In this document: positions 1-64,000 of the stretch, piece by piece
Numbering within the stretch: the first letter of the stretch is position 1
Layout: each line of letters begins with the position of its first letter
Origin: Marine group II euryarchaeote REDSEA-S11_B3N4
GTDB lineage: Archaea; Thermoplasmatota; Poseidoniia; Poseidoniales; Thalassarchaeaceae
Length of the DNA: 64,000 nucleotides
Reading direction: 5' to 3'
Assembly: GCA_001628485.1 (NCBI GenBank)
Contig: LURR01000017.1
Coordinates: forward strand, 2,599-66,598
Position numbers and translations under genes: made by a program
The notes under the pieces: generated by a model
Database searches by the model: none
What the model was told of the DNA's origin: nothing
Seen by the model: only the letters and a program-made list of their open reading frames with translations

Positions 1-333
1 CCAATCCAACGCCCAACACTATCTGAGGCTGAAGAAACCGAATCTGTTCGCCTGGTGATTAGAGAAGATCCAGACTGGTCGGATAATTCCCTCGCGATTC
101 CAATCAGGAAGGACAACCAGAGAATAGTATTTGAGGAGGCTCTAATTTCTCTTTTTTTGGGAGTGCTTCCCTCCTTCTTATGGGCTTACTATAACGCAAG
201 CGACGGATATATCCGAGAGGGGTGGCTCAACCTAATTTTAGGAGGGATTTTCTTCGGTCTTTTCACTTCTCTTTTTTGGAGGCCCAAACAACCAACATGG
301 CATATTAAATCTGGAAGAATGATCAGTAAATGA
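1..333 (+). CDS. 3' portion of a hypothetical membrane protein (5'-truncated by window edge)
   Basis: Frame of ORF 55..333 stays open back to nt 1 (no stop). C-terminal hydrophobic helices (LISLFLGVLPSFLWAYY, LILGGIFFGLFTSLFW). No recognisable family. Confidence 0.3.
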   Translation, partial: PIQRPTLSEAEETESVRLVIREDPDWSDNSLAIPIRKDNQRIVFEEALISLFLGVLPSFLWAYYNASDGYIREGWLNLILGGIFFGLFTSLFWRPKQPTWHIKSGRMISK

Positions 334-340
334 GAGCAGT

Positions 341-1426
341 CTAGTTGCGTGCCCTGTCATCAATCTGTGAAGACGAACTTCCACTAGCCAAGGCAACTCT
401 TGCTTTGTTGATTCCCACTCCATAATCCCATAATAGGATGAAAGAAATAATCGGGGACAAGAAAACGGTCGTTGTACTCTTGCTAGGCGATGGCCCTAGT
501 GCTGCACCAATCCATGCTGTGATGTTGAATAAGGCTACCAGAGTGGGGAACTGGTGAACCATTGCTCTTTCAACTCCCATGGGAACTGAATCCGTGGAAA
601 TATCCCAAAATTCAGGCCAAGAAAGACCTCCGTTAAAGCATCCCCAGATGAAGGAGATAGCAGACATGGTCACAAGTATAGGAAATGAGGACACCATACT
701 GTGGCTGAATCCCCATAGCTCAGGGTACCTACTTCCTGCCAATGTTCTGACAAGTCCGTAGTTCCGTATTTGCTTCCTTACTCTTTTGACCCCCCGTCTT
801 CGATGCCACATTACGGCACTACCATCAGACCATAGTCGATATCCGGCTAACCTGATACGATGATCCATCATTACATCCTCAGCCCCAATGGCTCCCGGGT
901 CAAATGAACCTACATCGACTAGAACTTCCCTTCTGTAAGCGGAGTTCACTCCTGGTAGTTGCTCCACTTCCTCCAATTCCCCTATTGCCCTTTTTCCATA
1001 ATTTGTACCAGCAGTTAGAAACTTATTACAAAAAGCGACGTCAATAACCCTCTGCCAGAAGGTCGACTCCTCTACTGGTGCGAAATTAGGCCCCCCGACT
1101 CCCCCTACATCCGGTCTATCGAACCACCTCTCAAGCCTCTCAACCCAATCTTCTGGCACGAAAACGTCATCATCTGTAAAGAAAACAAGTTCTGACTCAG
1201 TCTCTTCGATTGCCACATTGCAAGCATCTGCTCTGTTACCAGCTCCTTTGTCATCAATATATCTGAATCCTCTACTCTCGGCCTCTACTCTCCCCTTGTC
1301 ATCTCTTGGACCAACCACAACTACCTCCATATCGTCATATGTCTGATTGGCTAGCCCATCAAGAGTAATCGCCAACTCATCCGAGTTTCTAACCGTGGGT
1401 ATAATCACGCAAACTCTACTTGGCAT
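341..1426 (-). CDS. Family-2 glycosyltransferase (GT-A fold) with C-terminal transmembrane region
   Basis: N-terminus VCVIIPTVRNSDELAITLDGLANQTY, DDD/DxD region (FFTDDDVFVPEDW), C-terminal hydrophobic segments. Typical GT2 architecture. Confidence 0.8.
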   Translation of the reverse strand: MPSRVCVIIPTVRNSDELAITLDGLANQTYDDMEVVVVGPRDDKGRVEAESRGFRYIDDKGAGNRADACNVAIEETESELVFFTDDDVFVPEDWVERLERWFDRPDVGGVGGPNFAPVEESTFWQRVIDVAFCNKFLTAGTNYGKRAIGELEEVEQLPGVNSAYRREVLVDVGSFDPGAIGAEDVMMDHRIRLAGYRLWSDGSAVMWHRRRGVKRVRKQIRNYGLVRTLAGSRYPELWGFSHSMVSSFPILVTMSAISFIWGCFNGGLSWPEFWDISTDSVPMGVERAMVHQFPTLVALFNITAWIGAALGPSPSKSTTTVFLSPIISFILLWDYGVGINKARVALASGSSSSQIDDRARN

Positions 1427-1464
1427 AAAAAACCCGGAGGGGCAGTGATTGATGAGTTCAATGG

Positions 1465-2211
1465 TCAGTCATTGACTATCCTTGGTGCAAGGAAGTAAGT
1501 CCACCTAGCCCCGCCATCGTTGCTCATCCAAGTCAGCCTCAATGGATACTTCTCTTCGAACTCAAGAGAGACTTCGTTGGTGAATCCTCCGGCTAGTTTC
1601 TTAGTCAACTCCCCAAGATACTGTAGTGAATATGTTGAGTGTGTAGGGGAGGCGCAGACAAGTTCGCTCAACTCTCCAGATTCGAACTTCACATTTACTC
1701 CCTCACCAGCCTCAACAGTTACCGAAACAGCTAGTTGATTCTTGTCCATGCTTAGGTCGACCTCACCTCCGACGAACTTTGCAGCCCTCAGTGCTCTCGA
1801 AAGCTTCTCCGATCCAATTGTTGCCTTCGACTTGAACTCCAGATTTGGCTGATTAGGATTATCCATCGTGCTAGTGTCTATGCCTCTAAGAATCATCAGA
1901 ACTTCACCCACTCTCACGTTGATGGCGCCCACCGCGTCATCATAATCCATCTCAACTAGGTCACTTGGTCCAGCTAGCGTTAGTAAATCGCGCATCTTCT
2001 GAAGGTCTAGTCCTATCTCCACAGGCTCTACCTCATATGTCTCGAAGCACTCATCGCCAATTGTTGCAGAAAGGAGGGCCACATGAGAGCCGTCAACAAC
2101 CGAAATGCTGAGGCCCTTTTCACCCCACACCAACTTCGCTTCTGATGTTAGAACTGAAAGGATATCTACGATTTCTCTCATTAGTTGCTGCTTGGCTGTA
2201 ATTCTTAGCAC
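1465..2211 (-). CDS. pcn: DNA polymerase sliding clamp PCNA
   Basis: 248 aa. Two-domain clamp pattern. C-terminal YFLAPRIVND matches the archaeal PCNA C-terminus (FLLAPRVEE). Confidence 0.8.
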   Translation of the reverse strand: MLRITAKQQLMREIVDILSVLTSEAKLVWGEKGLSISVVDGSHVALLSATIGDECFETYEVEPVEIGLDLQKMRDLLTLAGPSDLVEMDYDDAVGAINVRVGEVLMILRGIDTSTMDNPNQPNLEFKSKATIGSEKLSRALRAAKFVGGEVDLSMDKNQLAVSVTVEAGEGVNVKFESGELSELVCASPTHSTYSLQYLGELTKKLAGGFTNEVSLEFEEKYPLRLTWMSNDGGARWTYFLAPRIVND

Positions 2212-2279
2212 GTGTCCACCCCGATTTATTCTCTAACTGCCGGAGGCTCTTGATGATTATTGGCCCAAAGCCTGCGCAA

Positions 2280-2720
2280 TTACTGGTATTCCCTCCAACG
2301 ATGGCCGCATTCTTCGCAAGTGCATATCTTTGTCTCTGGTTCGTCTGAAGACCTGGTCTGCCTGAGCTCAACGTACGCTCTATCTCCGTCACATTTTGGG
2401 CATAGGTAGTCTCCTACCCTAAGAGTCCCTCTAGGGCCGTCTTCTTCCACAACCTCCGTAAGATGCTTGAGTGACTTCGAGTCTGTAGAAGCCATAGTCT
2501 TGGAAAGATCGATAGTTTCCCCAGTCATTGGATCTGTAAATTCAGCACCTTTGCCATCTTCTCCAGAAAGGGGGCCCTCATACCCACATTTGTAGTCTGG
2601 ACACTTAATCCAGCCCCGCTCATCAGGATAACTAAGTGCACCACATCTCGGACAAAACATCTCTCTCACCATTGTCCTATAAACGAGAACCGAGCATGGC
2701 TGAACCTCCCGACTATTCAA
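2280..2720 (-). CDS. tfs: Transcription factor S (TFIIS-type / RNAP subunit M family) with a ~40-aa insertion
   Basis: N-terminal Zn ribbon FCPRCG...CPDYKCGYE. C-terminal TFIIS Zn ribbon with acidic hairpin QTRSSDEPETKICTCEECGHRW. Real start probably the internal Met (MVREMFCPRCG). Confidence 0.75.
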   Translation of the reverse strand: MNSREVQPCSVLVYRTMVREMFCPRCGALSYPDERGWIKCPDYKCGYEGPLSGEDGKGAEFTDPMTGETIDLSKTMASTDSKSLKHLTEVVEEDGPRGTLRVGDYLCPKCDGDRAYVELRQTRSSDEPETKICTCEECGHRWREYQ

Positions 2721-2783
2721 CTATTCGTCTAAATTATTGGGCATACCCGCACCGTTCAAGCCAATGTACCCATTGGGACGGCT

Positions 2784-3788
2784 ATGAGAATCCACTACGA
2801 TTGGAGATTAGCAAGGGTCGTGGATGATGAAGGGAATATCGTGGATGAGTTGGAATGGGACGGTCCAATCACCCATACTAGCCTGTCAAAACGACTCAAG
2901 ATAATACAGGGAGGTAGAATTTTGCCAGAGGTCTCAACTCTTTCCGAGCGTTTCCCAGATGCAATCATCGATGAAATGGGTGCGGTATCGGACCCGCATT
3001 GGCCCAAGATTGGAGATTTGGAGCAAGTCTTCCAGAAGGCTACTTTGGAATTAGCGAAAATGGGTGTCGCAGACTCATCGGGAGATTTGGATAGGAGATT
3101 AGACATGCTCGTATCAGCAGCACAGGAGCTTAGATCATCCTGGACAACCTCCGAAGCTCGTTGTGTAGAATGGTCAGGTTTGTTCATCACTGAAGCAAAT
3201 CTTGACTCTCAGAGAAATGACATTCCAGTAGCCATATCTTCCTCAAGAACAATCTCCGAAGCATCAGAAAAGCTAGGTGTAAGTCCTCCGAAGCACCTTC
3301 CTTCAGATTTAGAATGGTCTTCTATGATCTCCCACGCCAATACAGTGACAAGATCATCAGAAATTCTAGACCAAATTGAGAATGCAATTAGAGAAATTGC
3401 GAACATCCATGCACCCTCTCTCAGCGCACTTCTTGGCCCTATTTCGGCGGCCAAATTGATATCTCTAGCAGGGGGAAGGGAGAGACTAGCACGAATGCCT
3501 TCGGGCTCACTACAGGTTCTGGGAGCGCATGCAGCAATGTCTGCACACAGGAGAGGCGCCCCTCCGCCAAAGCATGGAGCAGTGCTATTTTCAATGCCGC
3601 AGGTCAGCCGTTCTCCTAGATGGGTCAGAGGAAAGATTGCCAGATATCTTGCCGGAAAGGCCAGTATAGCAGTTCGAGTCGATCATTTTGAAGGTGAGAG
3701 ATGGGATGAATCCAAAATAGAGGAAATTAACTCCGAGATTGAGGCGATTAAGGATAAGTTCCCAAGGCCTCCGAAGAGGAGGGTATAA
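2784..3788 (+). CDS. nop5: C/D box sRNP protein Nop5 (Nop56/58 homologue)
   Basis: Nop domain: LGPISAAKLISLAGGRERLARMPSGSLQVLGAHAAMSAHRRG-PPKHGAVLFSMPQV. Immediately upstream of fibrillarin, the conserved archaeal pairing. Confidence 0.85.
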   Translation: MRIHYDWRLARVVDDEGNIVDELEWDGPITHTSLSKRLKIIQGGRILPEVSTLSERFPDAIIDEMGAVSDPHWPKIGDLEQVFQKATLELAKMGVADSSGDLDRRLDMLVSAAQELRSSWTTSEARCVEWSGLFITEANLDSQRNDIPVAISSSRTISEASEKLGVSPPKHLPSDLEWSSMISHANTVTRSSEILDQIENAIREIANIHAPSLSALLGPISAAKLISLAGGRERLARMPSGSLQVLGAHAAMSAHRRGAPPPKHGAVLFSMPQVSRSPRWVRGKIARYLAGKASIAVRVDHFEGERWDESKIEEINSEIEAIKDKFPRPPKRRV

Positions 3789-4503
3789 CCTGCCGAAGTC
3801 AGTGCAGATTTGCTGGGGCGTCAGGAAGGAAGGAAGGACACTTTGGACAAGGAATGCTGTCAAGGGGAAATCGGTCAGAGGGGAACGTAGGAAGAGGGAC
3901 AGGAAGATAGAATGGAGAAGGTGGGACCCTACCAAGTCCAAGGTAGCAGCAGCCCTTCTTAGGACATCATCCGAACCATCCTCGATTCTCCCAAGTCCAG
4001 GCTCAACTTGCCTCTATCTCGGAGCATCTAGCGGTGGGACTGTTAGCCATATTCACGATTTCGTGTGTGGAGCAGAAAATCACCACGGAGGGCAGGTCGT
4101 AGCAGTGGAAATATCTCCTAGGATGTCACGTGATCTGATTTCCCTCTCAGAATCTCGTCCCGGTATGATCCCAGTTCTTGGTGACGCAAGGAAAAGCAGG
4201 GTAATCGCGCCATTCATCAGGTCTAAGGCCGATTGGATTCACCAGGATCTCAGCATTGCTGACCAGGCAGAGACCTTCGTAAAGATGGCTATGAATTTCC
4301 TTATTCCAGGTGGAGTAGGTCTCCTAAGCCTAAAAGCAGCTAGCGAGAGATCTTCGGAAGGTGATGACAAAGCTAGATTCCACAATGCAGAGATAATCCT
4401 GAGGAACTCAGAACTCTCACTATTGGAGAGGATAGAACTTCGAGGTCTGGAGGAGCAACACGTTCTATTCGTCTGTAAATTAAGCCTCGGCGGCGAAAAC
4501 TAG
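3739..4503 (+). CDS. flpA: Fibrillarin (rRNA/tRNA 2'-O-methyltransferase)
   Basis: GSTCLYLGASSGGTVSHIHDFVCG, VVAVEISPRMSRDL, VLGDARKS are canonical fibrillarin motifs. The ORF overlaps the nop5 end; likely true start is GTG at 3802 (start uncertain). Confidence 0.85.
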   Translation: MRRLRISSQGLRRGGYNLPKSVQICWGVRKEGRTLWTRNAVKGKSVRGERRKRDRKIEWRRWDPTKSKVAAALLRTSSEPSSILPSPGSTCLYLGASSGGTVSHIHDFVCGAENHHGGQVVAVEISPRMSRDLISLSESRPGMIPVLGDARKSRVIAPFIRSKADWIHQDLSIADQAETFVKMAMNFLIPGGVGLLSLKAASERSSEGDDKARFHNAEIILRNSELSLLERIELRGLEEQHVLFVCKLSLGGEN

Positions 4504-4905
4504 TGCAAACAATCCTCCGTAGAAGAGCACAAGTAGAACGAATAAACCAATGCCTATCCAGGAAATGATTTGAGCCGCCTTCGCCATACCCTGATCTGGA
4601 TGGCCTGGATACTGGGTGGTAGTAGCTAGAGCACCATTAGCCACTATCAGTCCGGGAAGCGCAGTGCAAATTGAGCACATCACAATCCCCAATATGGAAA
4701 GGACCAGAGCAAGTACTGCATTGGTTGTAGGGAACATCGCTCCCGGGCCCCCATATTGCCCTCCTTGGACATAGATTTGCTGAGGGGCCTCTTTTGTTGC
4801 GGAAGGACTCCCTTCGAGAACGACTTCTGACTCTGGCTGATCCTCTGATGAGACCCAATCAGGGACTTCACCCTCCTCCATGAGACCACAAAATGGGATT
4901 ATCAA
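4480..4905 (-). CDS. Small membrane protein (acidic N-terminus, Q/G-rich linker, 2 TM helices; DUF4190-like architecture)
   Basis: QQIYVQGGQYGGPGAMF followed by two long hydrophobic helices. Convergently overlaps the fibrillarin 3' end by ~24 nt. Confidence 0.4.
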   Translation of the reverse strand: MIIPFCGLMEEGEVPDWVSSEDQPESEVVLEGSPSATKEAPQQIYVQGGQYGGPGAMFPTTNAVLALVLSILGIVMCSICTALPGLIVANGALATTTQYPGHPDQGMAKAAQIISWIGIGLFVLLVLFYGGLFALVFAAEA

Positions 4906-4958
4906 TTAACTCTGCCTATCTAAGAAAGGTAATGGCCTAACCATCTCAGCCTTCACAC

Positions 4959-5852
4959 ATGCCCGAGTTACCAGAGGTGGAAACGGTCCGGCTTGGTCTC
5001 GAGAGACACTTATTGGGTAGGACAATCTCTTCAGTAGAACTTCGAAGAAGTGATCTGAGATTCCCCTTCCCGAGAAATTTCGAAACCTCTCTCATCGGAA
5101 GAGTCATCGAATCAGTGGAGCGTCGTGCGAAGTACCTCCTAATCCGACTAGACGGAGATCTGACTTGGCTCTGTCATTTGGGAATGAGTGGCAGGTGGAC
5201 ACTGATTGGCGACGGAGTGATTGGGAGGCCGGGCAAGTTCTCTAGCGGGGCACCTCTGGGTAGCGGTGACGGCCCTCACGATTGGGTAGTGATCCACCTA
5301 GATAGTGGGACGAAGGCAGTCTACTCGGACCATCGTAGGTTTGGATTCATGGACTGCTTCCCCACTTCACAACAAGAAAAAAACAAGCTTCTCTCGGATT
5401 TGGGTCCGGAGCCTACTCCCGACCAATTAGCTCCACAGGATCTCGCCGAAGGACTGAGGGGTAGAAAAATGCCAATCAAATCAGCTCTCTTGGATCAGAG
5501 AATAATCGCTGGCTTGGGGAATATCTACGTCTGTGAGATACTTCACCGAGCCGGAGTTTCTCCAAGAAGAAAGGCAAGCAGTGTCGCGGGTTTATCTGGA
5601 ATCTCCAGAAGAGTCGAGAGAATCACAGCCGCAACACACGATGTAATCACGGAGGCCATAGACGCCGGGGGCTCCACTCTGCAAGATTTCAGAGGAGTAG
5701 ACGGAGATGAGGCTATGGGCTATTTCATTCACAACTTCCTAGTTTATGGAAGGGAAAATCAGCAGTGTTTGAAGGAAGGTTGCTCTGGTTCGATAAGAAG
5801 AATAGTTCAGTCTAATAGATCCACCTTCTACTGCTCATCCTGCCAACGTTGA
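4959..5852 (+). CDS. mutM: Formamidopyrimidine-DNA glycosylase / Nei family (Fpg/MutM-like)
   Basis: N-terminal MPELPEVE (catalytic Pro2/Glu3). H2TH region. C-terminal zinc finger CLKEGCSGSIRRIVQSNRSTFYCSSCQ. Confidence 0.85.
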   Translation: MPELPEVETVRLGLERHLLGRTISSVELRRSDLRFPFPRNFETSLIGRVIESVERRAKYLLIRLDGDLTWLCHLGMSGRWTLIGDGVIGRPGKFSSGAPLGSGDGPHDWVVIHLDSGTKAVYSDHRRFGFMDCFPTSQQEKNKLLSDLGPEPTPDQLAPQDLAEGLRGRKMPIKSALLDQRIIAGLGNIYVCEILHRAGVSPRRKASSVAGLSGISRRVERITAATHDVITEAIDAGGSTLQDFRGVDGDEAMGYFIHNFLVYGRENQQCLKEGCSGSIRRIVQSNRSTFYCSSCQR

Positions 5853-6538
5853 TGGACGTCCTATCTACATTATACCTCATGTCCGACCGATCCGACATGA
5901 ATGCAAAACTGATTACTGAGTTCATTGGAACCTTCTTCCTCTGCCTGACAATTTGTGTAGCCGGAGTATTCGGTCTGTCTGGTCAAAACGCCCCTTTCGC
6001 CATAGCAGGCACTCTGATGGTTATGATATATGCCGGTGCCCATATTTCCGGTGCTCACTACAATCCTGCAGTCACCATCTCGATCTGGATCAGGGGGGCA
6101 TGTGAGAAATCGGAGGTAGTGCCCTATGCTCTCTCCCAACTCGCAGCAGGATTACTAGCGGCTCTCATTGCTGCGAATCTGATTGTTACCGGTAGTATCT
6201 CTGAGGATTACCCAATTGAGATGTTCGAACCTTCGGGTATGGAGACCTCAATCATTGCATCCGAGTTACTCTTCACCTTCGCATTAGTTTTCGTAATACT
6301 CAATGTAGCAACCTCAGAATCCAATGAAGGAAACGGATACTACGGTGCTGCCATTGCATTGGTAGTCCTAGCCGGGGCTCTAACTGTAGGGAGCATATCT
6401 CTGGCTTCATTCAATCCGGCGGTCTCGCTCTCTCTGGTAGTGGTTGGGAAAATGGCTGCTTCAGACCTATGGCTGCATTTGGTACCTCAGTTGTTTGGAG
6501 CCGGGGCAGCATCTTTGGTTTACAAGTGGAATACCTAG
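5849..6538 (+). CDS. MIP-family channel (aquaporin / aquaglyceroporin)
   Basis: Two NPA boxes (SGAHYNPAVT and FNPAVSL) and six hydrophobic helices. Start ATG overlaps the fpg stop (ATGA). Confidence 0.85.
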   Translation: MMDVLSTLYLMSDRSDMNAKLITEFIGTFFLCLTICVAGVFGLSGQNAPFAIAGTLMVMIYAGAHISGAHYNPAVTISIWIRGACEKSEVVPYALSQLAAGLLAALIAANLIVTGSISEDYPIEMFEPSGMETSIIASELLFTFALVFVILNVATSESNEGNGYYGAAIALVVLAGALTVGSISLASFNPAVSLSLVVVGKMAASDLWLHLVPQLFGAGAASLVYKWNT

Positions 6539-7506
6539 TCTAACTTCTGAGACATCTCTATCCCCCTAACTAGCGCCATTAGTATCTCATTCCTAGGTGT
6601 TGGCACTCCAACCTCCTCTCCCTTAGAAATCACGGCACCACAAAGGACATCTATCTCGGTTTTTCTTCCAGCCATGAGGTCCTGAAGCATAGAAACTCTA
6701 TTCTCGGCAGTCGATTCGACCACCCTCCTTAGATAACTCTCAGAGTCGGAATCTCCTAGATCTATTCCCGATGCCTTGGCGACAGCCTCGGCCTCTCTCA
6801 TAGCCTCAATTGCCTGATGCCACAATTCTGGAACCTCTACCAAGGCCCCATTCCTTACACCTGCGATAGCACAGATTGGATTAATTGCTACATTTATCAT
6901 CAGCTTCCTCCAAATTTCTCCTTCGATATCTATTGACCAATTAGGTACCAGCCCCCCTTCATCTAGCAATGAAATGAATTCAGTAGCAATAGAATTCGGT
7001 TCAGAGGAATTAACTGAACCTAGAGAAATTGTCCCTCTCCCCGTCCAGTGGACAGCACCGTCTCCATCTCTCCAAGCGGAGTGAGTGGTAGTTCCCCCCA
7101 GCACTCGCTCCCAACCGACTCTGCTGGCAATGATTCCCGAATTTCCAAGTCCGTTCTGAATGCTGATTACTAATGCGTCTTGTTTAATCAGATCTTCAGC
7201 GATAGAAGCCAATTGGGGAGTTGAACCAGACTTGCCAGAGACAACTGCTACATCACAAGTTCCGCACACTTTCTCCTGTAGGGGGCCCTTCTCACTATCG
7301 ATAATCTCGAAACGCTCCCCTGGAATCATTTCCACAGATCCCTCGGGAGTGAATAGAGTCAGCCCCTCAAGTAAATCTCTAGCAGTCCTTCCTCTCGAAA
7401 CACAAACTAGTTCAGCATTGGTGTCAGATAGACATCCTGCGAGCACACCGCCAATCGCTCCAGTCCCAAGAATAGCAATTCTCACTCGCAACCCTCCGAT
7501 GGACAT
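6535..7506 (-). CDS. panE: 2-dehydropantoate 2-reductase (ketopantoate reductase, ApbA/PanE)
   Basis: Rossmann IAILGTGAIGG, QNGLG. C-terminal PanE signature SMLQDLMAGRKTEIDVLCGAVISKGEEVGVPTPRNE. ORF extends to 7554; the Met just before the Rossmann motif is used here. Confidence 0.8.
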   Translation of the reverse strand: MSIGGLRVRIAILGTGAIGGVLAGCLSDTNAELVCVSRGRTARDLLEGLTLFTPEGSVEMIPGERFEIIDSEKGPLQEKVCGTCDVAVVSGKSGSTPQLASIAEDLIKQDALVISIQNGLGNSGIIASRVGWERVLGGTTTHSAWRDGDGAVHWTGRGTISLGSVNSSEPNSIATEFISLLDEGGLVPNWSIDIEGEIWRKLMINVAINPICAIAGVRNGALVEVPELWHQAIEAMREAEAVAKASGIDLGDSDSESYLRRVVESTAENRVSMLQDLMAGRKTEIDVLCGAVISKGEEVGVPTPRNEILMALVRGIEMSQKLD

Positions 7507-9816
7507 CTTGCCGAAAGGTGTACAACGACTCCTGAATCGTCCGCAGTTACCCATAAGGCCCGTTCTAGAGTAGAACTACCATTCGCTACAGCTTCGACGA
7601 AATACGAATCTCCGGCGTCAATCCAGTCTCCGATGCTTACTTCCCAGATTCCAGACTGAGGGGAGTCTCCATGCCACTCCAAAGACAGTCCAATCCTCTC
7701 CGATCCTCTGTTGAAAATATAGAAAGTATCTGCCTCAATCCTCTGATTGAGGAGGATTGCAGAATGTCCTACACTAGAATCTTCTGTGGAGACGAATACA
7801 TCGGGTCCCGCGATTATCCTGAATGAGGCCAGCGAACCATCGGTACCACAAATCGCCAGCCATCCCTCTCCGCCGATACCTATCGAACCATTCCCGCTCA
7901 GATTCCCTTCAAGCCTGATCGGGGAGTAGTTGCTCATCTCTACTGACCAGTTCCCCCCAGTGTCCACTTGTGCCGCAATCTCGCTAGATGGGCAGAAAGG
8001 GGATCCTCTATCGGAGTGGGAGAGAATATCTCCGCTGGAAACGACTCCAGTAGGAATTTTCCATTGCCCATCCATGACCTGTATAGATGGCTCTGAGCCA
8101 TCAATTGAAATCAGCCATGGCCCCTCGGTCGAGTTCTCCCTCTCAAGGAAAACAATAGGGCCAAAGGATCTGCCCTGCGAATCAAAAATCTCCGAGCTCT
8201 GAATCGCGCCACTGTTTCCTCTAAGGCACAACTCCTGTATTCCCGAAGTTAGATTACTCTCGTTCATAGTCTCCCAGTAGGCTCCCTCGACGAATATATT
8301 CCCTCCATCTCCAGCATCAAAATTAGTACAAATTATCGGTTTGTCTAATCCTCCAGAAAGGCTCCAGAATGGGCCAATTAAACCCCTGCTAGAAAACTCA
8401 TGAAGCAAGATCTCATGCTCTACCTCGAAGCCTGAGACTTCGACTAGTACCTTTAGCAGATGATTCGAGAAATTCCCCTCTGGAGGGGTAATGGAGATAT
8501 CTAAGACGCTAGTCTCGGACTGCGCAACACCATCGAATCGACATGTCTCTGGAAGATCAGAACAATCGGTGCTGAGAACCCACTCCTGAGATCGAGACCC
8601 CTCAATCCTCATCTGAATCCATCCGGATACAGGCATCACCCCTTCTGGCTCCAAATTCAGCGAAATTACTTGCAACTCACCCCCGGAGAACCCTACCTCT
8701 TCTGGCCACTCTTCAGTAGAAATCCCCCCAATGTAGTCCTCCATTTCGTAGGAGGGAACAGATCCCGGCAGCCCTGCCAGGAGTACCACACTCGCTACAG
8801 CCACGAAGCGACTCTTGAACCTCTCATCTAACCCAGATTGTTCGTCAAGGACGATTGGCTGAGGGAGATTATCCGGATTGAAACGCTGCCATGCAGCTAC
8901 GAAGGCAAGGAAAACCCATGGGGTCCATTTGGCTGTTGCGAAAACCACTACCATCAGGAAGAGCACGATTAGGAACACTGATGTCTGGGTACTCCCACTC
9001 CTCATTTCCGCTGGACCAATAATTGCATGGAGTAGCCTATCCCCTGGTAGGCCTGGTATGGGGAGCATCATTATCCACCCGACTAAGGAGAGTCCTACTC
9101 CAGAAATACCAACGGGATGCAACCATTGGAGACGAATTTCCAGATGTTCCCCCAACAAAGAATCGGCTAGATAGCCAGAAATCAGACAATGGAACTGCCA
9201 ACTCGATAGATCCCAACGCCCTTCTGGATGGAATTGGAACCATATCGAGCTTCCTCTGCCCAATCGCCCCAACAATTCCGAATGGCCACCATGTAGGAAT
9301 TGGAAATACGATTGGGGCAATGTGCCCTATTTCTATCCCGAATCTCCTTGCGATAAGAACCCTGCAATAGCTTGCTATGGATAGGGTAACTAATATTGGT
9401 AGCGTGAAAAAAATCAGCGAATTCATAATTTCGCCATTTCCAGACGAATTACTATCATATCCGTATTCAGAAACCCAATGTGATCCAGCCATGGTTAGGA
9501 AAACTGACATGACTGCCCACATCAGCAAACTCTGGTAATTTCCCATCACATTGCTTCCTTGAGGAATCCTTGAGATGATCAGAACAGGGGGATTCGTCTC
9601 TTCTAGCGATCCAACCAATCCCATCGTGTCAAGGTGTGAATTGAGTTCCTCCAGCTGTTTACTAACATCCTTCCCGTCTAAACCTCTGACCTCCCATGAA
9701 TTGGGATAACTGCCCTCGTTACCTAGTTCGAAGAATCTAGAGGTTATTACCTCGAGAAGTTCTCTGGTGCCCCAGGTCTCAGTGTCAATCAAAATCTCCT
9801 CTGGCATGATGCTCAC
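7482..9816 (-). pseudogene. M50 (site-2-protease)-like polytopic membrane protein fused to a ~450-aa sequon-rich extracytoplasmic domain; split over two overlapping frames (frameshift), zinc motifs apparently degenerate
   Basis: Frame A (9816..9037) reads ...LSIASYCRVLIARRFGIEIG...; the post-HExxH 'ARRxG' region of S2P is present, but the HExxH position reads SIASY. Frame B (9320..7482) reads MLPIPGLPGDRLL (cf. NLLPIxPLDGG) then a TM helix, then a large domain with many NxS/T sequons. See findings. Confidence 0.4.
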
Positions 9817-9866
9817 TCCCTGACCATCCCCGCGGGATGTCGGATTTTACCCCTGCTCTTTGATAA

Positions 9867-10484
9867 TCACTTGTTTTTGAAGCGCTTGAGGCGGAAAGTC
9901 TCCTCTCTCTCCATCTCTTCAAGCCTTAGTTGGATGAAAGTCTGAGCCTCTTTCATCTCAGGAATTACCTTGAACTCGAGAGCATTAACCCTTCTTTTAG
10001 TAGCTTCAATTTCTTCTAGAAGCCTCTTCAGAGTGGCCTCCATCTCGGCTGCTTTTACTACCTTCTCAACAAGTAGCGAGTAGGCGTCCGCCGCCTCGTC
10101 GATGTATGGAGAACCTCCAACCATCCCCAGCCCCCTATCCTCGACCGATAGTTTGAGGTTCTGCCCCTCGACCTTTGGAACAACTACGCCCATTATATTC
10201 CTCTTTGAGACCTGCACTTCTGGATGCTTCGACGAGGCTATGGCCGCGCTCTTTACTGCCAATCCGCCCTCTATCGATGAGGCTAGATTGATTGCTTGCA
10301 GTGCATCTCTGTATGTCCCCACTAGTCCCTCTCTGGCCTCGATCATTTCTGAGAGCAGAGTTCTGAATTCGTGGAATAGGCCATCCCTCTTCATCTTCAG
10401 AAGGTTGTATCCCGTAGAGGTCTGCTTTATCCTGCGCTTCAGGTTGATCAGCTCGGACCTGGTGGGCTTGATGTCTAGGGCCAT
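9867..10484 (-). CDS. atpD: A-type ATP synthase subunit D
   Basis: KPTRSELINLKRRIKQTSTGYNLLKMKRD... matches the conserved N-terminus of A/V-type subunit D. Last gene of the atp operon. Confidence 0.9.
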   Translation of the reverse strand: MALDIKPTRSELINLKRRIKQTSTGYNLLKMKRDGLFHEFRTLLSEMIEAREGLVGTYRDALQAINLASSIEGGLAVKSAAIASSKHPEVQVSKRNIMGVVVPKVEGQNLKLSVEDRGLGMVGGSPYIDEAADAYSLLVEKVVKAAEMEATLKRLLEEIEATKRRVNALEFKVIPEMKEAQTFIQLRLEEMEREETFRLKRFKNK

Positions 10485-10505
10485 TCACTCAACTCCTTAC
10501 TTCGG

Positions 10506-11900
10506 TTACTCTTCTTCTCCCTTCTTTTCACCGGGATGGTACTTATCGATCCACTTCTGATCCAGTCTTACAAGATACTTCGTGTCGATGTTTGACAATA
10601 GGTTCCAAGCTAGGTCCAAAGTCCCCTCGTCTATTGATCTGTCTTCGTCTCTGCTCTGCCTGAGGAACTTATCCTCAAAGATATCTGCGAACTTGAGAAG
10701 TTGAAGGTCCCTCTCGTTTAGAGCATCCTCTCCGACAATTGCCACCAGCCCTCTCAATTCCTTTCCTTGAGCGTAGGCTGCGTAGAGCTGGTCAGATACT
10801 GACTTGTGATCCTCTCTGGTTTTACCAGGACCTATCCCTGCATTCATCAGTCTGCTCAGAGAGGGGAGAACGTTGATCGGGGGGTAGATTCCTTTCTGAT
10901 GGAGCTCCCTAGAGATAACTATCTGGCCCTCTGTGATGTATCCGGACAGATCTGGAATCGGGTGAGTAATATCGTCACCGGGCATAGTTAGGATAGGGAA
11001 CTGCGTGATTGAACCCTTCTTCCCCTTTACCAGTCCTGCTCTCTCGTAGAGCATAGCCAGATCTGTGTACATGTAACCGGGGTAACCTCTCCTTCCGGGA
11101 ACTTCTTCTCTAGCAGCCCCGATTTGCCTCAATGACTCACAGTAGTTTGTCATATCCGTGTATATCACCAGCACGTGATAGTCATGTTCGAATGCTAGGT
11201 ACTCAGCAGCGGTGAGTGCCAGACGAGGAGTGATCAGCCTCTCGACTGCCGGGTCGTCAGCCAGGTTTACGAATAGCGCTGCATTCTCGAGCGCCCCAGT
11301 CCTCTCTAGGTCGTGTACGAAGAAGTTGTACTCCTCTGCTGTAATTCCCATTGCGCAGAAAACTACGACGAAGTCATCGTCGCTACCAACTAGTTTGGCT
11401 TGTCTCGCGATTTGCAAAGCGATGTCGTTGTGAGGCAGTCCGCTTGCACTGAAGATCGGGAGCTTCTGCCCCCTAACAAGAGATGTACAAGCGTCAATCG
11501 CTGAAATTCCTGTCTGTATGAATGACTCTGGACTCTGCCTCGAATAGGGATTTATTGCGGCCCCGATTATGTCGGCCATATCATCCGCGACGATCTCTGG
11601 GCCCCCGTCTCTGGGTCTTCCAGCACCATCTAGAATCCTACCAATCAGCCCCTTGCTCACGGGGAGCTTGAATACATCACCCAGGAACTTTACACCTGTC
11701 TGCCTGTCGACAGATGCAGTACCCTCGAAGACCTGAACGATGACTTGGTCATCGGATGTGTCTAGAACCTGCCCGTTTTTGATCGACCCATCACTGAGCC
11801 TCAGTTGTACAATCTCGTTATACGAAACAGGCTCGGTTTTGTTTAGGAACACAAGAGGCCCCTTTACGTCTGTAATTGTTCTGTACTCTTTTCCACTCAT
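10506..11900 (-). CDS. atpB: A-type ATP synthase subunit B (regulatory)
   Basis: 464 aa, alpha/beta ATPase fold without intact P-loop (B subunit). GAGGTGA Shine-Dalgarno 4 nt upstream. Confidence 0.95.
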
Positions 11901-11904
11901 ATTA

Positions 11905-11911
11905 TCACCTC
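11905..11911 (-). promoter_or_regulatory. Shine-Dalgarno (GAGGTGA) for atpB
   Basis: tGAGGTGAtaatATG on the minus strand. The same GAGGTG-type site precedes atpC (15046..15052). Confidence 0.45.
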
Positions 11912-13652
11912 AGTTTTCCTCCATGCTAGCAGCAATCTGCTTGCTCATCTCCGCAACCAGGCCCTCTATTCTACCGTCATAGCCTTCTTCGAATCTCCCT
12001 CTCATAAGGTCGGTCCTAGCAGGCACGTTAACCACGTCTTCGAGCTGTGCGCCCCCTGCAATTGCCTTCTTCCCTTCTTCTTGGAAGTTCAGTATTGCTT
12101 TAGCCATGTCATACTGCAGCTTCAGGTCGCTGTACGTATCCACATCATGGAAGGCGTTCTGCTGAAGGAAGAACTCCCTAATCATCCTCGCAACTTCTAG
12201 TGTCAGTTGCTGATCTATCGGTAGGGCATCGGACCCTACAAGCTGGACAATCTCCTGCAACTCAGCTTCGATTTGGAGTAGAGTGCTTATCTCGGTCCTA
12301 ACTTCAGGGAAGTCGGTTGCGATGTTGTCCCTATACCATTGGTCCAGGGCTTGTGGGTACAAGCTGTAGGAACTGAGCCAGTTTATCGCAGGGAAGTGCC
12401 GTTGTCTGGCAAGCCCAGCGTCCAGACCCCAGAACACCTTGACAATTCTGAGAGTTCCTTGGCTGACTGGCTCTGAGATGTCCCCACCTGGGGGGGAAAC
12501 AGCTCCGATTACCGACACTGAACCATCCTCTCCGGACAATGTCTCAACCCTTCCTGCTCTCTCGTAAAACTCAGCCAGTCTACTTGAGAGGTATGCTGGA
12601 TAACCCTCCTCTCCTGGCATCTCCTCAAGCCTCGATGAAATCTCCCTCATAGCCTCAGCCCACCTACTAGTCGAGTCAGCCATTAGAGCCACGTTGTAAC
12701 CCATATCTCGGAAGTACTCTGCAATAGTCACTCCCGTGTAAACGGATGCCTCCCTAGCTGCGACCGGCATGTTCGAAGTATTCGCAATCATCACAGTTCT
12801 GTTCATCAGAGGCTTGTTCGTGTTGGGATCAATTAGGTGAGGGAACTCGTCGAGGACCTCGGTCATCTCATTCCCGCGTTCCCCACATCCGATGTACACC
12901 ACTATTTGAGCGTCGGACCACTTTGCGAGTTGCTGTTGTGTAACGGTCTTTCCAGATCCGAAAGGCCCTGGGATTCCTGCTGTACCTCCTTTGGCGAGGG
13001 GGAAGAGGAAGTCCAGTATTCTCTGTCCTGTCATGAGGGGTACGTCAGGTGCGTACTTCTGTACGAATGGTCGAGGGTGCCTTACTGGCCACTCCTGCAT
13101 CATCGCTATTTCAGACCCATCTTCCAGCTTGCATACCGTCTGGGTGATATTGAACGAACCGGACTCAATGGTTTTCACGACTCCCTCCTTTCCGGGAGGT
13201 ACCATGACTCTGTGTTCGATAGTCTCGGTTTCTTGGACTGTACCTATTACATGTCCTGCCGATAGCTCGTCTCCTACTTTGACCGTGGGAACGAACTCCC
13301 ATTCCTTAGTCAGGTCGAGTCCGTCCGCATCGACACCTCTGGTGATGAAAACGCCCATTGTCTCCTCTAGTTTGGGAAGAGGCCTCTGAATTCCATCGTA
13401 TATCTGGGTCAATAGTCCCGGTCCTAGTTGTACCGACAGAGTCTGCCCAGTCCTGATAACAGGCTCTCCCGGTTCAATCCCTGATGTCTCTTCATAGACC
13501 TGGATTACCGATTGTTCTCCGTGTAGCTCAATTACTTCTCCCATCAATCCTTCATTCCCGACTCGCACAACCTCATACATCCTCGGGGCAATGCCCGTGG
13601 CGGTCACAACTGGTCCGGAAATCCGGTATATCACTCCATTTTCTGTACTCAT
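11910..13652 (-). CDS. atpA: A-type ATP synthase subunit A (catalytic)
   Basis: 580 aa. Walker A GPFGSGKT. Non-homologous-region insert typical of A subunits. No intein. Confidence 0.95.
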
Positions 13653-13679
13653 TTTTTTTCACTTCCATTATTTTTGAAT

Positions 13680-13979
13680 CTATTTCCAAAGGTCAACACC
13701 GAGTGCTGATTTGATGGACTCTCGGAGTGTGTTATCCTCCTCGGTCCCTATGCCCAGAACTGTGGGCGTCACGCTTTCCGATAGCTGCACTCTTAGCCTC
13801 TCGGGTAGCCTCACTAGATCGAAGTTGTCAACTACGACAACCCCGATTTCCTCTTGACCCAAAAGATCACGAAGAAGCTCCGCAAGCTCCTCGTCATCCG
13901 ATGGGTTGTACAGGTTTTTTACACCTGCAAGCTGGAATCCTAGTGTAAATTCCAACTGTCCTACCACTGCAATCTCCAT
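13680..13979 (-). CDS. atpF: A-type ATP synthase subunit F
   Basis: 99 aa, MEIAVVGQLEFTLGFQLAGV... Position between C and A in the operon. Confidence 0.8.
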   Translation of the reverse strand: MEIAVVGQLEFTLGFQLAGVKNLYNPSDDEELAELLRDLLGQEEIGVVVVDNFDLVRLPERLRVQLSESVTPTVLGIGTEEDNTLRESIKSALGVDLWK

Positions 13980-13988
13980 TTTTTCACC

Positions 13989-15041
13989 TCAGTAGTCCAT
14001 GTGTGCCTCTAGCACTTCCTTAGGAAGTCCCACAGCCTTTCCGCGCACTAGTAATCGAAGATTTCTGACTTCTAGCGCTTTCTTCTCGATGTAGTGAATT
14101 ATGGGGAACGCCGAAACCGGACTTAGATGTGAAAATCTCCTTAGAACCGCATGTCTCTGATGGGAGAGAAGCTCCGCGTACGGGTCCAGACTGCCAAGTC
14201 TTTCCGAATCTGCCCTGGCCTCATCAAAACCATTGTCATCAAAAGAGCTACTCCTACGTAGTACATCGATTAATTCTTCATCGGTCTCTGTCACACAGGC
14301 TTGCTTCATTGTGGCAGCGTCGATCTTCCCACCAGGAATTATCATTGCCTGCCGCTGTTCTGAGGTCATTCCCATGCGTATCGATCTGAACTCATTGATA
14401 ACGTTCCGATGATCAATCTCCATTCTCAGATACTTCAGTAGCTGTGGGCTTCCTTCCTTGTCCTTCACAGCCCTCAGCGCATCAGCGAAATATTGCATGT
14501 CTAGCGCGTTCTCCATTACCTCAAGAGTTGACTCCGCATCGAGCTTGGCTAGAGTTTGTCCCCATGGAGTTCCGGCCATGGCCTCAACCGCCTCATCAAG
14601 GCCCTCCGTATTCTTCACGATGGTCAACCACGTTGCGTTCCGAGGATTCTCAGAGGGCAATATCTGACTTTCTATCATCTCGTCGGACGCACCTCCATTG
14701 ACTGCTCTCAGAACCGTCTTAGCCTTCTCGTAGTCGAATCTTTCAACATATATCGCAACAATAGACTTCAGTTTGCCTTGGCAGAATCTTAGTACCTCAG
14801 CGAGGTCATTGTCTAGATTGTGGAAAAGAGCGGCTTCAACAGCGTCGGCCCCGCTCATTCTGGACGCATACAGGTCCATTTCCGCCCTATACCCCATCTC
14901 CCCGATGCTTGCGCCGATTGAGTCGGTTCCTTGTTGTACTAACTGCCGCATTCTAGTCTGATCGATTAGGGACGCCTTTCGTGCCTTGGCTCTGGCAGAT
15001 GCGTTATACACGTTCGATCTGCCACTTTGCGCCCTGACCAT
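13989..15041 (-). CDS. atpC: A-type ATP synthase subunit C (central stalk, d-like)
   Basis: 350 aa helical protein in the conserved operon position. GAGGTGG SD upstream. Confidence 0.8.
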   Translation of the reverse strand: MVRAQSGRSNVYNASARAKARKASLIDQTRMRQLVQQGTDSIGASIGEMGYRAEMDLYASRMSGADAVEAALFHNLDNDLAEVLRFCQGKLKSIVAIYVERFDYEKAKTVLRAVNGGASDEMIESQILPSENPRNATWLTIVKNTEGLDEAVEAMAGTPWGQTLAKLDAESTLEVMENALDMQYFADALRAVKDKEGSPQLLKYLRMEIDHRNVINEFRSIRMGMTSEQRQAMIIPGGKIDAATMKQACVTETDEELIDVLRRSSSFDDNGFDEARADSERLGSLDPYAELLSHQRHAVLRRFSHLSPVSAFPIIHYIEKKALEVRNLRLLVRGKAVGLPKEVLEAHMDY

Positions 15042-15050
15042 TTAACCACC

Positions 15051-15608
15051 TCACTCGTTGAAAAGTATCCCGTTTATCTCGCCCAGAGTATTCTTCCATG
15101 CCTCTTCTAGCATCATGTCAAATCTGAAGTCCAGCATAGTTGAACCGTCCTTGGATTCGAGAACGAATCCTCCCAGCCCGTCTATGTCCTCTCCCATCTT
15201 GAACCCGCTTTTAGCAAGTGCATCTCTGTCCGTTTTGACGGGCCTCATCACAACATCTGCTTTGGTTTCAGATGCCTCTTTTACGAGGGAGTCCAGTATC
15301 TTCTTCCTGCCAGCCAATTTAGGTGATCTAACCTCTTCCTTGGCTGCTTCCCAGGTAAATTCTAACTCCTCCCTTCTAGCAATAAGGGCCCTTTTTTGGT
15401 TCGCTTGCCTAGCCGAGGCAACTACCTCGACGGAGATTTGCTCACTTTCTCTCTCTGCCTTGGAAGATGCCATCGAGGAAGTTTGGGTAGCCTCGCCTCT
15501 AGCTTCTTCTTCAATCCTCTTTGCTTCTGCTCTCGCTTCGTCTAGAATCGACTCTGCTTCTTCCTTTGCTTGTTTAGTGATCTCGGCTGCAAGTGCTTCA
15601 AGCGACAT
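15051..15608 (-). CDS. atpE: A-type ATP synthase subunit E (peripheral stalk)
   Basis: 185 aa. Long Ala/Glu-rich N-terminal helix and globular C-terminus. AGGAGG SD 7 nt upstream. Confidence 0.8.
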   Translation of the reverse strand: MSLEALAAEITKQAKEEAESILDEARAEAKRIEEEARGEATQTSSMASSKAERESEQISVEVVASARQANQKRALIARREELEFTWEAAKEEVRSPKLAGRKKILDSLVKEASETKADVVMRPVKTDRDALAKSGFKMGEDIDGLGGFVLESKDGSTMLDFRFDMMLEEAWKNTLGEINGILFNE

Positions 15609-15615
15609 GTACTAT

Positions 15616-15621
15616 CCTCCT
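15616..15621 (-). promoter_or_regulatory. Shine-Dalgarno (AGGAGG) for atpE
   Basis: caGGAGGatagtacATG read on the minus strand, 7-nt spacer. Confidence 0.5.
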
Positions 15622-15640
15622 GTTTTCTCTTTCCGTCTTC

Positions 15641-15952
15641 TCAAAGCAGGAATATCGCTAGGAAGCCGAATAGTACAATCGTTTCTGGCAGAGCAGTGAA
15701 AATCAGTCCGTATGTGAACTTCTTCTCATCTTCAGCAATCATTCCAACTGCCGCTGCGCCGATTGGTCCTTGGCTAAGCCCAGTTCCAATTCCGGCAAGA
15801 CCCAGTGCAAGACCGGCCCCAATCATCTTGTACGCATTTTCTGTGTTTATGTTATCGGCTGCTTCTTGCGCCTGTACGCCGCTGGCCACCATCACTAGCG
15901 CCAACAGAACCATCAGTATGCTCATTCCTCTCATCATTTTTTTGTCATTCAT
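15641..15952 (-). CDS. atpK: A-type ATP synthase proteolipid subunit K (c subunit) with N-terminal signal-peptide-like extension
   Basis: Gly-rich hairpin GAGLALGLAGIGTGLSQGPIGAA / FTALPETIVLFGFLAIFLL with ion-binding Glu. AAGGAGG SD 7 nt upstream. Confidence 0.85.
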   Translation of the reverse strand: MNDKKMMRGMSILMVLLALVMVASGVQAQEAADNINTENAYKMIGAGLALGLAGIGTGLSQGPIGAAAVGMIAEDEKKFTYGLIFTALPETIVLFGFLAIFLL

Positions 15953-15959
15953 TTTTTTT

Positions 15960-15966
15960 CCTCCTT
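15960..15966 (-). promoter_or_regulatory. Shine-Dalgarno (AAGGAGG) for atpK
   Basis: AAGGAGGaaaaaaaATG on the minus strand. Confidence 0.5.
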
Positions 15967-15989
15967 TTTTTCAAGCTATTTGCTGGAAT

Positions 15990-18137
15990 CTAATAATCGC
16001 CCTCCACGAACTTTGATTTTGTCCCGAAGGGGTCGAACGCTTCACCGCTAGAGTCGTAATACTGCCTCATCCACTCTACGAAATGGAGCCTTGCAGCGTG
16101 GATATTTGGACTAAACAAGCCGAGTACGAGAGCGAAAGTCTGGCCTAAAATCCAACCGATTACCAATAACACTGCAATCAAAGGGTCTGCAAAGTCAATT
16201 TTGGTAAACAGATTCACATTTGCAGTTTCAGCAATCTTTACCCCTACTGCCCCAACAGCGAACAGCCTTACGTATGAAATTACGGAAGGCATCATTCCTA
16301 CAGCCTCAATGGGTGCCAATCCGACATTAATCGGGAATGGAACTCCATGATACCGGTACAATGTCCACATGAGCATGAGTACGGATGAACCCGCAATAGC
16401 GGCGCCAGAGTTCATCATTTCCGGACTCCCTGGCCCAATGTAACCGTAAGCGAAAAGGAAGCCACCCAAAAGCAGCAGCATCCAAGTCCCCTTTTCGAAG
16501 AAAGCACAGACTAGGCCGAAACCCCCGTGGCCATTGCCGTAGAGAAGAATGTCCCTGAATCCAATTGCGAGACCGATGAAGATGTGGATGACGCCCAGGT
16601 AGATGGTTAGCAGTATCAAGTGCTCCAGGTTACCTCCATCGTCTACGGGCGTAACTCGGTGGAATGGGTATGTAAGTGAGGCACCAAACAGCGCGGGAGT
16701 CTCGTAGTGTATTCTTCCTCCGTTCGGGTATAGCGCCGTCATCCAAGACACCCATGAGGGCAAGTCCCCCTTTTCCAGCATGTAGGCGTCCTTGAAGCAA
16801 TGGCCATCGTGCCAATGGTAACTACATGCTGCTTCAGTAGCGTATTTCGTCTCGATATGGGGCAGGAACTCGAAGCCTGCAAACTCTCCGTAAATGTATC
16901 CGAATACCAGGGTTCCCAAGCCAATGTAAGTCAGGAACTTCCCCCCGAGCATGACCATTTCGTTGGTTCCCGATCTCATTATCAGGAATGATCCTAGGGC
17001 TATTGTGGCGAGCCCATAGGCCATATCGCCCAACATCATTCCGAAGAATAATGGATAGGAAATCAGCATGAACACAGTGGGGTCTATTCTCCCATATGCC
17101 GGCCTGCCTACAGCGTCAGTCAGCAGTTCCATTGGTCTGGATGAACTTCTCTCTTGGTAGGAAATCGGAGGCATCTGCTGGGAGTGGTGGTGGTCTGAGT
17201 GCCCATGTCCTCCGCCTCCGGCCTCCATCTCAAAAGGAGCAATTTCGATGTGCAAACAGGAGTCTTTCAACGCTCTTTCTATTTCCTCTGCTCTCCTCAT
17301 TTCCAGCCAACCGTCGATTACGAATGCGTGTTCTGAAACCGCCACCCTCACTGGGGCCGTCAGAATCTCGTGATCCCTCTCCAAGACCTCCAAGCCGCAT
17401 ACCAGGGTTTCTCCGTGAGACTGTGACCATGATTCAAGCTCTCTTTCAAGTCGAGTCTTTTCATCCACTGCACTATCCTTCTCAGTTCTGATTTCCGCAA
17501 GCAAGTCCGGAATTGCTCCAGTTCCAGGAGGTATTGGGGACTGTTGGAAGCCCACAGTCTCCAACAACGACTCTGCTCGTTTGGAATCCTCTCTTCTTAG
17601 GAACATAGCCACCATACCATCCTGCTTTCTGGATTCAATCATCAGTCCTGATGAGGAGGCTTCTCTGGCAGCAGGGATATCGTCAACCCTGCCTACGAAT
17701 GCGACTATAGATTCGTATCCAGACAACAGATCCAAATCAACACCCAGTGGCTCCAGTTCTTCGAGTGAGTCCTCCTGCTCCTGGAGAGAACCAATAGCAA
17801 CATCCAAATCGGATATTTTTGAACTCAGATCGAGGACTCCTTCAATCTCCTTCTGAAGGTCCCCATCTAGTTTGCTTCTAATCTCCTCCGCGACCAGAGG
17901 CCTGGATGGAGCAGGTGCGTTTACGACAGATCTAGCCGCTCTAGCCCTCACTAAATCCCGACCTACCTCTTCGGATTTTATATCGGGCGTGCCCAATGAG
18001 AAACCCTCCTCCGAATCATCGTAGTCAACAATGTGAAGAGCCTCTAGGGCTGCGAGTGAGTCTATTGCGATGGCAAGGTTGCTTTTACTACCTGCAGCAA
18101 CCAGTCTACCCATCTGTAGTGTATGGACTTGCGACAT
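15990..18137 (-). CDS. atpI: A-type ATP synthase subunit I (stator a-subunit)
   Basis: 715 aa. Soluble N-terminal half plus C-terminal half with many TM helices and the conserved Arg region. Confidence 0.9.
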   Translation of the reverse strand: MSQVHTLQMGRLVAAGSKSNLAIAIDSLAALEALHIVDYDDSEEGFSLGTPDIKSEEVGRDLVRARAARSVVNAPAPSRPLVAEEIRSKLDGDLQKEIEGVLDLSSKISDLDVAIGSLQEQEDSLEELEPLGVDLDLLSGYESIVAFVGRVDDIPAAREASSSGLMIESRKQDGMVAMFLRREDSKRAESLLETVGFQQSPIPPGTGAIPDLLAEIRTEKDSAVDEKTRLERELESWSQSHGETLVCGLEVLERDHEILTAPVRVAVSEHAFVIDGWLEMRRAEEIERALKDSCLHIEIAPFEMEAGGGGHGHSDHHHSQQMPPISYQERSSSRPMELLTDAVGRPAYGRIDPTVFMLISYPLFFGMMLGDMAYGLATIALGSFLIMRSGTNEMVMLGGKFLTYIGLGTLVFGYIYGEFAGFEFLPHIETKYATEAACSYHWHDGHCFKDAYMLEKGDLPSWVSWMTALYPNGGRIHYETPALFGASLTYPFHRVTPVDDGGNLEHLILLTIYLGVIHIFIGLAIGFRDILLYGNGHGGFGLVCAFFEKGTWMLLLLGGFLFAYGYIGPGSPEMMNSGAAIAGSSVLMLMWTLYRYHGVPFPINVGLAPIEAVGMMPSVISYVRLFAVGAVGVKIAETANVNLFTKIDFADPLIAVLLVIGWILGQTFALVLGLFSPNIHAARLHFVEWMRQYYDSSGEAFDPFGTKSKFVEGDY

Positions 18138-18152
18138 CTGAATTCCCTTTTA

Positions 18153-18467
18153 TTAGGATCTGAAAGCATCGACAACTGCCTTTACCGCTTCTCCCCTACT
18201 TCCTTCACCGCTGTCATGGATTGATCCGATTTCGGAATCTCCCTTTTTGGAAACCTTAGCCGCTTCTCCTTCAGCCACACTTCTTGCTTCCGAAATCATG
18301 TTCTGGGAACTGGCCTCAGAATCGGACTTGCCCGACTGGATGATTTCCGTAGCCTTCAACCTCGCCTTGGAGATGATATCAGCGGCTTCTGACTCTGCAC
18401 TAGCAATGGTCTTCTCCGCCTCGCTTTCAGCCTGCCTTATCGCTCGTAGAACTTCCTCTCGTCCCAT
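18153..18467 (-). CDS. atpH: A-type ATP synthase subunit H
   Basis: 104-aa Ala/Glu/Lys-rich helical protein, first gene of the operon. Confidence 0.7.
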   Translation of the reverse strand: MGREEVLRAIRQAESEAEKTIASAESEAADIISKARLKATEIIQSGKSDSEASSQNMISEARSVAEGEAAKVSKKGDSEIGSIHDSGEGSRGEAVKAVVDAFRS

Positions 18468-18599
18468 TTCTATGCACCTACGGTACTATGGCGACCGATG
18501 AGGAGTTTATGATGATAACCACGGGAATTCCACTCGTTCAACACCATCGAAGAGCCCCCTCGGGAATCCTCCAAATATGTCCTTCTCTTAGATAGACAC

Positions 18600-19307
18600 A
18601 TGGACGCGCAGGGGATGGAGGGGGAGGAGTGGGACGAACTCCAGAGAAATCTCATGGCAACAATCCCTGTCTATGACCGGATAAACAGGTTCGCAACCTT
18701 GGGACAAGTGTCTAGATGGAGGAAAATGGTTAGAGAGAAGTTGCCTCAGGGCCGAGTTCTCGAGATTGGCTGTGGCCCCGGAAGTTTCGCAGAGGATGTG
18801 GTCGGTAGGGATCTGGTCTGCGTAGACCCTATTCCAGAGATGCTTTCTACGGCTGAGAAGAGGGTCAATTCAGCCAGAGCCGAACGTGGAGACTCGCCTG
18901 CTGAATTCGTAGAGTCGACTGCTGAGGAACTTCCATTCGAGGATGGATCTTTCGATGCCATTTGCTCACTTTTTTCCTTCAGGGATTGGTATGACAAAAA
19001 GGCAGGACTATCCGAATCCCTCAGGGTCCTAAAGCCCGGCGCCCCCATTATCATAATCGATCCTGCAAAGATTAACCGTCTTCACGGAATTCTTGGTGCG
19101 CTTTGGATGAGGGTATGGGTAGGTAGCTACGCCAGAATTGTTTGTGGTGTGCGGGATCATCCGTGGAAGTGGCTTACTAAGACATACGAAGAATTTGGAA
19201 ACACCAGAGATTATGTGTCCATGTTGCAGGATGTCGGTTTCATCGATGTCGAAGCGCGAGTAATTTTCCCTGGAATGGCAACCATCTGGTCAGCACGTTC
19301 TCCTTAG
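18600..19307 (+). CDS. ubiE: UbiE/MenG-type class I SAM methyltransferase (demethylmenaquinone/ubiquinone C-methyltransferase family)
   Basis: YDRINRFATLGQVSRWRK (UbiE/COQ5 signature), SAM motif I VLEIGCGPG, acidic loop. Start may be the internal MATIPVYD. Confidence 0.8.
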   Translation: MDAQGMEGEEWDELQRNLMATIPVYDRINRFATLGQVSRWRKMVREKLPQGRVLEIGCGPGSFAEDVVGRDLVCVDPIPEMLSTAEKRVNSARAERGDSPAEFVESTAEELPFEDGSFDAICSLFSFRDWYDKKAGLSESLRVLKPGAPIIIIDPAKINRLHGILGALWMRVWVGSYARIVCGVRDHPWKWLTKTYEEFGNTRDYVSMLQDVGFIDVEARVIFPGMATIWSARSP

Positions 19308-20404
19308 AATACCCAGAACATCTTCCTGCAGGTAACCGCCCTCCAGATGAATCCCCTAGTGAGGGGATTGAATGCTATATTTAGGAACCAGTCAGGGAAT
19401 CTGAAAAGCAGGCTGCCTATCTTGAAGGACCTCTTAGAGTTCCTCATAACCTTCCCCATTTGCGCCTCCCACCTCCTCTGGTACTCCTGTAGTTCCACAC
19501 CGTCATTGATGTGCTCAGAAATTACCTGACCGGCTATTCTACCACCGATCATAGCTATTGTAATTCCTGCTCCGTTGGATGGGAGCACCATTCCCGCCGA
19601 GTCACCGACTAGGACATAGTTCCCCTTGACGAATTGCTCTATTGTCCCAGACATGGGGAGATAACCGGCTCCTCTGAATGACTCCTCTCCCTCGTAGCGT
19701 TCGATGAACTCATTCGCGTAAGACTCCAGACTCCTTCCTTTCGACATCTTCCTCTGAACGCCAAGTCCTATGTTGGAAACCGACTCCTTCGGGAAAACCC
19801 ATGCATATCCTCCCGGGGCAACTGAACCGAAGTGCAATTCCAAAGCATCAGAGTGATGGCCCTCCTTGAGTACAAATTTGACAGGAATATTCAGAGATTT
19901 CTCATTCCAGTGCTTCTTTCTGATCGGATCGTTGTAACCACCCGCTCCCACTATTATCTTGCCCTTCAGGACAGTACCATCAGATAGGAGGACAGACTCA
20001 CCATCCACTCGCTTCACTCTACTTCCGAGAAGGAACTCCGCGCCACTTGATGCGGCAAGGTTGACCAGGGCCTGGTCATGAGCCACTCTATCCAGAACCA
20101 TGCCTCCGAATTTGAAATCCATCCCCTTGCCATTTGGCTTGACAATCCTCATCTTGGCCGATATACTAGAGATGGCCTCATCGGGAGTCCTGAATAGATC
20201 ATCAACTTCCGGCACATCAGGGCACAGTCTCTTCATCTCTTCATTTGTCGGAACCAGCTCTCCGCATTGTAAGGGGGTTCCAATAGGGTCCCTCCCGTCC
20301 ACGACTAGTACACTGAGGCCACCTTCCGCTGCATATCTTGCAACAGTGCTACCAGCAGGCCCCCCTCCTATGACGATGGCATCCCAGTATTTTTCCTCGG
20401 ACAG
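19304..20404 (-). CDS. Geranylgeranyl reductase family flavoprotein (digeranylgeranylglycerophospholipid reductase-like); non-canonical start
   Basis: FAD Rossmann motif WDAIVIGGGPAGSTVARYAAEGGLSVLVVD lies upstream of the first ATG/GTG/TTG (20302). GGAGG is present 7 nt before an in-frame CTG. C-terminal GDSAGMVLPSNGAGI motif. Confidence 0.75.
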   Translation of the reverse strand: MSEEKYWDAIVIGGGPAGSTVARYAAEGGLSVLVVDGRDPIGTPLQCGELVPTNEEMKRLCPDVPEVDDLFRTPDEAISSISAKMRIVKPNGKGMDFKFGGMVLDRVAHDQALVNLAASSGAEFLLGSRVKRVDGESVLLSDGTVLKGKIIVGAGGYNDPIRKKHWNEKSLNIPVKFVLKEGHHSDALELHFGSVAPGGYAWVFPKESVSNIGLGVQRKMSKGRSLESYANEFIERYEGEESFRGAGYLPMSGTIEQFVKGNYVLVGDSAGMVLPSNGAGITIAMIGGRIAGQVISEHINDGVELQEYQRRWEAQMGKVMRNSKRSFKIGSLLFRFPDWFLNIAFNPLTRGFIWRAVTCRKMFWVF

Positions 20405-20417
20405 GGGGATTCCTCCG

Positions 20418-21425
20418 TTAGTTAGTTCTAGCCTCTGAGATTAGTGCCATCTCGCTCAGTAGGATCTTCTCGTCTGAATCGGGCAGAGCCTGAAGATGCT
20501 CCAAGGCCCTTTCAACGTGGTTGGAGACCAATACCCGCGAATACTCAAAGGACCCCGCAGTCTCCAACAGCTGAACTAGCTCATGGAGCCTATCATCCCC
20601 GAAGTTAGTCAGAACATCCTTCAGATGCTCCCTATCCTGTCCGTGGAGCATCGTCAATGCGTAAATGATCGGTAGCGTCATCTTGCCCTCATGGACATCT
20701 GTCCCACGGGGCTTCCCTATCCTTTCGTCTCCCTCCAGATCTAGAATATCATCAACCAACTGGAAGGCTCTGCCCAGCTCAATACCGTACCCCCACAGAG
20801 CATCGACGATTTCCTGTCTGGCTCCTGCAACCATGCCCGCGCTAGAGCAACTGGATGCGAAAGGCCCAGCGGTCTTACCGTCAATTATAGCATAGTAGTC
20901 CTCGGGCTTGGTGTTCAGGTCGTGGATATGCTCGAACTGCAGAATCTCTCCCGAGGCAATTCCTGCACAGGCGTCCCTGACCTTGCCTATCACCCTCTCA
21001 TCATACTTGGCCCCGAATTGGAAACCCAATGAGAATAGGTAGTCCCCCGCAATAATGGCGTGGGATATGCCATGGGTGGAGTGGATGGTGGGCTTGCCCC
21101 TACGCATCTTTGACTGGTCGTAGACATCGTCATGGACCAAAGTGGCGGTATGGATCAGCTCCGAGGATAGAGCCAGATCTACCGCCTCTCTGTAGTCCGA
21201 CCCCCCAGCAGCCTTGTACGCCATTATCACCAATATTGGCCTATACCTCTTTCCTCCGCCAAGGAGGACTTCCCTGGCAATCGACATTATTGGGCGGTCA
21301 AGTGAGGAACCCATCTTCTCCAGAACCAGATCCTCTATCGACTCCTCAACCAGATTCTTCAGAGATTCAAGGTCCATAGACTCGACATTCTCCGCTTCCA
21401 TGGCATAACAGCCTAGGGGTCGCAT
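20418..21425 (-). CDS. idsA: Polyprenyl (geranylgeranyl) diphosphate synthase
   Basis: First Asp-rich motif LVHDDVYDQSKMRRG, second FQLVDDILDLEG. 335 aa. Confidence 0.85.
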   Translation of the reverse strand: MRPLGCYAMEAENVESMDLESLKNLVEESIEDLVLEKMGSSLDRPIMSIAREVLLGGGKRYRPILVIMAYKAAGGSDYREAVDLALSSELIHTATLVHDDVYDQSKMRRGKPTIHSTHGISHAIIAGDYLFSLGFQFGAKYDERVIGKVRDACAGIASGEILQFEHIHDLNTKPEDYYAIIDGKTAGPFASSCSSAGMVAGARQEIVDALWGYGIELGRAFQLVDDILDLEGDERIGKPRGTDVHEGKMTLPIIYALTMLHGQDREHLKDVLTNFGDDRLHELVQLLETAGSFEYSRVLVSNHVERALEHLQALPDSDEKILLSEMALISEARTN

Positions 21426-21435
21426 ATATCAACGG

Positions 21436-22545
21436 GTGTCCGCGCCGCTCAGATTGAGCATTAGGAGTGCTCCCTCCCTAGAGGTGGATGCGATGGAAAA
21501 CAGGCTGATTGTCGGGGCACTGGACTCTTCTTCATGGAAAATTTCTGATATCGTCTCCGGTCACTTAGATACGATAGACCACGAGGGACTGGAGAAATCC
21601 GTAACTCCACTAGAAGAAGTCTCATCCTCACTAGAATCGTTATCTGATGGTGAAATCGATGTACTAGCCGCCCCTGCATCCGAAATCATCGGTAGAGAGG
21701 CTGAGCTGGTAGATACTGGATGCCAGATCGTCGGGGCTAGAACTCCTCGAAGACCGTCCCTAATCCTAGTCTCGCCAAACAGGCTGATGTACCAACCAAA
21801 GTCCGCAATAATCGTCTCGGATTCGGAACTCATCCGCAGGCAGCTTCTCAGGGCTCGCCCCGATATTGAGGTACTCAGTACCAATCAGGTTTCCGCGCAT
21901 CCGGGGGATGTACCCCAAAACTCGGCCGAAAGGGCGACTTGGCTGGCAGGGATGCTAGACAGGGAGGAGATAGACGGATTTATCTGCTCCAGGTCAGAGT
22001 ATGAGTACACCGGACAAACAGAGAGAAGGCACACGCTGATGTCGCAGCCGAAAGTCAGGGGTGCACCACACTTCATTCCACCACCTTACTCTGACCTAAT
22101 CGCTATTATCTGCAGGACCGGATTCCCAAACGTCCTATCATCGAAGCTAACTGAGCCAGAGGGGAACACTGTCCTCTGGGTCCAGAGCAGGATTATGGGG
22201 GGCATGGATGAGTCATTACGAGATTGCGTGGGCCTGGAGGTCAGGCATCGCCAGGTCGGAGCAATTCTCAGGCAGGCGGAGGAGAATCGAGACCTCGTCC
22301 TAGAGCAAGCCTGTCACGACCCAGACGGAGACATATATCATGACGAGGTCAGAGTCGAGGTTCGATTGGAGACCCTCTCGCCCAATGGCAAAAAGACCCT
22401 CTCATTGGAGAGGCTGGTCGCAATGAGCGAGTATCAGAGAGCAATAGTTGCCCTGATGATGGACTGGGAAAAAATGGTCAGGGAGTCCTCCAGAGAGGTG
22501 CCGAAAGACCACCCAACTGATGCTGATGCGCCCTCCTTCCTCTAG
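21436..22545 (+). CDS. Hypothetical protein; tentative remote similarity to hydroxymethylbilane synthase (HemC) fold
   Basis: By-eye alignment only: SELIRRQLLRARPDIEV vs HemC SSLRRQCQLAERRPDLII; C-H-D-P-D-G vs HemC cofactor-Cys loop G-C-Q-V-P-I-G. Several HemC catalytic residues are not conserved. Confidence 0.35.
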   Translation: MSAPLRLSIRSAPSLEVDAMENRLIVGALDSSSWKISDIVSGHLDTIDHEGLEKSVTPLEEVSSSLESLSDGEIDVLAAPASEIIGREAELVDTGCQIVGARTPRRPSLILVSPNRLMYQPKSAIIVSDSELIRRQLLRARPDIEVLSTNQVSAHPGDVPQNSAERATWLAGMLDREEIDGFICSRSEYEYTGQTERRHTLMSQPKVRGAPHFIPPPYSDLIAIICRTGFPNVLSSKLTEPEGNTVLWVQSRIMGGMDESLRDCVGLEVRHRQVGAILRQAEENRDLVLEQACHDPDGDIYHDEVRVEVRLETLSPNGKKTLSLERLVAMSEYQRAIVALMMDWEKMVRESSREVPKDHPTDADAPSFL

Positions 22546-22644
22546 TCACTGCCGCTCATCCGGGAAAGTTTCGAAAACCTCTCCGAGACAAAAATACTGG
22601 GGCAACCGATAACTAAGGTAGCATCACGAGACGCTCGTGTTGCC

Positions 22645-23577
22645 ATGAGGGTAGACACCGAATTACTGAGTTCCATCTACATGGAGAGGCTCCAGAGCCT
22701 CAGGAGCAGGGCGGAGGAAAGCGGAATCTCGAAGTCCGGGTCAGTCGAGGTTCTCAGAGCTAGGCTGATCTCCAACCTCGTTCTACCGGATATGGATCTT
22801 TCTTGGGAGGGGATACAGTCCATGCCCCACAAGGAGATAGGTGAAGTCCTGAAGGTCTTCGGCATCAAGTCCTCCGGTTCCCACAAAGAGAGGCGTCAGC
22901 GCCTGTGGCTCCACCTGAACTATGACTCGAGGAGGATGACTATCGAGAACCTAGCAGAGATGAACAGAGACGATCTGCACGAGATGTGCAAGAGCCTCGA
23001 GCTCGAACTAACGGGAAACAGGACAGTACTGATGGGCAGGGTGGCTGGAGTCCTTACTAGCCAGATGAGGGGGTGGGGGAGAATCAAGCGCAGCCTCAAG
23101 AGGAATGGAATCCCAACCCCCTCTTCGACAAACATCGAAACAAGGGAAAAGGACGCTGCCCCGATTCCAATTGAGGCTCCTCATGTGGATTTCCAGGCCA
23201 TTCCCTCACAAGCACTTCTCGAGGATTCTGGAGACTCACTCCTAATCGGTATCGACAATCAGTCCAGCCATGTCCAAGGGGACCTTCTCACTATTCACGC
23301 CAGAGTGGGGGATCTCGAGAGGATGGTCGGGACTATTCTGAGGAGCCACGGGGGCTCTTGGGGGGAAGCCGAGAAGGATCTGCTGCTGAGGCTTGCAGAC
23401 AGGAGGGGTTGGCCGATAGATGAGCAGTTCGTAAGACACAGGGTTTTGATGGTGGCTACTAATATCGCAGAGGTCAAGGGAGCCTCGATGGCGTCAGACG
23501 AGAATACAATCCGAGCGATGGAGGATGCAGAATCAACCATTGAGAGAATCAGATCGAAACTCTCCTCACTAGACTAG
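22645..23577 (+). CDS. Hypothetical protein with three tandem SAP-like helix-extended-loop-helix motifs
   Basis: LQSLRSRAEESGISKSGSVEVLRARL; IGEVLKVFGIKSSGSHKERRQRLWLHL; LHEMCKSLELELTGNRTVLMGRVAGVL. About 180-aa C-terminal domain of unknown function. Confidence 0.45.
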   Translation: MRVDTELLSSIYMERLQSLRSRAEESGISKSGSVEVLRARLISNLVLPDMDLSWEGIQSMPHKEIGEVLKVFGIKSSGSHKERRQRLWLHLNYDSRRMTIENLAEMNRDDLHEMCKSLELELTGNRTVLMGRVAGVLTSQMRGWGRIKRSLKRNGIPTPSSTNIETREKDAAPIPIEAPHVDFQAIPSQALLEDSGDSLLIGIDNQSSHVQGDLLTIHARVGDLERMVGTILRSHGGSWGEAEKDLLLRLADRRGWPIDEQFVRHRVLMVATNIAEVKGASMASDENTIRAMEDAESTIERIRSKLSSLD

Positions 23578-23590
23578 ACCCGGGAAAAGC

Positions 23591-24541
23591 CTACCCAGAT
23601 ATCGAGAAGAATCCGAATTTTGGTTCGGAAATCTCCATCGTGTCATCCTTCAGACCCATAACTGCATTCTCCGCATCCTCCCTTGAGGATCCCGCAGAAA
23701 TACAGGCTCCCACGAGATCCTCGTACTCAACCAACTCGCCCCCATTGGAGCCAAGAATCCCTAGAATAACGTCTCTGGGGTCTCCTCCGCCAGTACTCTG
23801 TACCTCAATCTGCTCAACAGGGGCTGTCTCTATTCCCACTGGTTCCAAGTCTGTATCCAGGTCTTCTTCAGAACTCCCCAGAGCCCTGGATAAAGCCTTG
23901 AGGATCCAGACTCGATAGGCCTCGGTATCGAACTCTGCATAGTGCTCTTTCGATTTGATTAGGCCGTCCACGAGGTCCTCAGGAACTCCTGCCTTTCTCA
24001 TTGATTCCTCGCTCAATTCCTCTCCTTGTGACGAGTCGTATGCTTCGAGCCTCCTGAGTGTGGCGTCCGCGGTATCCACCATCCATGACTTGTAGTCATC
24101 TATTCCGACTTCAGTAAAACTCTCGGCTCTAAGTGATGTGAATATCCCTCCGTCCTCGGACTCGTTAGACTTCTGCCTTCCTACGATGGAAACTAGCACA
24201 GAGTCGCCGGATTCGAATCTAGCTAGGAGCTCTTCTGCGTCTGGATGCAATTCGGGCTGGAATGGTGCTACATCGAAGTAGTGAGTCCCCGAGGGGTCTC
24301 TTACTTGCCCTCTGTAGAATGGGCCTGAGTCTCCGTCCCTCCTCTCCATCCTCTCTAGGCCTCCACAGACCAGGCAACGGTTTACCTTGGCTCCGAGCTT
24401 TGTTATTACGAAGCTCGGATCATACTCGCCTACTCCTCTCTCGATGAGGGATGACTCTGAGTACTCCTGTGCGAAGATTCTGACTGCACTCTGCCTTCCT
24501 CTGAAGGTACTCGATCCTGACATCAAAGTACCACTCCCCAC
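23591..24541 (-). CDS. RPA-associated / RPA2-like OB-fold protein
   Basis: Directly downstream of, and overlapping, the RPA gene. OB-like segment followed by an acidic C-terminal domain. Assignment is mainly by synteny. Confidence 0.5.
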   Translation of the reverse strand: MGSGTLMSGSSTFRGRQSAVRIFAQEYSESSLIERGVGEYDPSFVITKLGAKVNRCLVCGGLERMERRDGDSGPFYRGQVRDPSGTHYFDVAPFQPELHPDAEELLARFESGDSVLVSIVGRQKSNESEDGGIFTSLRAESFTEVGIDDYKSWMVDTADATLRRLEAYDSSQGEELSEESMRKAGVPEDLVDGLIKSKEHYAEFDTEAYRVWILKALSRALGSSEEDLDTDLEPVGIETAPVEQIEVQSTGGGDPRDVILGILGSNGGELVEYEDLVGACISAGSSREDAENAVMGLKDDTMEISEPKFGFFSISG

Positions 24542-26223
24542 CTTTGCATTACCTCTTCGGCCTCCTCAGCAGGTTTCGGTTCCATCACTTCCATTTGATC
24601 GGCGAATACCATGGCCCCTCGATCGTCAACGACGCATCTGCCATGAACTGCTACCTTCCGGGAGAGAACCCGACTCCTAAGATTGGAGATGAACGCTTCG
24701 TATCCTACACTGGAAATCTCGCTCTTTACTTCATCCATGCTCATTCCTAGGAACGACTCACTCCCCTCTCTGAACATCATCAGGTTCGCGTTCGAGACGC
24801 CATTATCCAAAACGAATCGGAGCCTGAGATCTTCCTCTCCTCTCTGCGGGCCATGCTCCGGACATGAGCCATCTCTGAGTATTGTTCTACATTCCGGACA
24901 TCTCTCGATAATGCCTGAACCCGGCATGATGGCAACAATAACTCCTCTAGTAGAGATGCCTCTTCTCGATCCCCCCTTCCTTAGACTATCCAGGTCTACG
25001 TCTACCCAGTGGTTGTCTGGATCGATTTTTGCCCAAGGAGTGTCTGCGAGTATCTCCGCCTGTTCTAAGTTGTCAATTACCATATCCGGAGATCCCTGCC
25101 ATGATTGGACCCTCCCCCCCTCTACCCTGATGGTGTCTCCCGGTTTGGGATCGAATTCGCACCAGGCAGTTAGCCTGCACCTACCAGTGGGGTCCATGAC
25201 ATCGCCACTCCTTACAACTCTGGAATCTCCATCCTTCGTCTCGAATGTCCTCTGGTTCCAGTTCTCAACCTGTAGGGTGATTGATACGTCTCTCATTCCA
25301 TCTCTAAGATCTGAAATGCTGACCCTCTCGGATTCCGCTAACTCGGCTACCTCCGGGAAAGAAGAATCTCTGTATGTCTCGATGACCGTACCGTCGTTGA
25401 TTTGTATTTCCGGGGTATCGCGGAATTTCCTGACTGATGCCCCCACTATCTTCACCAGAGCACCCTCCTCATGCCCGAACTCTTTCCATGACAGGAAGCC
25501 GATACTACCAGAGGAGTCTGAAATCCTCCCTCTCACCACGTTCAACTCTCCACTCCCATCCTTCCTGACTATCACGTCTGGCTTTGCTGAAATGACTCTA
25601 CCAACGACGTTAACGAAACCCTCAACCTCCGATGCTCTGGCTATAGTCATGGGATCGTTGTTTGTTGGAGGGGCGGAACCGCCCCCCTCCTTCAGTACTG
25701 TTACCCTGGTTGTCCTGTTGATATTCAGGGATCTCTTATCGTTCCACTCGTTCACTGAGGCTCCCTCGAGCCTAACAATCGAACCGGGAACCATTGCTTC
25801 TCCCTTATTTCCCCAGTCTTTGTAATCCCACCTGATCCTCTCGGAGCTAGCTTCCCAAGGGTTATCCTCGATCCATCCGAATGCAATCTGCTTCTCCTCC
25901 CCCCTAACCATCTGAGTCCTTGGGGTGTATGATATTACAGCAACCTCGACTGAGACGTTCCTATCGTCTGAACCTAGTTCCGAGAACCTCTGAACCTTTT
26001 TTTCCTCGCGCACTTGGGTGGCCGATTCCGAAGTCATCTCAACACCAGTCGCAGCCTGGAACTTCCTGATCACAGACCTAAGGGCGTCTTCGGGAGGGAT
26101 GAGGAAGTCACTTTCGTATCTCTGGAACTCCTTGCCTATCTCCTCATCATTTGCATCAGGGCATTCTTGCTTCACTACTGCTATCTGGTTTGCGTATGTT
26201 GTCAGGTCACTCATAACTCTCAC
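24523..26223 (-). CDS. rpa: Replication protein A (ssDNA-binding protein with multiple OB folds and zinc ribbon)
   Basis: 566 aa, repeated OB-fold-like segments, C4 zinc ribbon CPECRTILRDGSCPEHG. Confidence 0.8.
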   Translation of the reverse strand: MRVMSDLTTYANQIAVVKQECPDANDEEIGKEFQRYESDFLIPPEDALRSVIRKFQAATGVEMTSESATQVREEKKVQRFSELGSDDRNVSVEVAVISYTPRTQMVRGEEKQIAFGWIEDNPWEASSERIRWDYKDWGNKGEAMVPGSIVRLEGASVNEWNDKRSLNINRTTRVTVLKEGGGSAPPTNNDPMTIARASEVEGFVNVVGRVISAKPDVIVRKDGSGELNVVRGRISDSSGSIGFLSWKEFGHEEGALVKIVGASVRKFRDTPEIQINDGTVIETYRDSSFPEVAELAESERVSISDLRDGMRDVSITLQVENWNQRTFETKDGDSRVVRSGDVMDPTGRCRLTAWCEFDPKPGDTIRVEGGRVQSWQGSPDMVIDNLEQAEILADTPWAKIDPDNHWVDVDLDSLRKGGSRRGISTRGVIVAIMPGSGIIERCPECRTILRDGSCPEHGPQRGEEDLRLRFVLDNGVSNANLMMFREGSESFLGMSMDEVKSEISSVGYEAFISNLRSRVLSRKVAVHGRCVVDDRGAMVFADQMEVMEPKPAEEAEEVMQRWGVVL

Positions 26224-26448
26224 CCGTATCAGAGATGGGGCGCCGAGACTATTTCAACCAACGATTCATTGTGGTAGAAATGCACCAGACATGACGTTGC
26301 TGGGGAAACGATTGTCGATGCGTGTTGGGGAAGACTCGGCACCTCATTACCTCCGGAAACACCTCTTCGAATCGGCGGTCTTTGAACGTGCCCATGAAAT
26401 TCTAGGACCACCGACGGCGTTTTCTCTGGATACCCTCGCGCATCGTCA

Positions 26449-27000
26449 ATGGTCAATCCAGAGACTTGCAGATTCGGTGTGCTAACAGCCTCCGATCGAG
26501 CTAGTAAGGGAGAGTACGATGACCTTAGCGGCCCTGCAATAGAGGGTTTCCTAGAGGAGGCGCTGACTTCCGACTGGGAGGTCGAAAGGAGGTTGGTCGA
26601 GGACGAGAGGGAATCCATCGAGGCAGCCCTGATTGACCTGATTGACAATCTTGGATGCTCTGTCGTAGTCACCACGGGGGGGACTGGGCCATCTCAACGG
26701 GACGTCACCCCCGAGGCTACCGAGAACGTTTGCGAAAAGATCCTTCCAGGCTTCGGGGAGCAGATGAGAGCGGTGTCGATGAGACACGTCCCCACGGCAA
26801 TGCTCTCTAGGCAGATGGCCGGGACTAGAGGGTCCTCGTTAGTGATCAATCTGCCAGGATCCCCTAGGTCGATTCGTGAGATTCTGGACTACGTCTTCGC
26901 CGCCGTCCCGTACTGCGTGGATCTGATCGGCGGGCCTTACATAACTACTGATCCGGAGGTCGTCGACTCGTTCAGGCCCCCCCATGCAAGACGCGAATGA
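26449..27000 (+). CDS. mogA: Molybdopterin adenylyltransferase / MoaB-MogA family
   Basis: FGVLTASDRASKGEYDDLSG and TTGGTGPSQRDVTPEA are MogA/MoaB signature motifs. Confidence 0.85.
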   Translation: MVNPETCRFGVLTASDRASKGEYDDLSGPAIEGFLEEALTSDWEVERRLVEDERESIEAALIDLIDNLGCSVVVTTGGTGPSQRDVTPEATENVCEKILPGFGEQMRAVSMRHVPTAMLSRQMAGTRGSSLVINLPGSPRSIREILDYVFAAVPYCVDLIGGPYITTDPEVVDSFRPPHARRE

Positions 27001-27029
27001 TTCATCCGAGAGCCTCGTTTCGGACACAC

Positions 27030-27857
27030 ATGGCAAAGATGAAGACGGGTGTTGGAAGCACCGAAAGGGAAAACGACGAGATTAGAGAAATTGAGGTCAA
27101 GCTGGACTTCACCCCCAATGCACTGTCTTCTCTTCTCTACTCGCAGGGGAACACCCAAGTCCTGGTCTGCGTCACCAAGGCACCATCTCTACCCAGGTGG
27201 TTCCCTAGAGACTCTGACAGGGGTTGGGTGCATGCCGAATACTCGTTGCTCCCCGGCTCGACCGACACCAGATTCAGGAGAGAGAGGAGCGGTGCCAAGG
27301 GTAGGACTATGGAGATAGAGAGGCTAGTCGCTCGATCGCTGAGGGGAGCAGTAGACCTGGAGCAGCTGGGTCCTGTGGCTCTGACTGTGGACTGCGACAT
27401 CCTGAATGCCGACGGAGGAACGAGATGCGCTTCAATAACAGCAGCGAACATCGCACTGAGGCTCGCTGTTCGGAGGCTCATCTCCTCTGGGGAGTGCATG
27501 CCGAAGGACAGGAGGCTTACCAGGGAGCAGATCAGGAAAGGCGCGAAGCAGGAGACTCTTAGCAAGGAACAGATGGCTTCCCACGAAGACTCGGTGATGC
27601 CCAATGACGTTGCAGCGCTTAGTGTCGGAATGGTCGAGGGACAGGTCTGGACAGACTTGGATTACGTTCTAGATAGCAATGCCGACGTCGACATGAACGT
27701 CGTGATGACTAGCTCTGGGGACTTCGTAGAGGTACAGGGGACCGGCGAGGAGGCAACCTACTCCAGAGAAGAGCTCAACTCTCTGATCGACGCTGCGGAG
27801 GCAGGAATAGCGAAGTTGCACAAGCTCCAGACCGAAGTCCTCTCCAATGCGAGTTGA
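27030..27857 (+). CDS. rph: Ribonuclease PH (bacterial-type tRNA nucleotidyltransferase)
   Basis: AEYSLLPGSTDTRFRRERSGAKGRTMEIERLVARSLRGAVDLEQLG...DCDILNADGGTRCASITAANIALRLA matches Rph almost motif-for-motif. ORF opens at 26997 overlapping the mogA stop; the Met at 27030 is more likely. Confidence 0.85.
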   Translation: MAKMKTGVGSTERENDEIREIEVKLDFTPNALSSLLYSQGNTQVLVCVTKAPSLPRWFPRDSDRGWVHAEYSLLPGSTDTRFRRERSGAKGRTMEIERLVARSLRGAVDLEQLGPVALTVDCDILNADGGTRCASITAANIALRLAVRRLISSGECMPKDRRLTREQIRKGAKQETLSKEQMASHEDSVMPNDVAALSVGMVEGQVWTDLDYVLDSNADVDMNVVMTSSGDFVEVQGTGEEATYSREELNSLIDAAEAGIAKLHKLQTEVLSNAS

Positions 27858-27933
27858 TGGTGGGACTGGCCGGACTTGAACCAGCGGCCTCCGCATCTTC
27901 AGTGCGGCGCTCTCCCAGCTGAGCTACAGTCCC
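27858..27933 (-). tRNA. tRNA-Phe (anticodon GAA), CCA encoded
   Basis: Revcomp: GGGACTGTAGCTCAGCTGGGAGAGCGCCGCACTGAAGATGCGGAGGCCGCTGGTTCAAGTCCGGCCAGTCCCACCA. 7-bp acceptor, D, anticodon (CCGCA/CTGAAGA/TGCGG) and T arms all pair; 76 nt. Confidence 0.9.
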
Positions 27934-28043
27934 GTAGCATCCCTCGCCACCACAGTCCCGACTTCAAGCCTTCCTAGTCCAAGGTGGATGAAAAAGTCCC
28001 GTTCCGGGAGTAAGTAGAAAGCCAATCAGGCGCAACAAAGTGC

Positions 28044-31000
28044 ATGAGTCAGGCCCCAGAAAACACAGTTGTACGTCCAGAATACGATGCTTCGATGATG
28101 GGTCTGTACGCATCTCTGGTCGCTGGAGGACTTATGCTGGCCTATGCGATTTGGTACGTTACGGTGGTGAATGTAGACAACGACTACTCATTCCTTACCC
28201 TCGGTGTCATCACCGGAGCCACCGCAGTATCTGTGATAGGCTTACACGAGTGGATGAGGAGTCAGGCTGGCCCAGACAGGTCGGAGAACCCGATTGAGGA
28301 GTATGGAGGGGCGATAGCGGTTCTGATGGGCTCGCTATCTGTTGTTTGGCTCTCCCGGTTCGCAGTTTTCTATGCGGGCCAAGAGAATGACTGGATAGCA
28401 ATTCAAGATGGGGATGTTTGGATGCCAGTGTGGCTCGCGGCATTGCAGGCAGTGGGCATCCTTGTCGTGATGGAGATAAGCACTCGGAATATCCGGAGGC
28501 ACTCTCTCGGGACTCTACCGAGGACTGTTGTTGTCCTAGCACCTCTCGCGGTTCTGTTCAGTGGGGTGAAGATTTGGCTAGAATACTCTCGGGGGGAGGT
28601 TGAGACCTTCATCACCCTGTCAGTAATCCTCCTCTCAGGATCCGCCGTCCTCTACTCGCTCAGGCTAGACAGGGCCATCCTGTACCTAATGTCCTCAGGA
28701 GCCGCGGTAGGATTGCCCATATTCATCGCACTCAGCTCTTGGGGAGAGACTGAGCACGCCAGCCTGCTAGTCCCAGCAGTTGTGATTGTGGGGATAACCG
28801 CCACCGACAGAAGCCTATCCAAGAAAATGATCGAGAATGGGTCAGGGGCTGTGGTAGCCGCCATTCTGTTCTGCCAGATTCTGGCTGCGGACGAGACACA
28901 GTTCTCAATAGCCGGGCACACCATCTCCGAGCATCCGTTCGGCCTAACCTTCTGGCTCTGGGTCGCCCTCCTAGTCGGCTGGTTCGCACCAACGACGATG
29001 CAGAGAACCCCTGCTATGCCAGTGGGGTTGGCACTGGCACTGGCACTCCTCTCGGATGAGGCTGCCATGGTTGCCTGGGTGGTCGGAATCTGTGCATTCG
29101 TATACCTGGAGACCCGTCCACAGGCAAGAGACTGGGTCGTGAGAGCGACATACGTAGCCATGGTGGCCTCATGGACCGTGTCGTCGTTCATAGGTGCGGG
29201 AAGAGACGGAAACATACTCGAGTTCGAGTCTCTCAAACTCGGCATAGTAGACGGAATCTCCCTAGTGATATTCCCATCGTTGCTGGCCCTGGGAATATGG
29301 GCCCAGTGGAGAGGCAGGCTGAGGACCTATGAGGGCCCCTCAATCCTCTTGGTACTCGCATCATTAAATTACGAACTTCTAGAGGAGGCAGGCCCCCTCT
29401 TCCTGCTAATCATTTCAGCAGCATCACTATTCCAACTGAACTGGTTCTTGCGCTCGAGATTTGAAGATAGATACGAAAGAGAGTGGTTCTCGGACTTGGG
29501 ATATATAGTCCTCTTATCTTCCCCGTTGATCCTTTCCAGTATCCTAACAATCGGCGAGCAAGACCTGGAACCTATGATTCTGGCTTTGCCTCTGATACTG
29601 TTCTTCGGGGTGTTCGGGATCTGCCACAGGTGGAGAGTCGATGGCGAGAGCCTTGTTCTAAGGCCGGAGATGGCGACTATGCTCATACTGGTTCTAGTAT
29701 TCCTCATCAACAACGTCCGTCCTTGGGAGGAAGGGGACTTCTCAACAGAAACCATTTCCCTGACTCTGGCTTGCTCGGCTCTGCTTGCTGCCCTCCTAGC
29801 AGTAGAGGGAGGGGCTGCATTCAGGACAACTCCATTCGAGAGACTGGTGGGCATAACCTACCTCTTCTCCGTCTCAGTGGTCTCAGCGAATATCCTCTCT
29901 TGGGAGGGCGCAGAACTCTGGGCACGGGTAACTAGGGACTTGATCATCATCGCCGCTCCCGTAGTTGTAAACTTCCGCTTGAAGACTCTGCTAGACCTAT
30001 CGCAGGAGGCCAGAAACTTTGGCAGCATGACCCTTTTCGTACTTCTCTTAATCGGTATGACCGATTCCTCAGGGGGGTTGCTGGCACTGCCAGTTTTCGC
30101 CATCGCTGTGCAGAGGGCTGCGAAGCACGTATCCACTCCAGTCCTTGTGGCATTGCCCGTGGTTGCCGTAATCTATGCATCCTTCTTCGACTCTTTGCGG
30201 GACGAAAGCGACCTGATATGGGCACTACTCAATGGCATTCCATACCTAGGGGAAACGACGGATATTCTCCTATTTGACACTCCCAGATGGGTCTCTCTTC
30301 TACTGCTATCTATACCGGCCTCGGTTGCAATCCACCTCCCTTCGGAAAAGGAGCGTGAGGGCGGGTCAAGATACGGTCCAGAGCAACTCTTCGGACCCGC
30401 AGTCGCTACCCTCCTCTCCGTGGCTTTCCTCCTTCCGGATCCACAGACTGCGCCCATAGTCATCGTGACAGTCATTACTGCTGGAGCATGGAGACAGGGA
30501 GTAATCAATTGGTTTTGGATTTCTCCCATAGCATGGTTCTGGGCTTCTCTGGAGCTATTCCAGTATCTCGAAGTCGGACAGGGGTCGGACTATGCCCGTG
30601 TGATCGGGGGCTTGGCTGGATTCTCCCAGTACTTGCTTTTCCATAACGGATTGCTCCTGGCTAACTCGCCGTTCGAAGACCATGATGCGGGGAACGACGA
30701 ATTTCTGGGCTTGGCTTCCAGGGTGTACGGATACGTCTTCCTTCTAATTTCTGGAGGAGTAAGCGGAGCTCTCCCATTTGTCTCTGCCTTGGTGGCTGGC
30801 TGGGACGGCATCAGGACCGGCACTCCAATCGTACTGCACGGATCGGTTTTGGTCCAAACCCTGACTCTCGAGTCATGGTTGCGTCACGATTTTGGACTCC
30901 ATTCAGAAGATGCGCTGGTCTGGCCCATCGCTGTCGGCATTGTGATGGTCGGATTGTCATGGCGCAGGGCGAATCCCTACGGGCGGGAGGTCATGGTTCA

Positions 31001-31715
31001 GGCTGTCGGAACATCTGAGTCAGAGCCCTTCGACACGGAGAGGGACTTCGGGATGTTCGGCTCCGCATTCTTCCTGATTGCCATGTTCCCATACTCTGAG
31101 TTCATAGAAGTGGATTTCGCGTTCGGGGCATCGATAGTGCTTCTATCATTGCACCATGTCATCGTCGGTTTCGGCAGGGATCACGGATGGAGGAGGCTTA
31201 TCAGCCTGATCGGAATGCCTTCAGGCCTCATAGTCACAGGCGTTGCTTATGAGGGTCTGATAATGGTGCTGATGCTTTTCCTAGCATCTTTGACGCTCAT
31301 TGGTCAGGCTGTCCTATACGCCTCAAGAGGGGGTTTGGAGATTGGCAGCACAATCGAGGGTGCAGCCCCAATCGTTTCAGATGTGGGAGTCTCTGAGCCT
31401 TCTCCCGAGCCTAGTAAAACCAAAGAAGAGCCAACTGAGGTCAGTGAGGAAGCAGAACCAGAAGATGACGTGCCCTCGGAAGAGGTGGACGAGGAGGAAA
31501 GTGTCGAACCGGAACCAGTGAAACCACAATCTCCCTTATTCGAATCAGAAGACGCCCTCTTCGGAATTAGGTTGGAGCCGAACATGATGTACAACCTCAG
31601 AGAGATGATATCGACAAACAGGACCGTAGACTTCAGCAAGTGGTCTCCGGTACTGGCGATTAGCTCCAACGGATCAATAGTCCTGAACTGGGAGAAATCC
31701 TCAGAGGAGGAGTGA
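28044..31715 (+). CDS. Giant (1223 aa) polytopic membrane protein, ~30+ predicted TM helices, acidic Pro/Glu-rich C-terminal tail; no recognisable family
   Basis: Uninterrupted 3.67-kb ORF. Almost entirely hydrophobic helices with short loops. C-terminal ~150 aa EPSPEPSKTKEEPTEVSEEAEPEDD... Confidence 0.6.
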   Translation: MSQAPENTVVRPEYDASMMGLYASLVAGGLMLAYAIWYVTVVNVDNDYSFLTLGVITGATAVSVIGLHEWMRSQAGPDRSENPIEEYGGAIAVLMGSLSVVWLSRFAVFYAGQENDWIAIQDGDVWMPVWLAALQAVGILVVMEISTRNIRRHSLGTLPRTVVVLAPLAVLFSGVKIWLEYSRGEVETFITLSVILLSGSAVLYSLRLDRAILYLMSSGAAVGLPIFIALSSWGETEHASLLVPAVVIVGITATDRSLSKKMIENGSGAVVAAILFCQILAADETQFSIAGHTISEHPFGLTFWLWVALLVGWFAPTTMQRTPAMPVGLALALALLSDEAAMVAWVVGICAFVYLETRPQARDWVVRATYVAMVASWTVSSFIGAGRDGNILEFESLKLGIVDGISLVIFPSLLALGIWAQWRGRLRTYEGPSILLVLASLNYELLEEAGPLFLLIISAASLFQLNWFLRSRFEDRYEREWFSDLGYIVLLSSPLILSSILTIGEQDLEPMILALPLILFFGVFGICHRWRVDGESLVLRPEMATMLILVLVFLINNVRPWEEGDFSTETISLTLACSALLAALLAVEGGAAFRTTPFERLVGITYLFSVSVVSANILSWEGAELWARVTRDLIIIAAPVVVNFRLKTLLDLSQEARNFGSMTLFVLLLIGMTDSSGGLLALPVFAIAVQRAAKHVSTPVLVALPVVAVIYASFFDSLRDESDLIWALLNGIPYLGETTDILLFDTPRWVSLLLLSIPASVAIHLPSEKEREGGSRYGPEQLFGPAVATLLSVAFLLPDPQTAPIVIVTVITAGAWRQGVINWFWISPIAWFWASLELFQYLEVGQGSDYARVIGGLAGFSQYLLFHNGLLLANSPFEDHDAGNDEFLGLASRVYGYVFLLISGGVSGALPFVSALVAGWDGIRTGTPIVLHGSVLVQTLTLESWLRHDFGLHSEDALVWPIAVGIVMVGLSWRRANPYGREVMVQAVGTSESEPFDTERDFGMFGSAFFLIAMFPYSEFIEVDFAFGASIVLLSLHHVIVGFGRDHGWRRLISLIGMPSGLIVTGVAYEGLIMVLMLFLASLTLIGQAVLYASRGGLEIGSTIEGAAPIVSDVGVSEPSPEPSKTKEEPTEVSEEAEPEDDVPSEEVDEEESVEPEPVKPQSPLFESEDALFGIRLEPNMMYNLREMISTNRTVDFSKWSPVLAISSNGSIVLNWEKSSEEE

Positions 31716-31725
31716 GCCGTCTAGT

Positions 31726-31932
31726 TCACTCTTCTTCAGACTCGCCGATCTTTCGAACATTGATGGCGTTCGGGCCCTTGTCACTGTCTCCAATTTCGAA
31801 TTCCACAATGTCTCCTTCGCTGATTCTTCCGTCTACCTCAGTAGTGTGCACGAAGAGGTCATCTCCCTCATCGCGCCCAATGAACCCATATCCTTTCACG
31901 TAGTTGAACCACTTTACAGTCCCCGTCTCCAT
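31726..31932 (-). CDS. csp: Cold-shock protein (CspA family, S1-like cold-shock domain)
   Basis: GTVKWFNYVKGYGFI...DLFVH are RNP1/RNP2 cold-shock motifs. 68 aa with acidic tail. Confidence 0.9.
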   Translation of the reverse strand: METGTVKWFNYVKGYGFIGRDEGDDLFVHTTEVDGRISEGDIVEFEIGDSDKGPNAINVRKIGESEEE

Positions 31933-31988
31933 GCACTAGGCTCGAAAAACAGGTTATTGAACTAGACTGCTCACAGAGGTGCCAGTCC

Positions 31989-33122
31989 CTAGAACACGTC
32001 ATCTTCGTCTTCTGAATCGTCGAATGATATCATTCCGCTGGATTTCCCCGTCTTCCCCTTCGCTGGAGTCTTCTTGACTGTCTCCTTCTTGGGCTTTTCT
32101 TCCACCTCTCCGGTTAGCTGAGCCTTACGGGCGGCCGCAGCCTCCTCCTCCTTCCTCTTCAATTCCTCAGGGTCTATTCCCTGTTGTACAGCGAGCTTCG
32201 CCCTACGCTCGTCTCTGGCCTTTATCTCCAGGAGCCTCTGCCTGGCTTTATCGTAGTGCTGAAGCATGTACATTGCATCGTGCTCGAGTAGAGGTGAGTC
32301 CGAGATTATTGTGATGTCCATCCAATCCCCCTCCTCGGCGAGGTACTCGGCGAAGGGCTCGAACTTCAGGTCGGACTTCTTTATTTGCGTGTAGTGGAGG
32401 GCGTTCCCCATCCTGTGCTCGACTCCCGCAAAGTGGCAGTAGAACGTCGAGCCGCCGTAGGTCTCCCTTGCTTGATCGAAGAGTTCCGCATAGTCCTCGC
32501 TGGTCCTTAGCCTCCCATGGCCCCGAGCGTGGATGTGCCCCATATTCAGAACAGGGACAGTTCCCTCAACGTGATTGCAAACTTCGAGAACTTCTTCTAC
32601 GGTGCCCCACAACTCCTGTCTTCCGGAGGTCTCGACCCCGACTAGTGATGGCTCAGATTCGTGCACCCAGGGGAATGCGTAGTAATCTTCCTCTTCCTCC
32701 TCATCTCCCCAGACTTCTCTTACTCGCTCGACTACTCCCGCCATGACATTGGCCACCTGCTCATTTGCCTCGGTCCCAGGCTCGTACTCTCCATACGGCC
32801 CTACATGGAATGTTAGATGTCTTGCGTTGATTATTTTTCCAGCCTGGAGGCTCGTCTCCATCTTCGAAAGAGTTCTGTTTCTTTCCCTCTTGCTACCGAG
32901 TAGCTCCGCGTAGTAAGGGCCGTGCATGTTCATCTCGAAGTCAGACTTCCAAGAGAGTATTCCAGCCTGCCAGTATTGGTCGAAGTGCTGGGGCTGGATG
33001 GTTCTGACTGTCTGCACCTCCATGGCATCTAGGCCAAGCACGGTGATATCGTCCATCCCCTCGACTATGGTGCGGCCCTTGCAGGAGAGGGGAACTCCGG
33101 CTGGCCCTAGTTTGAGTGGCAT
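31989..33122 (-). CDS. Xylose-isomerase-like TIM-barrel protein, endonuclease IV (AP endonuclease family 2)-like, with K/E-rich C-terminal tail
   Basis: ARHLTFHVGPYG (cf. Nfo NIHPGS), TFYCHFAGVEH (cf. DTCHAFAAGYD), metal-ligand-like H/E/D pattern. 70-aa Lys/Glu-rich tail. ORF extends to 33164. Confidence 0.45.
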   Translation of the reverse strand: MPLKLGPAGVPLSCKGRTIVEGMDDITVLGLDAMEVQTVRTIQPQHFDQYWQAGILSWKSDFEMNMHGPYYAELLGSKRERNRTLSKMETSLQAGKIINARHLTFHVGPYGEYEPGTEANEQVANVMAGVVERVREVWGDEEEEEDYYAFPWVHESEPSLVGVETSGRQELWGTVEEVLEVCNHVEGTVPVLNMGHIHARGHGRLRTSEDYAELFDQARETYGGSTFYCHFAGVEHRMGNALHYTQIKKSDLKFEPFAEYLAEEGDWMDITIISDSPLLEHDAMYMLQHYDKARQRLLEIKARDERRAKLAVQQGIDPEELKRKEEEAAAARKAQLTGEVEEKPKKETVKKTPAKGKTGKSSGMISFDDSEDEDDVF

Positions 33123-33199
33123 CCCATTGGCCTCGCGGGTCCGGCCGAAAGGGTGCCCCTTCAAAAGGGGTTTCAGTGAAGATTTCGATTTACGCTAGA

Positions 33200-33853
33200 T
33201 TACTCGAATAGAGACCTGGCCGCAATCGCAACAGCAGATGCCCCATAACCAGAAGCCGGTAGAGCACATAGGAACCCTGCTAGCCACCGCTCAGTCCCCA
33301 TGTCTCCCTCAACCTCTACCACATCTCTCCCCATTGAGTGACTCACTTCTGCGACTCCCTCGATCGGATCGAAGGTGCATACGATAGGAACTGCCCCCCT
33401 ATCTCTAATCTCGCCCAAGAGGAGGTTCGGAGGGATCTCTTCGATTTTTGAAACCTCTTCCAATGCTTCATTGCTGATGAATAGCAGGTTAACCTGTCTG
33501 ATCCTATCTATCACGGAACCCCATGCCTCCTCTAGCCTGTCGGCCTCACTAGGAACTCCAACTATCATCGCCGACTTGCAACCCTCCAACTCAGCGAATG
33601 TCAATGACGATCCCCAAGCCGATTTCATAGAATCACCAAATAATGGGCCGTCAGAGGAAAGAACTAGCCAGTGCTTGTTACCAAGGATTGTCCTCCAATC
33701 GATTAGGCCCTGGTCGAACTCGTCGTACTGGTCGGATTCGATGATGAAATCAACTTCTGCTCCTATTCTAATCGCCTCTTCTGTGACCGAGGAAGCAACA
33801 TCGCTCCCACCAATTCTTCCCAGACCGGCAATCCTGATTGGCATCCCTTCCAT
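33200..33853 (-). CDS. Hypothetical protein with N-terminal Rossmann-like G-rich motif
   Basis: IRIAGLGRIGGSDVA...DFIIESD (GxGxxG plus acidic residue), C-terminal GDMGTERWLAGFL. Family not recognised. Confidence 0.3.
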   Translation of the reverse strand: MEGMPIRIAGLGRIGGSDVASSVTEEAIRIGAEVDFIIESDQYDEFDQGLIDWRTILGNKHWLVLSSDGPLFGDSMKSAWGSSLTFAELEGCKSAMIVGVPSEADRLEEAWGSVIDRIRQVNLLFISNEALEEVSKIEEIPPNLLLGEIRDRGAVPIVCTFDPIEGVAEVSHSMGRDVVEVEGDMGTERWLAGFLCALPASGYGASAVAIAARSLFE

Positions 33854-33887
33854 GGCTCGCTCTGAACATACCCATCAAGAGGGTTGT

Positions 33888-34940
33888 CTATTCCAACTTC
33901 CACCTGAGGATTGCGATAGCTCCCCCCATTCCTAGAAGTTGCTTGCCCGAATCATGCTCGGAAGATGCCTGGATAACTCGCCCACCGGATGCTTTGACCG
34001 AACTCGCTATTTCCTCCCATTCAGTGGATTCTTCTTCCCCTCTAAGTAATCCCGCTTCAATCACCAAGGTCTCGACCGCACCCTGTTCGGAAGCCTCGGA
34101 CACCATCTTCTTGCCATAGGTGACAGCTCCATCGGTGGAAATTCGTCTTAGTGCCTCCTCGATTGCCCTGACTTGTTCCACTATCGCATGCTCTCCGAGC
34201 AGAGTGTCGGCTAGGCCCTCCGAAAGGACCTCGTTCGCGGCAGCCCTACCTCCGATTGAAGTCGGCACGTTCACCACTCTGTTTTTTGCCCCTGAATCTC
34301 TCAACTTCGACTCGAAACCCTCTCTGGCTAGTCCTGGACCGCAGATGATCAAGGGTATCCCATCAGAAAAAACCATCTTTGCCTCCTTTGCTACTTTTTC
34401 GAAGAACTCCTCTCTGACTGCGGTTGTGTCTCCCGTCCTCTTCCCACCACCGCGTAGATTGAACTGGGAGACATCTCTGATTCCATGAGTTGCAACCTCG
34501 AAGATTAGGATCTCATCATTCTCTACCACCATGAGTCCGGATCTAGTCTTCTTTCCTGAAGCGATAGCTTCCTTCACTAGGGACTCATCTGAATTGGACA
34601 AACCTCCCTCGCGAGTCAACTCTATCTCGTCACCGGGAGAAATAACGTGAGTGTGGTGGCTGCCGATGTCTATCTTGGCCTCCTTAATCACGCCATGTAC
34701 TCGGAGGCTGTCAGTGAATGGCTGGAAGGCAGTCTCAGTAGCCTCTAAGAGAATCCACATGGGCTTCCTCTCCGCGCTCTTTGCACGACCATCCTCCCTC
34801 GTGCCCGTGGTAGAGTCTCTTCTGTGTGAGAGCATCCCAACAAGGCAACCAGTGCCGCAGACCTGGGATAGGACCCACAGATCGTCCTCGCTCTCTATCC
34901 TCAGTCTAACTCCCTCGTCCAACCTCTTGACCCGACGCAT
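33888..34940 (-). CDS. pelA: Pelota (Dom34) mRNA surveillance / ribosome rescue factor
   Basis: N-terminal VRLRIESEDDLWVL, eRF1-like central and C-terminal domains, C-terminus GGAIAILRWKLE, no GGQ. ORF opens at 35003; the internal Met is used here. Confidence 0.85.
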   Translation of the reverse strand: MRRVKRLDEGVRLRIESEDDLWVLSQVCGTGCLVGMLSHRRDSTTGTREDGRAKSAERKPMWILLEATETAFQPFTDSLRVHGVIKEAKIDIGSHHTHVISPGDEIELTREGGLSNSDESLVKEAIASGKKTRSGLMVVENDEILIFEVATHGIRDVSQFNLRGGGKRTGDTTAVREEFFEKVAKEAKMVFSDGIPLIICGPGLAREGFESKLRDSGAKNRVVNVPTSIGGRAAANEVLSEGLADTLLGEHAIVEQVRAIEEALRRISTDGAVTYGKKMVSEASEQGAVETLVIEAGLLRGEEESTEWEEIASSVKASGGRVIQASSEHDSGKQLLGMGGAIAILRWKLE

Positions 34941-35014
34941 TCCTGTGACTCCCAGCACTGTCGGTGAAGGAGCGCTCTTGAAACCTTCATCGGTGATAAC
35001 CACTGGCGAGAGTC

Positions 35015-35740
35015 ATGGGAGCGCCCGCCTACTGGGGTGTCGCAGGTCACCCAATCTCTCATTCTGTCACTCCCAAGCTTTTCTCAATAGTGGGGGGTGC
35101 AATGGGGCTGGTCCAAGCAGAGCAAATATTTGTCGAAGCATCTAGTGAGAGGGAGTTTCACTCGAAGGTAGAGATGTTAAGCGGAGACCTTTGGCTCTCT
35201 TGCACTGCCCCTCTGAAGCACTCTCCGCATTCCAGATTGGGGGTGCAAGGGCCTGTCGGCGTTAACGCAATCAACCAACTAATGAGAGCAAATGGGGTTT
35301 GGAAGGGAGCTAGTACTGATGGAACAGGCTTCGTTTCTGCTTGCAGACACATAGGCGTCGAGCCGTCTAGTTCCATCCTCAGAATGAGGGGGGGAGGTTC
35401 TACCGCTCGATCCATAGCAGCTGCATGGTCCTCAGAAGGAGGCTCGATAATCCCAGAGATGGGGCGCAGGAAACTCGTAAAGGGGCCTTGGGACTCAAGC
35501 ATATTGGATTCAGGAAATGCTGACATTTCGATAGATCTTGATTCAGCCCCTGCCGGAGGGCAATCCGTTGAACTTGAGTCGGATATGCAGGTGTCCATTT
35601 CCTACAATGAGTCTTCATCTAAGGAGGACTTCGCCATCATCATGTTGGCTGCCCAGCATCTGGAGGCATGGCATTCCCTCTTCGCATCAAAAGACGGGAA
35701 AAACATTCCAAGTTTAGAAGATGTTCTGGCTCATTTGTGA
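35015..35740 (+). CDS. aroE: Shikimate dehydrogenase
   Basis: YWGVAGHPISHSVTPKLF (substrate-binding), LSCTAPLK, GVNAINQL...GASTDGTGF (NTDG motif). Confidence 0.85.
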   Translation: MGAPAYWGVAGHPISHSVTPKLFSIVGGAMGLVQAEQIFVEASSEREFHSKVEMLSGDLWLSCTAPLKHSPHSRLGVQGPVGVNAINQLMRANGVWKGASTDGTGFVSACRHIGVEPSSSILRMRGGGSTARSIAAAWSSEGGSIIPEMGRRKLVKGPWDSSILDSGNADISIDLDSAPAGGQSVELESDMQVSISYNESSSKEDFAIIMLAAQHLEAWHSLFASKDGKNIPSLEDVLAHL

Positions 35741-35764
35741 TTAGAAGAAATTGGGATTTACATA

Positions 35765-37348
35765 TCATAGAGGTATGTTTCCATGCTTCTTTGGAGGTAC
35801 AAGGACCCTCTTCGTTAGCAAAGGTCTGAGGGCGCTTACCAGAGCTCTTCTGGTTTGGGAGGGCTCTATGACGTCATCCAACCAACCGTGCCGGGCCGCG
35901 ACATAGGGGTCGCCGAACTTTTCCCTGTAGTCATTGACAAGTTCCGAGTAAGTCTCATCCGGATTTTCTGAGACGGCTAGCTCAGCTCTGTGGATGATTC
36001 TGACTGCGCCTTCAGCGCCCATAACGGCCAGCTCTCCAGTGGGCCATGAAACGTTGTAGTCCGATCCAAGGTGCTTGCAACTCATAGCTAGGTATGCCCC
36101 TCCGTATGCCTTCCTTGTCACCACTGCGAGCTTGGGTACAGTGGCCTCCGCGTATGCGTACAGGAGCTTGGCCCCGTGACGGATAATCCCGCCCCATTCC
36201 TGAACAGTACCGGGAAGGAATCCGGGCACATCTACGAACGTCACTATTGGGATATTGAAGCAGTCACAGGTCCTTATGAATCTAGCCGCCTTGACAGATG
36301 CGTCGATATCGAGACATCCAGCGAGAACTGAGGGCTGGTTTCCCACCACGCCCACCGGTACCCCGTCAAGCCTGGCAAAGCCGACAACTACGTTCTCTGC
36401 ATATGAGGGAAACAACTCAAGGAAGCGTTTGTCATCGACAACCTCAGCTACCACCCCCCTCATGTCATACGGCCTGTCAGAATCAAGGGGAACCAGTTTA
36501 TCCATTCCCTTGCACTTTCTCTTCCACTTGTCTCCTGTGGAAAGTCTTGGGGGCTCTGCCATTGTATGGTCGGGGAGGAATGACAGTATTTCTGCCGCAA
36601 TGTCGAATGCTCCGCTTTCGCTTTCGGAGACCATGCACGCAACCCCGCTCCTACTTGCATGATGGGTGGCTCCCCCCAGCGTGTCCTCGTCCACCTCTCC
36701 TGAGATTATCTCTGGGATGACGTATGGGCTTCTCATGAACATCCTCCCTCTCTGTCGGCCTAGTATCACGAAGTCGGAGAGTCCCGCGGCAAGTGCGCTA
36801 GTTCCTGAAACGGTTCCCAGGACAATGGACAGGATCGGGACCTTTCCGGAGCAGGATACTAGCAGGTCCAACATCTCACCGTTGGGGCCCAGTGATGTTA
36901 CTCCCTCGTGAGGGCGCTGTCCGTCACCATCCCATATTCCGATAACCGGTAGTCGCCCCTTCTCTGCGAGCTCAAGAATCTTGCAAATCTTCCTAGCATG
37001 CATCTCCCCCATGGTCCCTGAGAATACTGCGAAATCCTGCGAGAAGCACACCACCCTTCTCCCGTCCAACATGCCGTGTCCAGCCACTACTCCGTCCCCA
37101 AGCGGTTCGTGCAGATGCATGCCATGATCTCCAGACCTGTGCTTGACGAAAGCGTCTACTTCAACGAAGCTTCCATCGTCGAGTAGGCCCAAGATTCTCT
37201 CTCTAGCGGTTCTGGAGCCAGCTTCCCTGATCTCCCTGATTACTGCCCTGTCTCCGGGAGATTTTGCATCACGTCTGATCGCATCCAGATCTTCGCTGGG
37301 TCTGGACCCTGCCATGAAGAGTCCAAGTGCAAGTCGGTTCATCAGCAA
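35765..37348 (-). CDS. pccB: Acyl-CoA carboxylase carboxyltransferase subunit (propionyl-CoA carboxylase beta / methylmalonyl-CoA decarboxylase alpha family)
   Basis: 527 aa, tandem crotonase-like CT domains. No biotin carboxylase or BCCP gene adjacent. Confidence 0.85.
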   Translation of the reverse strand: MLMNRLALGLFMAGSRPSEDLDAIRRDAKSPGDRAVIREIREAGSRTARERILGLLDDGSFVEVDAFVKHRSGDHGMHLHEPLGDGVVAGHGMLDGRRVVCFSQDFAVFSGTMGEMHARKICKILELAEKGRLPVIGIWDGDGQRPHEGVTSLGPNGEMLDLLVSCSGKVPILSIVLGTVSGTSALAAGLSDFVILGRQRGRMFMRSPYVIPEIISGEVDEDTLGGATHHASRSGVACMVSESESGAFDIAAEILSFLPDHTMAEPPRLSTGDKWKRKCKGMDKLVPLDSDRPYDMRGVVAEVVDDKRFLELFPSYAENVVVGFARLDGVPVGVVGNQPSVLAGCLDIDASVKAARFIRTCDCFNIPIVTFVDVPGFLPGTVQEWGGIIRHGAKLLYAYAEATVPKLAVVTRKAYGGAYLAMSCKHLGSDYNVSWPTGELAVMGAEGAVRIIHRAELAVSENPDETYSELVNDYREKFGDPYVAARHGWLDDVIEPSQTRRALVSALRPLLTKRVLVPPKKHGNIPL

Positions 37349-37357
37349 ACCGGAGGC

Positions 37358-38725
37358 CTAAGACCTAGAGAAAGCTGGATTTTCTCCTACTAAGTCCATC
37401 TCCCACCCTTCTTCGACTGATTCCTTCCCACCCACAGATAGGAGGTGGTGAAGCTTTACCAGAGCAGAGCCCGGTGGGCATAGAGAGCCGTGCCCGATGA
37501 TCCCTATCTCTTTCTGGTCTCTTCCCTTAGAGTACACGTTCATATTCACAGGACCGTGAATAGTATTGGTCACCATCACAACAACTCCTCCCTCAGAGAT
37601 GTGATCTTCAAGCATCACCCTTAGTCTGGTGTTCTCCAGACTGTCTTCTTCGGGATCGGATATGGGCAGGTGCCCCAAACCAGTTCCATGGAAAAGCAGA
37701 GCATCGAAGCCGGCGTCTATGGCTCCCTGAACCTGATCAGGATGTAGGTGTGGGTCTGAAATGAATTGCGCAATACGAACGGACTCATCGAACTGCTTCG
37801 GAGCCATTGCCTCCACCCGAGCGTCATGCGCCTCTGGCGAGTAATCTATGGACACGCCATCTCCGTCTATATCTACGAATGCGAGAGCCTCCTGGTTGAT
37901 TGGCTTGAATGCGTCCCTACGCGAGGAGTGGTACTTCCTGCAAGCACATCCCGGAAGTACAGCGCACCTACCGTCCGAGGAGCTCGCATGTACAATCACC
38001 ACAGACGAGTCGCGGTATCCAGAAGGAGCTGGACCATGGGCTGCCCAATGTACCGAGGCGATTAGATTCTCAGTCGCATCTGAAGAGCCTCTATCCGGAG
38101 ATCTCTGCGACCCTGTCAGGACGATTCTACCGGGTGGCCTACCTCCTTGGCCGGCCCACCCGTATGACATGGCTGCTGAGGATATGTGCAGGGTATCTGT
38201 TCCATGGGTGATGACGCAACCAACCGCTCCCTCGGCGAAAGCCTCCTCGGTAGCTTTCAGCATCCTGTTCCAGTGCCTTGGTCTAAGATCGTCTGACCAC
38301 ATGTTTCCAAGCTTGACTGCTCGTATCCTCGCTATCTTTCGAAGTTCGGGCACGGCATCCAGTAACTCGTGTGGGTCGAATCTTGCAGTGACCGCACCTG
38401 TGGCATAGTCTACCTTGCTGGCTATGGTCCCACCTGTGTGTATCAGATGGACAAGTGGCAGAGTCTCGTCCTGGGGTTCGATCTCGCTGGCGTCTTCCTC
38501 TATGTGAGGCACATCTTCCAGGACTTCGAATGAGTCAACGTATGACTCAGGGAATGAAACGTTGTACCCGTTCTGTAGTTTCATTGTGATTAGTTTAGGC
38601 CCGGAACTAGGTAGTGCAAGTCCACTATGCTCCACCTTTCCGGACCAGGTCTTGACCACAAGCCTCACCGGCACTCCGGGCTTTGGCCAACCCTCCATGC
38701 AAGAGGGCAGAGAGCCTCGGCCCAT
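37358..38725 (-). CDS. gatD: Glutamyl-tRNA(Gln) amidotransferase subunit D (asparaginase-like)
   Basis: About 90-aa N-terminal GatD domain then asparaginase motif LVHLIHTGGTIASKVDYATG. ORF nominally opens at 38800 but that would overlap the tRNA-Met 3' end; Met at 38725 (or 38698) is used. No gatE adjacent. Confidence 0.75.
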   Translation of the reverse strand: MGRGSLPSCMEGWPKPGVPVRLVVKTWSGKVEHSGLALPSSGPKLITMKLQNGYNVSFPESYVDSFEVLEDVPHIEEDASEIEPQDETLPLVHLIHTGGTIASKVDYATGAVTARFDPHELLDAVPELRKIARIRAVKLGNMWSDDLRPRHWNRMLKATEEAFAEGAVGCVITHGTDTLHISSAAMSYGWAGQGGRPPGRIVLTGSQRSPDRGSSDATENLIASVHWAAHGPAPSGYRDSSVVIVHASSSDGRCAVLPGCACRKYHSSRRDAFKPINQEALAFVDIDGDGVSIDYSPEAHDARVEAMAPKQFDESVRIAQFISDPHLHPDQVQGAIDAGFDALLFHGTGLGHLPISDPEEDSLENTRLRVMLEDHISEGGVVVMVTNTIHGPVNMNVYSKGRDQKEIGIIGHGSLCPPGSALVKLHHLLSVGGKESVEEGWEMDLVGENPAFSRS

Positions 38726-38750
38726 CAATGGCTCGCTTCCAGTTTGGTAT

Positions 38751-38879
38751 TGGTGCCGGGAGCGGGACTTGAACCCGCGACCTTCGGATGACTCAGGCAT
38801 CTCGAAGGGGGCCTACGGCGTGAACGTGCCTTTCGGCTGCCCTATGAGTCCGACGCGCTACCAACTACGCCACCCCGGC
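38751..38879 (-). tRNA. tRNA-Met/Ile2 (anticodon CAT) with a 53-nt intron at canonical position 37/38, CCA encoded
   Basis: Revcomp: GCCGGGGTGGCGTAGTTGGTAGCGCGTCGGACTCATA[GGGCAGCCGAAAGGCACGTTCACGCCGTAGGCCCCCTTCGAGATGCCTGAGTC]ATCCGAAGGTCGCGGGTTCAAGTCCCGCTCCCGGCACCA. All four stems pair after intron removal. G1-C72, so not an initiator. Confidence 0.8.
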
Positions 38880-38960
38880 ATAGCAATAGGGCGAACGAAG
38901 AGCCCATTTGAGTATTGCCGGTGATTATCGCCCGACAATCGCTTCACACGTAGGGTTGAT

Positions 38961-39926
38961 GTGTCGCCTTCCCTCGCCATAATCATAATGGTCGATGTCG
39001 ATACAGCCCTAAGGGCCAGCGCCTATTCAGGCAAGAAGGGCACTGGGGGCAAAGGAGGAGGCAAGAAGTCTTCTGCCCTTGAGCCATTCGACCCCTCCTC
39101 GCATGCAGAGAAGGAGAAGGCAGATGCGGTCTCCATGTGGATAGTGATTTTCTTCGGACTCTCGGTTGCATTGTTGATGAGATTCTACATGATGCCTGGA
39201 ATGAATGGGACGAAACAGATACTCTGGCTTCTCCCCTTGCTGATGATCTCTCTAATTCGGCCTATCCACCAGGCTTTCGTCCCGCTAAGATTCTTTGAAC
39301 TATACACAACTGGGAATTGGGTTAGGTCTTCGTTTCTGTATATTTTCACATGGCTCGCCCTGTCATTCGCACTGGTCAACCCTCCTCTGGCGGATATCGC
39401 TGCACCCCATCTTGCTGGAGCAATAGACATTGCAACTACAGAGGGAATATCAGACTCGGACTTGGATGGCTCTGTCTACGAGATCAGAATCTCCCAGGAT
39501 TCTATCCCGGTGTTGCTTGGTCTAGCAGTCAGGGATAACGTTGACGCCGAGAACTCAACCATGAATCTTACAATCCAGAAGGTAGGTCAAATGGAGCCGA
39601 TCGTCAACGTCTCCGGTTTAGTATCAGAGATAGCCTCAGATGGATCTAACGGACTTTCTCCCTCTGATACTTTCGAATCTGTAGATGATGAAGAATGGGT
39701 GAGGGGGCTTCGGAAGAACTCACTTACAGGGGGTTTCTTGGGGCCAAAGGTGGCCCCACACTCGCAGGATATCTCCATGGCGTGGGATCTTTGCCCCAGT
39801 GGGTGTGGCCCCGGGGACTATCTGATTCAAATCTCACTGACTGAGATTAATGATATGGTTCCTTGGCAAGACGGAGAGAACACTTGGCAGAGGGAGTACA
39901 CACTCAGAATTTTGCAGTCATCCTAA
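38961..39926 (+). CDS. Hypothetical membrane protein (Lys/Gly-rich N-terminus, 3-4 TM helices, acidic C-terminal domain)
   Basis: GKKGTGGKGGGKKSS then hydrophobic helices. No family recognised. Confidence 0.4.
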   Translation: MSPSLAIIIMVDVDTALRASAYSGKKGTGGKGGGKKSSALEPFDPSSHAEKEKADAVSMWIVIFFGLSVALLMRFYMMPGMNGTKQILWLLPLLMISLIRPIHQAFVPLRFFELYTTGNWVRSSFLYIFTWLALSFALVNPPLADIAAPHLAGAIDIATTEGISDSDLDGSVYEIRISQDSIPVLLGLAVRDNVDAENSTMNLTIQKVGQMEPIVNVSGLVSEIASDGSNGLSPSDTFESVDDEEWVRGLRKNSLTGGFLGPKVAPHSQDISMAWDLCPSGCGPGDYLIQISLTEINDMVPWQDGENTWQREYTLRILQSS

Positions 39927-40879
39927 TTTCCAAGCATACTACAGATTCTAGCCGCCATCGCATCTAGTTGAAGGGATTCTCCCCCCCCTTCTACCATTCT
40001 GAAGTCACATTCTGCCATAGCTTCAGTCACTTTGAGCTTCTGCGGTTCGTCTAGGAAGGTGACTTTACCTAGCTCTCTATGAAGTTGGTTTACCAGGTCA
40101 GTTCCGGCAAGCCCGAAGCGATCTAGTATCTCTCTCATTCTCCTCCTGGCAGGCTGGAAACCATCCTCTTTGCAGGCAAGGAAGAATCCATGTAACTCCT
40201 CTGGTGGGGCGGTGGCTGTTGTTTCGTAAACGAGGTCTCGAGTTACGTGGGAATCTAGCGATGCAGCTACCTGTAGGGACGTAATCGCCTTCCTTAGATC
40301 GCCCAGGCTAACATCTGCAATCGCTCTTGCAGCCGTCTCCTCCAGCTCAACCCCTTCGCTATTAGCTACTTCCATGACCTTCTCCAGAACCTTCTCGCTA
40401 TCTAGAGGTCTGAATCTGAAGACTGCGCATCGGGATTGTATCGCCTCCACGATTTTCGAAGAGTAGTTACAGGAAAGTATGAACCTACACGTCTCCGCAA
40501 ACTGCTCCATTATTCTCCTCAGGGCACCCTGGGCGTCAGAGGTCAGAGCGTCGGCCTCATCGAGAAATATCACCTTGAAAGAAGTCCCTGGCATGGGGGC
40601 GGTTCGGGCGAATTGCTTGACCTTGGTACGTATCGATTCCAACTTCCTCTCATCGCTGGCATTCATCTCCAGAAGGTTGTTTCTGAACCCGTCACCGAAT
40701 ACATCTCTGGTCAGTGCCAGAGCAGCGGTCGTCTTTCCTGTTCCAGGTGGTCCAGCGAACATTAGGTGGGGGAATGTTTTGGATTCCGAGTAAGCGCTTA
40801 GCCTATCCACAACTGCCCTCTGTCCCTTCATCTCGCTCACAGAACGCGGTCTGTGCCTCTCAACCCACAACTCACTCAT
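39923..40879 (-). CDS. rfcS: Replication factor C small subunit
   Basis: WVERHRPRSVSEMKGQ, Walker A FAGPPGTGKTT, DEAD-like FLDEADALT, SRC motif QSRCAVFRF. 318 aa, no intein. Confidence 0.9.
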   Translation of the reverse strand: MSELWVERHRPRSVSEMKGQRAVVDRLSAYSESKTFPHLMFAGPPGTGKTTAALALTRDVFGDGFRNNLLEMNASDERKLESIRTKVKQFARTAPMPGTSFKVIFLDEADALTSDAQGALRRIMEQFAETCRFILSCNYSSKIVEAIQSRCAVFRFRPLDSEKVLEKVMEVANSEGVELEETAARAIADVSLGDLRKAITSLQVAASLDSHVTRDLVYETTATAPPEELHGFFLACKEDGFQPARRRMREILDRFGLAGTDLVNQLHRELGKVTFLDEPQKLKVTEAMAECDFRMVEGGGESLQLDAMAARICSMLGN

Positions 40880-40938
40880 GATGACCTAACTCGACCCGTT
40901 GGCGGGCGTCCTTGAAGGTTGGGGACGCAAATCCAGAA

Positions 40939-41793
40939 TCAGTAGCTCTCTTCTTCTGCGGGGAAGGAACCTCCCCTGACATCATCGATGTAATCCCTAA
41001 CAGCCTTGTCAACTGCGCCTCCCACGTCAGAATATCGTCTTAGGAACCTAGGTGAGAAATCCTTGGTAATCCCAAGCATGTCGTGAAGGACTAGAACCTG
41101 TCCATCGCAGTGGGGCCCGGCACCAATCCCGATTGTGGGGATATCGAGGGTTTCACTGACCTTCTTTGCTAGGTCCGCAGGAATCTTCTCGAAGACTACC
41201 GAGAAACAACCTGCCTCCTGAAGGGCCATCGCGTCTTCCATCAACTTATTCGCCTCGGCCTCCTCCTTCGCTCTGACTGAGTAAGTTCCGAACTTGTAAA
41301 TCGACTGGGGGGTCAGACCGAGATGCCCCATTACGGGGATTCCTGCAGTTAGGATTCTTTTTACGGAGTCTACTATTTCCTTGCCGCCCTCGATTTTTAC
41401 TGCATGACCGCCGGACTGCTTCATTATTCTGATAGCGCTCTTCAGTGCAAGCTTCGAATCGCCTTGATAGCTGCCGAATGGCATATCCACGACTACCAAG
41501 GCTCTGTCCACGGCATTCACGACGCACTGAGCGTGGTAGATCATGTGTTCCAGAGTTATGGGGACCGTAGTGTCATTTCCCGCCATCACGTTTGAAGCAG
41601 AGTCGCCAACGAGTATCACGTCCACTCCGGCTCCGTCAACAAGCCTTGCTAGGGAATAGTCGTAGGCGGTGAGCATTGCTATTTTCTCATTCGAACGCTT
41701 CATTTCTTGCAATATGTGCGTAGTCACCTTCTTCGCTCTGCTGGAGACCACTTGCTCACCCTGTAGTATTCCCAGCACGGTTGCTGACTTCAA
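40939..41793 (-). CDS. panB: 3-methyl-2-oxobutanoate hydroxymethyltransferase (ketopantoate hydroxymethyltransferase)
   Basis: [62 protein letters not shown]. Confidence 0.9.
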
Positions 41794-41809
41794 ACATGCG
41801 CACGAAGTT

Positions 41810-43540
41810 TCAACCCTCTGGCTCTATCTCACGAGCAACATCAAGAAACTCCTCGATACTAATCAGTCCGTCTTTGTCAGTGTCTCCTTTGCCGAAAACA
41901 TCCCCGATCAACTGGTCTCCTCGGCGATTTCTGGTTTTCGAGAGAACTATGGCATCGTCGGGAATGTTTGGCCCCCCTCCTTCGATGTATCCTAGAGCCT
42001 TGAAAGCGCTGACGAATTGGTCTAGATCCAACTGCCCATCTCCCTCTGCATCGGCATCGTAGAATGCAGCGAACAATCTTCTCCTCTCAGCTTCGTTTGA
42101 ATTAGTAAGCATCAGCCTCACAGTTTCCCAGGGAGTAATCTGTGCATCCACCCTACTTCTGCCATAGCCGTTGTAGATGATCAATCCCAGAACTATCGCC
42201 GCCGAGGCTCCAACCAGGGACTTCGAACCCATCAAATAAAGCAAGGCCCCCCCTCCGAAGATACCAAACAACTGTACCGCGGGATATAGGGGCCAAGGTG
42301 TCTTCCACTGTGGATCGTACCATGTGTGCGAATCCGATGAGGTCCTAAGCACTATCACACATCCATTTATGAGCATGAATATCATTATCTTGAATCCAGA
42401 TGCGAGTTCAGCGACATCATGAACAGGAAGGAATGTTATCGCCAGACCCATAGCCACTCCCGTCCCAATTATTGCCCAATGAGGAGTCCCAAATCTCTGA
42501 TGGACACTCTCAAGAAAAGGAGGAAGTAGATTATCTCTGGACATCGCAAATGGGAATCTCGATGAAGCAAGAATACCCGCTAAAGCCATTGAAGTCATGG
42601 TCACGACAGCGAGAATTGCAGCGATCTTTCCAACGGTCTCTCCTCCTACTGCCTCAGCGAAGATGTATATTGGATCCTCGCTAGCGCCGTGTTCGCCATG
42701 CATGTATTCAGAGGGGGAAACTGCAGCCGCCATTACCATAGTGACCAAAACGTACAGCAGACAGCTGAATAGTAGCGAAAGAAGAATCCCATACGGAAGG
42801 TTCCTCTCGGGGTTCTTGACCTCTCCGCCCACTGCAGCGATTTTGGTCACACCAGCGTAGGAGACAAACACAAATGCCGATGTAGCGGCAACATCCTCCC
42901 AACTCCCAAAAGAATCCTTGGAAGAAACAGCACTCCAATCCAGATCATGGTATGCAATCGCATAAACGCACAGAGCGAATAGGTAAGCTGCGGAAAATAT
43001 CACGATTGGAATCTGTACCTTCTTGATCTTCTTCACACCAAGGATGTTTATTCCGACGATGATCGCTAGGAGTAGGATTGCAGCCGCCTCTATATCGATA
43101 TCCATCCCCAGCAAATCCTCTATTACCCAGAGATAGGCTTTGAAGCCAATTAATGCGAATGCAGACTTTAGCATGAAATTGGCCCACAAACCCAGACCTG
43201 CTACAGTTCCTATGAGGGGGCCGAAGGTCTTCTGCACGTACACGTAAGAGCCACCCGATGTGGGCATAGCTGTTGACAGCTCTGACTTTGAGACGGCACC
43301 AGGAATTACGAGAACTGCAGCAACTAGGTAAGCCAGCCAGACGCCCCCTAGTGGGATATCTCCGCCTCCAAGTTCTAGCATGGCGAGAGCAGGAAGCACG
43401 AAAAGTCCAGATCCTATCATTGCGGACAAAGAGATAATTATCACCGAAAATAGCCCTATCTTCCTTTCCAGTCCGTCAGACTCCGTATCCTTGGGAGTCA
43501 ACACTATTCCTACTAGGTCCTCTGGACCGTAGTGACGCAT
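41810..43540 (-). CDS. APC-superfamily amino-acid permease fused to a C-terminal EF-hand pair
   Basis: 12 TM helices with GSGLFVLPA motif. C-terminal loops [12 protein letters not shown] and a canonical [15 protein letters not shown] nominally extends to 43651. Confidence 0.8.
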
Positions 43541-43617
43541 GATTTGACGGCCCCACACACCCCAGTTGAAGGTTCTGCATACCCAATGGTTAGATACTCT
43601 TTCCAAACCGAGCAGAC

Positions 43618-44106
43618 ATGGTTGACACAATTGAACATGGAACAATTGCATCAGTGCATTACACTGGAACTTTCGCAGAGGGGGGAGAGTTCGATAGCAG
43701 CAGAGGAAAGGATCCCTTGGTTTTCATAGTTGGCTACGGGCAGATGATTACTGGATTCGAGAGAGAGATGCTAGGGGCTAAGGTGGGCGAGAAGAGGGAG
43801 TTCACTTTGTCGCCTGAAGATGCTTACGGGGAGAGAATAGAGGATGCTATTCAGAAGGTTGAGAGGGAAAACTTTCCTGAGAATATGGAGCTTGAAGTCG
43901 GAATGGTCGTTGGTGCCCATAGTGATCAGGGCCCGATTCAATTCACTATTGTCGAGATAGATGAAGAAGTGGTCACTGCTGACTTCAATCACCAGATGGC
44001 CGGTAGAACCCTAAGATTCGAAGTAGAAGTCGTTGACATTCGGGCGGCTTCCGAAGAAGAACTGGCTCATGGGCATGTCCATGGACCCGGTGGCGTAGAT
44101 CACTGA
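43618..44106 (+). CDS. slyD: FKBP-type peptidyl-prolyl isomerase with IF (chaperone) insert, SlyD-like, His-rich C-terminus
   Basis: VHYTGTFAEGGEFDSS...LVFIVGYGQMITGFE, insert domain, C-terminal HGHVHGPGG. Confidence 0.85.
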   Translation: MVDTIEHGTIASVHYTGTFAEGGEFDSSRGKDPLVFIVGYGQMITGFEREMLGAKVGEKREFTLSPEDAYGERIEDAIQKVERENFPENMELEVGMVVGAHSDQGPIQFTIVEIDEEVVTADFNHQMAGRTLRFEVEVVDIRAASEEELAHGHVHGPGGVDH

Positions 44107-44149
44107 ATTATTCAGAAGAGTTATGTTCCGCTCCAATAATTAAACCAAG

Positions 44150-45178
44150 ATGAGGAGGCAAGCAGCGCTCGCGGTTACTCTTCTTTTTGTCTCCTCCTTC
44201 ACCGGGTGCTTCGGGGTAGAATCAAACGGCAATCTCTTCAACGAAGACGACGAAAAAGAGCCACTTCGCATTAATCACATACAGATGAAGGGAACTCATA
44301 ACTCGTACCACGTTGAACCTCTGTTCTCCCCAACCAGGGAATACATGTATACTCACCAAACTCTTGACTTGCAGGCCTCCCAACAAGGGGTAAGGCAGTT
44401 CGAATTAGATGTGTGGTGGGACGTAAGAGGTAGCCTCAGAGTCTACCACAACCAGTACGACTCCGGAACAACATGCCCGACATTCGAGGATTGCCTAGGT
44501 ACGTTGCTCGAATGGTCGAACGCGAATCCTATGCATCACCCCTTGTTCATCTGGGTTGAGCCCAAGGATTGGCCTGAGCAGGCTGCCGATGTGACAACCA
44601 CTCTGGAAATTTCCGGGCTCCTGGGAGACATTGAGCAGGAAATATCGAATTTCTGGCCCCTGAACAAGACAATCACGCCCGACGATGTTAGGGGGGACGG
44701 TGACAACCTCCGTGATGCGATCGGGGAAAATGGCTGGCCCCTGCTAGAGCAGAGTAGGGGCAAGGCCATCTTCGTTTTGTTAGCGAGGGGGCAGACTAGG
44801 GATTTGTACATCCAAGACTACCCGGGATTAATCGGAGCTAGGATGTTCACTCTCTCAGAAGAAGGTAGCGAAGAGGCTGCAATATTCTCAATTACCGACC
44901 CCGTAGGCAATGGTGAGGATATTACCAGATTGGTTTCCGAGGGATACATAGTTCGAAGTAGGGCGGACAGCGGGGGTGAGGAGGCCGATAACAACGACAC
45001 TTCCAGGAGAGACGCAGCAATTGCAGTCGGTGCTCACAGCATTTCCACGGACTATCCAGCCAAGGTGGATGGGCTCGAGTACTGGGTCTCAATTCCAGAT
45101 GGGAACCCAAGTAGATGCAACCCCATATCCTCGCCTGCTTGGTGCACTTCTGACAGCATCGAGGACATATCTCAATGA
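44150..45178 (+). CDS. Secreted/lipoprotein PLC-like phosphodiesterase (PI-PLC X-domain-like TIM barrel)
   Basis: Signal peptide with lipobox-like FTGC, catalytic-His motif QMKGTHNSYH, (beta/alpha) barrel pattern. Confidence 0.5.
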   Translation: MRRQAALAVTLLFVSSFTGCFGVESNGNLFNEDDEKEPLRINHIQMKGTHNSYHVEPLFSPTREYMYTHQTLDLQASQQGVRQFELDVWWDVRGSLRVYHNQYDSGTTCPTFEDCLGTLLEWSNANPMHHPLFIWVEPKDWPEQAADVTTTLEISGLLGDIEQEISNFWPLNKTITPDDVRGDGDNLRDAIGENGWPLLEQSRGKAIFVLLARGQTRDLYIQDYPGLIGARMFTLSEEGSEEAAIFSITDPVGNGEDITRLVSEGYIVRSRADSGGEEADNNDTSRRDAAIAVGAHSISTDYPAKVDGLEYWVSIPDGNPSRCNPISSPAWCTSDSIEDISQ

Positions 45179-45829
45179 TCATGCCCTTGCAATGACCTTC
45201 AACTCGATGGCAATTGAAGTTGGCAGAGCTTCGACTGAAACGGTGGTCCTTGCTGGAAGAATCTCAGAGAAGTACTCCGCGTAAACCTCGTTGTACTCCT
45301 GGAAATCTCTTTCCATGTCCGTCAGGAAGACTAGGACATCAACGATATCTTCCAGACCGAGCCCATATTCTTCGAGAATCGCCCTGATGTTACCAATTAC
45401 TGCGTGTGTCTGCGCTCTAATGTCATACTCCAGAGGATTTCCAGCCTCATCCTTTATTGGTCCTCCGGGTATTTCATTTGTCCCAGGCTGCCGGGGACCC
45501 ATACCGCTAACGAAGACTAGGTCCCCTACTCTGCGTAAATGAGGATAAGCTCCAACTGCCGCGGGGCCTCCCTCTGCGATGAAGGCTCCATCCTCACTGG
45601 TAAGCTTCCCAGCCGCCTTCCGTCCAACTACCGCTCCCAACACGCCTCCTACGGGACCACCAACCGCCACGCCAGCAGCTGCTCCCAGAGCACCTCCAGC
45701 AGATCTCGCAAGAGACTGCCCAACCTCGTCGTAAACCTTCTCGACCGCGTCAGCAGGAGCAGAGACAATCCCTTCAACCATCTTCTTCCTTTTTTCCTCA
45801 GTCGTCATTTGCTCCTCATCTTCCATCAC
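45179..45829 (-). CDS. RidA/YjgF-family (enamine/imine deaminase-like) protein with Gly/Ala-rich N-terminal extension
   Basis: C-terminal ~130 aa VGDLVFVSGMGPR...RTTVSVEALPTSIAIELKVIA is the chorismate-mutase-like RidA fold. N-terminal GAAAGVAVGGPVGGVLGAVVG glycine-zipper-like segment. Confidence 0.7.
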   Translation of the reverse strand: MMEDEEQMTTEEKRKKMVEGIVSAPADAVEKVYDEVGQSLARSAGGALGAAAGVAVGGPVGGVLGAVVGRKAAGKLTSEDGAFIAEGGPAAVGAYPHLRRVGDLVFVSGMGPRQPGTNEIPGGPIKDEAGNPLEYDIRAQTHAVIGNIRAILEEYGLGLEDIVDVLVFLTDMERDFQEYNEVYAEYFSEILPARTTVSVEALPTSIAIELKVIARA

Positions 45830-46749
45830 AAGGCCCCCGTATTCAATACTCCTCGATCACCATGGTAATGTTCCACATCGTCCTCGTCAAACTCCTTGTC
45901 TCCTACAGAGCCTTTCGATGGAGTCAGAACGACAACCGCACCTCCCGAGCCATGAAGTGCCTCATAGGCCAAAACCTCGCCTCTGTAGTTGTTGTTTTGG
46001 CCCATTGTAGCGGACATCCACCAAGCTGGCTTGTAAGCCACGACCTTTTGCACTCTAATCTGCCCATGGATCTCTCTCGAAAGCTGACTTAGGTCCTCCA
46101 GCCTGCCGTCTCCGAAGAACTCCAGGATTTTCTTGTTCCACTCGTCATCCTTAGCAGAGTGTATCCGGTCCTCTGCAGGGTCGATGTGCTCCGTGAACAT
46201 CCTGTTTGAAAGGCTGGAAACTACCACTACAACTGCCTTCTTGCCCTGAGCGGCAATCGCATCACGCGCAGACTTGCCCAGAACAATCGTTTCAGCCCTA
46301 TTTGCATACATGTTACTGGATACGATACATGCAGGAATCCTGTTATCTGGGTTTAGAAGCTTGAGCGCAACAATCGAGCCTGTGTCTATCGGGAAACCAT
46401 CGTAAGCCACCGTTCTAGATTGTAGCCCTCTCGATTCTGCAGACTCTCTGAATTTCTCGGCAAACTCTGTGTCCATCTTGAACTTGTATGGCATGCTACC
46501 CAGGTAGTGGAAGTCATCGTCCACATGCACCCATTCCGGCTCGGGATGTCCCTGTATCTGGTGGCCAATGATGCTAGGCCATGTCGTCGAGTAAACCAGT
46601 ATCAGGTCTGCCTCGCTTTCCTCGATCCTTTTCCTGCATGTCTCGAATGCATCCCTTAGTTTCCCATATCCCTCACTTGCTTCTGGTGATAGAAGTGGTT
46701 GTGGGTGGGGCGGACAGTAAATCCCGAAAAGAATCTCTGGATCTGACAT
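45826..46749 (-). CDS. LigB-family (class III extradiol dioxygenase) homologue lacking catalytic His residues; alpha-like, probably non-catalytic subunit
   Basis: LigB-fold N-terminus GIYCPPHPQPL. Positions equivalent to LigB His61 and His195 read T and N (STTWPSIIG; SSLSNRM). Confidence 0.55.
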   Translation of the reverse strand: MSDPEILFGIYCPPHPQPLLSPEASEGYGKLRDAFETCRKRIEESEADLILVYSTTWPSIIGHQIQGHPEPEWVHVDDDFHYLGSMPYKFKMDTEFAEKFRESAESRGLQSRTVAYDGFPIDTGSIVALKLLNPDNRIPACIVSSNMYANRAETIVLGKSARDAIAAQGKKAVVVVVSSLSNRMFTEHIDPAEDRIHSAKDDEWNKKILEFFGDGRLEDLSQLSREIHGQIRVQKVVAYKPAWWMSATMGQNNNYRGEVLAYEALHGSGGAVVVLTPSKGSVGDKEFDEDDVEHYHGDRGVLNTGAL

Positions 46750-46758
46750 TTAATCACC

Positions 46759-47664
46759 TCAGAGCACAATCTCTCTGGTTGCCTCTATTGGATCCCACGC
46801 GGCAATCAGGTTGCCCGTGCCTATCACCGATTGATAACCGTAAATTTCGGCAGGGTACTCAGGATAGCCCATGGCTGCCATCATCCAAGTGAGCCCTCCG
46901 GCTTCAGTCTCTGCGATCGTCTGCTCCGTGAATTCGGGCATAATGTCGATCACTTCTTTCATCTTCCCACCTCTCATCAGGTCTACCAGCTTCATATCCC
47001 AGACGTATTGGCTGTGATTGTATATGTGCTCCCTGCTCATATCCTCGGGGAGGGGGGACTCAGTCACGAAGTGCCTGTGGGATAGGCTATGGCTACTGAT
47101 CAGTACAACTTTCTTCCCACTCTCTTCTATTGCCTTTGCACAGGCAATCCCAAGGGCACTGGCCTGCTCATTCATCACTTCTGGCGAGTAGTAGTGCGCG
47201 TTTCGGTTACTACTTATCGTAACCAGTGGCTTGTCCCACTCAGGATTAAGCATGTGGCATGACGTGATTGTCCCATAGTCGATTCTGAAGTCAGGATTCC
47301 GCATCATCTTAGTCACTATCCCGGATTCCCCAGCAACCTCACACATCTTCTCTGCCAACTCTACATCTACTGAGATGTCGTAGTTGAACCGGAAGAGATT
47401 AGGAAAAACAGGGTCAACCGACTTTGACTTGAATTTAGGCAGCCCGAGGAAATGAGTTCCGATGTAAGTCTGCCAGTGAGGGGTGAAGATGACCATTGCA
47501 TCGTAGTCAATCGATTTCAGTTTCCTTGCGAGTCTGTTGTAACCCCATCTGAGTGTCTCCCATCCTCCTTCTGCGAAAGCCTCGTTCTGTTCCGGATTCT
47601 CCGCATAAACTACATGCGGGGGGTGTGGAGCGAGGCATCCTAGTACTATCTCTCCCTTCGCCAT
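46759..47664 (-). CDS. LigB-family class III extradiol ring-cleavage dioxygenase, catalytic (beta-like) subunit
   Basis: Fe ligands and base conserved: LAPHPPH (His12 equivalent), FTPHWQ (His61), SSHSLSH (His195), ETEAGG (Glu242). Confidence 0.65.
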   Translation of the reverse strand: MAKGEIVLGCLAPHPPHVVYAENPEQNEAFAEGGWETLRWGYNRLARKLKSIDYDAMVIFTPHWQTYIGTHFLGLPKFKSKSVDPVFPNLFRFNYDISVDVELAEKMCEVAGESGIVTKMMRNPDFRIDYGTITSCHMLNPEWDKPLVTISSNRNAHYYSPEVMNEQASALGIACAKAIEESGKKVVLISSHSLSHRHFVTESPLPEDMSREHIYNHSQYVWDMKLVDLMRGGKMKEVIDIMPEFTEQTIAETEAGGLTWMMAAMGYPEYPAEIYGYQSVIGTGNLIAAWDPIEATREIVL

Positions 47665-47746
47665 ATCCCTCCGAGGTCGAGAAATCTAAAGAAAACCTTC
47701 CGGCCCTCCTAGTAGAGTTCATGGGACACCTCTTGGACGCTGTGCC

Positions 47747-48157
47747 ATGAAGTGGGACGAACCTCCTCTTTGGCCAGTGGCAGTGCCGAGTCTAGCCGGA
47801 TTTGCAGCAGCATGCATCCCATATGTGTTTCCAAACACTCCACAGCTAGTGGGCGGCGAACTGACAACTCCATTCATCCTACTGGTGATTGTGAGTCCAC
47901 TCCTATACTTCTCTCCCGAACCGACTGGGGGGAGGGCAGAGTTGGTACTAGGAGCCAACATTGGGATGTTCTTCGCATTCTTTCCCCAAGCAATATTCTT
48001 CGTTTGGTTCATCATAGTCATCCTGCTTTGGCTAGCCCAGTCAATGTATGTCTGGAGAAGAAATTACCCCGCTTTCAGAATCGGGACTTGGCTTGGATTA
48101 GGAGCAGTTTCTGGATTATTCATCGGAGGTCTGTTCGGACACCTCATCCTTGTTTGA
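47747..48157 (+). CDS. Small hypothetical membrane protein (4 TM)
   Basis: 136 aa hydrophobic ORF. 3' end overlaps the convergent PAP2 gene. Confidence 0.35.
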   Translation: MKWDEPPLWPVAVPSLAGFAAACIPYVFPNTPQLVGGELTTPFILLVIVSPLLYFSPEPTGGRAELVLGANIGMFFAFFPQAIFFVWFIIVILLWLAQSMYVWRRNYPAFRIGTWLGLGAVSGLFIGGLFGHLILV

Positions 48158-49576
48158 CCAGATCATCCCCCCTACCACAAGTCCGCTTATTGCGAAAGAT
48201 GGGACGGATGACAGGACTCCGGTCCAGACGAGATACCCATCCACGTACTCAATCGTGATCCTGACTTCGCCAACCCCATCATCCCCCTGATTGGATACCA
48301 GAACATAATGTCCGTCGAACACCGTGGTAGTCTCAACCTCTACTTGGTAAACCTCTCCCGGAGAAATGATCTGAATGTCCTGATTAGAGAATGCTGACCA
48401 GTCGATCTTCCCCCCTCTTGCATGCTCTTCGACCATGTCCCTGTGAATTACTAGAATCTGTACATCGGCCAATCCTACATTTCTGACCTCTACCTCTGCG
48501 GGGTGCCACAAACTGTGTACCTCGATGACGTCAAGGTTAACATCTCTAGGCCCGACTCTCATCGTAGGCTCATTTTCATCGGTCCCAGGACCATCTATGA
48601 CGACAAATACTAGCATCAGAGTCCCGATTACGGAGAATGCCACAGCGGTGTTAGAAACGCTCCTTGAATGAGCGAGGGAGCGCAAACCGTCCACTCTGAG
48701 ATTCCTAAGCTTGGGTTGGAAGCCATGGGCGAAGAGAGCGCATATTACGGCCAGTATCACTCCTGGGATGACGTCCGAAATCCAGTGAATCCCAAGGTAT
48801 TGGATACTGAACAAATAGATTGGGATATTTGCTGCTACGAAAAGGTCGAACTCCCTGTGGCGCCATTCCGCCATTTTGATTCCCAGGCCTCTAACGTGTA
48901 GCCGATTGATTATCAATAGGCCAAGCGGGAGGCCAACATGCAGACTCGGAATGCCGTTGTCCAGTGGGTCTACTTCAGTGAAGAAGAATAGGTTCCAAGA
49001 CTCGTGGTACATGATAGCATCCATTCCAGGAATGAATGAGGATGTCACCTCGACGTTGAAGAAAAGGTAGAGGGGGACTGCGAGTACGTAGATTATCGAG
49101 TAGTTCAGCACTGCCTTGTCGGCCATGACCTCATCCCTACAGAGAATGTAGTAAATCGGACTGAACCAAATCAGGAACAGGTAGACGAACAGGTAGTGGA
49201 AGGACAGGACATCGCTAAGAAGCTCGTTACGAAAACTCTGCTGTACCCAGAGAGTCAACTCTCCTTCGAATCCGTGAATGTAGTGTGTGAATCCGCCGAC
49301 TCGAGGCTTTATCGCCTCGTTGTGTTGGTCAATGAAGGCCTTAAATCCGTACATTATTAGATAAACAGAAATATGCCATTTGTACCCCTTTTCCTTGATT
49401 TCTCCCAGTAGATCGGATAGCGCGACCCTCATCTCAGGCTCATCCCTGGTTAGGATCCGCTGGATCGGAATGGTCAGCAGGAGTATCGCACCCATTACCG
49501 TCTCGTACGGTCCGAAAGGCCACTCCATGGTCGAACCGCCTACAATCGAGTCATGAAACTTACAGTCGCTTAGCAA
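48116..49576 (-). CDS. PAP2-superfamily membrane phosphatase/phosphotransferase with ~190-aa C-terminal extracytoplasmic domain
   Basis: PAP2 motifs PSLH (PSGH) and SIQYLGIHWISD (SRx5Hx3D) within a 6-TM core. C-terminal domain after a final TM. Confidence 0.5.
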   Translation of the reverse strand: MLSDCKFHDSIVGGSTMEWPFGPYETVMGAILLLTIPIQRILTRDEPEMRVALSDLLGEIKEKGYKWHISVYLIMYGFKAFIDQHNEAIKPRVGGFTHYIHGFEGELTLWVQQSFRNELLSDVLSFHYLFVYLFLIWFSPIYYILCRDEVMADKAVLNYSIIYVLAVPLYLFFNVEVTSSFIPGMDAIMYHESWNLFFFTEVDPLDNGIPSLHVGLPLGLLIINRLHVRGLGIKMAEWRHREFDLFVAANIPIYLFSIQYLGIHWISDVIPGVILAVICALFAHGFQPKLRNLRVDGLRSLAHSRSVSNTAVAFSVIGTLMLVFVVIDGPGTDENEPTMRVGPRDVNLDVIEVHSLWHPAEVEVRNVGLADVQILVIHRDMVEEHARGGKIDWSAFSNQDIQIISPGEVYQVEVETTTVFDGHYVLVSNQGDDGVGEVRITIEYVDGYLVWTGVLSSVPSFAISGLVVGGMIWSNKDEVSEQTSDE

Positions 49577-49634
49577 TCGTCCCCCTCATTACTAGGTCCC
49601 CAATCCATAAGTCGAGATACTCGAGGCGCATTGC

Positions 49635-50099
49635 ATGGATGGACACGATCTCTGGCTAGCTCAGTGCGAAGAAATAGGCTTCACACCTGACCCGCGCAAG
49701 TATGAGGAGGGCACTCGAACGTCACAGGACGCTGCTGATCAACTGGGGTGCGAAGTAGCGCATATCGCCAAATCGATAGTATTCAGTGGAGAGGAAGGAG
49801 CCGTAATAGTGATCACATCAGGGTCTAACAGGGTAGAAAGAAAGAGGAAACTCAAGCGAATACTCGGATTCAAGCCAGGGATGGCTTCTCCTGAATACGT
49901 TCTCCAAAGCACCGGTTACGCCGTTGGCGGGGTCCCGCCATTCGGACACACAAGTCCCGTCACAGTACTGATGGACGAGGATCTAATGCAATACGACTTG
50001 GTTTGGGGCGCAGCGGGGACTCCTCAGACAGTATTCCCAATCAGTCCCGGGAAACTCAGAGAGATATCCGGAGCCAAGCTAGGAGATGTGAAACAGTAG
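49635..50099 (+). CDS. YbaK/ProX-type aminoacyl-tRNA deacylase (trans-editing domain)
   Basis: HIAKSIVFSGEEGAVIVITSGSNRVERKRKLKRILG...GYAVGGVPPFGH is the YbaK/INS-domain pattern. Confidence 0.65.
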   Translation: MDGHDLWLAQCEEIGFTPDPRKYEEGTRTSQDAADQLGCEVAHIAKSIVFSGEEGAVIVITSGSNRVERKRKLKRILGFKPGMASPEYVLQSTGYAVGGVPPFGHTSPVTVLMDEDLMQYDLVWGAAGTPQTVFPISPGKLREISGAKLGDVKQ

Positions 50100-50837
50100 A
50101 TGGCGGACGCGGTTCACGAACTCATCGCTTCCGCTTCCCGATTGAGGGATGATTCCCAATTGATAGCGAGAAGGATTGTCTCAGAAGGAGTCGCCGACTT
50201 CGTCTACAACCCCCTCAATTATGCTTGGGAGGTACATGAGGAGTTCATTCGAAGGACTGGTGGTAATGGTGCGAAGTGCATTCTTCTCGGTATGAATCCC
50301 GGTCCACATGGGATGGGCCAGATGGGAATCCCGTTCGCAGCAACATCGGTCGTTAGAGACTTGATTCGGATTACGGGGATAACCGTCGCAATACCCGAGA
50401 TAACTCATCCCAAAAGGCCTGTAAACGGTCTAGAACACCCCAAGGAGGAAGTCTCTGGAACAAGGCTTTGGGGGGTGCTCGAGCAAAGATACGGAGACAT
50501 CGATGAGATATCCAGGGAAGTCTACGTGGTCAACCACTGCCCACTAATGATTCTGAATGGCGATAGGGGAACCAATGTGACACCAAACAACGTTGCCGGA
50601 CAGGCAGTAAACGATTTGATGGATATTTGCGATCAGCACCTGAGGGAGGTCGTGGATGCATTAGGGGCCAAAAAGGTGGTAGGAATCGGGAAGTACGCAG
50701 AGAAAAGGGCAGTTTCCGCCCTTCACGGCTATGGAGTCTCAATAGAAACATGCTGGCACCCCTCTCCAGCCTCCCCTCTGGCAAATAGGAACGGAGGTGC
50801 CGATTGGAGGGCAAACATAAGCAAGGTACTGCCCTGA
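50100..50837 (+). CDS. Uracil-DNA glycosylase, SMUG (family 3)-like
   Basis: LLGMNPGPHGMGQMGIPFA (SMUG motif GMNPGPxGMxQTGVPF) and CWHPSPASPLANRNG (HPSPxNPxAN). ATG directly follows the ybaK-like stop. Confidence 0.7.
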   Translation: MADAVHELIASASRLRDDSQLIARRIVSEGVADFVYNPLNYAWEVHEEFIRRTGGNGAKCILLGMNPGPHGMGQMGIPFAATSVVRDLIRITGITVAIPEITHPKRPVNGLEHPKEEVSGTRLWGVLEQRYGDIDEISREVYVVNHCPLMILNGDRGTNVTPNNVAGQAVNDLMDICDQHLREVVDALGAKKVVGIGKYAEKRAVSALHGYGVSIETCWHPSPASPLANRNGGADWRANISKVLP

Positions 50838-50903
50838 AGGTTGTTTTTGTAACACTTAATTTCCTAGACAACAGTTAAGTTTCAATCTGAACTCAAAAAA
50901 AAC

Positions 50904-52688
50904 ATGTCGGCGAAGACAACTCCCGAATACCTAATCGAAAACGCGGAAAAATACCCCAACGAGCCAGCCATCTCGTCCAAGGATGAGAACGGAAACTGGG
51001 ACACGACCACCTGGTCCGAGTTCAAGGACGACGTAGTCGAACTTTCGAAGGCCCTCATTGCCAATGGATTTGATATCGGAGATAAGCTAAGCATATACTC
51101 ATACAATCGAAAGGAGTGGTATTCAGCTTATTCCGCTGCCAACATGTGCAATGGTGCTGCCGTCGGGGTCTACCACACATGCTCTCCGGAGGAGGTCGAA
51201 TGGGTCGTGGGCAACTCCGACTCAAAGGTGGTCTTCGTTGGCAACAACCCGATGGATGGGGGGGAAGAAGGAAAGATGTGCTCCCATCGCTTGAACGAGG
51301 CACTGACCTCGTTGGACAAGGTCGAGGTCGTAGTCGTCATGGACGGGGTGGATATGCCCGATCACCCCAAGTCGATTTCATGGTCCGATTTCCTCGCCAC
51401 CGGAAGCGATATCGAGGATTCCCAGGTCATGGAAAGGGTCTCCAGCATAAAGCCCGATGACACAGCCTCGCTGATCTACACATCAGGTACCACGGGAAAC
51501 CCAAAGGGAGTGGAACTGACCCACGACAACTTCGAGGCAGAGATCGCCGGGGTGTCTGCCATCGCCAAGTTCGATCAGGGTGATGGTTATGTCTCATGGC
51601 TTCCATGCGCACACGTTTTCGGCCAGCTAGCGGACAACCACATCTGGATAAGAGATGCCATGCACATGCGAGTGGTCAACAACCCACTGGAATCAATAGA
51701 TTACGCAAAGGAAGTAGAACCCTCCCTATTCATCGGAGTACCAAGAATCTATGAGAAGGTATACTCCAACCTAGTTGCAGGCCTCGGAAGTAAAGTGAAG
51801 TGGCTGAGCATACCCGTTCTGAAGGGGATAGTAAGGAAGAAGGCAAAGCAGAAGATAGGGTTCTCCAATCTGAAGTACGCCATCACAGGGGCAGCCCCAA
51901 TCAACTCTGATATTTTGCACCTTTTCCAGAAACTGGACATTCCCCTATTCGAAGGATACGGAATGACCGAGACCACCGCGGGAGCCACAATAGGTTACCC
52001 CGGCAATAACAAAATCGGGACCGTGGGGAAGCCCTTCGTCGGAGAAATCAGGATCGACAACCCTAACGAGGCCGGTGACGGAGAGATACAGTTCCGTGGC
52101 AGACACATCATGAAGGGCTACTACAACAACCCCGAAGCCACAGCAGAGACAATGACCGAGGACGGCTGGCTGAGGTCAGGAGACCTAGGTAGGGAGGACT
52201 CAGAGGGATACATCAGCGTGACTGGGAGGATAAAGGAGATCTACGTCAGTTCAGCAGGCAAGAACATCGCACCACTCGTGATCGAGGAGACCATGAAGTC
52301 GATTCCTCTTGTTTCCCAGTGCATGCTGATCGGGGACAACAGGAAGTACTGCAGCGCCCTCTTCACTCTGGATGTGGGGGCCATTCTAAGGGACAAGCAC
52401 GGGATGGACGGGGCGAAGGTCCCCAAGGACCCTGCCGAGCAGTTGGCCAAGCTGAAGGAGTTCGGACACGAGCTAAGCGAGTACACGGATAGCCCTGAGA
52501 TCCATGCTGAGTTGCAGGAGCACGTGGACAGGCTCAACGAGCAGTTCTCCAACCCAGAGCAGCTGAAGAAGTTCACAATCCTCCCGAGGGACCTGAGCGT
52601 GGACCACGGGGAGCTAACCCCGACCCTGAAGATCAGGAGGATGCAGATCAGGGAGAACTGGGCTAGCGAGATAGAGGCCATGTACTGA
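50904..52688 (+). CDS. fadD: Long-chain fatty-acid--CoA ligase (AMP-forming acyl-CoA synthetase)
   Basis: AMP-binding motif LIYTSGTTGNPKGVELTH, GYGMTET, adenylation/C-terminal domains. 594 aa. Confidence 0.9.
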   Translation: MSAKTTPEYLIENAEKYPNEPAISSKDENGNWDTTTWSEFKDDVVELSKALIANGFDIGDKLSIYSYNRKEWYSAYSAANMCNGAAVGVYHTCSPEEVEWVVGNSDSKVVFVGNNPMDGGEEGKMCSHRLNEALTSLDKVEVVVVMDGVDMPDHPKSISWSDFLATGSDIEDSQVMERVSSIKPDDTASLIYTSGTTGNPKGVELTHDNFEAEIAGVSAIAKFDQGDGYVSWLPCAHVFGQLADNHIWIRDAMHMRVVNNPLESIDYAKEVEPSLFIGVPRIYEKVYSNLVAGLGSKVKWLSIPVLKGIVRKKAKQKIGFSNLKYAITGAAPINSDILHLFQKLDIPLFEGYGMTETTAGATIGYPGNNKIGTVGKPFVGEIRIDNPNEAGDGEIQFRGRHIMKGYYNNPEATAETMTEDGWLRSGDLGREDSEGYISVTGRIKEIYVSSAGKNIAPLVIEETMKSIPLVSQCMLIGDNRKYCSALFTLDVGAILRDKHGMDGAKVPKDPAEQLAKLKEFGHELSEYTDSPEIHAELQEHVDRLNEQFSNPEQLKKFTILPRDLSVDHGELTPTLKIRRMQIRENWASEIEAMY

Positions 52689-52706
52689 TCCTAGTTCGGT
52701 GAACGA

Positions 52707-53330
52707 ATGGAACCTAGTGCTTGGGCCGCCCTCGCTATCGTCTTCGCTTTGGGTGCAATGAGTCCCGGGCCTTCTCTGGCGGTAGTACTCAGGAACACCA
52801 TGGCCGGGGGCCGCAGCCAGGGTATTTACACGGGGATAGGTCACGGAATCGGCTTCGGGATATACGCCTTCCTCGCCGCTCTCGGGATAGCGACCGCGCT
52901 CTCTGCAAATGAGCACGTCGAGCAGGTACTGAGGTGGGGTGGCGTCGTAATCCTCCTATGGTTGGGCACCACCTTCCTTCGTCATGCTATGGCACAAAAA
53001 GGAGGCGAGCAGGACCAGGACGACCAACACGCTCCTTCCGACAGGATCGGCTTCATCCAGGGTTTCTCGATAGCCTTGCTAAATCCAAAGATAATGGCAT
53101 GGATGCTAGCCCTATACTCACCATTCATCGAAGCAGACTTCCCAATGGAGACTCTCATCGGCATGGGCCTTCTGGGGATGTCGATTGATGGGGCTTGGTA
53201 CGTTACCGTGGCCACGGTCCTCACTACAGGGGACCGGGCAGAGAAGCTGAAGTCTAACGCTCATCTGATCGACGGGGCCATGGGCGTCCTAATGTTCATG
53301 TTCGCGTATATCCTCGTCAGCGGTTTCTAG
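52707..53330 (+). CDS. LysE/RhtB-family amino-acid exporter
   Basis: 207 aa, 6 TM. N-terminal MSPGPSLAVVL and internal repeat are typical of LysE-type translocators. Confidence 0.75.
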   Translation: MEPSAWAALAIVFALGAMSPGPSLAVVLRNTMAGGRSQGIYTGIGHGIGFGIYAFLAALGIATALSANEHVEQVLRWGGVVILLWLGTTFLRHAMAQKGGEQDQDDQHAPSDRIGFIQGFSIALLNPKIMAWMLALYSPFIEADFPMETLIGMGLLGMSIDGAWYVTVATVLTTGDRAEKLKSNAHLIDGAMGVLMFMFAYILVSGF

Positions 53331-53332
53331 AT

Positions 53333-53800
53333 TCAGAAGCCGCCGCTCCACATCAGTATCATTACGATAAATGCCAGGAACATAACCGCTGGGACCCCTA
53401 TCACAGTAGTTAGCATGCCAATCGCGAAGTACTTGTTCCCCCTTGTAAAACTCCATACAATACCTGCAATCAGACCTACGGGCCATACAAGAAAACTAGC
53501 CACCATGAACAAACCCTCTCCCGTATCTGAGAGCCCCCATGCAATTTCCATGAGTATAATCGAAAAAATCCACATAGCAGCAGGAGCCAGAATCAGACCA
53601 ACGAAGAACCAGCCTACGTTGGAGCCACTGCTCTGTTCCTGCTGGTATATGGTGCCTAGTGCACCACCGTTACTCGTCCCTAGTGAAGCAACACTCCCGC
53701 TTAGAATGGTTCCACCAGACTCCAGATTAGAAGGCTCACCTCCCCATGGATTCCCATCAGAAACCGAGGTTATTTCGACAGACTCTGGCCTATCTTCCAC
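53333..53800 (-). CDS. Hypothetical small membrane protein (Ser/Gly-rich N-terminus, 4 TM)
   Basis: Hydrophobic 155-aa ORF, no family recognised. Confidence 0.35.
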   Translation of the reverse strand: MEDRPESVEITSVSDGNPWGGEPSNLESGGTILSGSVASLGTSNGGALGTIYQQEQSSGSNVGWFFVGLILAPAAMWIFSIILMEIAWGLSDTGEGLFMVASFLVWPVGLIAGIVWSFTRGNKYFAIGMLTTVIGVPAVMFLAFIVMILMWSGGF

Positions 53801-53965
53801 TTACCTGCGTACTCTACTTCCGTCTTGAACAATGTCCCGGAATTACTAGTTCCATGTTTTTCTGACAGTCAACGCATTCTTGTGGAATCGTGTTTTCGGG
53901 GTAGTATGGCAAGTAGAGCGGATAGCGGGGAGCCCGACTCTATAATTCGGGCTCCAGGGGGAAAA

Positions 53966-56900
53966 ATGCCCATCCGAGTAATTACCGCGGCAGCCATCTT
54001 CGATGGGCACGATGCAGCCATCGGAATATTCCGCAGGATTCTACAGAGCCAAGGTTGTGAGGTTATCCACCTAGGGCACGATAGAGGTGCAGATGAGGTA
54101 GCACGTGCCGCCATACAGGAGGATGCCCATGCTGTAGCTATCACATCCTACCAGGGAGGGGCCGTCGAGATGTTCACACACACTAAAGACATCTTGCAGA
54201 AAAACGGTTTCGAGCACGTTTTCCTCTTTGGAGGAGGCGGCGGAACCATCCTGCCAAAAGAGATCGATCACCTCAAGGAACAGGGGATTTCTAAGATTTA
54301 TTCCCCGGACGATGGCAGGGACCTTGGCCTAGTTGGGATGGTCAGGGACGCAATGACCAGCGCATCCGCCACAGACCTACTTGCTGAATCCAGATTCGAC
54401 CAGATAACGGGCCAGGTAGATGCAGACAATCATGCTGCAGTATCTCTCCTACTGACCATGGCAGAAAACTCGCCCCCTGATCAATTCTCAGACAAATTAT
54501 CCCAAGCACGCTCCAGGGAAGTCGAAGCAGAGTGCCCCGTAGTGGGGATAACCGGAACAGGTGGGGCTGGGAAGTCGAGCCTGATGGACGAGGTCATGCT
54601 TAGGATCAGGCGAGACAATCCCGATGCCAGGGTCGCACTGCTAGCAACCGATCCCACGAGGAAGAAGACTGGAGGCGCGCTACTTGGGGACAGAATCAGG
54701 ATGAACTCCCTCTCGGACTCAAAGTTGTTCATGCGCTCCTTCGCGAGCCGGGAAAGTGGGCGAGAGATAGCTGAGTGCATAGATCGCGCCGTCGAGGTCT
54801 GTAAGGCAGTGGGTTTCGACTTGGTTTTGGTCGAGACCAGCGGGATAGGACAAGGTAACGACGCAATAACCGAGGTCGCTGATACCTCGATATACGTAAC
54901 AACAAGGGAGTACGGTGCACCCAGCCAGTTGGAGAAGTTAGCCGCCCTAGATTTCGCTGACATTGTGGTTCTGAACAAGTTCGATAGGCCCGGGGCCGAG
55001 GATGCACTAACGGAGATTCGCAAGCAATTCCAGAGGAACAGAGAGGCATTCGGAGAAAGCCCGGAGTCAATGCCGGTGGTTCCCACGATTGCTAGCCAGT
55101 TCGCAGACGCGGGAGTGGATCGACTTTGGGAGATGATGTCCTCACTCCTGAACGACAGATTCGATACAGACTTCGCAGCAAGTGAGGCTAGACTGGGCCC
55201 AGACGGACTTCCCAGCCGCGATGCCCCGATTCCTCCCGAGCGCCAGGGATATCTGGCAGAAGTAGCTTCTACGGTGAGAGGTTATCACAAGAGGTCTGAG
55301 GACTTGGCCAAGGCGGTCAGACAAGTCCAGCAGTTAGAATCTGTGGCCAAATTCCTCGACTCCTCGAAAAAGGAGGGGAATCACATTGACTTGCTGGAAG
55401 AGGCGATGGAAATACGCGAATCTCTGCCCGAATCTGCATGGGGGGCTCTGGAGGATTTCGAATCAATAGTAGACTCCTATAGATCCGGACAGGCGAGTTA
55501 CACTGTTCGAGGAAAGGAAATCCCGGTAAAGACGACGCATGAGACCATTTCGGGGACTAGGGTGCCTAGGGTGGCACTCCCTACAACGGAGGACTGGGGC
55601 GAGAAACTTCTGTGGATAAGCAAGGAGAACGTTCCAGGCTCCTTTCCTTTCACCGGAGGGGTCTTCCCGTTCAGAAGGGAGGATGAACTTCCGGTCAGAA
55701 TGTTTGCCGGGGAAGGCAGCGCGGAGAGGACCAACAAGCGATACCACTTCCTATCCAAGGATCAGCCATTCAACCGCCTATCGGTAGCATTCGACTCACC
55801 AAGCCTGTACGGTAACGACCCCCAGGAGAGGTTGGATATTTTCGGGAAGGTCTGTGAGTCTGGCGTAAGCATCAGCACCGTAGACGAGATGGAGATGCTC
55901 TTCGACGGCTTCGACCTGTGCGCACCCGACACGTCTGTCAGCATGACAATCAATGGGAACTACTGGTGGCACCTAGCAGCGTTCTTCAGAGTTGCAATCA
56001 GGCAGCAGACTAGGAAGTTCATCGACGAGAACGGAAGAGAACCGAACGAGAAAGAAGCCTCGGAGATTAAGGCATACTCCCTATCAACCGTAAGGGGGAC
56101 CGTACAAGCCGACCAGTTGAAGGAAGCCATGGGCCAGAACACATTAGTCTTCAATCTGGATACCGCACTGAGGATGATGGGGGACGTCGCGGAGTTCTAC
56201 GTGGACAATGAAGTCCGAAACCACTACTTCGTCAGCATCAGCGGATACCACATTGATGAGGCAGGTGCCAATCCGATCACCCAAGCAGCGCTGACCCTGT
56301 CAAATGGCCTAACCTACGTCGAGCTATTCAAGGCCAGGGGACTCGATCCGGACAAGTTCCTGAGGAACTTCTCATGGTTCTTCTCCAATGGAATGGATCC
56401 GGAGTACGCGGTAATTGGCAGGGTCTCAAGGAGGATATGGGCCATAGCCATGCGAGACCTATATGGGGTCGGGGAGAGGGGACAGAAGCTGAAGTACCAC
56501 ATACAGAGCAGTGGTAGATCCCTGCATTCTCAGGAGTTCACATGGAATGATTACCGAACCACCCTACAGGCCCTGTATGCCCTCGCAGACAACGCGAACA
56601 GCCTCCACACCAACAGCAGGGACGAGGCCTTCGGGACCCCTACAGAAGACACAGTCAGGGATGCGGTGGCAATCCAACTAATTCTTGCTAAGGAGTATGG
56701 CTGGCTCAGGAACGAGAACCCACTCCAAGGCTCATTCGTAGCCGACTACCTGACCGATGAGGTCGAGGAGAAGGTACTCAGGATTTTCGAGGAGATGCAC
56801 AGCAGGGGAGGGGTTTTGGGAGCCCTGGAAGTCAACTACCAGAGAAATAGGATCCAGGACGAGGGGATGCTCTACGAGCACAGAAAGCACACTGGAGAAA

Positions 56901-57202
56901 CTCCGATAGTCGGAGTTAACACCTTCACTGACGAGGACTCAGCCACTCCATCGGCCGATGATTTCGACTTGGACGTCACAAGATCTGACGAGGAGGAGAA
57001 AATGAAGGTCATCGCAAGGAACGCAGAATTCAGAGAGGCCCACTCTAAAGAGGCTGCGGAGGGACTTTCCAAGCTGAAGAATACGGCGCGCGAGGGAGGC
57101 AACCTGTTCGAGGTAATGATGGAAATCGTAGAACACTGCTCAGTGGGCCAGGTCACCCAGGCCCTTTTCGAGAGCGGGGGGAAGTTCAGAAGGAACATGT
57201 GA
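53966..57202 (+). CDS. icmF: Fused isobutyryl-CoA mutase IcmF-type protein (B12-binding domain + MeaB-like G3E GTPase + acyl-CoA mutase TIM-barrel)
   Basis: B12 domain [25 protein letters not shown] (DxHxxG). MeaB P-loop [13 protein letters not shown] and LATDPTR. About 600-aa mutase substrate domain. ORF opens at 53825; the Met at 53966 has an upstream AGGGGG. Confidence 0.85.
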   Translation: [1078 protein letters not shown]

Positions 57203-57340
57203 TGAGCCCATCAAACGGCGTTTTCAGAGGCATGGCCTAATCGGTATGAAAATCGTCTGACTGCCTCAACGTTCTTAACCCCAAATGGAACGACTGACGT
57301 TGTTGTCGGAGATTTATTTCCCGGTGACTGAGGTGAAGGG

Positions 57341-60300
57341 ATGCATCTAGTCAGGATTGAGGTCGAGAACTTCAAGTCATTCGGAGGCAGCACAACTATC
57401 CCTTTCGAGCAGGGCTTCACGGCCATCACGGGGCCCAATGGGAGTGGGAAATCAAACTGCGGAGACGCCATAGGCTTCGTCCTAGGTCCCAAATCTACAC
57501 GCTCACTCAGGGCGTCAAACGTATCAGAGCTAATCTTCAACGGCGGGAAGACGGGAAGCCCCGCAAAACACATGTCGGCCACTCTTGTTTTCAGCAACAC
57601 CCCGGAGGTCGGCGGACGGAGACGGCTGAGATCAGACTCGGACGAGGTCTCCTTCACCAGGAGCGTGCGACTCAACAGGAAGGGGGATCCAGTCACATCA
57701 TACAGAATAAACGACAATCCCTCAACTGCTACGGAGATGCGTAGGATACTCTCCGAGGCAGGATTGAGGGGCGAGGGCTACAACATAGTACTACAGGGGG
57801 ACGTGACAAACCTGGCAACCATGACCCCCCACAAGAGGAGAGGGGTGCTTGAGGAGGTAGCCGGGGTAACTGCTTACGACGAGGAGATAAGGAAGGCCAA
57901 CACACAGAGAAAGCACGTCGAGAGCAACATAGAGACGATAGATATCTTCGAGGCGGACCAGAAGGGGAGGCTCCAGGAACTCGAGAAGGAAAGGGAGCAG
58001 GCCCTGAAATTCAAGGAACTGAAGGGAGAAGCAGATCTCGCCCGACTCACTCTGGAGCAGTCAAGGCATAGGAACAGAGAAGGCGAGGTCTCACTCCTAA
58101 CGGAGGAGAGATCCAACTACGTTTCCAAGGTGCAACAACTCTCCAGCGAGATGACCGAGTCTAGCACGACCCTCGACGAATTCGACAAGGAACTCGTCCG
58201 ACTCGGTAGAGAGCTAGAGGGCGTCCTGGGAGGGGATGCCAAGGAAATAATCGACAAGATCAGGCAGCACGAGATAGACCTCGAAACCGCAGCAGACAGA
58301 ATCGGGGATCACAACCGAATGATCGAGAGATCCGACGAGGAGGCGCAGATACTAGTCAAGGAGAGAGAGGGGGCAGAAAATGCCCGTTCCCAGGCCGAGC
58401 AGAAAATCTCCGACCTGCACCAGTCAGTCTCAGACTCGAAGGAGGATCTGAAAAGGGCCGCTAGAGAGGAAGAAGAGGCCAGGAAGGCCATCGAGTCGGG
58501 AGACAAGCACGGTAGGGACCTAAACAGGGCCCTAGGTAAGGCAACAGAGGCGGAACAGTCAGCGAGCAATGCATTCGCCCAAGCACAATTGGATTACGAT
58601 CGCGCGAACCAAAGATCACAGATCGCATCTGAGAAACTTGCTGACATCGAGCAATCGTTCGAGGCAGCCGAACTTGAGAGGGACGACCACTCCCTATTGG
58701 GGGAGGATCTAGAGAAAACCAGTCCCGAGACCAGTAGGGAGGAACTAGCCAAGGAACTAATGAGCCTTCAGAAGCAGGAGAGGTCCCTAGTCGAAGATAG
58801 GGATAGGGCCGAGTCGAAGCTCAGGAACGCGGAGACGGGCCTGGCGAAGGCCAAGGCAAGGATCGAGGCTCGTTCCAGTACCCCTGGCTCGGCGCACACC
58901 CTCGCAGCCCTGTCACGCCTAAGGGAGAGCGGCGAGATCCATGGGATACTTGGAACCCTGGGCGAACTAGCCACGCCAAAGGACCCCTCTCACGAGGAGG
59001 CCCTATCATTCGCATTCGGGGGCGGGCTAAGGAGCATCGTAGTCACCTCTGACCATGTCGCCTCAAAGTGCATATCCTGGCTTCGAAAGAACGGAGGTGG
59101 GAGAGCAACATTCCTTCCTCTGAACAAACTATCAGTATCCAGGCCCCAGGGAAGGACCCTCCTAGTGGCGAGGAATCCGGGAGTGGTCGGTTTCGTCCAT
59201 GACCTGCTGGAGTTCGACCCCGGAGTTGAGACTGCAGTCAGATACGCCGGGAGAAACACGCTGGTGGTCGACTCAATGGATGTTGCCAGGGATAACATGG
59301 GCGGTGTACGCATGGTCACTCTGGATGGCTCAGTAATAGAGAGCTCAGGGGCAATGACCGGGGGTTCCTCCTCCAGGAAGGACCGACCTAGGTTCGATGG
59401 TTCCGGCGCTGGCAGCTCGGGAATAGAAAGGATGGAGATGGCAGTTCAGGAGGCTGACCTACTATTCTCCACCGTTGACGGGGCGCTTCGGGAGCTGAGA
59501 AGGAACCAGCAAGAACTACGAGACACGATCCACGGCCTAGACAATGACGACCACTCCGTCAGGGTCAGAAACTGGAAGGCCGATATGGAGAGGTCGGAGA
59601 AAGCCGTCCGAGAAATCAAGTCCAAGCTCAGGGCAGCCAACAAGGAACTCGAGGATTGCGAATCTGAGAGGGCTCTTCTGTCCGAGGCCCGCGAAGAGGC
59701 AAGAGCGGAAATGGACAGGTCCTCACAGGCCAGAGCCAGAGCGGCTGAGGAGCTCCAGAGTCACACGCCCGATCACCTCTCCGACAAACTCAGGGAGGCA
59801 GAGCGGGCTAGGACGGAGGCAGAAAGGACTAGGGTGATGTCTGAGGCCTCAATAGAAACCTCGACGCAACAACTCGAGATCCTCGTCGACAGGGTCGCAG
59901 AATTGGACAGGCAGTTGAACTCCCAGAAAGAATCAGCATCCAAGGCGAAGAAGGCCATCGCCGAACTAGAGTCCGGAATCAGGGAATCCGAGACCGAACT
60001 AGTCGAGTTGAGGGAGCAGGCCTCTCAATTCGACGAAGAACAGAAGGCCCTGAACGAGAAGAGAGACGAACTAGTAGAGGAGAGAGCAAGCCTGAGGGCC
60101 CACCTAGAGAGGATATCCCAGGAGCGGCAGAACATCTCTGGAAGACTAGAGGAAATAAGTGTACAAATCAAGCAGAAGCGCGAGGCTCTGGATGAGATCG
60201 TAGCCGAATTGGAGGCTGCAGGAATCCCCATCCCGTCCGAGGACGTGCAACTGCCAACAGTCGTGGAGGCGGAGCGGAGCGTGCAGGGGCTCGAGCGCCG

Positions 60301-61246
60301 CCTCCGCGCCCTCGGGGACGTGAACATGCTCGCCATAGAGCAGTACGAGACCGCTGCCTCCCGTATCACAGAACTGATCGCAGATGGGAAGCTGCTCAGG
60401 TCGAGGAGGGACGAACTCTCAACCATTGCCGACCAACTGGAAGACGAACGAAGGACCCGCCTCCTGAACGTATTCACCCACGTCAACAACAACTTCCGCC
60501 GCGTGTACGAGATACTCCAGCCAACAGGAAAGGGCGAACTGAAACTGGAGAACATGGACAACCCATTCGAAGGGGGCCTGGAAATGGCTTGTGTTCCCCC
60601 CGGCAAGAGCCAGAACACCAGGAGGACCGCTCTTTCAGGAGGGGAGAAGTCGATGGCGGCGCTGGCACTGATTTTCGCCATCCAAGACTACGAGCCAAGC
60701 CCATTCTACTACTTCGACGAGGTCGACCAGAATCTTGACCCCTTCAACTCCGAGAAGATAGCAGCCCTCTGCAGAATGAGGAGCGGGATGGCACAGTTCA
60801 TCATGGTCACACTCAGAAAGGTTAGCCTGACCCTGGCCGACCACCACATCGGAATCACTCACGCAGGCAATGGCTGTAGCCAGAGGATTACCGACTTCGA
60901 CAGGGCGGCAGCATTAGACTTGAGCGAGGAGATAGAGGCCGAGGAGAAGGCAAGAGCAGCCTCAGAGGCCGAGAAGAAGTCCATGCCCGAGCTACCATCA
61001 CCCGAAGAAATGCCTCGAGCCCCCGAACCACTACCCACTCCATCCAGCTTGGGAGGGCTGGCTGACAGAGCCGGAGTAGAGGTGCCGGACGAGGGTGAAA
61101 CAAGCGAGTCAGAAGACGAATTGAAGGGACTCAGGGAGCGAACCGAGGAGGTATCAGAAACAATCGGGGAACACTCGGACGCGCGAGAGGACAACGAAGA
61201 GCCCAAAATCCAATCGGAAATAGAAACCAAGGAGAGAGCCCTGTGA
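57341..61246 (+). CDS. smc: Chromosome segregation protein SMC with ~130-aa acidic C-terminal extension
   Basis: Walker A GPNGSGKSN. Long coiled coils. Hinge GILGTLGELATP...FAFGGGLRSIVV. Signature LSGGEKSMAALALIFAIQ. Walker B YYFDEVDQNLD. Confidence 0.9.
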   Translation: MHLVRIEVENFKSFGGSTTIPFEQGFTAITGPNGSGKSNCGDAIGFVLGPKSTRSLRASNVSELIFNGGKTGSPAKHMSATLVFSNTPEVGGRRRLRSDSDEVSFTRSVRLNRKGDPVTSYRINDNPSTATEMRRILSEAGLRGEGYNIVLQGDVTNLATMTPHKRRGVLEEVAGVTAYDEEIRKANTQRKHVESNIETIDIFEADQKGRLQELEKEREQALKFKELKGEADLARLTLEQSRHRNREGEVSLLTEERSNYVSKVQQLSSEMTESSTTLDEFDKELVRLGRELEGVLGGDAKEIIDKIRQHEIDLETAADRIGDHNRMIERSDEEAQILVKEREGAENARSQAEQKISDLHQSVSDSKEDLKRAAREEEEARKAIESGDKHGRDLNRALGKATEAEQSASNAFAQAQLDYDRANQRSQIASEKLADIEQSFEAAELERDDHSLLGEDLEKTSPETSREELAKELMSLQKQERSLVEDRDRAESKLRNAETGLAKAKARIEARSSTPGSAHTLAALSRLRESGEIHGILGTLGELATPKDPSHEEALSFAFGGGLRSIVVTSDHVASKCISWLRKNGGGRATFLPLNKLSVSRPQGRTLLVARNPGVVGFVHDLLEFDPGVETAVRYAGRNTLVVDSMDVARDNMGGVRMVTLDGSVIESSGAMTGGSSSRKDRPRFDGSGAGSSGIERMEMAVQEADLLFSTVDGALRELRRNQQELRDTIHGLDNDDHSVRVRNWKADMERSEKAVREIKSKLRAANKELEDCESERALLSEAREEARAEMDRSSQARARAAEELQSHTPDHLSDKLREAERARTEAERTRVMSEASIETSTQQLEILVDRVAELDRQLNSQKESASKAKKAIAELESGIRESETELVELREQASQFDEEQKALNEKRDELVEERASLRAHLERISQERQNISGRLEEISVQIKQKREALDEIVAELEAAGIPIPSEDVQLPTVVEAERSVQGLERRLRALGDVNMLAIEQYETAASRITELIADGKLLRSRRDELSTIADQLEDERRTRLLNVFTHVNNNFRRVYEILQPTGKGELKLENMDNPFEGGLEMACVPPGKSQNTRRTALSGGEKSMAALALIFAIQDYEPSPFYYFDEVDQNLDPFNSEKIAALCRMRSGMAQFIMVTLRKVSLTLADHHIGITHAGNGCSQRITDFDRAAALDLSEEIEAEEKARAASEAEKKSMPELPSPEEMPRAPEPLPTPSSLGGLADRAGVEVPDEGETSESEDELKGLRERTEEVSETIGEHSDAREDNEEPKIQSEIETKERAL

Positions 61247-62238
61247 TATTCGGAGAGCAGATGAGGGATGATGTTGTGCTCCGCCTTCTAGACGGACAGT
61301 CAAGCCTGGAGACCAGCAAGTTCCTGGACAGGCTAATGGAACTCTCAACCCTCGAGGAGGCCGAGCACCAGTTCCTCGTCGACCCATTCGACAGATCCGT
61401 CGCTCTGGTCTTCCAGATGTTCCAGTCAAGCGACCTAGACCCATGGGACGTCGATCTATCCAGCTTCATCGAGATGTTCAACGAACGAATAGACAAGGCC
61501 GAGAACATTGACCTCCCATCCTGTGGTAGGATGATTAGGATGGCATGGTCAATACTCAGGGGCCAAGCCAACACCCTGATTGACCGCCAGGAGAGGGCGA
61601 TGGATTTCGAGGAGGAAGTCGAATGGGACTTCGAAGGGGGCTGGGAGGCAGAGTTCGATGATGACGAGTACAACTTCTCCCTTGGCGTAATGACCGGGGC
61701 CGCTGACGAAGCCCTCCCGTCCATCTTTGAAGGGAGGATTCACCGAGACGAGGGTCGCCCCGTCACATTGGGAGAGCTACTTCTGGGGCTACAGGATGCC
61801 AGCAGGCTAGCCGAGGAACAGAGGACGAGGGAGAGGATCGCGAAGGAGCGAAGGGAAGCTCACGACAGGGCCAGAGAGAGGTTCAGTGGCAGCCTTCACG
61901 TCGAAGATCTGGAAGGGGACCTGAAGAGGACATGGCAGGCACTGAAGGCCAGGACCCGTCGGTCCGACTCCATATCCCTCTCAGACGTGGCGAACGAAAT
62001 GAACCGCGACTCAATCCTCCAGGGTCTCGAAGAGGAGGAAGCGATCGCGGAATCGCAGGTCACTGCTTTCGTATCCACTCTTTTCCTGACAAACCGAGGC
62101 TACATTTCACTCGGACAAGAGAGCGGTTACAATGGACAGATCGTCCTCAAGGACCTATGGGGCGAGTCGGAGGATTACGATGAACTAACCCAGAGGCTAC
62201 ACCCAACGGCAGATCCGACGGGGGCGCAGAATGTCTGA
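61243..62238 (+). CDS. scpA: Segregation and condensation protein A (kleisin)
   Basis: Position after smc. ScpA-like N-terminus with SDLDPWDVDLSSF. Winged-helix C-terminus. GTG start overlaps the smc stop (GTGA). Confidence 0.7.
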   Translation: MIFGEQMRDDVVLRLLDGQSSLETSKFLDRLMELSTLEEAEHQFLVDPFDRSVALVFQMFQSSDLDPWDVDLSSFIEMFNERIDKAENIDLPSCGRMIRMAWSILRGQANTLIDRQERAMDFEEEVEWDFEGGWEAEFDDDEYNFSLGVMTGAADEALPSIFEGRIHRDEGRPVTLGELLLGLQDASRLAEEQRTRERIAKERREAHDRARERFSGSLHVEDLEGDLKRTWQALKARTRRSDSISLSDVANEMNRDSILQGLEEEEAIAESQVTAFVSTLFLTNRGYISLGQESGYNGQIVLKDLWGESEDYDELTQRLHPTADPTGAQNV

Positions 62239-62851
62239 CCCCGAACTTCCGACGGTACTGGAGGCCATACTTTTCGGGTCCGGGCGCTCCATGTCACTAG
62301 AGGAACTCTCCGAGATGCTGGGAGAGCCGAAGGGAGTGATCCACGTGGGGCTATCCAACCTTAGGAAGAGGATAGATCAGAGGGAGGGTGGCGCCATACA
62401 ACTTTCCGACGTCTCTGGGAGGTGGATCCTGGAGGTCAAGCCGGAACTATCCTCCTTCCTTCCGGAGACCTTCAGGGCCGATATCCCCCAGAGGCTACTT
62501 CCCGCAGCAGCCCTCATTGCCTACCACCAGCCGATGGCTCAGTCCCAACTTGTTGACATGCTCGGACAGAGGGCATACGATCACGTAAGGGACCTCTCAT
62601 CGATGGGCCTCATAGACAGGAGGAGGGACGGGCTCACTCGCCGCCTCACCACGACCAGAAGATTCGCAGAGTACTTCGGATGCCCAGAGGTCGAGTTCAG
62701 GAAGGTGAGGGCATGGTTCAGGGCCGAGGCCAGCAACATGGGCCTCTCCAGCGCAGAGCTGGCCGCATCGCTAGCTCCCGACGAGCAGATGACGATATCC
62801 GAGTACGCCGAGGAGGAAGCCCCAGAGGTGGAAGCAGGGATGGAGGATTGA
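62231..62851 (+). CDS. scpB: Segregation and condensation protein B
   Basis: VLEAILFGSGRSMSLEELSEML (ScpB wHTH), second wH AALIAYHQPMAQSQLVDMLG. Overlaps the scpA end. Confidence 0.75.
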   Translation: MSDPELPTVLEAILFGSGRSMSLEELSEMLGEPKGVIHVGLSNLRKRIDQREGGAIQLSDVSGRWILEVKPELSSFLPETFRADIPQRLLPAAALIAYHQPMAQSQLVDMLGQRAYDHVRDLSSMGLIDRRRDGLTRRLTTTRRFAEYFGCPEVEFRKVRAWFRAEASNMGLSSAELAASLAPDEQMTISEYAEEEAPEVEAGMED

Positions 62852-63613
62852 TTACTCTCTCCCTGAGTGCAAACTATCGTAAAGAAGAGCCACCTCAAGA
62901 AGGACAAGCATCGGGCCACCCACGAGGAACAGGGAAATCGGGTCAGGAGGGGATATCAATGCTCCGAGGAATAGAGCTGCGAACCAAATCAAACCCCTGT
63001 TCTCCACTATGGAACTCCTGCTAATGGCCCCCGACCGCAATAGCATAATCGTCACAATTGGGACCTGGAAGCCAATGATAGATGAGAAGTAAAGGCCAGT
63101 TACAAATCCCACCCAGGACTGCAACTGCCAAGTGTTTAGCAGGCCGGATGCCTCAGAGTCATCGGCCAGATACTCCAGGAGGAATGGAATCAGAACATTG
63201 TGCGCATAAGCAAGCCCCAGTCCGCCTAGTACCAACATTATTGCTAGTGCCATTATGGCTCTTGAAGTACCAACACCTGCTGATCTGCGTTTAGTCGAAT
63301 CGGAGGGAGCGCTCCGGCTCAACCAAGCAAGATCCAGAACTATCGTTGCCACCGTCATCCCGAATGCGATCTGTGCAGCTATTCTTAGTTGCAGCAGAAT
63401 CACCTCGAGGGGCTGCAGAATGATCACCTCGACCCCATCTGGGACGTATCCTTCGGACTCCAGAAGCCATTGGATGACCTCTCCTCCTATCGGATACCCT
63501 ACCACGAAACCCAAGGTGAAAACTCCGAGGTACAGCTTCCTACGCCTATCGAGATGTGCAGTAATCCATTGAAAAATCGGACTGTCAAATGCCCCCAAAA
63601 ACCCCTCGCCCAT
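62852..63613 (-). CDS. tatC: Sec-independent (Tat) protein translocase subunit TatC
   Basis: 6 TM helices. TatC signature FLGALISPPDPISLFLVGGPMLVLLE. Confidence 0.75.
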   Translation of the reverse strand: MGEGFLGAFDSPIFQWITAHLDRRRKLYLGVFTLGFVVGYPIGGEVIQWLLESEGYVPDGVEVIILQPLEVILLQLRIAAQIAFGMTVATIVLDLAWLSRSAPSDSTKRRSAGVGTSRAIMALAIMLVLGGLGLAYAHNVLIPFLLEYLADDSEASGLLNTWQLQSWVGFVTGLYFSSIIGFQVPIVTIMLLRSGAISRSSIVENRGLIWFAALFLGALISPPDPISLFLVGGPMLVLLEVALLYDSLHSGRE

Positions 63614-63656
63614 GTCACAGGATAGGCATCACATTGGTGAATTCATCGATAGAGTG

Positions 63657-64000
63657 TCATGACTTCCTTAGTATCACCGTCAGTAGATCTTCATCCTTCA
63701 GTTGATGATCCAAGCCAACTCTCTGCCAGTCGAATTTCGCACTTGGCCCCTTGACTCGTGCATAGCGGAATTTCCTCAGAAAATCTCGATGTAGTTTAGC
63801 ACAGACGTCCCTGACCGTGGAAGTGTCCTTCACGATCAGTGGCTCTATCATATCCGCCTCTTGCCCTTGTGGCTTAAGGAAAATAGACATGAAGCCTAGA
63901 TTGTCGAAGATGAAGTCCTTCATCTCCTCTATCCCCTCCCCGGTCTTGGCCGAGACGTTGAGAACCGGCCATCCTTCTGGTAAGCCGTCATAGGCCCTCC
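63657..64000 (-). CDS. Developmentally-regulated/Obg-like GTPase (DRG family), 3' part with TGS domain; 5' end beyond window
   Basis: Frame stays open to the window end: ...GLPEGWPVLNVSAKTGEGIEEMKDF.... TGS-domain pattern VRDVCAKLHRDFLRKFRYARVKGPSAKFDWQRVGLDHQLKDEDLLTVI. Confidence 0.7.
   Translation of the reverse strand, partial: RAYDGLPEGWPVLNVSAKTGEGIEEMKDFIFDNLGFMSIFLKPQGQEADMIEPLIVKDTSTVRDVCAKLHRDFLRKFRYARVKGPSAKFDWQRVGLDHQLKDEDLLTVILRKS

Follow-up and report, generated by a model that had tools for sequence, protein, structure and literature searches.

A probable site-2 protease (M50) pseudo-protease family encoded behind the A-type ATP synthase operon of Poseidoniales, and a copy broken by a 101-nt deletion

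The closest described relatives of the gene considered here are the archaeal and EGY-type site-2 proteases (S2Ps; MEROPS M50B, PF02163), for which the solved membrane cores are those of MjS2P (3B4R) and RseP (7W6Z, 9J83). Active S2Ps have an HExxH motif and an NxxPxxxxDG motif, the latter with the Asp that serves as third zinc ligand. Plant chloroplast EGY3 is a membrane protein of the S2P family in which HExxH and the ligand Asp are missing and which is nevertheless highly conserved, so that a non-proteolytic role was concluded (bioRxiv 10.1101/101204; PMC9355673); it was reported as plant-only, with a short C-terminal M50 fragment in which the Asp is changed to Glu (10.1101/101204). A comparable development is described for the rhomboid pseudo-proteases, the iRhoms and Derlins, which lost catalysis, gained extra domains and bind transmembrane (TM) clients without cleaving them (PMC6451368, PMC3149277). 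In the literature searched we found no description of an inactive M50 class in archaea or of a prokaryotic S2P pseudo-protease, EGY3 being the only analogue there, which agrees with the view in the preliminary description of this locus that inactive M50 homologues are not a described archaeal class.

The locus lies in the genome of Marine group II euryarchaeote REDSEA-S11_B3N4 (contig LURR01000017.1), and the window, i.e. the whole stretch of DNA that was analysed, is 64,000 nt long. Marine Group II archaea are uncultured and globally abundant. Two open reading frames (ORFs) are found on the minus strand in different frames, at 9037-9816 (259 aa) and 7482-9320 (612 aa), overlapping at 9037-9320, and they are the halves of one gene (window 7482-9807, minus strand). 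Hundreds of single-ORF orthologues cover both halves, with intact ones of 795-820 aa, the native length being about 808 aa; in L010, a single-cell genome, and in L011, one frame spans residues 1-807 and 1-808 of P0001, a protein 93% identical to the window protein in the comparison with frame B. The orthologue N-termini, which match MPEEIL, place the true start at ATG 9807 and not at GTG 9816. The gene begins 59 nt after atpD (9867-10484), and the order atpD, S2P-like gene, ApbA is conserved in L001-L008 and L013, with L012 showing the ApbA side; a search for an RNA element in the spacer gave no Rfam match, and its folding is not significant (z -0.68). The preliminary description had read the two overlapping ORFs as one polytopic membrane-protein gene directly downstream of the atp operon, and both statements are borne out, the first by the single-ORF orthologues and by consecutive HMM coordinates (see below); the peptides that it quoted are present in the window. 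The features are collected in Table 1.

Table 1. Features of the S2P-like gene and its neighbours, in window coordinates.
Feature	Coordinates	Strand	Basis and remarks
atpD, last gene of the A-type ATP synthase operon	9867..10484	minus	Pfam ATP-synt_D in syntenic L001-L008, L013
Spacer between atpD and the gene, 59 nt	9808..9866	minus	motif AGGGGTAAAATCCGAC, 6-bp hairpin, SD-like GGGAG
Frame A, 5' part	9188..9807	minus	ATG 9807 to deletion point; ORF list, orthologue N-termini, A2 HMM match; holds cytoplasmic alpha/beta N-domain, TM1, TM2 helix with former HExxH, re-entrant region, TM3 start
A-S-Y-C-R, equivalent of HExxH	9361..9375	minus	hhalign column mapping A1/A2 and DNA reading
A-V-P, remnant of the S2P 'AGP' motif, TM3 start	9190..9198	minus	directly upstream of the deletion; alignments
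Deletion junction	9187..9188	minus	codons for FVLFTAGSFLTVVGLILTPSSPPQLTGPPTIFETS gone (most of TM3 and outer loop), frame shifted
Frame B, 3' part	7485..9187	minus	stop TGA 7482-7484; ORF list, A2 HMM match, P0001 identity; holds TM4, TM5, LDG-like helix, three further helices, ectodomain
L-P-I-P-G-L-P-G-D-R, equivalent of (N)LLPxGxLDGGH	9036..9065	minus	hhalign mapping
Last TM helix	8775..8825	minus	P0001 residues 362-378, AlphaFold models; leads out to the ectodomain
Extracellular domain, 428 aa	7485..8768	minus	several Ig-like beta-sandwich domains in array
ApbA/PanE-like oxidoreductase, downstream neighbour	6535..7485	minus	GTG start overlaps stop codon of the S2P-like gene (GTGA)

Using a DNA alignment with L001 and L002 (about 98% nucleotide identity), we could define the break as a clean deletion of 101 nt at 9188/9187, as seen against relatives 94-99% identical; the alignments of L009, L010 and L011 give the identical junction position. 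After the deletion and the shift of frame, frame A meets a premature stop at 9037-9039, and because 101 nt are missing a plain joining of both frames does not yield the native protein, which the window copy as written cannot make. The frameshift or indel first proposed therefore stands as far as the disrupted frame is concerned, but the lesion takes away part of a TM helix and is no small indel. We rejected a simple 1-nt or programmed frameshift, since 101 nt are deleted and the orthologues are read without any shift, and repeat-mediated deletion was rejected as well, no microhomology being present at the junction and no repeat or shared k-mer flanking it. The reading frame is thus disrupted in comparison with intact orthologues, as in a pseudogene; relaxed selection or further decay was not found, there being no extra stops and a pN/pS of 0.20-0.28 between the window and its relatives, the same as among intact copies.

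We lean slightly towards a real and very recent loss allele, the rest of the probability going to an assembly or amplification artefact. It is quite conceivable, if short of an even chance, that the gene of the organism is intact and that the deletion is a chimeric junction from assembly or whole-genome amplification, so that there is no pseudogene at all. A 22-mer across the deletion junction was absent from both public collections searched, with the intact junction in three records; the lack of decay in both halves fits such an artefact, and the assemblies of this species cluster do contain errors, since in L002 the Walker A motif of atpA, an essential gene, is interrupted by a nonsense codon, and a G-run of the S2P-like gene has one additional G. 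On the other hand, the junction has no flanking repeat or shared k-mer that could mislead a de Bruijn assembler, the remainder of the compared stretches (3.6-11 kb) is collinear, and in two further assemblies this gene, but not its flanks, has large deletions that differ from the one in the window (deletions of 177 and 99 nt are recorded besides that of 101 nt), which looks like real structural variation. For annotation, the two ORFs of the window should be joined into one gene that is marked as disrupted by a deletion.

To judge from profile comparisons, the product is a true S2P (M50) homologue, as had been proposed. An exhaustive search with the family profile gave matches at E-values from 1e-16 to 1e-5, and all 21 of the 21 matches scanned were Pfam Peptidase_M50 (best E-value 6e-25). 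Using hhalign, we compared a 24-member alignment of the family (A1) with an alignment of active M50 relatives (A2) and obtained a probability of 99.6% and an E-value of 1.1e-23 over 409 columns. The A2 HMM, which represents the nearest active M50 proteins, matches frame A at HMM positions 40-206 (E-value 3e-13) and frame B at positions 257-428 (E-value 8.5e-6); among 409 ORFs of the window only these two frames match, and an active M50 paralogue within the window was rejected on this basis. In Pfam the family falls below the detection threshold: PF02163 gave no match to the window frames at E<=1 or to the 24 family members at E<=10, its gathering threshold was not reached, and the precomputed Pfam entry is '-' for every orthologue among the matches listed. 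An NCBIfam scan of both frames gave nothing relevant, and the family profiles had no matches among PDB sequences. In the terms of the preliminary description, the lack of a Pfam match in either frame would speak against an S2P, yet homology emerges from the more sensitive tests. The S2P membrane-core fold was found, the AlphaFold model of the membrane domain being of moderate confidence (pLDDT 67). With archaeal and EGY-type S2Ps (active relatives P0204-P0268), the family is homologous over the N-domain, the membrane core and the extra C-terminal helix, and it has the PxRRAL, (A)xP and HP(T)xxxG motifs in common with active members.

By contrast with active S2Ps, HExxH has become A-S-x-x-R/Q and NxxPxxxxDG has become LxxPxxxxPG(D/G), so that both metal-ligand motifs are absent, as claimed beforehand; the equivalent of HExxH had been given as SIASY, and the column mapping places it two residues downstream, at ASYCR. 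In the window the first His is replaced by Ala, the catalytic Glu by Ser and the second His by Arg. Of 38 relatives, 30 have A at position 145 and 32 have S at position 146, with R or Q at position 149; the column of the zinc-ligand Asp (position 288) holds Pro in 35 of them, and at position 290 the MGIIb members carry D and those of MGIIa carry G or N. The column of the NxxP Asn (9069-9071, just upstream of the second motif) has M in the window and L, M, I or S across the family, and the Pro of A-V-P is invariant in A1. HExxH and the ligand Asp are lost in all 38 full-length relatives, none of which has HExxH, and are kept in 20 of the 20 active relatives aligned. As the catalytic Glu and the three zinc ligands are all replaced, the protein could hardly act as a zinc metalloprotease, and the loss of all four catalytic residues points to a protein that is presumably inactive as a protease. 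This loss is unconnected with the decay in the window and is an ancient, family-wide and selectively maintained state. The family further differs from active S2Ps by a two-residue insertion after the former HExxH helix (EIGH in the MGIIb branch of the window, variable elsewhere). A salt bridge between R149 and D290 in place of the zinc site was considered and rejected: R goes with D in 18 relatives and Q with a residue other than D in 15, and this co-variation coincides with the MGIIb/MGIIa split and is therefore inseparable from phylogeny.

The native protein would consist of a small cytoplasmic alpha/beta domain, a membrane core of the S2P fold, an extra TM helix and an extracellular array of Ig-like domains. 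Only one further TM helix had been expected after the LDG-like helix; the AlphaFold models show three between it and the ectodomain, and hhalign finds the last of them also in active M50 relatives that bear ectodomains. Some active relatives likewise have C-terminal extracellular beta-domains, but the family has its own, of about 430 aa. It was described at first as large and sequon-rich, and does contain 9 N-x-S/T sequons in the C-terminal 428 aa, against 2.6 +/- 1.5 expected from shuffling (P about 0.001); several are conserved in position. It also has Ig-like folds, conserved Cys residues and a C-terminal CPxxGC, and is predicted to be glycosylated and disulphide-bonded.

The family, annotated only as 'hypothetical protein', is present in both families of Poseidoniales, all its named sources are Poseidoniales, and the same neighbours are found in every Marine Group II lineage examined. 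It is fixed after atpD, whereas the nearest active M50 gene is located elsewhere, unlinked to the atp operon. With a pN/pS of about 0.2 overall, about 0.06 in the membrane core and 0.30-0.34 in the ectodomain, the core is under strong purifying selection and the ectodomain evolves faster. M50 homology, universal loss of the motifs, conservation and purifying selection together lead us to an undescribed archaeal S2P pseudo-protease, and we regard as highly probable the combination of this identity throughout Poseidoniales, a dead active site and a deletion as the nature of the break. Like EGY3, the family is a conserved S2P homologue without HExxH and ligand Asp; unlike an orthologue of EGY3 it keeps the full core, with Asp changed to Pro, and it has the Ig-like ectodomain that EGY3 lacks, and it arose independently. 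With iRhoms and Derlins, which are eukaryotic and unrelated in fold and catalytic type, it shares the concept only, as an analogy.

As to function, the conserved core would keep the S2P groove to bind, and not to cut, a TM segment of a partner, and the Ig-like array would face the cell envelope or the medium. The gene order, with its invariant place behind atpD, hints that the gene may be co-expressed with the A-type ATP synthase and perhaps linked to it in function. An unlikely explanation is that of a dispensable surface protein (a virus receptor, or an anchor associated with the envelope or S-layer) of which loss and shortening alleles segregate, the atp linkage being merely positional. In agreement with this, the gene has four independent lesions among 7 assemblies belonging to a single species cluster, and no indel exceeding 4 nt occurs in the flanks that they share (about 46 kb); the ectodomain also evolves faster, and its predicted glycosylated domains are Ig-like, as they are in S-layer proteins and adhesins. 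However, every lineage of the order examined keeps the gene between the same neighbours, and two of the lesions are in contigs or MAGs with other defects (N-runs in L009), in a small sample. More speculative still, and doubtful in its entirety, is a first prokaryotic family of S2P pseudo-enzymes, order-wide and selectively maintained in the most abundant planktonic archaea of the oceans, that would be co-expressed with the A-type ATP synthase as a non-catalytic accessory. It would hold a TM segment so that the membrane sector is assembled, stabilised or tethered, and would touch the envelope with its glycosylated Ig-like array; recurrent deletions would then reflect selection on the exposed array, e.g. 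by viruses.

That the protein is still a hydrolase, with a re-invented active site using H162, H264, D290 or E202 as new ligands, appears very improbable. The membrane core is under very strong purifying selection, which would be in keeping with it, and so would the polar residues, within the membrane or close to it, that are invariant in the alignment of MGIIb (H162, E202 and D290, invariant in A1 only). In MGIIa, however, D290 is replaced by G or N and H162 by G, P or Q, and E202 is missing; in essentially all members Ser stands in place of the catalytic Glu, and neither His position has a ligand residue. Two independent genes, or a chance resemblance to M50 between hydrophobic sequences, deserve next to no credence: Pfam and NCBIfam are silent for either ORF and the gene caller splits the L002 relative into two products, but the hundreds of orthologues spanning both halves, HMM coordinates that run consecutively across both frames and the hhalign E-value of 1e-23 already refute this.

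Pseudo-proteases derived from intramembrane proteases, namely iRhoms, Derlins and plant EGY3, have proved important in the regulation and chaperoning of membrane proteins. With the pseudo-protease reading, a conserved unknown gene beside the ATP synthase operon gains a name and a testable hypothesis. In this Pfam-invisible family of abundant archaea, few parts of the protein are as constrained as the dead membrane core, and the family would thus offer a natural experiment on the role of the S2P fold once cutting is lost.

The preliminary description had read two minus-strand ORFs (frame A, the 5' ORF, and frame B, the 3' ORF) as one interrupted membrane protein, and both ORFs are borne out, in different frames and overlapping between 9037 and 9320. 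The provisional joined product gave 260 matches among 5.8 billion proteins, mostly single ORFs of 795-820 aa and mostly from Thalassarchaeaceae and Poseidoniales (Marine Group II archaea), with P0001 (808 aa, 93% identity) as top match. As these single-ORF orthologues span both ORFs, the latter are two halves of one gene, the true start of which is the ATG at 9807 (MPEEIL...). Plain joining of the frames, as practised earlier, does not restore the native protein since 101 nt are missing.

Comparison with P0001 and DNA alignment with L001, the contig carrying P0001 (98.3% nucleotide identity to the window), and with the relative L002 (98.7%) revealed not the small indel first suspected but a clean deletion of 101 nt at window 9188/9187. 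The deletion removes the codons for FVLFTAGSFLTVVGLILTPSSPPQLTGPPTIFETS and shifts the reading frame; its start lies directly behind what is left of the S2P 'AGP' motif, and the third transmembrane helix is lost for the most part, together with the outer loop after it. On balance, a real loss allele of recent origin seems slightly the more likely. The junction 22-mer was found neither in the GTDB genome collection nor in the JGI metagenome collection, and the intact junction is present in three sources: an MGII MAG from the Red Sea, the single-cell genome AG-343-E09 (Poseidoniales) and LULH01000044, the last two encoding the protein in a single frame (P0001 residues 1-807 and 1-808, respectively). 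These observations would suit an artefact or an event of very recent date. Either would also fit the window copy, in which further decay was not seen and whose pN/pS against relatives, 0.20-0.28, is the same as that among intact copies. Sequence errors are known in assemblies of the same cluster (an atpA nonsense codon and an extra G, both in L002) and speak for an artefact, but the junction shows no repeat, no microhomology and no feature able to mislead an assembler, the same gene carries other large deletions in L003 and L009, both in-frame, and no other indel >4 nt lies in the pairwise-shared flanks, which total about 46 kb. The atpA stop (L002:1008-1010, codon 232) replaces the Walker A glycine (GPF*SGKT); a sequence error is almost certain here, which calls for caution on assembly quality within this population. 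Compared with AG-343-E09 (L010), the window also has two indels, -1 and +1, that lie 4 nt apart in the ectodomain coding region (8551-8555) and compensate each other.

Coordinates of the ORFs, predicted structural elements, substituted catalytic positions (hhalign columns, P0001 numbering) and lesions in relatives
Feature	Nucleotide position	Residues	Details
Frame A	window 9037-9816, minus		259 aa
Frame B	window 7482-9320, minus		612 aa
Cytoplasmic domain		about 14-80	model; beta-beta-alpha-beta-beta, common to active relatives
Transmembrane helices		90-115, 126-155 (ex-HExxH helix), 195-223, 242-261, 265-281	model
LDG-like helix		288-302	model
Three additional helices		305-325, 330-343, 362-378	model
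All-beta region		about 390 to 803	confident in model
His1 of HExxH		145	Ala; hhalign
Catalytic Glu		146	Ser; hhalign
His2 of HExxH		149	Arg; hhalign
Asn of NxxP		281	Leu or Met; hhalign
Zinc-ligand Asp		288	Pro, then G-D290-R291; hhalign
L003 lesion	L003:3473-3544	158-216	177-nt in-frame deletion, membrane core
L009 lesion	ectodomain part of gene	677-709	99-nt in-frame deletion
L002 lesion	near L002:4915		+1 G within G5 run of gene

Neither frame matched Pfam or NCBIfam, none of 24 family members matched Pfam M50 even at E<=10, and the family profiles matched nothing among PDB sequences. When 1.84 billion representatives were searched exhaustively with a HMMER profile, 192 proteins were recovered at E<=1e-3; those ranking below the family (382-917 aa, E 1e-16 to 1e-5) matched only profile positions about 46-343, and 21 of the 21 scanned were Pfam Peptidase_M50 proteins (best E 6e-25) with intact HE(M/L)GH and NLLPxGQLDGGH motifs. 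The hhalign match between the 24-member family alignment and that of the nearest active M50 proteins (E 1.1e-23, probability 99.6%) extends over 409 columns and spans the cytoplasmic N-domain, the entire membrane core and an extra C-terminal helix. Among the window's 409 ORFs, an HMM derived from the active proteins matched only the two frames, A over HMM positions 40-206 (E 3e-13) and B over 257-428 (E 8.5e-6); positions 207-256, left uncovered, correspond to the deletion. It detected no active M50 paralogue. The sensitive tests are concordant and, by sequence comparison, identify the family as an S2P/M50 homologue; homology and fold place it in this superfamily, nearest to the archaeal and EGY-type branch, with a score under the Pfam threshold and without the HExxH and LDG Asp hallmarks of active members. 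The active relatives themselves have a weak sequence link to 3B4R and RseP 7W6Y.

The hhalign mapping shows that the counterpart of HExxH is ASYCR (window 9375-9361) and not, as formerly read, SIASY. The loss of both metal-ligand motifs is nevertheless confirmed: when 38 full-length relatives (649 to 886 aa, weakest E about 1e-43) were aligned together with 20 active M50 proteins, HExxH was present in 0/38 relatives and 20/20 active proteins, and the ligand Asp likewise in 0/38 versus 20/20. A re-invented metal site is unlikely, since H162, E202 and D290, invariant polar residues in the MGIIb (Thalassarchaeaceae) subset, are not retained in the MGIIa (Poseidoniaceae) branch. Positions 149 and 290 (window 9361-9363 and 9039-9041) co-vary almost perfectly, R149 with D290 versus Q149 with G/N290; in the family alignment D290 accompanies R149 18 times and Q149 never. 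The pair could be a salt bridge in place of the zinc site or reflect phylogeny alone: the R/D versus Q/(G or N) split is that between MGIIb and MGIIa, so the co-variation may be phylogenetic and not a direct contact.

In a fold search with the full-length predicted model (pLDDT 75.8), Ig-like matches predominated and thereby obscured the membrane fold. The all-beta region is almost certainly extracellular because of its sequon excess, conserved sequons and conserved cysteines. Its 9 sequons, against 2.6 +/- 1.5 expected from shuffling (P about 0.001), agree with the large sequon-rich ectodomain originally described, and the membrane part (380 aa) has 0-2 only. N549, N592 and N653 are kept in 18-22 of 24 members, and the conserved cysteines, together with a C-terminal CPxxGC, are compatible with disulphide bonds. 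The nearest active M50 proteins (P0204-P0268; L014) have the cytoplasmic N-domain and the extra C-terminal helix in common with the family and frequently carry extracellular beta-domains of their own, one being Pfam NPCBM_assoc, so that the ectodomain-bearing architecture may be older than the loss of catalysis.

Sources that name a member are always Poseidoniales (Thalassarchaeaceae and Poseidoniaceae) or unclassified marine Euryarchaeota, and the annotation is without exception 'hypothetical protein'. Overall pN/pS is about 0.2; for more diverged pairs the values are about 0.06 (membrane core) and 0.30-0.34 (ectodomain), the dead core therefore being the most constrained part. The order atp(K-E-C-F-A-B-D), gene, ApbA is constant in the relatives' loci L001-L008 (identities from 93% to 37%) and in L013, which branches deeply, as is the ApbA side in L012; the nearest active M50 protein, P0204, has an unrelated neighbourhood. 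In relatives, 55-85 nt separate atpD from the gene, the stop of which overlaps the ApbA start. In the window, atpD ends at 9867 and the GTG start of the ApbA/PanE-like gene overlaps the frame B stop (GTGA, 7482-7485), as in close relatives, which suggests translational coupling. The mechanical 339-aa ORF at 6535-7554 (minus) is too long for this gene, which has 312-326 aa in all relatives examined.

The 59-nt atpD-gene spacer (window 9808-9866, minus) contains the motif AGGGGTAAAATCCGAC and a 6-bp hairpin, CATCCC-GCG-GGGATG, and a related motif, GAGGGGTCAAA(A/T)CGGACC, occupies the same spacer in lineages only 37-47% protein-identical (L004:5925-6000; L005:5947-6000). The motif is a possible internal archaeal promoter: a TATA-like TAAAAT lies about 43 nt upstream of the ATG. 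The conserved spacer matched nothing in Rfam and showed no significant structure. A 45-aa ORF covering the atpD end and the spacer (9785-9922, minus) was rejected as spurious translation, the same peptide forming the false N-terminal extensions of the database proteins P0057 and P0069, where gene callers translated through the spacer.

The family has an S2P fold that has lost all four catalytic residues and is under strong constraint, an extracellular glycosylated Ig-like array and a fixed place beside the ATP synthase operon. We propose a pseudo-protease, in which the S2P groove would hold the transmembrane segment of a partner without cleavage and the Ig-like array would make contact with the envelope or the outside. 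A candidate partner would be the membrane sector of the A-type ATP synthase, with a role in assembly, stabilising or tethering; suggested by gene order alone, this partner is improbable, one chance in a handful at best. A surface protein or receptor, its linkage to atp positional only, is a live alternative, which the recurrent deletions would fit. The model for the pseudo-protease is provided by iRhoms, Derlins and EGY3, which bind without cleavage in their own families. Plant EGY3, the only S2P pseudo-protease that we found described, is reported to be plant-specific (PMC9355673); what it keeps of M50 is just a short fragment, in which Glu has replaced Asp (bioRxiv 10.1101/101204). The archaeal case is distinct and independent. 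We found nothing relevant in the literature on M50, S2P or pseudoproteases in Poseidoniales/Marine Group II. While the window's own copy is broken and the role is a proposal, the result is a clean one in an ecologically dominant uncultured group, concerning a family previously missed by annotation.

Follow-up and report, generated by a model that had tools for sequence, protein, structure and literature searches.

Does the locus at 41810-43651 of the 64-kb window (the whole stretch of DNA analysed here) encode a genuine fusion of an amino-acid permease to a pair of EF-hands and, if so, what might such a tail do? A sequence-only reading had described an APC-family core of 12 transmembrane (TM) segments that continues into the cytoplasm for ~110 amino acids, with one textbook calcium-binding loop and one degenerate partner, and had proposed a Pfam scan, a survey of homologues and a structure prediction as checks.

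The span given in that reading held as an uninterrupted open reading frame (ORF), which lies on the minus strand, a detail missing from it; the start probably did not hold. The maximal ORF comprises 613 amino acids. However, 576 amino acids is the length called for nearly all full-length homologues, whose N terminus reads MRHYGP... or MxxYGP..., and the first 37 codons overlap the divergent FKBP gene, which begins at 43618. The homologue starts and the FKBP overlap led us to drop the start at 43651 in favour of an internal ATG at 43540, which is probably the true start of a 576-amino-acid protein. The 37-codon extension at 43541-43651 is probably untranslated. The features of the locus, with residues numbered from the internal ATG, are as follows.

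41810-43540, minus strand: probable coding sequence of the APC-family permease with a C-terminal EF-hand pair, 576 amino acids plus stop (ORF, homologue starts, Pfam).
43541-43651, minus strand: 37 upstream codons in frame with the rest of the maximal ORF, overlapping the FKBP gene and missing from nearly all homologue calls.
43454-43540, minus strand: N-terminal cytoplasmic segment, residues 1-29, predicted to be disordered (pLDDT) and preceding TM1 in the hydropathy profile.
42152-43453, minus strand: 12-TM APC/LeuT-fold core, residues 30-463 (AA_permease_2, hydropathy, GkApcT alignment, AF2/Foldseek).
42101-42136, minus strand: juxtamembrane linker helix, residues 469-480, with the conserved motif T-P-[FW]-x-T-[FV]-[RK]-x-x-[FLM]-x-N.
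41993-42100, minus strand: EF-hand 1 (EF1), helix-loop-helix, residues 481-516, loop at 42017-42052 (EF-hand_6 match, AF2 helices).
41909-41992, minus strand: clade-specific insert of ~20-28 residues between the EF-hands (517-544), present in the window's sub-clade only.
41825-41908, minus strand: EF-hand 2 (EF2), helix-loop-helix, residues 545-572, canonical loop at 41849-41884 (EF-hand_1).

The transport core and its orientation

The N-terminal part of the protein matched the Pfam families AA_permease_2 (PF13520; 150.4 bits, cut-off 27) and AA_permease (PF00324; 110.7 bits, cut-off 24.6), and its hydropathy peaks mark 12 TM segments. A full-length AF2 model (pLDDT 89.4, pTM 0.88; pLDDT below 50 for residues 1-22) had GkApcT, BasC, AdiC, LAT1 and ApcT as its best Foldseek matches, with target-normalised TM-scores of 0.77-0.84. 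By both profile and 12-TM LeuT-type fold, the core is a member of the APC superfamily, and its fold is SLC7/CAT-like. Its dN/dS of 0.03-0.055 indicates strong purifying selection, consistent with an active transporter.

The closest solved structure is that of GkApcT, the Geobacillus kaustophilus CAT/SLC7 homologue (PDB 5OQT, 6F34). It aligns end to end with the permease (query 19-463, chain 18-457; 24% identity; phmmer E 2.4e-30) and is also the top Foldseek match (6f34_A; E 4.5e-20, TM-score 0.84 normalised by target). GkApcT lacks a tail, its chain stopping directly behind TM12, whereas the core of the window's permease ends at about residue 463 and is followed by a further 113 amino acids, close to the length first estimated. 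In GkApcT, Glu115 (TM3) is the proton site and Lys191 (TM5) acts as a Na2-site surrogate (PMC5803215). The proton-handling and selectivity residues of GkApcT are not conserved at the aligned sites of the permease (E115, K191, D237 and M321 correspond to N121, S183, T232 and G322), so neither coupling nor substrate is transferable from it. The best NCBIfam matches across the whole core were BcaP (NF053761; 174.2 bits, cut-off 690) and the TIGR00909 (2A0306) amino-acid transporter subfamily (203.2 bits, cut-off 556.8), and neither model has an EF-hand tail. With scores this far under the curated cut-offs, the core has no equivalog-level NCBIfam match and its substrate specificity is not assignable from these models. 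For these reasons neither the substrate nor the proton coupling of GkApcT or BcaP was carried over to the permease; we infer only that the substrate is an amino acid or related amine.

In solved APC transporters, the N and C termini are cytoplasmic. The 12 TM segments of the permease and its end-to-end match to these structures thus support a cytoplasmic location for the tail, as predicted in the sequence-only reading. The protein comes from a marine organism, and an extracellular tail could in principle bind seawater Ca2+ (~10 mM) for stability. We consider this highly improbable: besides the even number of TM segments and the alignment, both the K-rich loop between TM4 and TM5 (VKKIKKVQ) and an Arg-rich stretch after TM12 obey the positive-inside rule, and the Usp and EIIA domains that relatives carry at the same position are cytoplasmic domains.

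The linker and the EF-hand pair

Profile searches recovered EF-hands in the tail with three Pfam families above their gathering scores: EF-hand_7 (PF13499; 36.3 bits, or 42.0 for the tail alone, cut-off 30), EF-hand_1 (PF00036; 37.3 bits, cut-off 25.4) and EF-hand_6 (30.6 bits, cut-off 25, spanning residues 526-554 of the 613-amino-acid ORF). Both loops noted earlier are present. In the full-length model, DSSP assigned helices 481-496 and 506-516 to EF1, flanking a loop with strand 503-504, and helices 545-552 and 562-572 to EF2, flanking a loop with strand 560-561. These two helix-loop-helix units and the beta bridges between their loops were modelled with a pLDDT of 87-94 (92-94 for EF2). 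A model of the tail alone had the same secondary structure at moderate confidence (pLDDT 68), and its top 50 Foldseek matches in the PDB, among them the SCaMC regulatory domain, were all EF-hand proteins, with weak E-values of at least 1.7e-3.

The two hands differ in their loops. EF2 of the window protein fits the canonical pattern D-x-[DNS]-x-[DNS]-G-x-[ILV]-x-x-x-E, and a strict canonical loop occurs once in the six frames of the window, against 0.04 expected per shuffled window. The EF2 loop is canonical in 71 of 79 and 96 of 116 orthologues. Across 80 MGIIb species loci, D1 (80/80), D/N3 (78/80), D/N5 (80/80), G6 (80/80) and E12 (73/80) are retained, and among MGIIa-like proteins D1 and G6 are found in 116/116 and E/D12 in 112/116. 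The EF2 ligand positions are under purifying selection, as is the tail as a whole, judging from its dN/dS of 0.09-0.16. Loss of EF2 ligands has nevertheless occurred in some orthologues, such as P0122 (DLNQIGYIEIDD), so that the protein can apparently function without the Ca2+ site.

EF1 is non-canonical in the window protein, whose loop has Glu3 and Gln12; the MGIIa consensus, D-x-G-G-K-N/G-H-L-T-L-x-E, has no ligands at positions 3 and 5. As no orthologue examined has a canonical EF1 loop (0/79 and 0/116), the sequence of EF1 identifies it as a pseudo-EF-hand partner, and a single Ca2+ site per tail, in EF2 only, is expected. Having one canonical site may mean low cooperativity and affinity.

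Between TM12 and EF1, the model places a helix at residues 470-479, within the conserved linker motif. The proline of this motif was present in all 190 orthologues, and its first residue is T in 186 and S in 4. Hydrophobic residues recur at i, i+3 and i+7, and the mean hydrophobic moment of 0.45 is a modest excess over shuffled sequences (0.31 +/- 0.16).

Distribution of the fusion and probable origin of the tail

The fusion is not peculiar to this genome. Surveying related archaea, we found it in 80 Thalassarchaeaceae species representatives from GTDB, in one frame and in the same syntenic context (LigB-RidA-...-permease-panB-RFC), and it was found in Poseidoniaceae as well. It is thus order-wide in Poseidoniales, in both MGIIb and MGIIa, as a conserved syntenic core gene. 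The same continuous frame also appeared in hundreds of metagenomic clusters from separate projects.

This distribution bears on the concern, already raised in the sequence-only reading, that the tail is a separate, misjoined ORF. The artefact would consist of a small EF-hand gene attached to the permease through a faulty assembly or a frameshift. Such errors do occur in some assemblies, as illustrated by an internal frameshifted segment in the homologue P0107, but nothing in favour of one was found for this fusion. Core and tail share a reading frame in at least 80 species, represented by independent genomes, as well as in the metagenomic clusters; neither a stop codon nor a start-codon context separates core and tail, and the linker between them is conserved. 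A misjoined ORF can therefore be dismissed for practical purposes, and the fusion is genuine.

One neighbour, a PI-PLC-C1 gene of a 'Ca2+-dependent' family, was considered as a functional partner. We set this link aside, as the gene lies on the opposite strand with FKBP in between and is present in 42 of the 80 loci.

The comparison with relatives covered the 150 best representatives of 50%-identity clusters. In this set, the closest relatives outside Poseidoniales share 40-50% identity with the permease, and where it has its EF-hands they have Usp and/or PTS-EIIA-2 domains. Among the best 60 of these representatives, 29 have PTS_EIIA_2 and 18 have Usp after the core, and EF-hands were found only in the Poseidoniales members. 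The named relatives with Usp/EIIA-2 tails are few and all bacterial (Saprospiraceae, Lewinellaceae, Chitinophagales and Salisaeta). Their architecture and that of the Poseidoniales protein have in common a transport core followed by a C-terminal cytoplasmic sensor or regulatory module. By contrast, the Usp/EIIA-2 permeases have tails of 250-500 amino acids, with one or two Usp domains with or without EIIA-2 and a total length of 700-950 amino acids, whereas the Poseidoniales tail is an EF-hand pair of 90-113 amino acids. Since the relatives' domains occupy the same position, the EF-hand pair looks, from these sequences, like a lineage-specific swap of the cytoplasmic regulatory module, and would bring a different input: Ca2+ rather than nucleotide or phosphorylation status. 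The comparison shows modularity at the C-terminal regulatory position of the subfamily, which may hold Usp, EIIA or EF-hand domains; this helps in understanding the ways in which transporters gain new inputs.

Possible roles of the tail

We infer that the most likely function of the tail is Ca2+-dependent autoregulation of transport. That a single polypeptide combines a 12-TM APC transporter, a linker helix and a one-site EF-hand pair into a Ca2+-regulated transporter is a proposition to which we give even chances. The last TM helix is predicted to run into the cytoplasm, where it is followed by the conserved, putatively amphipathic TP[WF] linker helix and then the EF-hand pair. When cytosolic Ca2+ rises above its resting level, it would fill EF2 and open the pair. 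The opened pair could then bind or release a target within the same protein, the most plausible candidates being the linker helix and one of the core's cytoplasmic loops, and this event would alter the dynamics of the inward gate and, with it, the rate at which the amino acid or related amine is transported. The broader proposal, that Poseidoniales, which rank among the most abundant archaea of the plankton, gate a core nutrient transporter directly by cytosolic Ca2+ through a one-site EF-hand switch whose tail was swapped in for a Usp/EIIA-type module, is more tentative, and we would not yet bet on it.

Solute transporters that carry EF-hands in the same polypeptide are represented by Ca2+-regulated carriers of mitochondria: SCaMC, the ATP-Mg/Pi carrier (SLC25A23-25), and the aspartate/glutamate carriers aralar and citrin. 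SCaMC has, between its EF-hand domain and its carrier domain, an amphipathic helix that serves as a self-sequestered locking pin (PMC6283063), and the SCaMC regulatory domain was among both the sequence and the structural matches of our tail. The two architectures are otherwise unlike. SCaMC and the aspartate/glutamate carriers (AGC) are eukaryotic SLC25 carriers with six TM segments and an N-terminal regulatory domain of 4-8 EF-hands that faces the intermembrane space, whereas the Poseidoniales protein is archaeal, has the 12-TM APC fold and ends in a single C-terminal EF-hand pair with one predicted functional site. The resemblance is at most convergent. Bacterial-type calmodulin-like EF-hand dyads fused to other functional domains have been surveyed (PMC7016017), and that survey mentions neither a fusion to an APC permease nor an archaeal host. 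A search of literature outside subscription journals returned no paper on an APC permease fused to EF-hands.

Alternatively, the EF-hand pair could be a structural or oligomerisation module that binds a divalent cation constitutively or not at all and that promotes dimerisation or stabilises the cytoplasmic face, in parallel with the Usp-like domains at the C terminus of cation-chloride cotransporters (CCC) and with the EF-hand domain through which the aspartate/glutamate carrier dimerises. The Usp-type tails of the relatives, which give weak matches to the prokaryotic CCC C-terminal domain family, speak for such a role, as do the conservation of EF1 as a pseudo-hand and the lineages without EF2 ligands. 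Yet positions 1, 3, 5 and 12 and Gly6 of EF2 are far more conserved than a scaffold needs, D1 and G6 being invariant in 196 orthologues. Glu at position 12 of an EF-hand loop is the Ca2+-selective bidentate ligand. We therefore regard a structural module as the unlikelier explanation, although one with a real share of the probability.

If the tail is merely structural, the outcome is a refinement of annotation, from 'amino acid permease' to 'APC permease with a C-terminal EF-hand pair'. If Ca2+ gates transport, the permease would be the first secondary transporter described as Ca2+-regulated in Archaea, and likewise among APC transporters of prokaryotes; it would represent convergence on the solution of mitochondrial SCaMC and AGC and would point to real Ca2+ signalling in these archaea. 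To our knowledge, Ca2+ signalling in archaea is almost unexplored. The fusion offers a testable handle on it, as a conserved single-polypeptide module with an output, transport, that liposome assays could quantify without the organism in culture. Marine Group II archaea, all still uncultured, are abundant worldwide and break down protein and peptides, and control of their amino-acid transport therefore bears on carbon and nitrogen turnover in the ocean.

The tail could also act as a signalling output or adaptor, making the protein a transceptor or recruiting a soluble partner in a Ca2+-dependent manner; Ca2+ would then couple the occupancy of the transporter to some other process in the cell without gating transport. 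With Ca2+ bound, EF-hand pairs typically present a hydrophobic cleft to target helices (PMC6283063), and one paper notes, without detail, that some protein families specific to Poseidoniales contain Ca2+-binding domains (PMC9258230). However, the conserved neighbours (panB, RFC, FKBP, RidA and LigB) are housekeeping genes, none of which suggests a partner, and the strong selection on the core fits a working transporter; we rate this role as distinctly improbable. A further feature in its favour is the insert between the two EF-hands, which is tightly conserved within its clade and of low predicted order (pLDDT ~56), like a linear interaction motif. The insert is missing from more distant MGIIb and from MGIIa orthologues. 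Its dN/dS was 0-0.07 against the four closest orthologues (L018, L001, L002 and L004) and, where calculable, 0.12-0.17 against more distant members of the clade.

The permease and its EF-hand tail

The maximal open reading frame (ORF) at 41810-43651 (minus strand) encodes 613 amino acids. Nearly all full-length homologues found are called at 576 amino acids, starting at the counterpart of an internal methionine (MRHYGPEDL...) whose N terminus is kept between species, and the 37 codons upstream of it run into the FKBP gene, which is transcribed divergently (start 43618). We therefore set aside the 613-amino-acid start at 43651 and adopted 41810-43540 and 576-residue numbering.

In Pfam, AA_permease_2 (150.4 bits) and AA_permease (110.7 bits) cover approximately 430 residues after a short N terminus, hydropathy gives 12 transmembrane segments, and EF-hand_7 (36.3 bits; cut-off 30), EF-hand_1 (37.3; 25.4) and EF-hand_6 (30.6; 25) match the last ~85 residues, with EF-hand_7 rising to 42.0 bits for the isolated tail. 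All these profiles score above their cut-offs, bearing out the APC core with a C-terminal EF-hand pair proposed by the sequence-only reading; both EF-hand-like loops it had quoted lie in the ORF, and its tail of ~110 residues counts 113. Translated in six frames, the 64-kb window has exactly one strict canonical EF loop, compared with 0.04 per shuffled window, and a PDB sequence search with the tail returned EF-hand proteins only.

The full-length AlphaFold2 model (pLDDT 89.4, pTM 0.88; 130-sequence alignment) has GkApcT, BasC, AdiC, LAT1 and ApcT as its best PDB matches. GkApcT, the Geobacillus kaustophilus CAT/SLC7 homologue and closest solved structure, aligns end to end (query 19-463, chain 18-457).

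Tail of the permease in the AlphaFold2 full-length model
Residues 470-479: helix
Residues 481-496: helix, then loop with beta bridge
Residues 506-516: helix
Residues 517-544: poorly ordered segment
Residues 545-552: helix, then loop with beta bridge
Residues 562-572: helix

The tail is thus modelled as a classical EF-hand pair with an insertion. A tail-only model had lower confidence (pLDDT 68) and unchanged secondary structure; its top 50 PDB neighbours were all EF-hand proteins, including CDPK calmodulin-like domains, centrins, KChIP, GCAP, troponin C and the regulatory domain of SCaMC, the ATP-Mg/Pi carrier of mitochondria. Structure prediction, which had been proposed as a check, therefore agrees with the profile matches.

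In the APC fold, the N and C termini are both cytoplasmic. Because the permease also follows the positive-inside pattern (TM4-TM5 loop VKKIKKVQ; an Arg-rich stretch after TM12), we place the 113-residue tail in the cytoplasm by homology; an extracellular tail is disfavoured, as this topology speaks against it.

The label 'amino-acid transporter' holds at family level only, because NCBIfam matches were sub-threshold (TIGR00909, 203 bits, cut-off 556.8; BcaP, 174 bits, cut-off 690) and the proton-handling and selectivity residues of GkApcT are replaced (E115 by N121, K191 by S183, D237 by T232 and M321 by G322). T232 is followed by Lys233. N121, S183, T232-K233 and G322 (42152-43453, minus strand) are conserved within the subfamily, K233 and G322 being nearly invariant across 130 relatives, a hint that coupling or selectivity works by another mechanism than in characterised CAT and ApcT homologues.

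Conservation of the fusion in Poseidoniales

Scanning one genome per GTDB species, we found 80 distinct loci. In all of them, tblastn matches (50-98% identity) run from the N terminus to residue ~566-576, confirming a genuine fusion and excluding an assembly artefact that joined the tail to the permease. The names attached to homologues that share 95-99% identity are Candidatus Thalassarchaeum, Thalassarchaeaceae or Thermoplasmatota, which places the gene in Marine Group IIb (MGIIb). The neighbourhood is fixed as LigB-LigB-RidA-(PI-PLC-C1)-(FKBP)-permease-panB-RFC, with panB detected in 71 loci, RidA in 67, LigB in 67 and RFC in 50; the loci are thus orthologues rather than scattered paralogues. 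All carry Poseidoniales-type titles save one contig binned 'uncultured Alphaproteobacteria' (L053, CAYMQD010000208.1), which carries a typical Poseidoniales orthologue and is probably misbinned. Two orthologues (L003 at 93% and L017 at 66% identity) come from the UBA462 metagenome-assembled genome, one of them from a contig of 2.7 kb, suggesting that this bin mixes populations.

A second search, seeded with the divergent member P0122, yielded about 120 further clusters of 535-573 amino acids, nearly all with precomputed EF-hand Pfam hits and several named Candidatus Poseidoniaceae (MGIIa). The survey of related archaea that the sequence-only reading had called for thus finds the same fusion in APC homologues of both MGIIb and MGIIa, which points to ancestry at the order level. 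At the codon level, comparison with close orthologues gave the tail a dN/dS of 0.09-0.16 and the core one of 0.03-0.055; both are under purifying selection, which is somewhat weaker on the tail.

Predicted calcium ligands of the two hands

The second hand, EF2, keeps its ligands in the 80 MGIIb species loci (D1 80/80, D/N3 78/80, D/N5 80/80, G6 80/80, I/L/V8 80/80, E12 73/80) and in 116 MGIIa-like proteins (D1, G6 and D/E9 116/116, E/D12 112/116). Under a strict EF pattern it is canonical in 71 of 79 and 96 of 116 orthologues, whereas the first hand, EF1, is canonical in 0 of 79 and 0 of 116, matching the textbook loop and degenerate partner described earlier. EF1 of MGIIa is a conserved pseudo-loop (D-x-G-G-K-N/G-H-L-T-L-x-E) without ligands at positions 3 and 5, and in that of the window's clade position 12, the bidentate one, is Gln; E12Q substitutions make EF-hands much weaker Ca2+ binders. 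One Ca2+ per tail would be expected from these residues. Predicted binding is not retained universally, because a small Poseidoniales sub-lineage (P0122, P0300-P0302, P0332, P0357 and P0365) has lost EF2 ligand residues while keeping the tail (for example, DLNQIGYIEIDD and DIDKTGHIEFDE).

A putative regulatory role for the tail

In a search of 1.84 billion 50%-identity cluster representatives, run without filters, four full-length EF-hand-tailed representatives were among the matches listed (P0121-P0124, 47-61% identity); three of their clusters hold members named Poseidoniales, Thalassarchaeaceae or Thermoplasmatota, that of P0121 being the exception. The next ~145 best matches listed share 32-50% identity over the core and are mostly 700-950 amino acids long, with the permease N-terminal; the few that bear names are bacterial (Lewinellaceae, Saprospiraceae, Chitinophagales, Salisaeta longa). 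Among the top 60 representatives, Pfam found PTS_EIIA_2 in 29 and Usp in 18, and EF-hands in Poseidoniales members only; weaker thresholds added further Usp tails, and some Usp tails also match the prokaryotic CCC C-terminal domain. A cytoplasmic module for sensing or regulation after TM12 is thus characteristic of the subfamily, a slot filled by the EF-hand pair in Poseidoniales and by PTS_EIIA_2 and/or Usp in relatives. This comparison is the strongest argument, an indirect one, that the tail may be regulatory. A structural or dimerisation module is a rival reading, with parallels in the Usp-type tails of CCCs and the AGC dimer domain; another is a Ca2+-dependent adaptor or transceptor output.

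Ca2+-dependent autoregulation is the best-supported reading that we infer. Just after TM12 lies a conserved motif, T-P-[FW]-x-T-[FV]-[RK]-x-x-[FLM]-x-N, with its proline in 190/190 orthologues; it is helical in the model, and its residues i, i+3 and i+7 are hydrophobic. Ca2+ binding to EF2 would open the EF-hand pair, which would engage or release an intramolecular target, the conserved, modestly amphipathic TP[WF] helix being the obvious candidate, and so alter the cytoplasmic gate. The inter-hand insert (~20-28 residues; residues 517-544, 41909-41992, minus strand) occurs in the window's sub-clade only. Predicted to be disordered (pLDDT about 56), it is almost invariant there (dN/dS 0-0.07 against the four closest orthologues) and may be a linear interaction motif.

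Transporters whose cytoplasmic regulatory tail can be swapped are already known, as are mitochondrial carriers regulated by EF-hands, and the architecture is not conceptually surprising. SCaMC, in which an amphipathic helix placed between EF-hands and carrier serves as a self-sequestered locking pin (PMC6283063), offers an analogy rather than membership: its fold is unrelated, its four-hand domain is N-terminal and its host is a eukaryote. Public databases list the proteins under 'amino acid permease' or 'APA family antiporter' and show EF-hand domain hits assigned automatically; no paper setting out or discussing the architecture turned up in our full-text literature search. Poseidoniales-specific families that have Ca2+-binding domains receive a passing mention in a comparative study (PMC9258230), and permeases and archaea are absent from the fusions covered in the available part of a survey of prokaryotic calmodulin-like fusions (PMC7016017). 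The fusion is solid and occurs widely in an uncultured group of ecological importance, and the permease makes archaeal Ca2+ regulation, here a putative function, directly testable in vitro.

The permease sits in ordinary chromosome, with A-type ATP synthase subunits, SMC, an IcmF-like fused mutase, RFC and panB. The mutase (53825-57202, plus strand) is a single 1,125-residue polypeptide joining a B12-binding domain, a MeaB GTPase and methylmalonyl-CoA mutase. ORFs at 28044-31715 (plus strand, 1,223 residues) and 7482-9320 (minus strand, 612 residues) had no Pfam match at E <= 1e-5, and one at 38961-39926 (plus strand, 321 residues), kept beside RFC in 47 of 80 related loci, had none at E <= 1e-4. 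In P0107, a homologue on a 1.1-Mb ENA contig, an internal ~35-residue segment is identical to an alternative-frame ORF of the window (42708-42938, minus strand), which indicates a double frameshift from assembly error rather than a real variant. Two genes from the permease, 44150-45178 (plus strand) encodes a 342-residue protein with a lipoprotein-like N terminus (MRRQAALAVTLLFVSSFTGC) that matches Pfam PI-PLC-C1 ('phosphoinositide phospholipase C, Ca2+-dependent', 240 bits) and recurs at this place in 42 of the 80 orthologous loci; this second Ca2+-linked protein may be a coincidence. At 45179-45829 and 45826-47664 (minus strand), the gene for the RidA/L-PSP protein, which has an ~85-residue Gly/Ala-rich N-terminal extension, precedes two LigB-family (extradiol dioxygenase-like) genes in tandem, a trio syntenic with the permease in 67 of 80 loci.

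What the first reader, a model, noticed from the sequence alone, without database searches (positions are those of the whole stretch)
45179..47664. LigB-type alpha/beta extradiol dioxygenase pair plus RidA deaminase: a 2-aminophenol-dioxygenase-like module
Three co-directional minus-strand genes make up the module. The 301-aa LigB-family protein retains residues matching LigB His12, His61, His195 and Glu242. The adjacent 307-aa paralogue keeps the fold but has T and N at the His61 and His195 positions. That is the arrangement seen in heteromeric class-III dioxygenases such as 2-aminophenol 1,6-dioxygenase AmnA (non-catalytic) and AmnB (catalytic). Immediately downstream is a RidA/YjgF-family protein, the family to which 2-aminomuconate deaminase belongs, with an unusual Gly/Ala-rich N-terminal extension. 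The other pathway enzymes (semialdehyde dehydrogenase etc.) are not present, so the physiological substrate is open. Candidates are aminophenol-, catechol- or DOPA-like compounds.
Basis: partly seen in the sequence, partly recalled or inferred. Interest (0 to 1): 0.55.

Follow-up and report, generated by a model that had tools for sequence, protein, structure and literature searches.

The report
Archaeal aminophenol ring-cleavage gene trio
Three adjacent genes in this marine archaeal (Marine Group II) genome are clear relatives of the bacterial enzymes that split open 2-aminophenol rings and then remove the nitrogen; the trio was found next to each other in every related genome examined, so these very abundant ocean archaea probably break down some natural amino-aromatic compound that has not been identified.

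Summary
The 301-aa protein matches 2-aminophenol 1,6-dioxygenase beta subunits (E 8e-106, about 50% identity). It keeps all five active-site residues. The 307-aa paralogue matches the alpha subunits (E 3e-42) and has lost four of the five. The RidA protein's best solved relative is 2-aminomuconate deaminase.

The window comes from a Candidatus Poseidoniales archaeon and is otherwise housekeeping genes. The trio is syntenic in all 80 related species-level genomes fetched wherever the contig extends far enough, so it is a long-resident gene set and not a pollutant-degradation island.

- The deaminase's odd N-terminal extension corresponds to the inter-domain linker of alpha-subunit::deaminase fusion proteins, found in eight relatives and in three distant lineages. 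It is therefore more likely a tether than a membrane anchor.
- In 15 of the 80 relatives a 2-aminomuconate-semialdehyde-dehydrogenase-like gene lies just upstream. It comes with luciferase-like monooxygenase, short-chain dehydrogenase (SDR) and asparaginase-II-like genes.

None of these extra genes is in this window. The substrate is unknown. Public automated annotation (JGI) already names the genes correctly, but no paper found discusses them.

The parts
46759..47664 (-). amnB-like gene: catalytic beta subunit of a 2-aminophenol 1,6-dioxygenase-type extradiol dioxygenase (301 aa)
   Evidence: PDB phmmer: 8ihg_A 8e-106, 3vsg_B 9e-105, 7txy_B 5e-96. H14, H63, E252, Y130 and H196 are kept and invariant in 75 relatives.
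45826..46749 (-). amnA-like gene: non-catalytic alpha subunit paralogue (307 aa)
   Evidence: PDB phmmer: 3vsg_A 2.8e-42, 7txy_A, 8ihg_B. It has T56, Q234, T123 and N182 at the ligand and second-sphere positions. There is a 9-nt gap after amnB.
45829..45903 (-). C-terminal acidic tail of the alpha subunit (GDKEFDEDDVEHYHGDRGVLNTGAL). It extends beyond the end of the bacterial alpha-subunit sequences used in the alignment and precedes the linker in the fused forms.
   Evidence: Alignment to 3vsg_A and 8ihg_B. At least 90% conserved at most positions in 55 relatives. Fusion junctions.
45179..45826 (-). amnD-like RidA-family deaminase gene (215 aa from ATG 45826; the start overlaps the amnA stop as TGATG)
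   Evidence: Pfam Ribonuc_L-PSP 1.3e-27. Best PDB hit is 2-aminomuconate deaminase 6izh, 3.1e-27, with the shared loop insertion, Arg193 and Lys210. Junction sequence.
45572..45826 (-). N-terminal extension of the deaminase (residues 1-85): a variable acidic part, predicted helices and a Gly/Ala-rich core. It is proposed to be a tether to the alpha subunit.
   Evidence: Conserved in relatives. It corresponds to the linker in alpha::RidA single-ORF fusions in 8 loci. It is absent in L087 and L092.
45623..45703 (-). Gly/Ala-rich hydrophobic core of the extension (SAGGALGAAAGVAVGGPVGGVLGAVVG)
   Evidence: Near-invariant among 52 distinct relatives. Kyte-Doolittle 19-residue maximum is 1.79, which is borderline. 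Present in some fusion linkers and missing in others.
47665..47746 (.). 82-bp divergent intergenic region between amnB and the small membrane-protein gene. It is the presumed promoter region: an A/T-rich TTTAGA box lies about 30 nt upstream and GGAGGG lies just before the ATG.
   Evidence: Read directly from the sequence. This is inference only; the sigma-70 scanner was not used because the organism is an archaeon.
47747..48157 (+). Conserved divergently transcribed small membrane protein (136 aa, four hydrophobic segments, no family match). It is always next to amnB.
   Evidence: tblastn hit immediately upstream of amnB in nearly every locus that extends upstream, including loci where the other neighbours differ. 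No Pfam or NCBIfam family. Hydropathy.
48116..49576 (-). PAP2-superfamily membrane protein, co-directional with the trio. It is a frequent but not universal neighbour, and its link to the module is uncertain.
   Evidence: Weak Pfam PAP2_3 and PAP2 matches. It lies between the ALDH and amnB in L087 and L088. Present in most loci.
41810..43651 (-). Amino-acid permease with a C-terminal EF-hand domain. It follows the deaminase gene directly and co-directionally in many relatives. It is a possible substrate importer (inference).
   Evidence: Synteny. Pfam families AA_permease and EF-hand are listed for the homologues.

Best explanation
The three genes form one operon in a Candidatus Poseidoniales (Marine Group II) archaeon.

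Shown:
- The 301-aa beta subunit carries a complete Fe(II) 2-His-1-carboxylate site (H14, H63, E252) with the second-sphere Tyr130 and His196.
- The 307-aa alpha subunit is a degenerate paralogue without that site.
- The third gene is a RidA-family protein of the 2-aminomuconate-deaminase type.

Inferred by homology:
- Alpha and beta assemble into a heteromeric extradiol dioxygenase that uses O2 to open an ortho-aminophenol ring next to the hydroxyl. A catechol is a less likely substrate. The product is a 2-aminomuconate-semialdehyde-type compound.
- The deaminase hydrolyses the enamine/imine form of the opened chain and releases ammonium. It may act after oxidation by an aldehyde dehydrogenase, as in the canonical order, or directly on the semialdehyde.
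- The deaminase's N-terminal extension is a flexible tether that keeps it at the alpha subunit. In eight related genomes and three distant lineages the alpha subunit and the deaminase are a single fused polypeptide joined by this same region.

The dehydrogenase and any upstream or downstream enzymes are not in this window. The natural substrate is unknown.
For: - Family assignment at high significance and full length.
- Active-site residues kept in beta and lost in alpha.
- Tight gene spacing: a 9-nt gap and a TGATG overlap.
- The trio is present in the same order in every one of 80 Poseidoniales species-level loci that extends far enough.
- Alpha::RidA single-ORF fusions occur in 8 loci with three different linkers. 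The same fusion occurs in distant cluster representatives P0282, P0323 and P0350, and their genes follow an amnB-like gene.
- An ALDH lies adjacent in 15 of the 80 loci and in L087-L092, L094 and L095. The ALDH of locus L068 was the one compared with solved structures; its best relatives are 2-aminomuconate 6-semialdehyde dehydrogenases (4u3w 2e-146, 4i1w, 7bzv).
- In characterised systems the deaminase is the gene that marks the aminophenol branch as opposed to the catechol branch (PMC10470539).
- The two subunits of a characterised enzyme were insoluble when expressed alone (PMC10470539).
- GC content does not differ from the surroundings.
Against: - No enzyme activity has been measured for any archaeal member.
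- This window, and 65 of the 80 relatives, show no semialdehyde dehydrogenase within 10 kb. No 4-oxalocrotonate decarboxylase, hydratase or aldolase was seen in any locus. The pathway may therefore be incomplete, or different, in this lineage.
- Characterised enzymes of this family also cleave catechol (PMC10470539).
- The tether idea rests on gene fusions in relatives, not on structure. The AlphaFold model of the extension had pLDDT below 50.
- The hexamer-forming Arg56 of the Pseudomonas deaminase is Asn here.
Confidence: 0.75

Rival explanations
1. In this lineage the pathway is truncated. Without a dedicated semialdehyde dehydrogenase, the ring-cleavage product either cyclises spontaneously to picolinic acid (a metal chelator), or is deaminated directly by the tethered RidA to 2-hydroxymuconate semialdehyde. 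The module would then serve detoxification, nitrogen scavenging or picolinate formation, not carbon catabolism.
For: - No ALDH in the window, nor within 10 kb in 65 of the 80 relatives.
- 2-Aminomuconate semialdehyde rearranges chemically to picolinate in Burkholderia (PMC3790839).
- Fusing the deaminase to the dioxygenase alpha subunit suggests it receives the dioxygenase product directly.
- The adjacent ALDH in relatives scores best in NCBIfam against the 2-hydroxymuconic semialdehyde dehydrogenase model.
Against: - An ALDH could be encoded elsewhere in the genome; whole genomes could not be searched.
- The deaminase is closest to an enzyme whose known substrate is 2-aminomuconate, not the semialdehyde.
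- Lineages that have the fusion also have the ALDH.
Confidence: 0.2
2. The dioxygenase works mainly on a catechol or another diol, as in ordinary meta-cleavage. The RidA protein is a general enamine/imine housekeeping deaminase that merely happens to be a neighbour.
For: - The Micromonospora enzyme cleaves both 2-aminophenol and catechol (PMC10470539).
- NCBIfam places the RidA protein only in the general Rid family, below the model's cut-off.
Against: - The RidA gene is translationally coupled to the alpha gene or fused to it in all lineages examined.
- It resembles 2-aminomuconate deaminase more than generic RidA proteins do, and shares its loop insertion and its Lys-for-Glu change.
- No 4-oxalocrotonate tautomerase, the marker of the catechol branch, was found in the window or in any annotated related locus.
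Confidence: 0.1
3. The two LigB-family genes encode two independent catalytic dioxygenases, or single-subunit DOPA-dioxygenase-like enzymes.
For: Both match Pfam LigB. The alpha subunit keeps one His (H15) beside the first ligand column.
Against: - The alpha subunit lacks the second His, the Glu and both second-sphere residues in 55 of 55 relatives.
- It matches solved non-catalytic alpha subunits at 2.8e-42.
- DOPA dioxygenase scores only 6e-5 against alpha and 0.14 against beta.
Confidence: 0.02
4. The Gly/Ala-rich segment of the deaminase is a transmembrane anchor that fixes the deaminase to the cell membrane, next to the conserved small membrane protein and the permease.
For: - The 27-residue G/A/V/L segment is followed by Arg-Lys and has a hydropathy maximum of 1.79.
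- It is nearly invariant.
- Membrane-protein genes are conserved neighbours.
Against: - In four fused proteins the segment sits between two soluble domains. A single membrane span would then place the dioxygenase subunit and the deaminase on opposite sides of the membrane.
- Other fused or unfused relatives lack the segment altogether.
- The hydropathy is only borderline.
Confidence: 0.15

Closest known systems
2-Aminophenol 1,6-dioxygenase AmnAB / CnbCaCb (Pseudomonas sp. AP-3, Comamonas testosteroni CNB-1; PDB 3VSG-3VSJ, 8IHG)
   Same: - Adjacent beta and alpha paralogue genes in the order amnB-amnA.
- The beta subunit is about 50% identical over its full length, with the same Fe ligands and second-sphere residues.
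- The alpha subunit is degenerate at the same positions.
   Different: - The host is an archaeon.
- The gene is a deep separate branch: 48-51% identity to both proteobacterial and actinobacterial enzymes, which are 55-58% identical to each other across phyla.
- The alpha subunit has a conserved acidic C-terminal tail.
- The gene context is housekeeping genes, not an amnBACDFEHG catabolic operon with a MarR regulator.
ARO microcompartment dioxygenase of Micromonospora rosaria (PDB 7TXY; PMC10470539)
   Same: A heteromeric alpha-beta enzyme of the same family. One pathway protein carries a terminal extension used for spatial organisation.
   Different: - In ARO the extension is an encapsulation peptide on the beta subunit, and shell-protein genes are present.
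- Here the extension is on the deaminase.
- No shell-protein family appeared among the Pfam matches for the window or in the annotated related loci.
2-Aminomuconate deaminase (AmnD, called AmnE in PDB 6IZH; PMC6742747)
   Same: - Best solved relative of the third gene (3.1e-27).
- Shared long loop between the first strands.
- Conserved Ser-Gly, Arg (R193 here) and Lys (K210 here, where the generic RidA PH0854 has Glu).
   Different: - An 85-residue N-terminal extension that the Pseudomonas enzyme lacks.
- Arg56, needed for the Pseudomonas hexamer, is Asn here.
- The gene follows amnA directly instead of following amnC.
- In relatives it is fused to amnA.
LigAB protocatechuate 4,5-dioxygenase (founder of Pfam LigB)
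   Different: LigA is a small unrelated subunit (established knowledge of the family), whereas the alpha subunit here is a full-length LigB paralogue. LigAB did not appear among the hits with E up to 1.

Membership tests
2-aminophenol 1,6-dioxygenase (AmnAB/CnbC type, LigB superfamily) | Two adjacent paralogous LigB-fold genes, beta followed by alpha | tested here: met
   ORFs and a pairwise E of 1e-26. Order and spacing.
2-aminophenol 1,6-dioxygenase (AmnAB/CnbC type, LigB superfamily) | The beta subunit keeps His/His/Glu iron ligands and the Tyr/His second sphere (His13, His62, Glu251, Tyr129, His195 in the Comamonas enzyme) | tested here: met
   H14, H63, E252, Y130 and H196. Reference residues from PMC5291488. 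Invariant in 75 relatives.
2-aminophenol 1,6-dioxygenase (AmnAB/CnbC type, LigB superfamily) | The alpha subunit lacks a functional metal site | tested here: met
   T56, Q234, T123 and N182. Only H15, beside the first ligand column, remains.
2-aminophenol 1,6-dioxygenase (AmnAB/CnbC type, LigB superfamily) | Closer in sequence to characterised AmnB and AmnA than to other LigB-family enzymes | tested here: met
   Beta: 8e-106 against AmnB, versus 6e-12 for HpaD and 0.14 for DOPA dioxygenase. Alpha: 2.8e-42 against CnbCa.
2-aminophenol 1,6-dioxygenase (AmnAB/CnbC type, LigB superfamily) | Cleaves 2-aminophenol between C1 and C6 to give 2-aminomuconate 6-semialdehyde | not testable with these tools
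   Needs an enzyme assay.
2-aminomuconate deaminase (AmnD; RidA subfamily of YjgF/YER057c/UK114) | RidA fold with the conserved active-site Arg | tested here: met
   Pfam PF01042 1.3e-27. The PARTTV motif gives Arg193, aligned to Arg117 of 6izh.
2-aminomuconate deaminase (AmnD; RidA subfamily of YjgF/YER057c/UK114) | Features that set AmnD apart from generic RidA: the extended loop and Lys135 | tested here: met
   The loop insertion is aligned with 6izh and is a gap in the PH0854 alignment. K210 aligns with Lys135, where PH0854 has Glu.
2-aminomuconate deaminase (AmnD; RidA subfamily of YjgF/YER057c/UK114) | Hexamer held by Arg56 and Met96 (a feature of the Pseudomonas enzyme) | tested here: not met
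   Arg56 aligns with Asn. This describes one member and not the whole family, so it lowers only the claim of an identical quaternary structure.
2-aminomuconate deaminase (AmnD; RidA subfamily of YjgF/YER057c/UK114) | Deaminates 2-aminomuconate to 4-oxalocrotonate | not testable with these tools
   Needs an assay. The substrate is unstable (PMC6742747).
Complete amn meta-cleavage operon (amnBACDFEHG) | Semialdehyde dehydrogenase amnC in the same cluster | tested here: not met
   No ALDH in the 64-kb window. It is present next to the trio in 15 of the 80 related loci.
Complete amn meta-cleavage operon (amnBACDFEHG) | Lower-pathway genes: 4-oxalocrotonate decarboxylase, hydratase, aldolase and acetaldehyde dehydrogenase | tested here: not met
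   None in the window or in the annotated related loci.

The most novel reading that the evidence does not exclude
The trio is the conserved core of a so far undescribed pathway for a natural nitrogen-containing aromatic compound in ocean water. In this pathway the deaminase is physically coupled to the dioxygenase's silent alpha subunit, either tethered or fused. It would then deaminate the unstable ring-cleavage product directly, before oxidation, which reverses the textbook order and prevents cyclisation to picolinate. The accessory set seen in relatives (formyltransferase-like protein, short-chain dehydrogenase (SDR), luciferase-like monooxygenase (LLM), asparaginase-II-like amidohydrolase (AsnII), ALDH, EF-hand permease) would define the upstream steps and the substrate.
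Probability: 0.25. Interest if true: 0.65.

Novelty: new variant of a known kind. Interest (0 to 1): 0.45.

Why it matters
Marine Group II archaea are described in the literature consulted as the most abundant planktonic archaea of surface oceans. They are uncultured, and they are thought to live on proteins and lipids (PMC6461757, PMC9723583). A ring-opening dioxygenase with a coupled deaminase, kept throughout the related genomes examined, would mean they also consume some amino-aromatic compound and release its nitrogen. None of the Marine Group II papers found mentions this trait.

The fused and tethered alpha-subunit/deaminase forms also suggest a job for the silent alpha subunit: a docking platform for the next enzyme.

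NCBI records label many of these beta subunits as a tRNA-modification protein. That label hides the trait from metabolic surveys.

Tried and rejected
- **AlphaFold2 model of the deaminase.** Run with a 21-sequence alignment. Mean pLDDT was 48.5 and the extension was below 50, so it says nothing reliable about the extension. No fold search was run on it.
- **Exhaustive representative search with the beta subunit.** It returned mostly fragments. Only 33 proteins reached E 1e-30, which shows the family is compact but gives no taxonomy.
- **Cluster look-up of eight representatives.** It gave no organism names.
- **Genome-collection scan.** It filled all 80 slots with Poseidoniales, so the nearest non-archaeal relatives were not identified.
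- **Search for the dehydrogenase elsewhere in this lineage.** The dehydrogenase protein search listed only proteins at least 67% identical, and all four hits whose surroundings were fetched lay near the trio. Whether the window's own lineage has a copy elsewhere stays open.
- **Solved-structure searches with three accessory proteins.** The luciferase-like, asparaginase-II-like and formyltransferase-like proteins gave no hit or only distant hits, which does not identify a substrate.
- **Literature.** Seven full-text searches found no paper linking these archaea with aminophenol or aminomuconate enzymes.
- **Promoter and terminator scanner.** Not used, because it models bacterial sigma-70 promoters.
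- **Recent horizontal transfer island.** Rejected: GC content matches the surroundings and synteny is conserved across relatives whose beta subunits are 78-99% identical to the window's.
Full report
**What is there.** The region holds three tightly packed minus-strand ORFs: 46759-47664 (301 aa), 45826-46749 (307 aa) and 45179-45829. The first two are separated by 9 nt. The second and third overlap as TGATG, so the third most likely starts at ATG 45826 and encodes 215 aa. Pfam assigns LigB, LigB and Ribonuc_L-PSP. NCBIfam gives only sub-threshold matches.

**Family identity.**
- Against all solved structures, the 301-aa protein matches 2-aminophenol 1,6-dioxygenase beta subunits end to end: 8ihg_A 8e-106, 3vsg_B 9e-105, 7txy_B 5e-96. 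The next family, HpaD, scores 6e-12 and DOPA dioxygenase 0.14.
- The 307-aa protein matches the corresponding alpha subunits: 3vsg_A 2.8e-42, 7txy_A 1.8e-39, 8ihg_B 1.1e-38.
- The two window proteins are 25% identical paralogues.
- The Comamonas enzyme uses His13, His62 and Glu251 as iron ligands and Tyr129 and His195 as second sphere (PMC5291488). In a MAFFT alignment the window beta subunit has H14, H63, E252, Y130 and H196.
- The window alpha subunit has P14, T56, Q234, T123 and N182. The bacterial alpha subunits are degenerate at the same columns.
- Among relatives these beta residues are invariant in 75 distinct sequences. The alpha substitutions are fixed in 55 (Q, S or N at the Glu column). 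His15 beside the first column is always present, so one ligand might survive under a one-residue shift.

**The third gene.** Its best solved relative is 2-aminomuconate deaminase 6izh (3.1e-27), ahead of generic RidA proteins (4.5e-22 and weaker). The alignment shares the long loop insertion of that enzyme. It keeps Ser-Gly and the Arg (R193), and it has Lys (K210) where the generic RidA PH0854 has Glu. PMC6742747 places that deaminase in the RidA subfamily and names the same conserved residues. Its hexamer residue Arg56 is not conserved here. Bacterial amn clusters contain two RidA-family genes, amnJ and amnD (PMC3790839).

**Organism and setting.** Homologues at 80-99% identity carry names such as Candidatus Poseidoniales and Thalassarchaeaceae. 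The window is about 99% identical to single-cell genome AG-422-I18 and to REDSEA-S42_B7.

The rest of the window encodes archaeal housekeeping functions:
- A-type ATP synthase, PCNA, fibrillarin/Nop, RFC, eRF1-like and SMC/ScpB proteins;
- a fused methylmalonyl-CoA-mutase-like protein;
- a tRNA with an intron.

No aldehyde dehydrogenase, decarboxylase, hydratase, aldolase or tautomerase is present in the window. GC content of the module equals that of its surroundings.

**Conservation.** A scan of one genome per species found at least 559 genomes with a relative. The best 80 are all Poseidoniales, at 78-99% identity.
- In every locus long enough, amnB, amnA and the RidA gene occur in this order.
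- A small four-segment membrane protein without family (window 47747-48157) is always divergently adjacent.
- A permease with an EF-hand domain and panB usually follow.
- Beta-subunit identity to proteobacterial and actinobacterial enzymes is 48-51%, while those enzymes are 55-58% identical to each other across phyla. The archaeal genes are therefore a separate deep branch, not a recent import.

**The extension is a tether.** The deaminase extension has a variable acidic start, predicted helices and a nearly invariant Gly/Ala-rich core. Its mean column identity is 75%, against 76% for the catalytic domain.

In eight species-level genomes (L042, L046, L050, L060, L068, L070, L078, L084) the alpha subunit and the deaminase are one ORF of 457-530 aa. 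The linker comes in three forms:
- with the Gly/Ala-rich core;
- short, without the core;
- a different, basic linker.

The same fusion exists in distant cluster representatives P0323, P0350 and P0282, and the genes for two of them follow an amnB-like gene. Two more divergent relatives have a 139-140-aa deaminase with no extension.

A segment that can lie between two soluble domains, or be absent, is better read as a flexible tether than as a membrane span. Its hydropathy is borderline at 1.79, and the AlphaFold model was uninformative.

**The wider pathway in relatives.** In 15 of the 80 loci, and in L087-L092, a co-directional block lies upstream of the trio. It contains a formyltransferase-like gene, a short-chain dehydrogenase (SDR), a luciferase-like monooxygenase (LLM), an asparaginase-II-like gene (AsnII) and an aldehyde dehydrogenase (ALDH).
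- The best solved relatives of the dehydrogenase tested (locus L068) are 2-aminomuconate 6-semialdehyde dehydrogenases: 4u3w 2e-146, 4i1w, and 7bzv, deposited as 2-aminomuconic 6-semialdehyde dehydrogenase.
- Its best NCBIfam model is 2-hydroxymuconic semialdehyde dehydrogenase, below that model's cut-off.
- A distant lineage carries the compact operon SDR, LLM, AsnII, ALDH, amnB, amnA::RidA.
- Another distant lineage has amnB, amnA::RidA and a PF04199 cyclase/formamidase-family gene.

This argues that the trio normally works with a semialdehyde dehydrogenase and further, unassigned enzymes. Whether the window's lineage keeps them elsewhere could not be tested.

**Mechanism.**
- Shown: family membership, an intact catalytic site in beta, a degenerate site in alpha, operon structure, conservation, and fusion in relatives.
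- Inferred: an alpha-beta complex cleaves an ortho-aminophenol with O2. The chain is oxidised and then deaminated, or deaminated and then oxidised, releasing ammonium. The tether keeps the deaminase at the complex.
- The semialdehyde cyclises to picolinate if it is not processed (PMC3790839), which gives a rationale for the coupling.

**Novelty.** JGI automated annotation already names these genes 2-aminophenol dioxygenase subunits and 2-aminomuconate deaminase. NCBI names many beta subunits as a tRNA-modification protein or as hypothetical. No paper found connects these archaea with the enzymes. The module is therefore a member of a known enzyme system. It differs from the described systems by its archaeal host, the tethered or fused deaminase and a different accessory gene set.

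Noticed in passing
window 38754-38879 (-): A 126-nt tRNA match in Rfam (58.7 bits) that ARAGORN did not report. Its length suggests an intron-containing archaeal tRNA. It overlaps the 5' end of the asparaginase/GatD-like ORF call (37358-38800), so that ORF's start is probably further downstream.
   Followed up: no
homologues of window 46759-47664: Many NCBI records name this beta subunit 'tRNA U-34 5-methylaminomethyl-2-thiouridine biosynthesis protein'. This conflicts with the 8e-106 match to 2-aminophenol dioxygenase and looks like a propagated misannotation.
   Followed up: partly
L087 5821-11524, L089 5297-11452, L092 4012-9509, L094 2693-7096: The block of SDR, luciferase-like monooxygenase, asparaginase-II-like protein and aldehyde dehydrogenase is always co-linear. 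It lies beside the trio in archaeal and distant lineages, and a formyltransferase-like gene precedes it in L087, L089 and L092. It is probably the rest of the pathway. The luciferase-like protein has no solved relative by sequence, and the other accessory proteins only distant ones.
   Followed up: partly
L093 4414-5046: In a distant lineage the amnB and amnA::RidA genes are followed by a PF04199 'cyclase' family gene. By established knowledge this family includes kynurenine formamidase and isatin hydrolase. Together with the formyltransferase-like gene in the archaeal clusters, it hints at an N-formylated aromatic amine precursor.
   Followed up: no
window 41810-43651 (-): An APC-family amino-acid permease with a C-terminal EF-hand calcium-binding domain, an unusual combination. 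It is conserved next to the trio in most relatives.
   Followed up: partly
window 53825-57202 (+): A single 1125-aa protein that combines a B12-binding domain, a MeaB-type GTPase and a methylmalonyl-CoA mutase domain. This is a fused mutase/chaperone architecture.
   Followed up: no
window 28044-31715 (+) and 7482-9320 (-): Two large ORFs (1223 aa and 612 aa) with no Pfam match at E up to 0.001.
   Followed up: no
window 47747-48157 (+) overlapping 48116-49576 (-): The conserved small membrane-protein gene and the PAP2-like gene converge and overlap by about 40 nt at their 3' ends.
   Followed up: no
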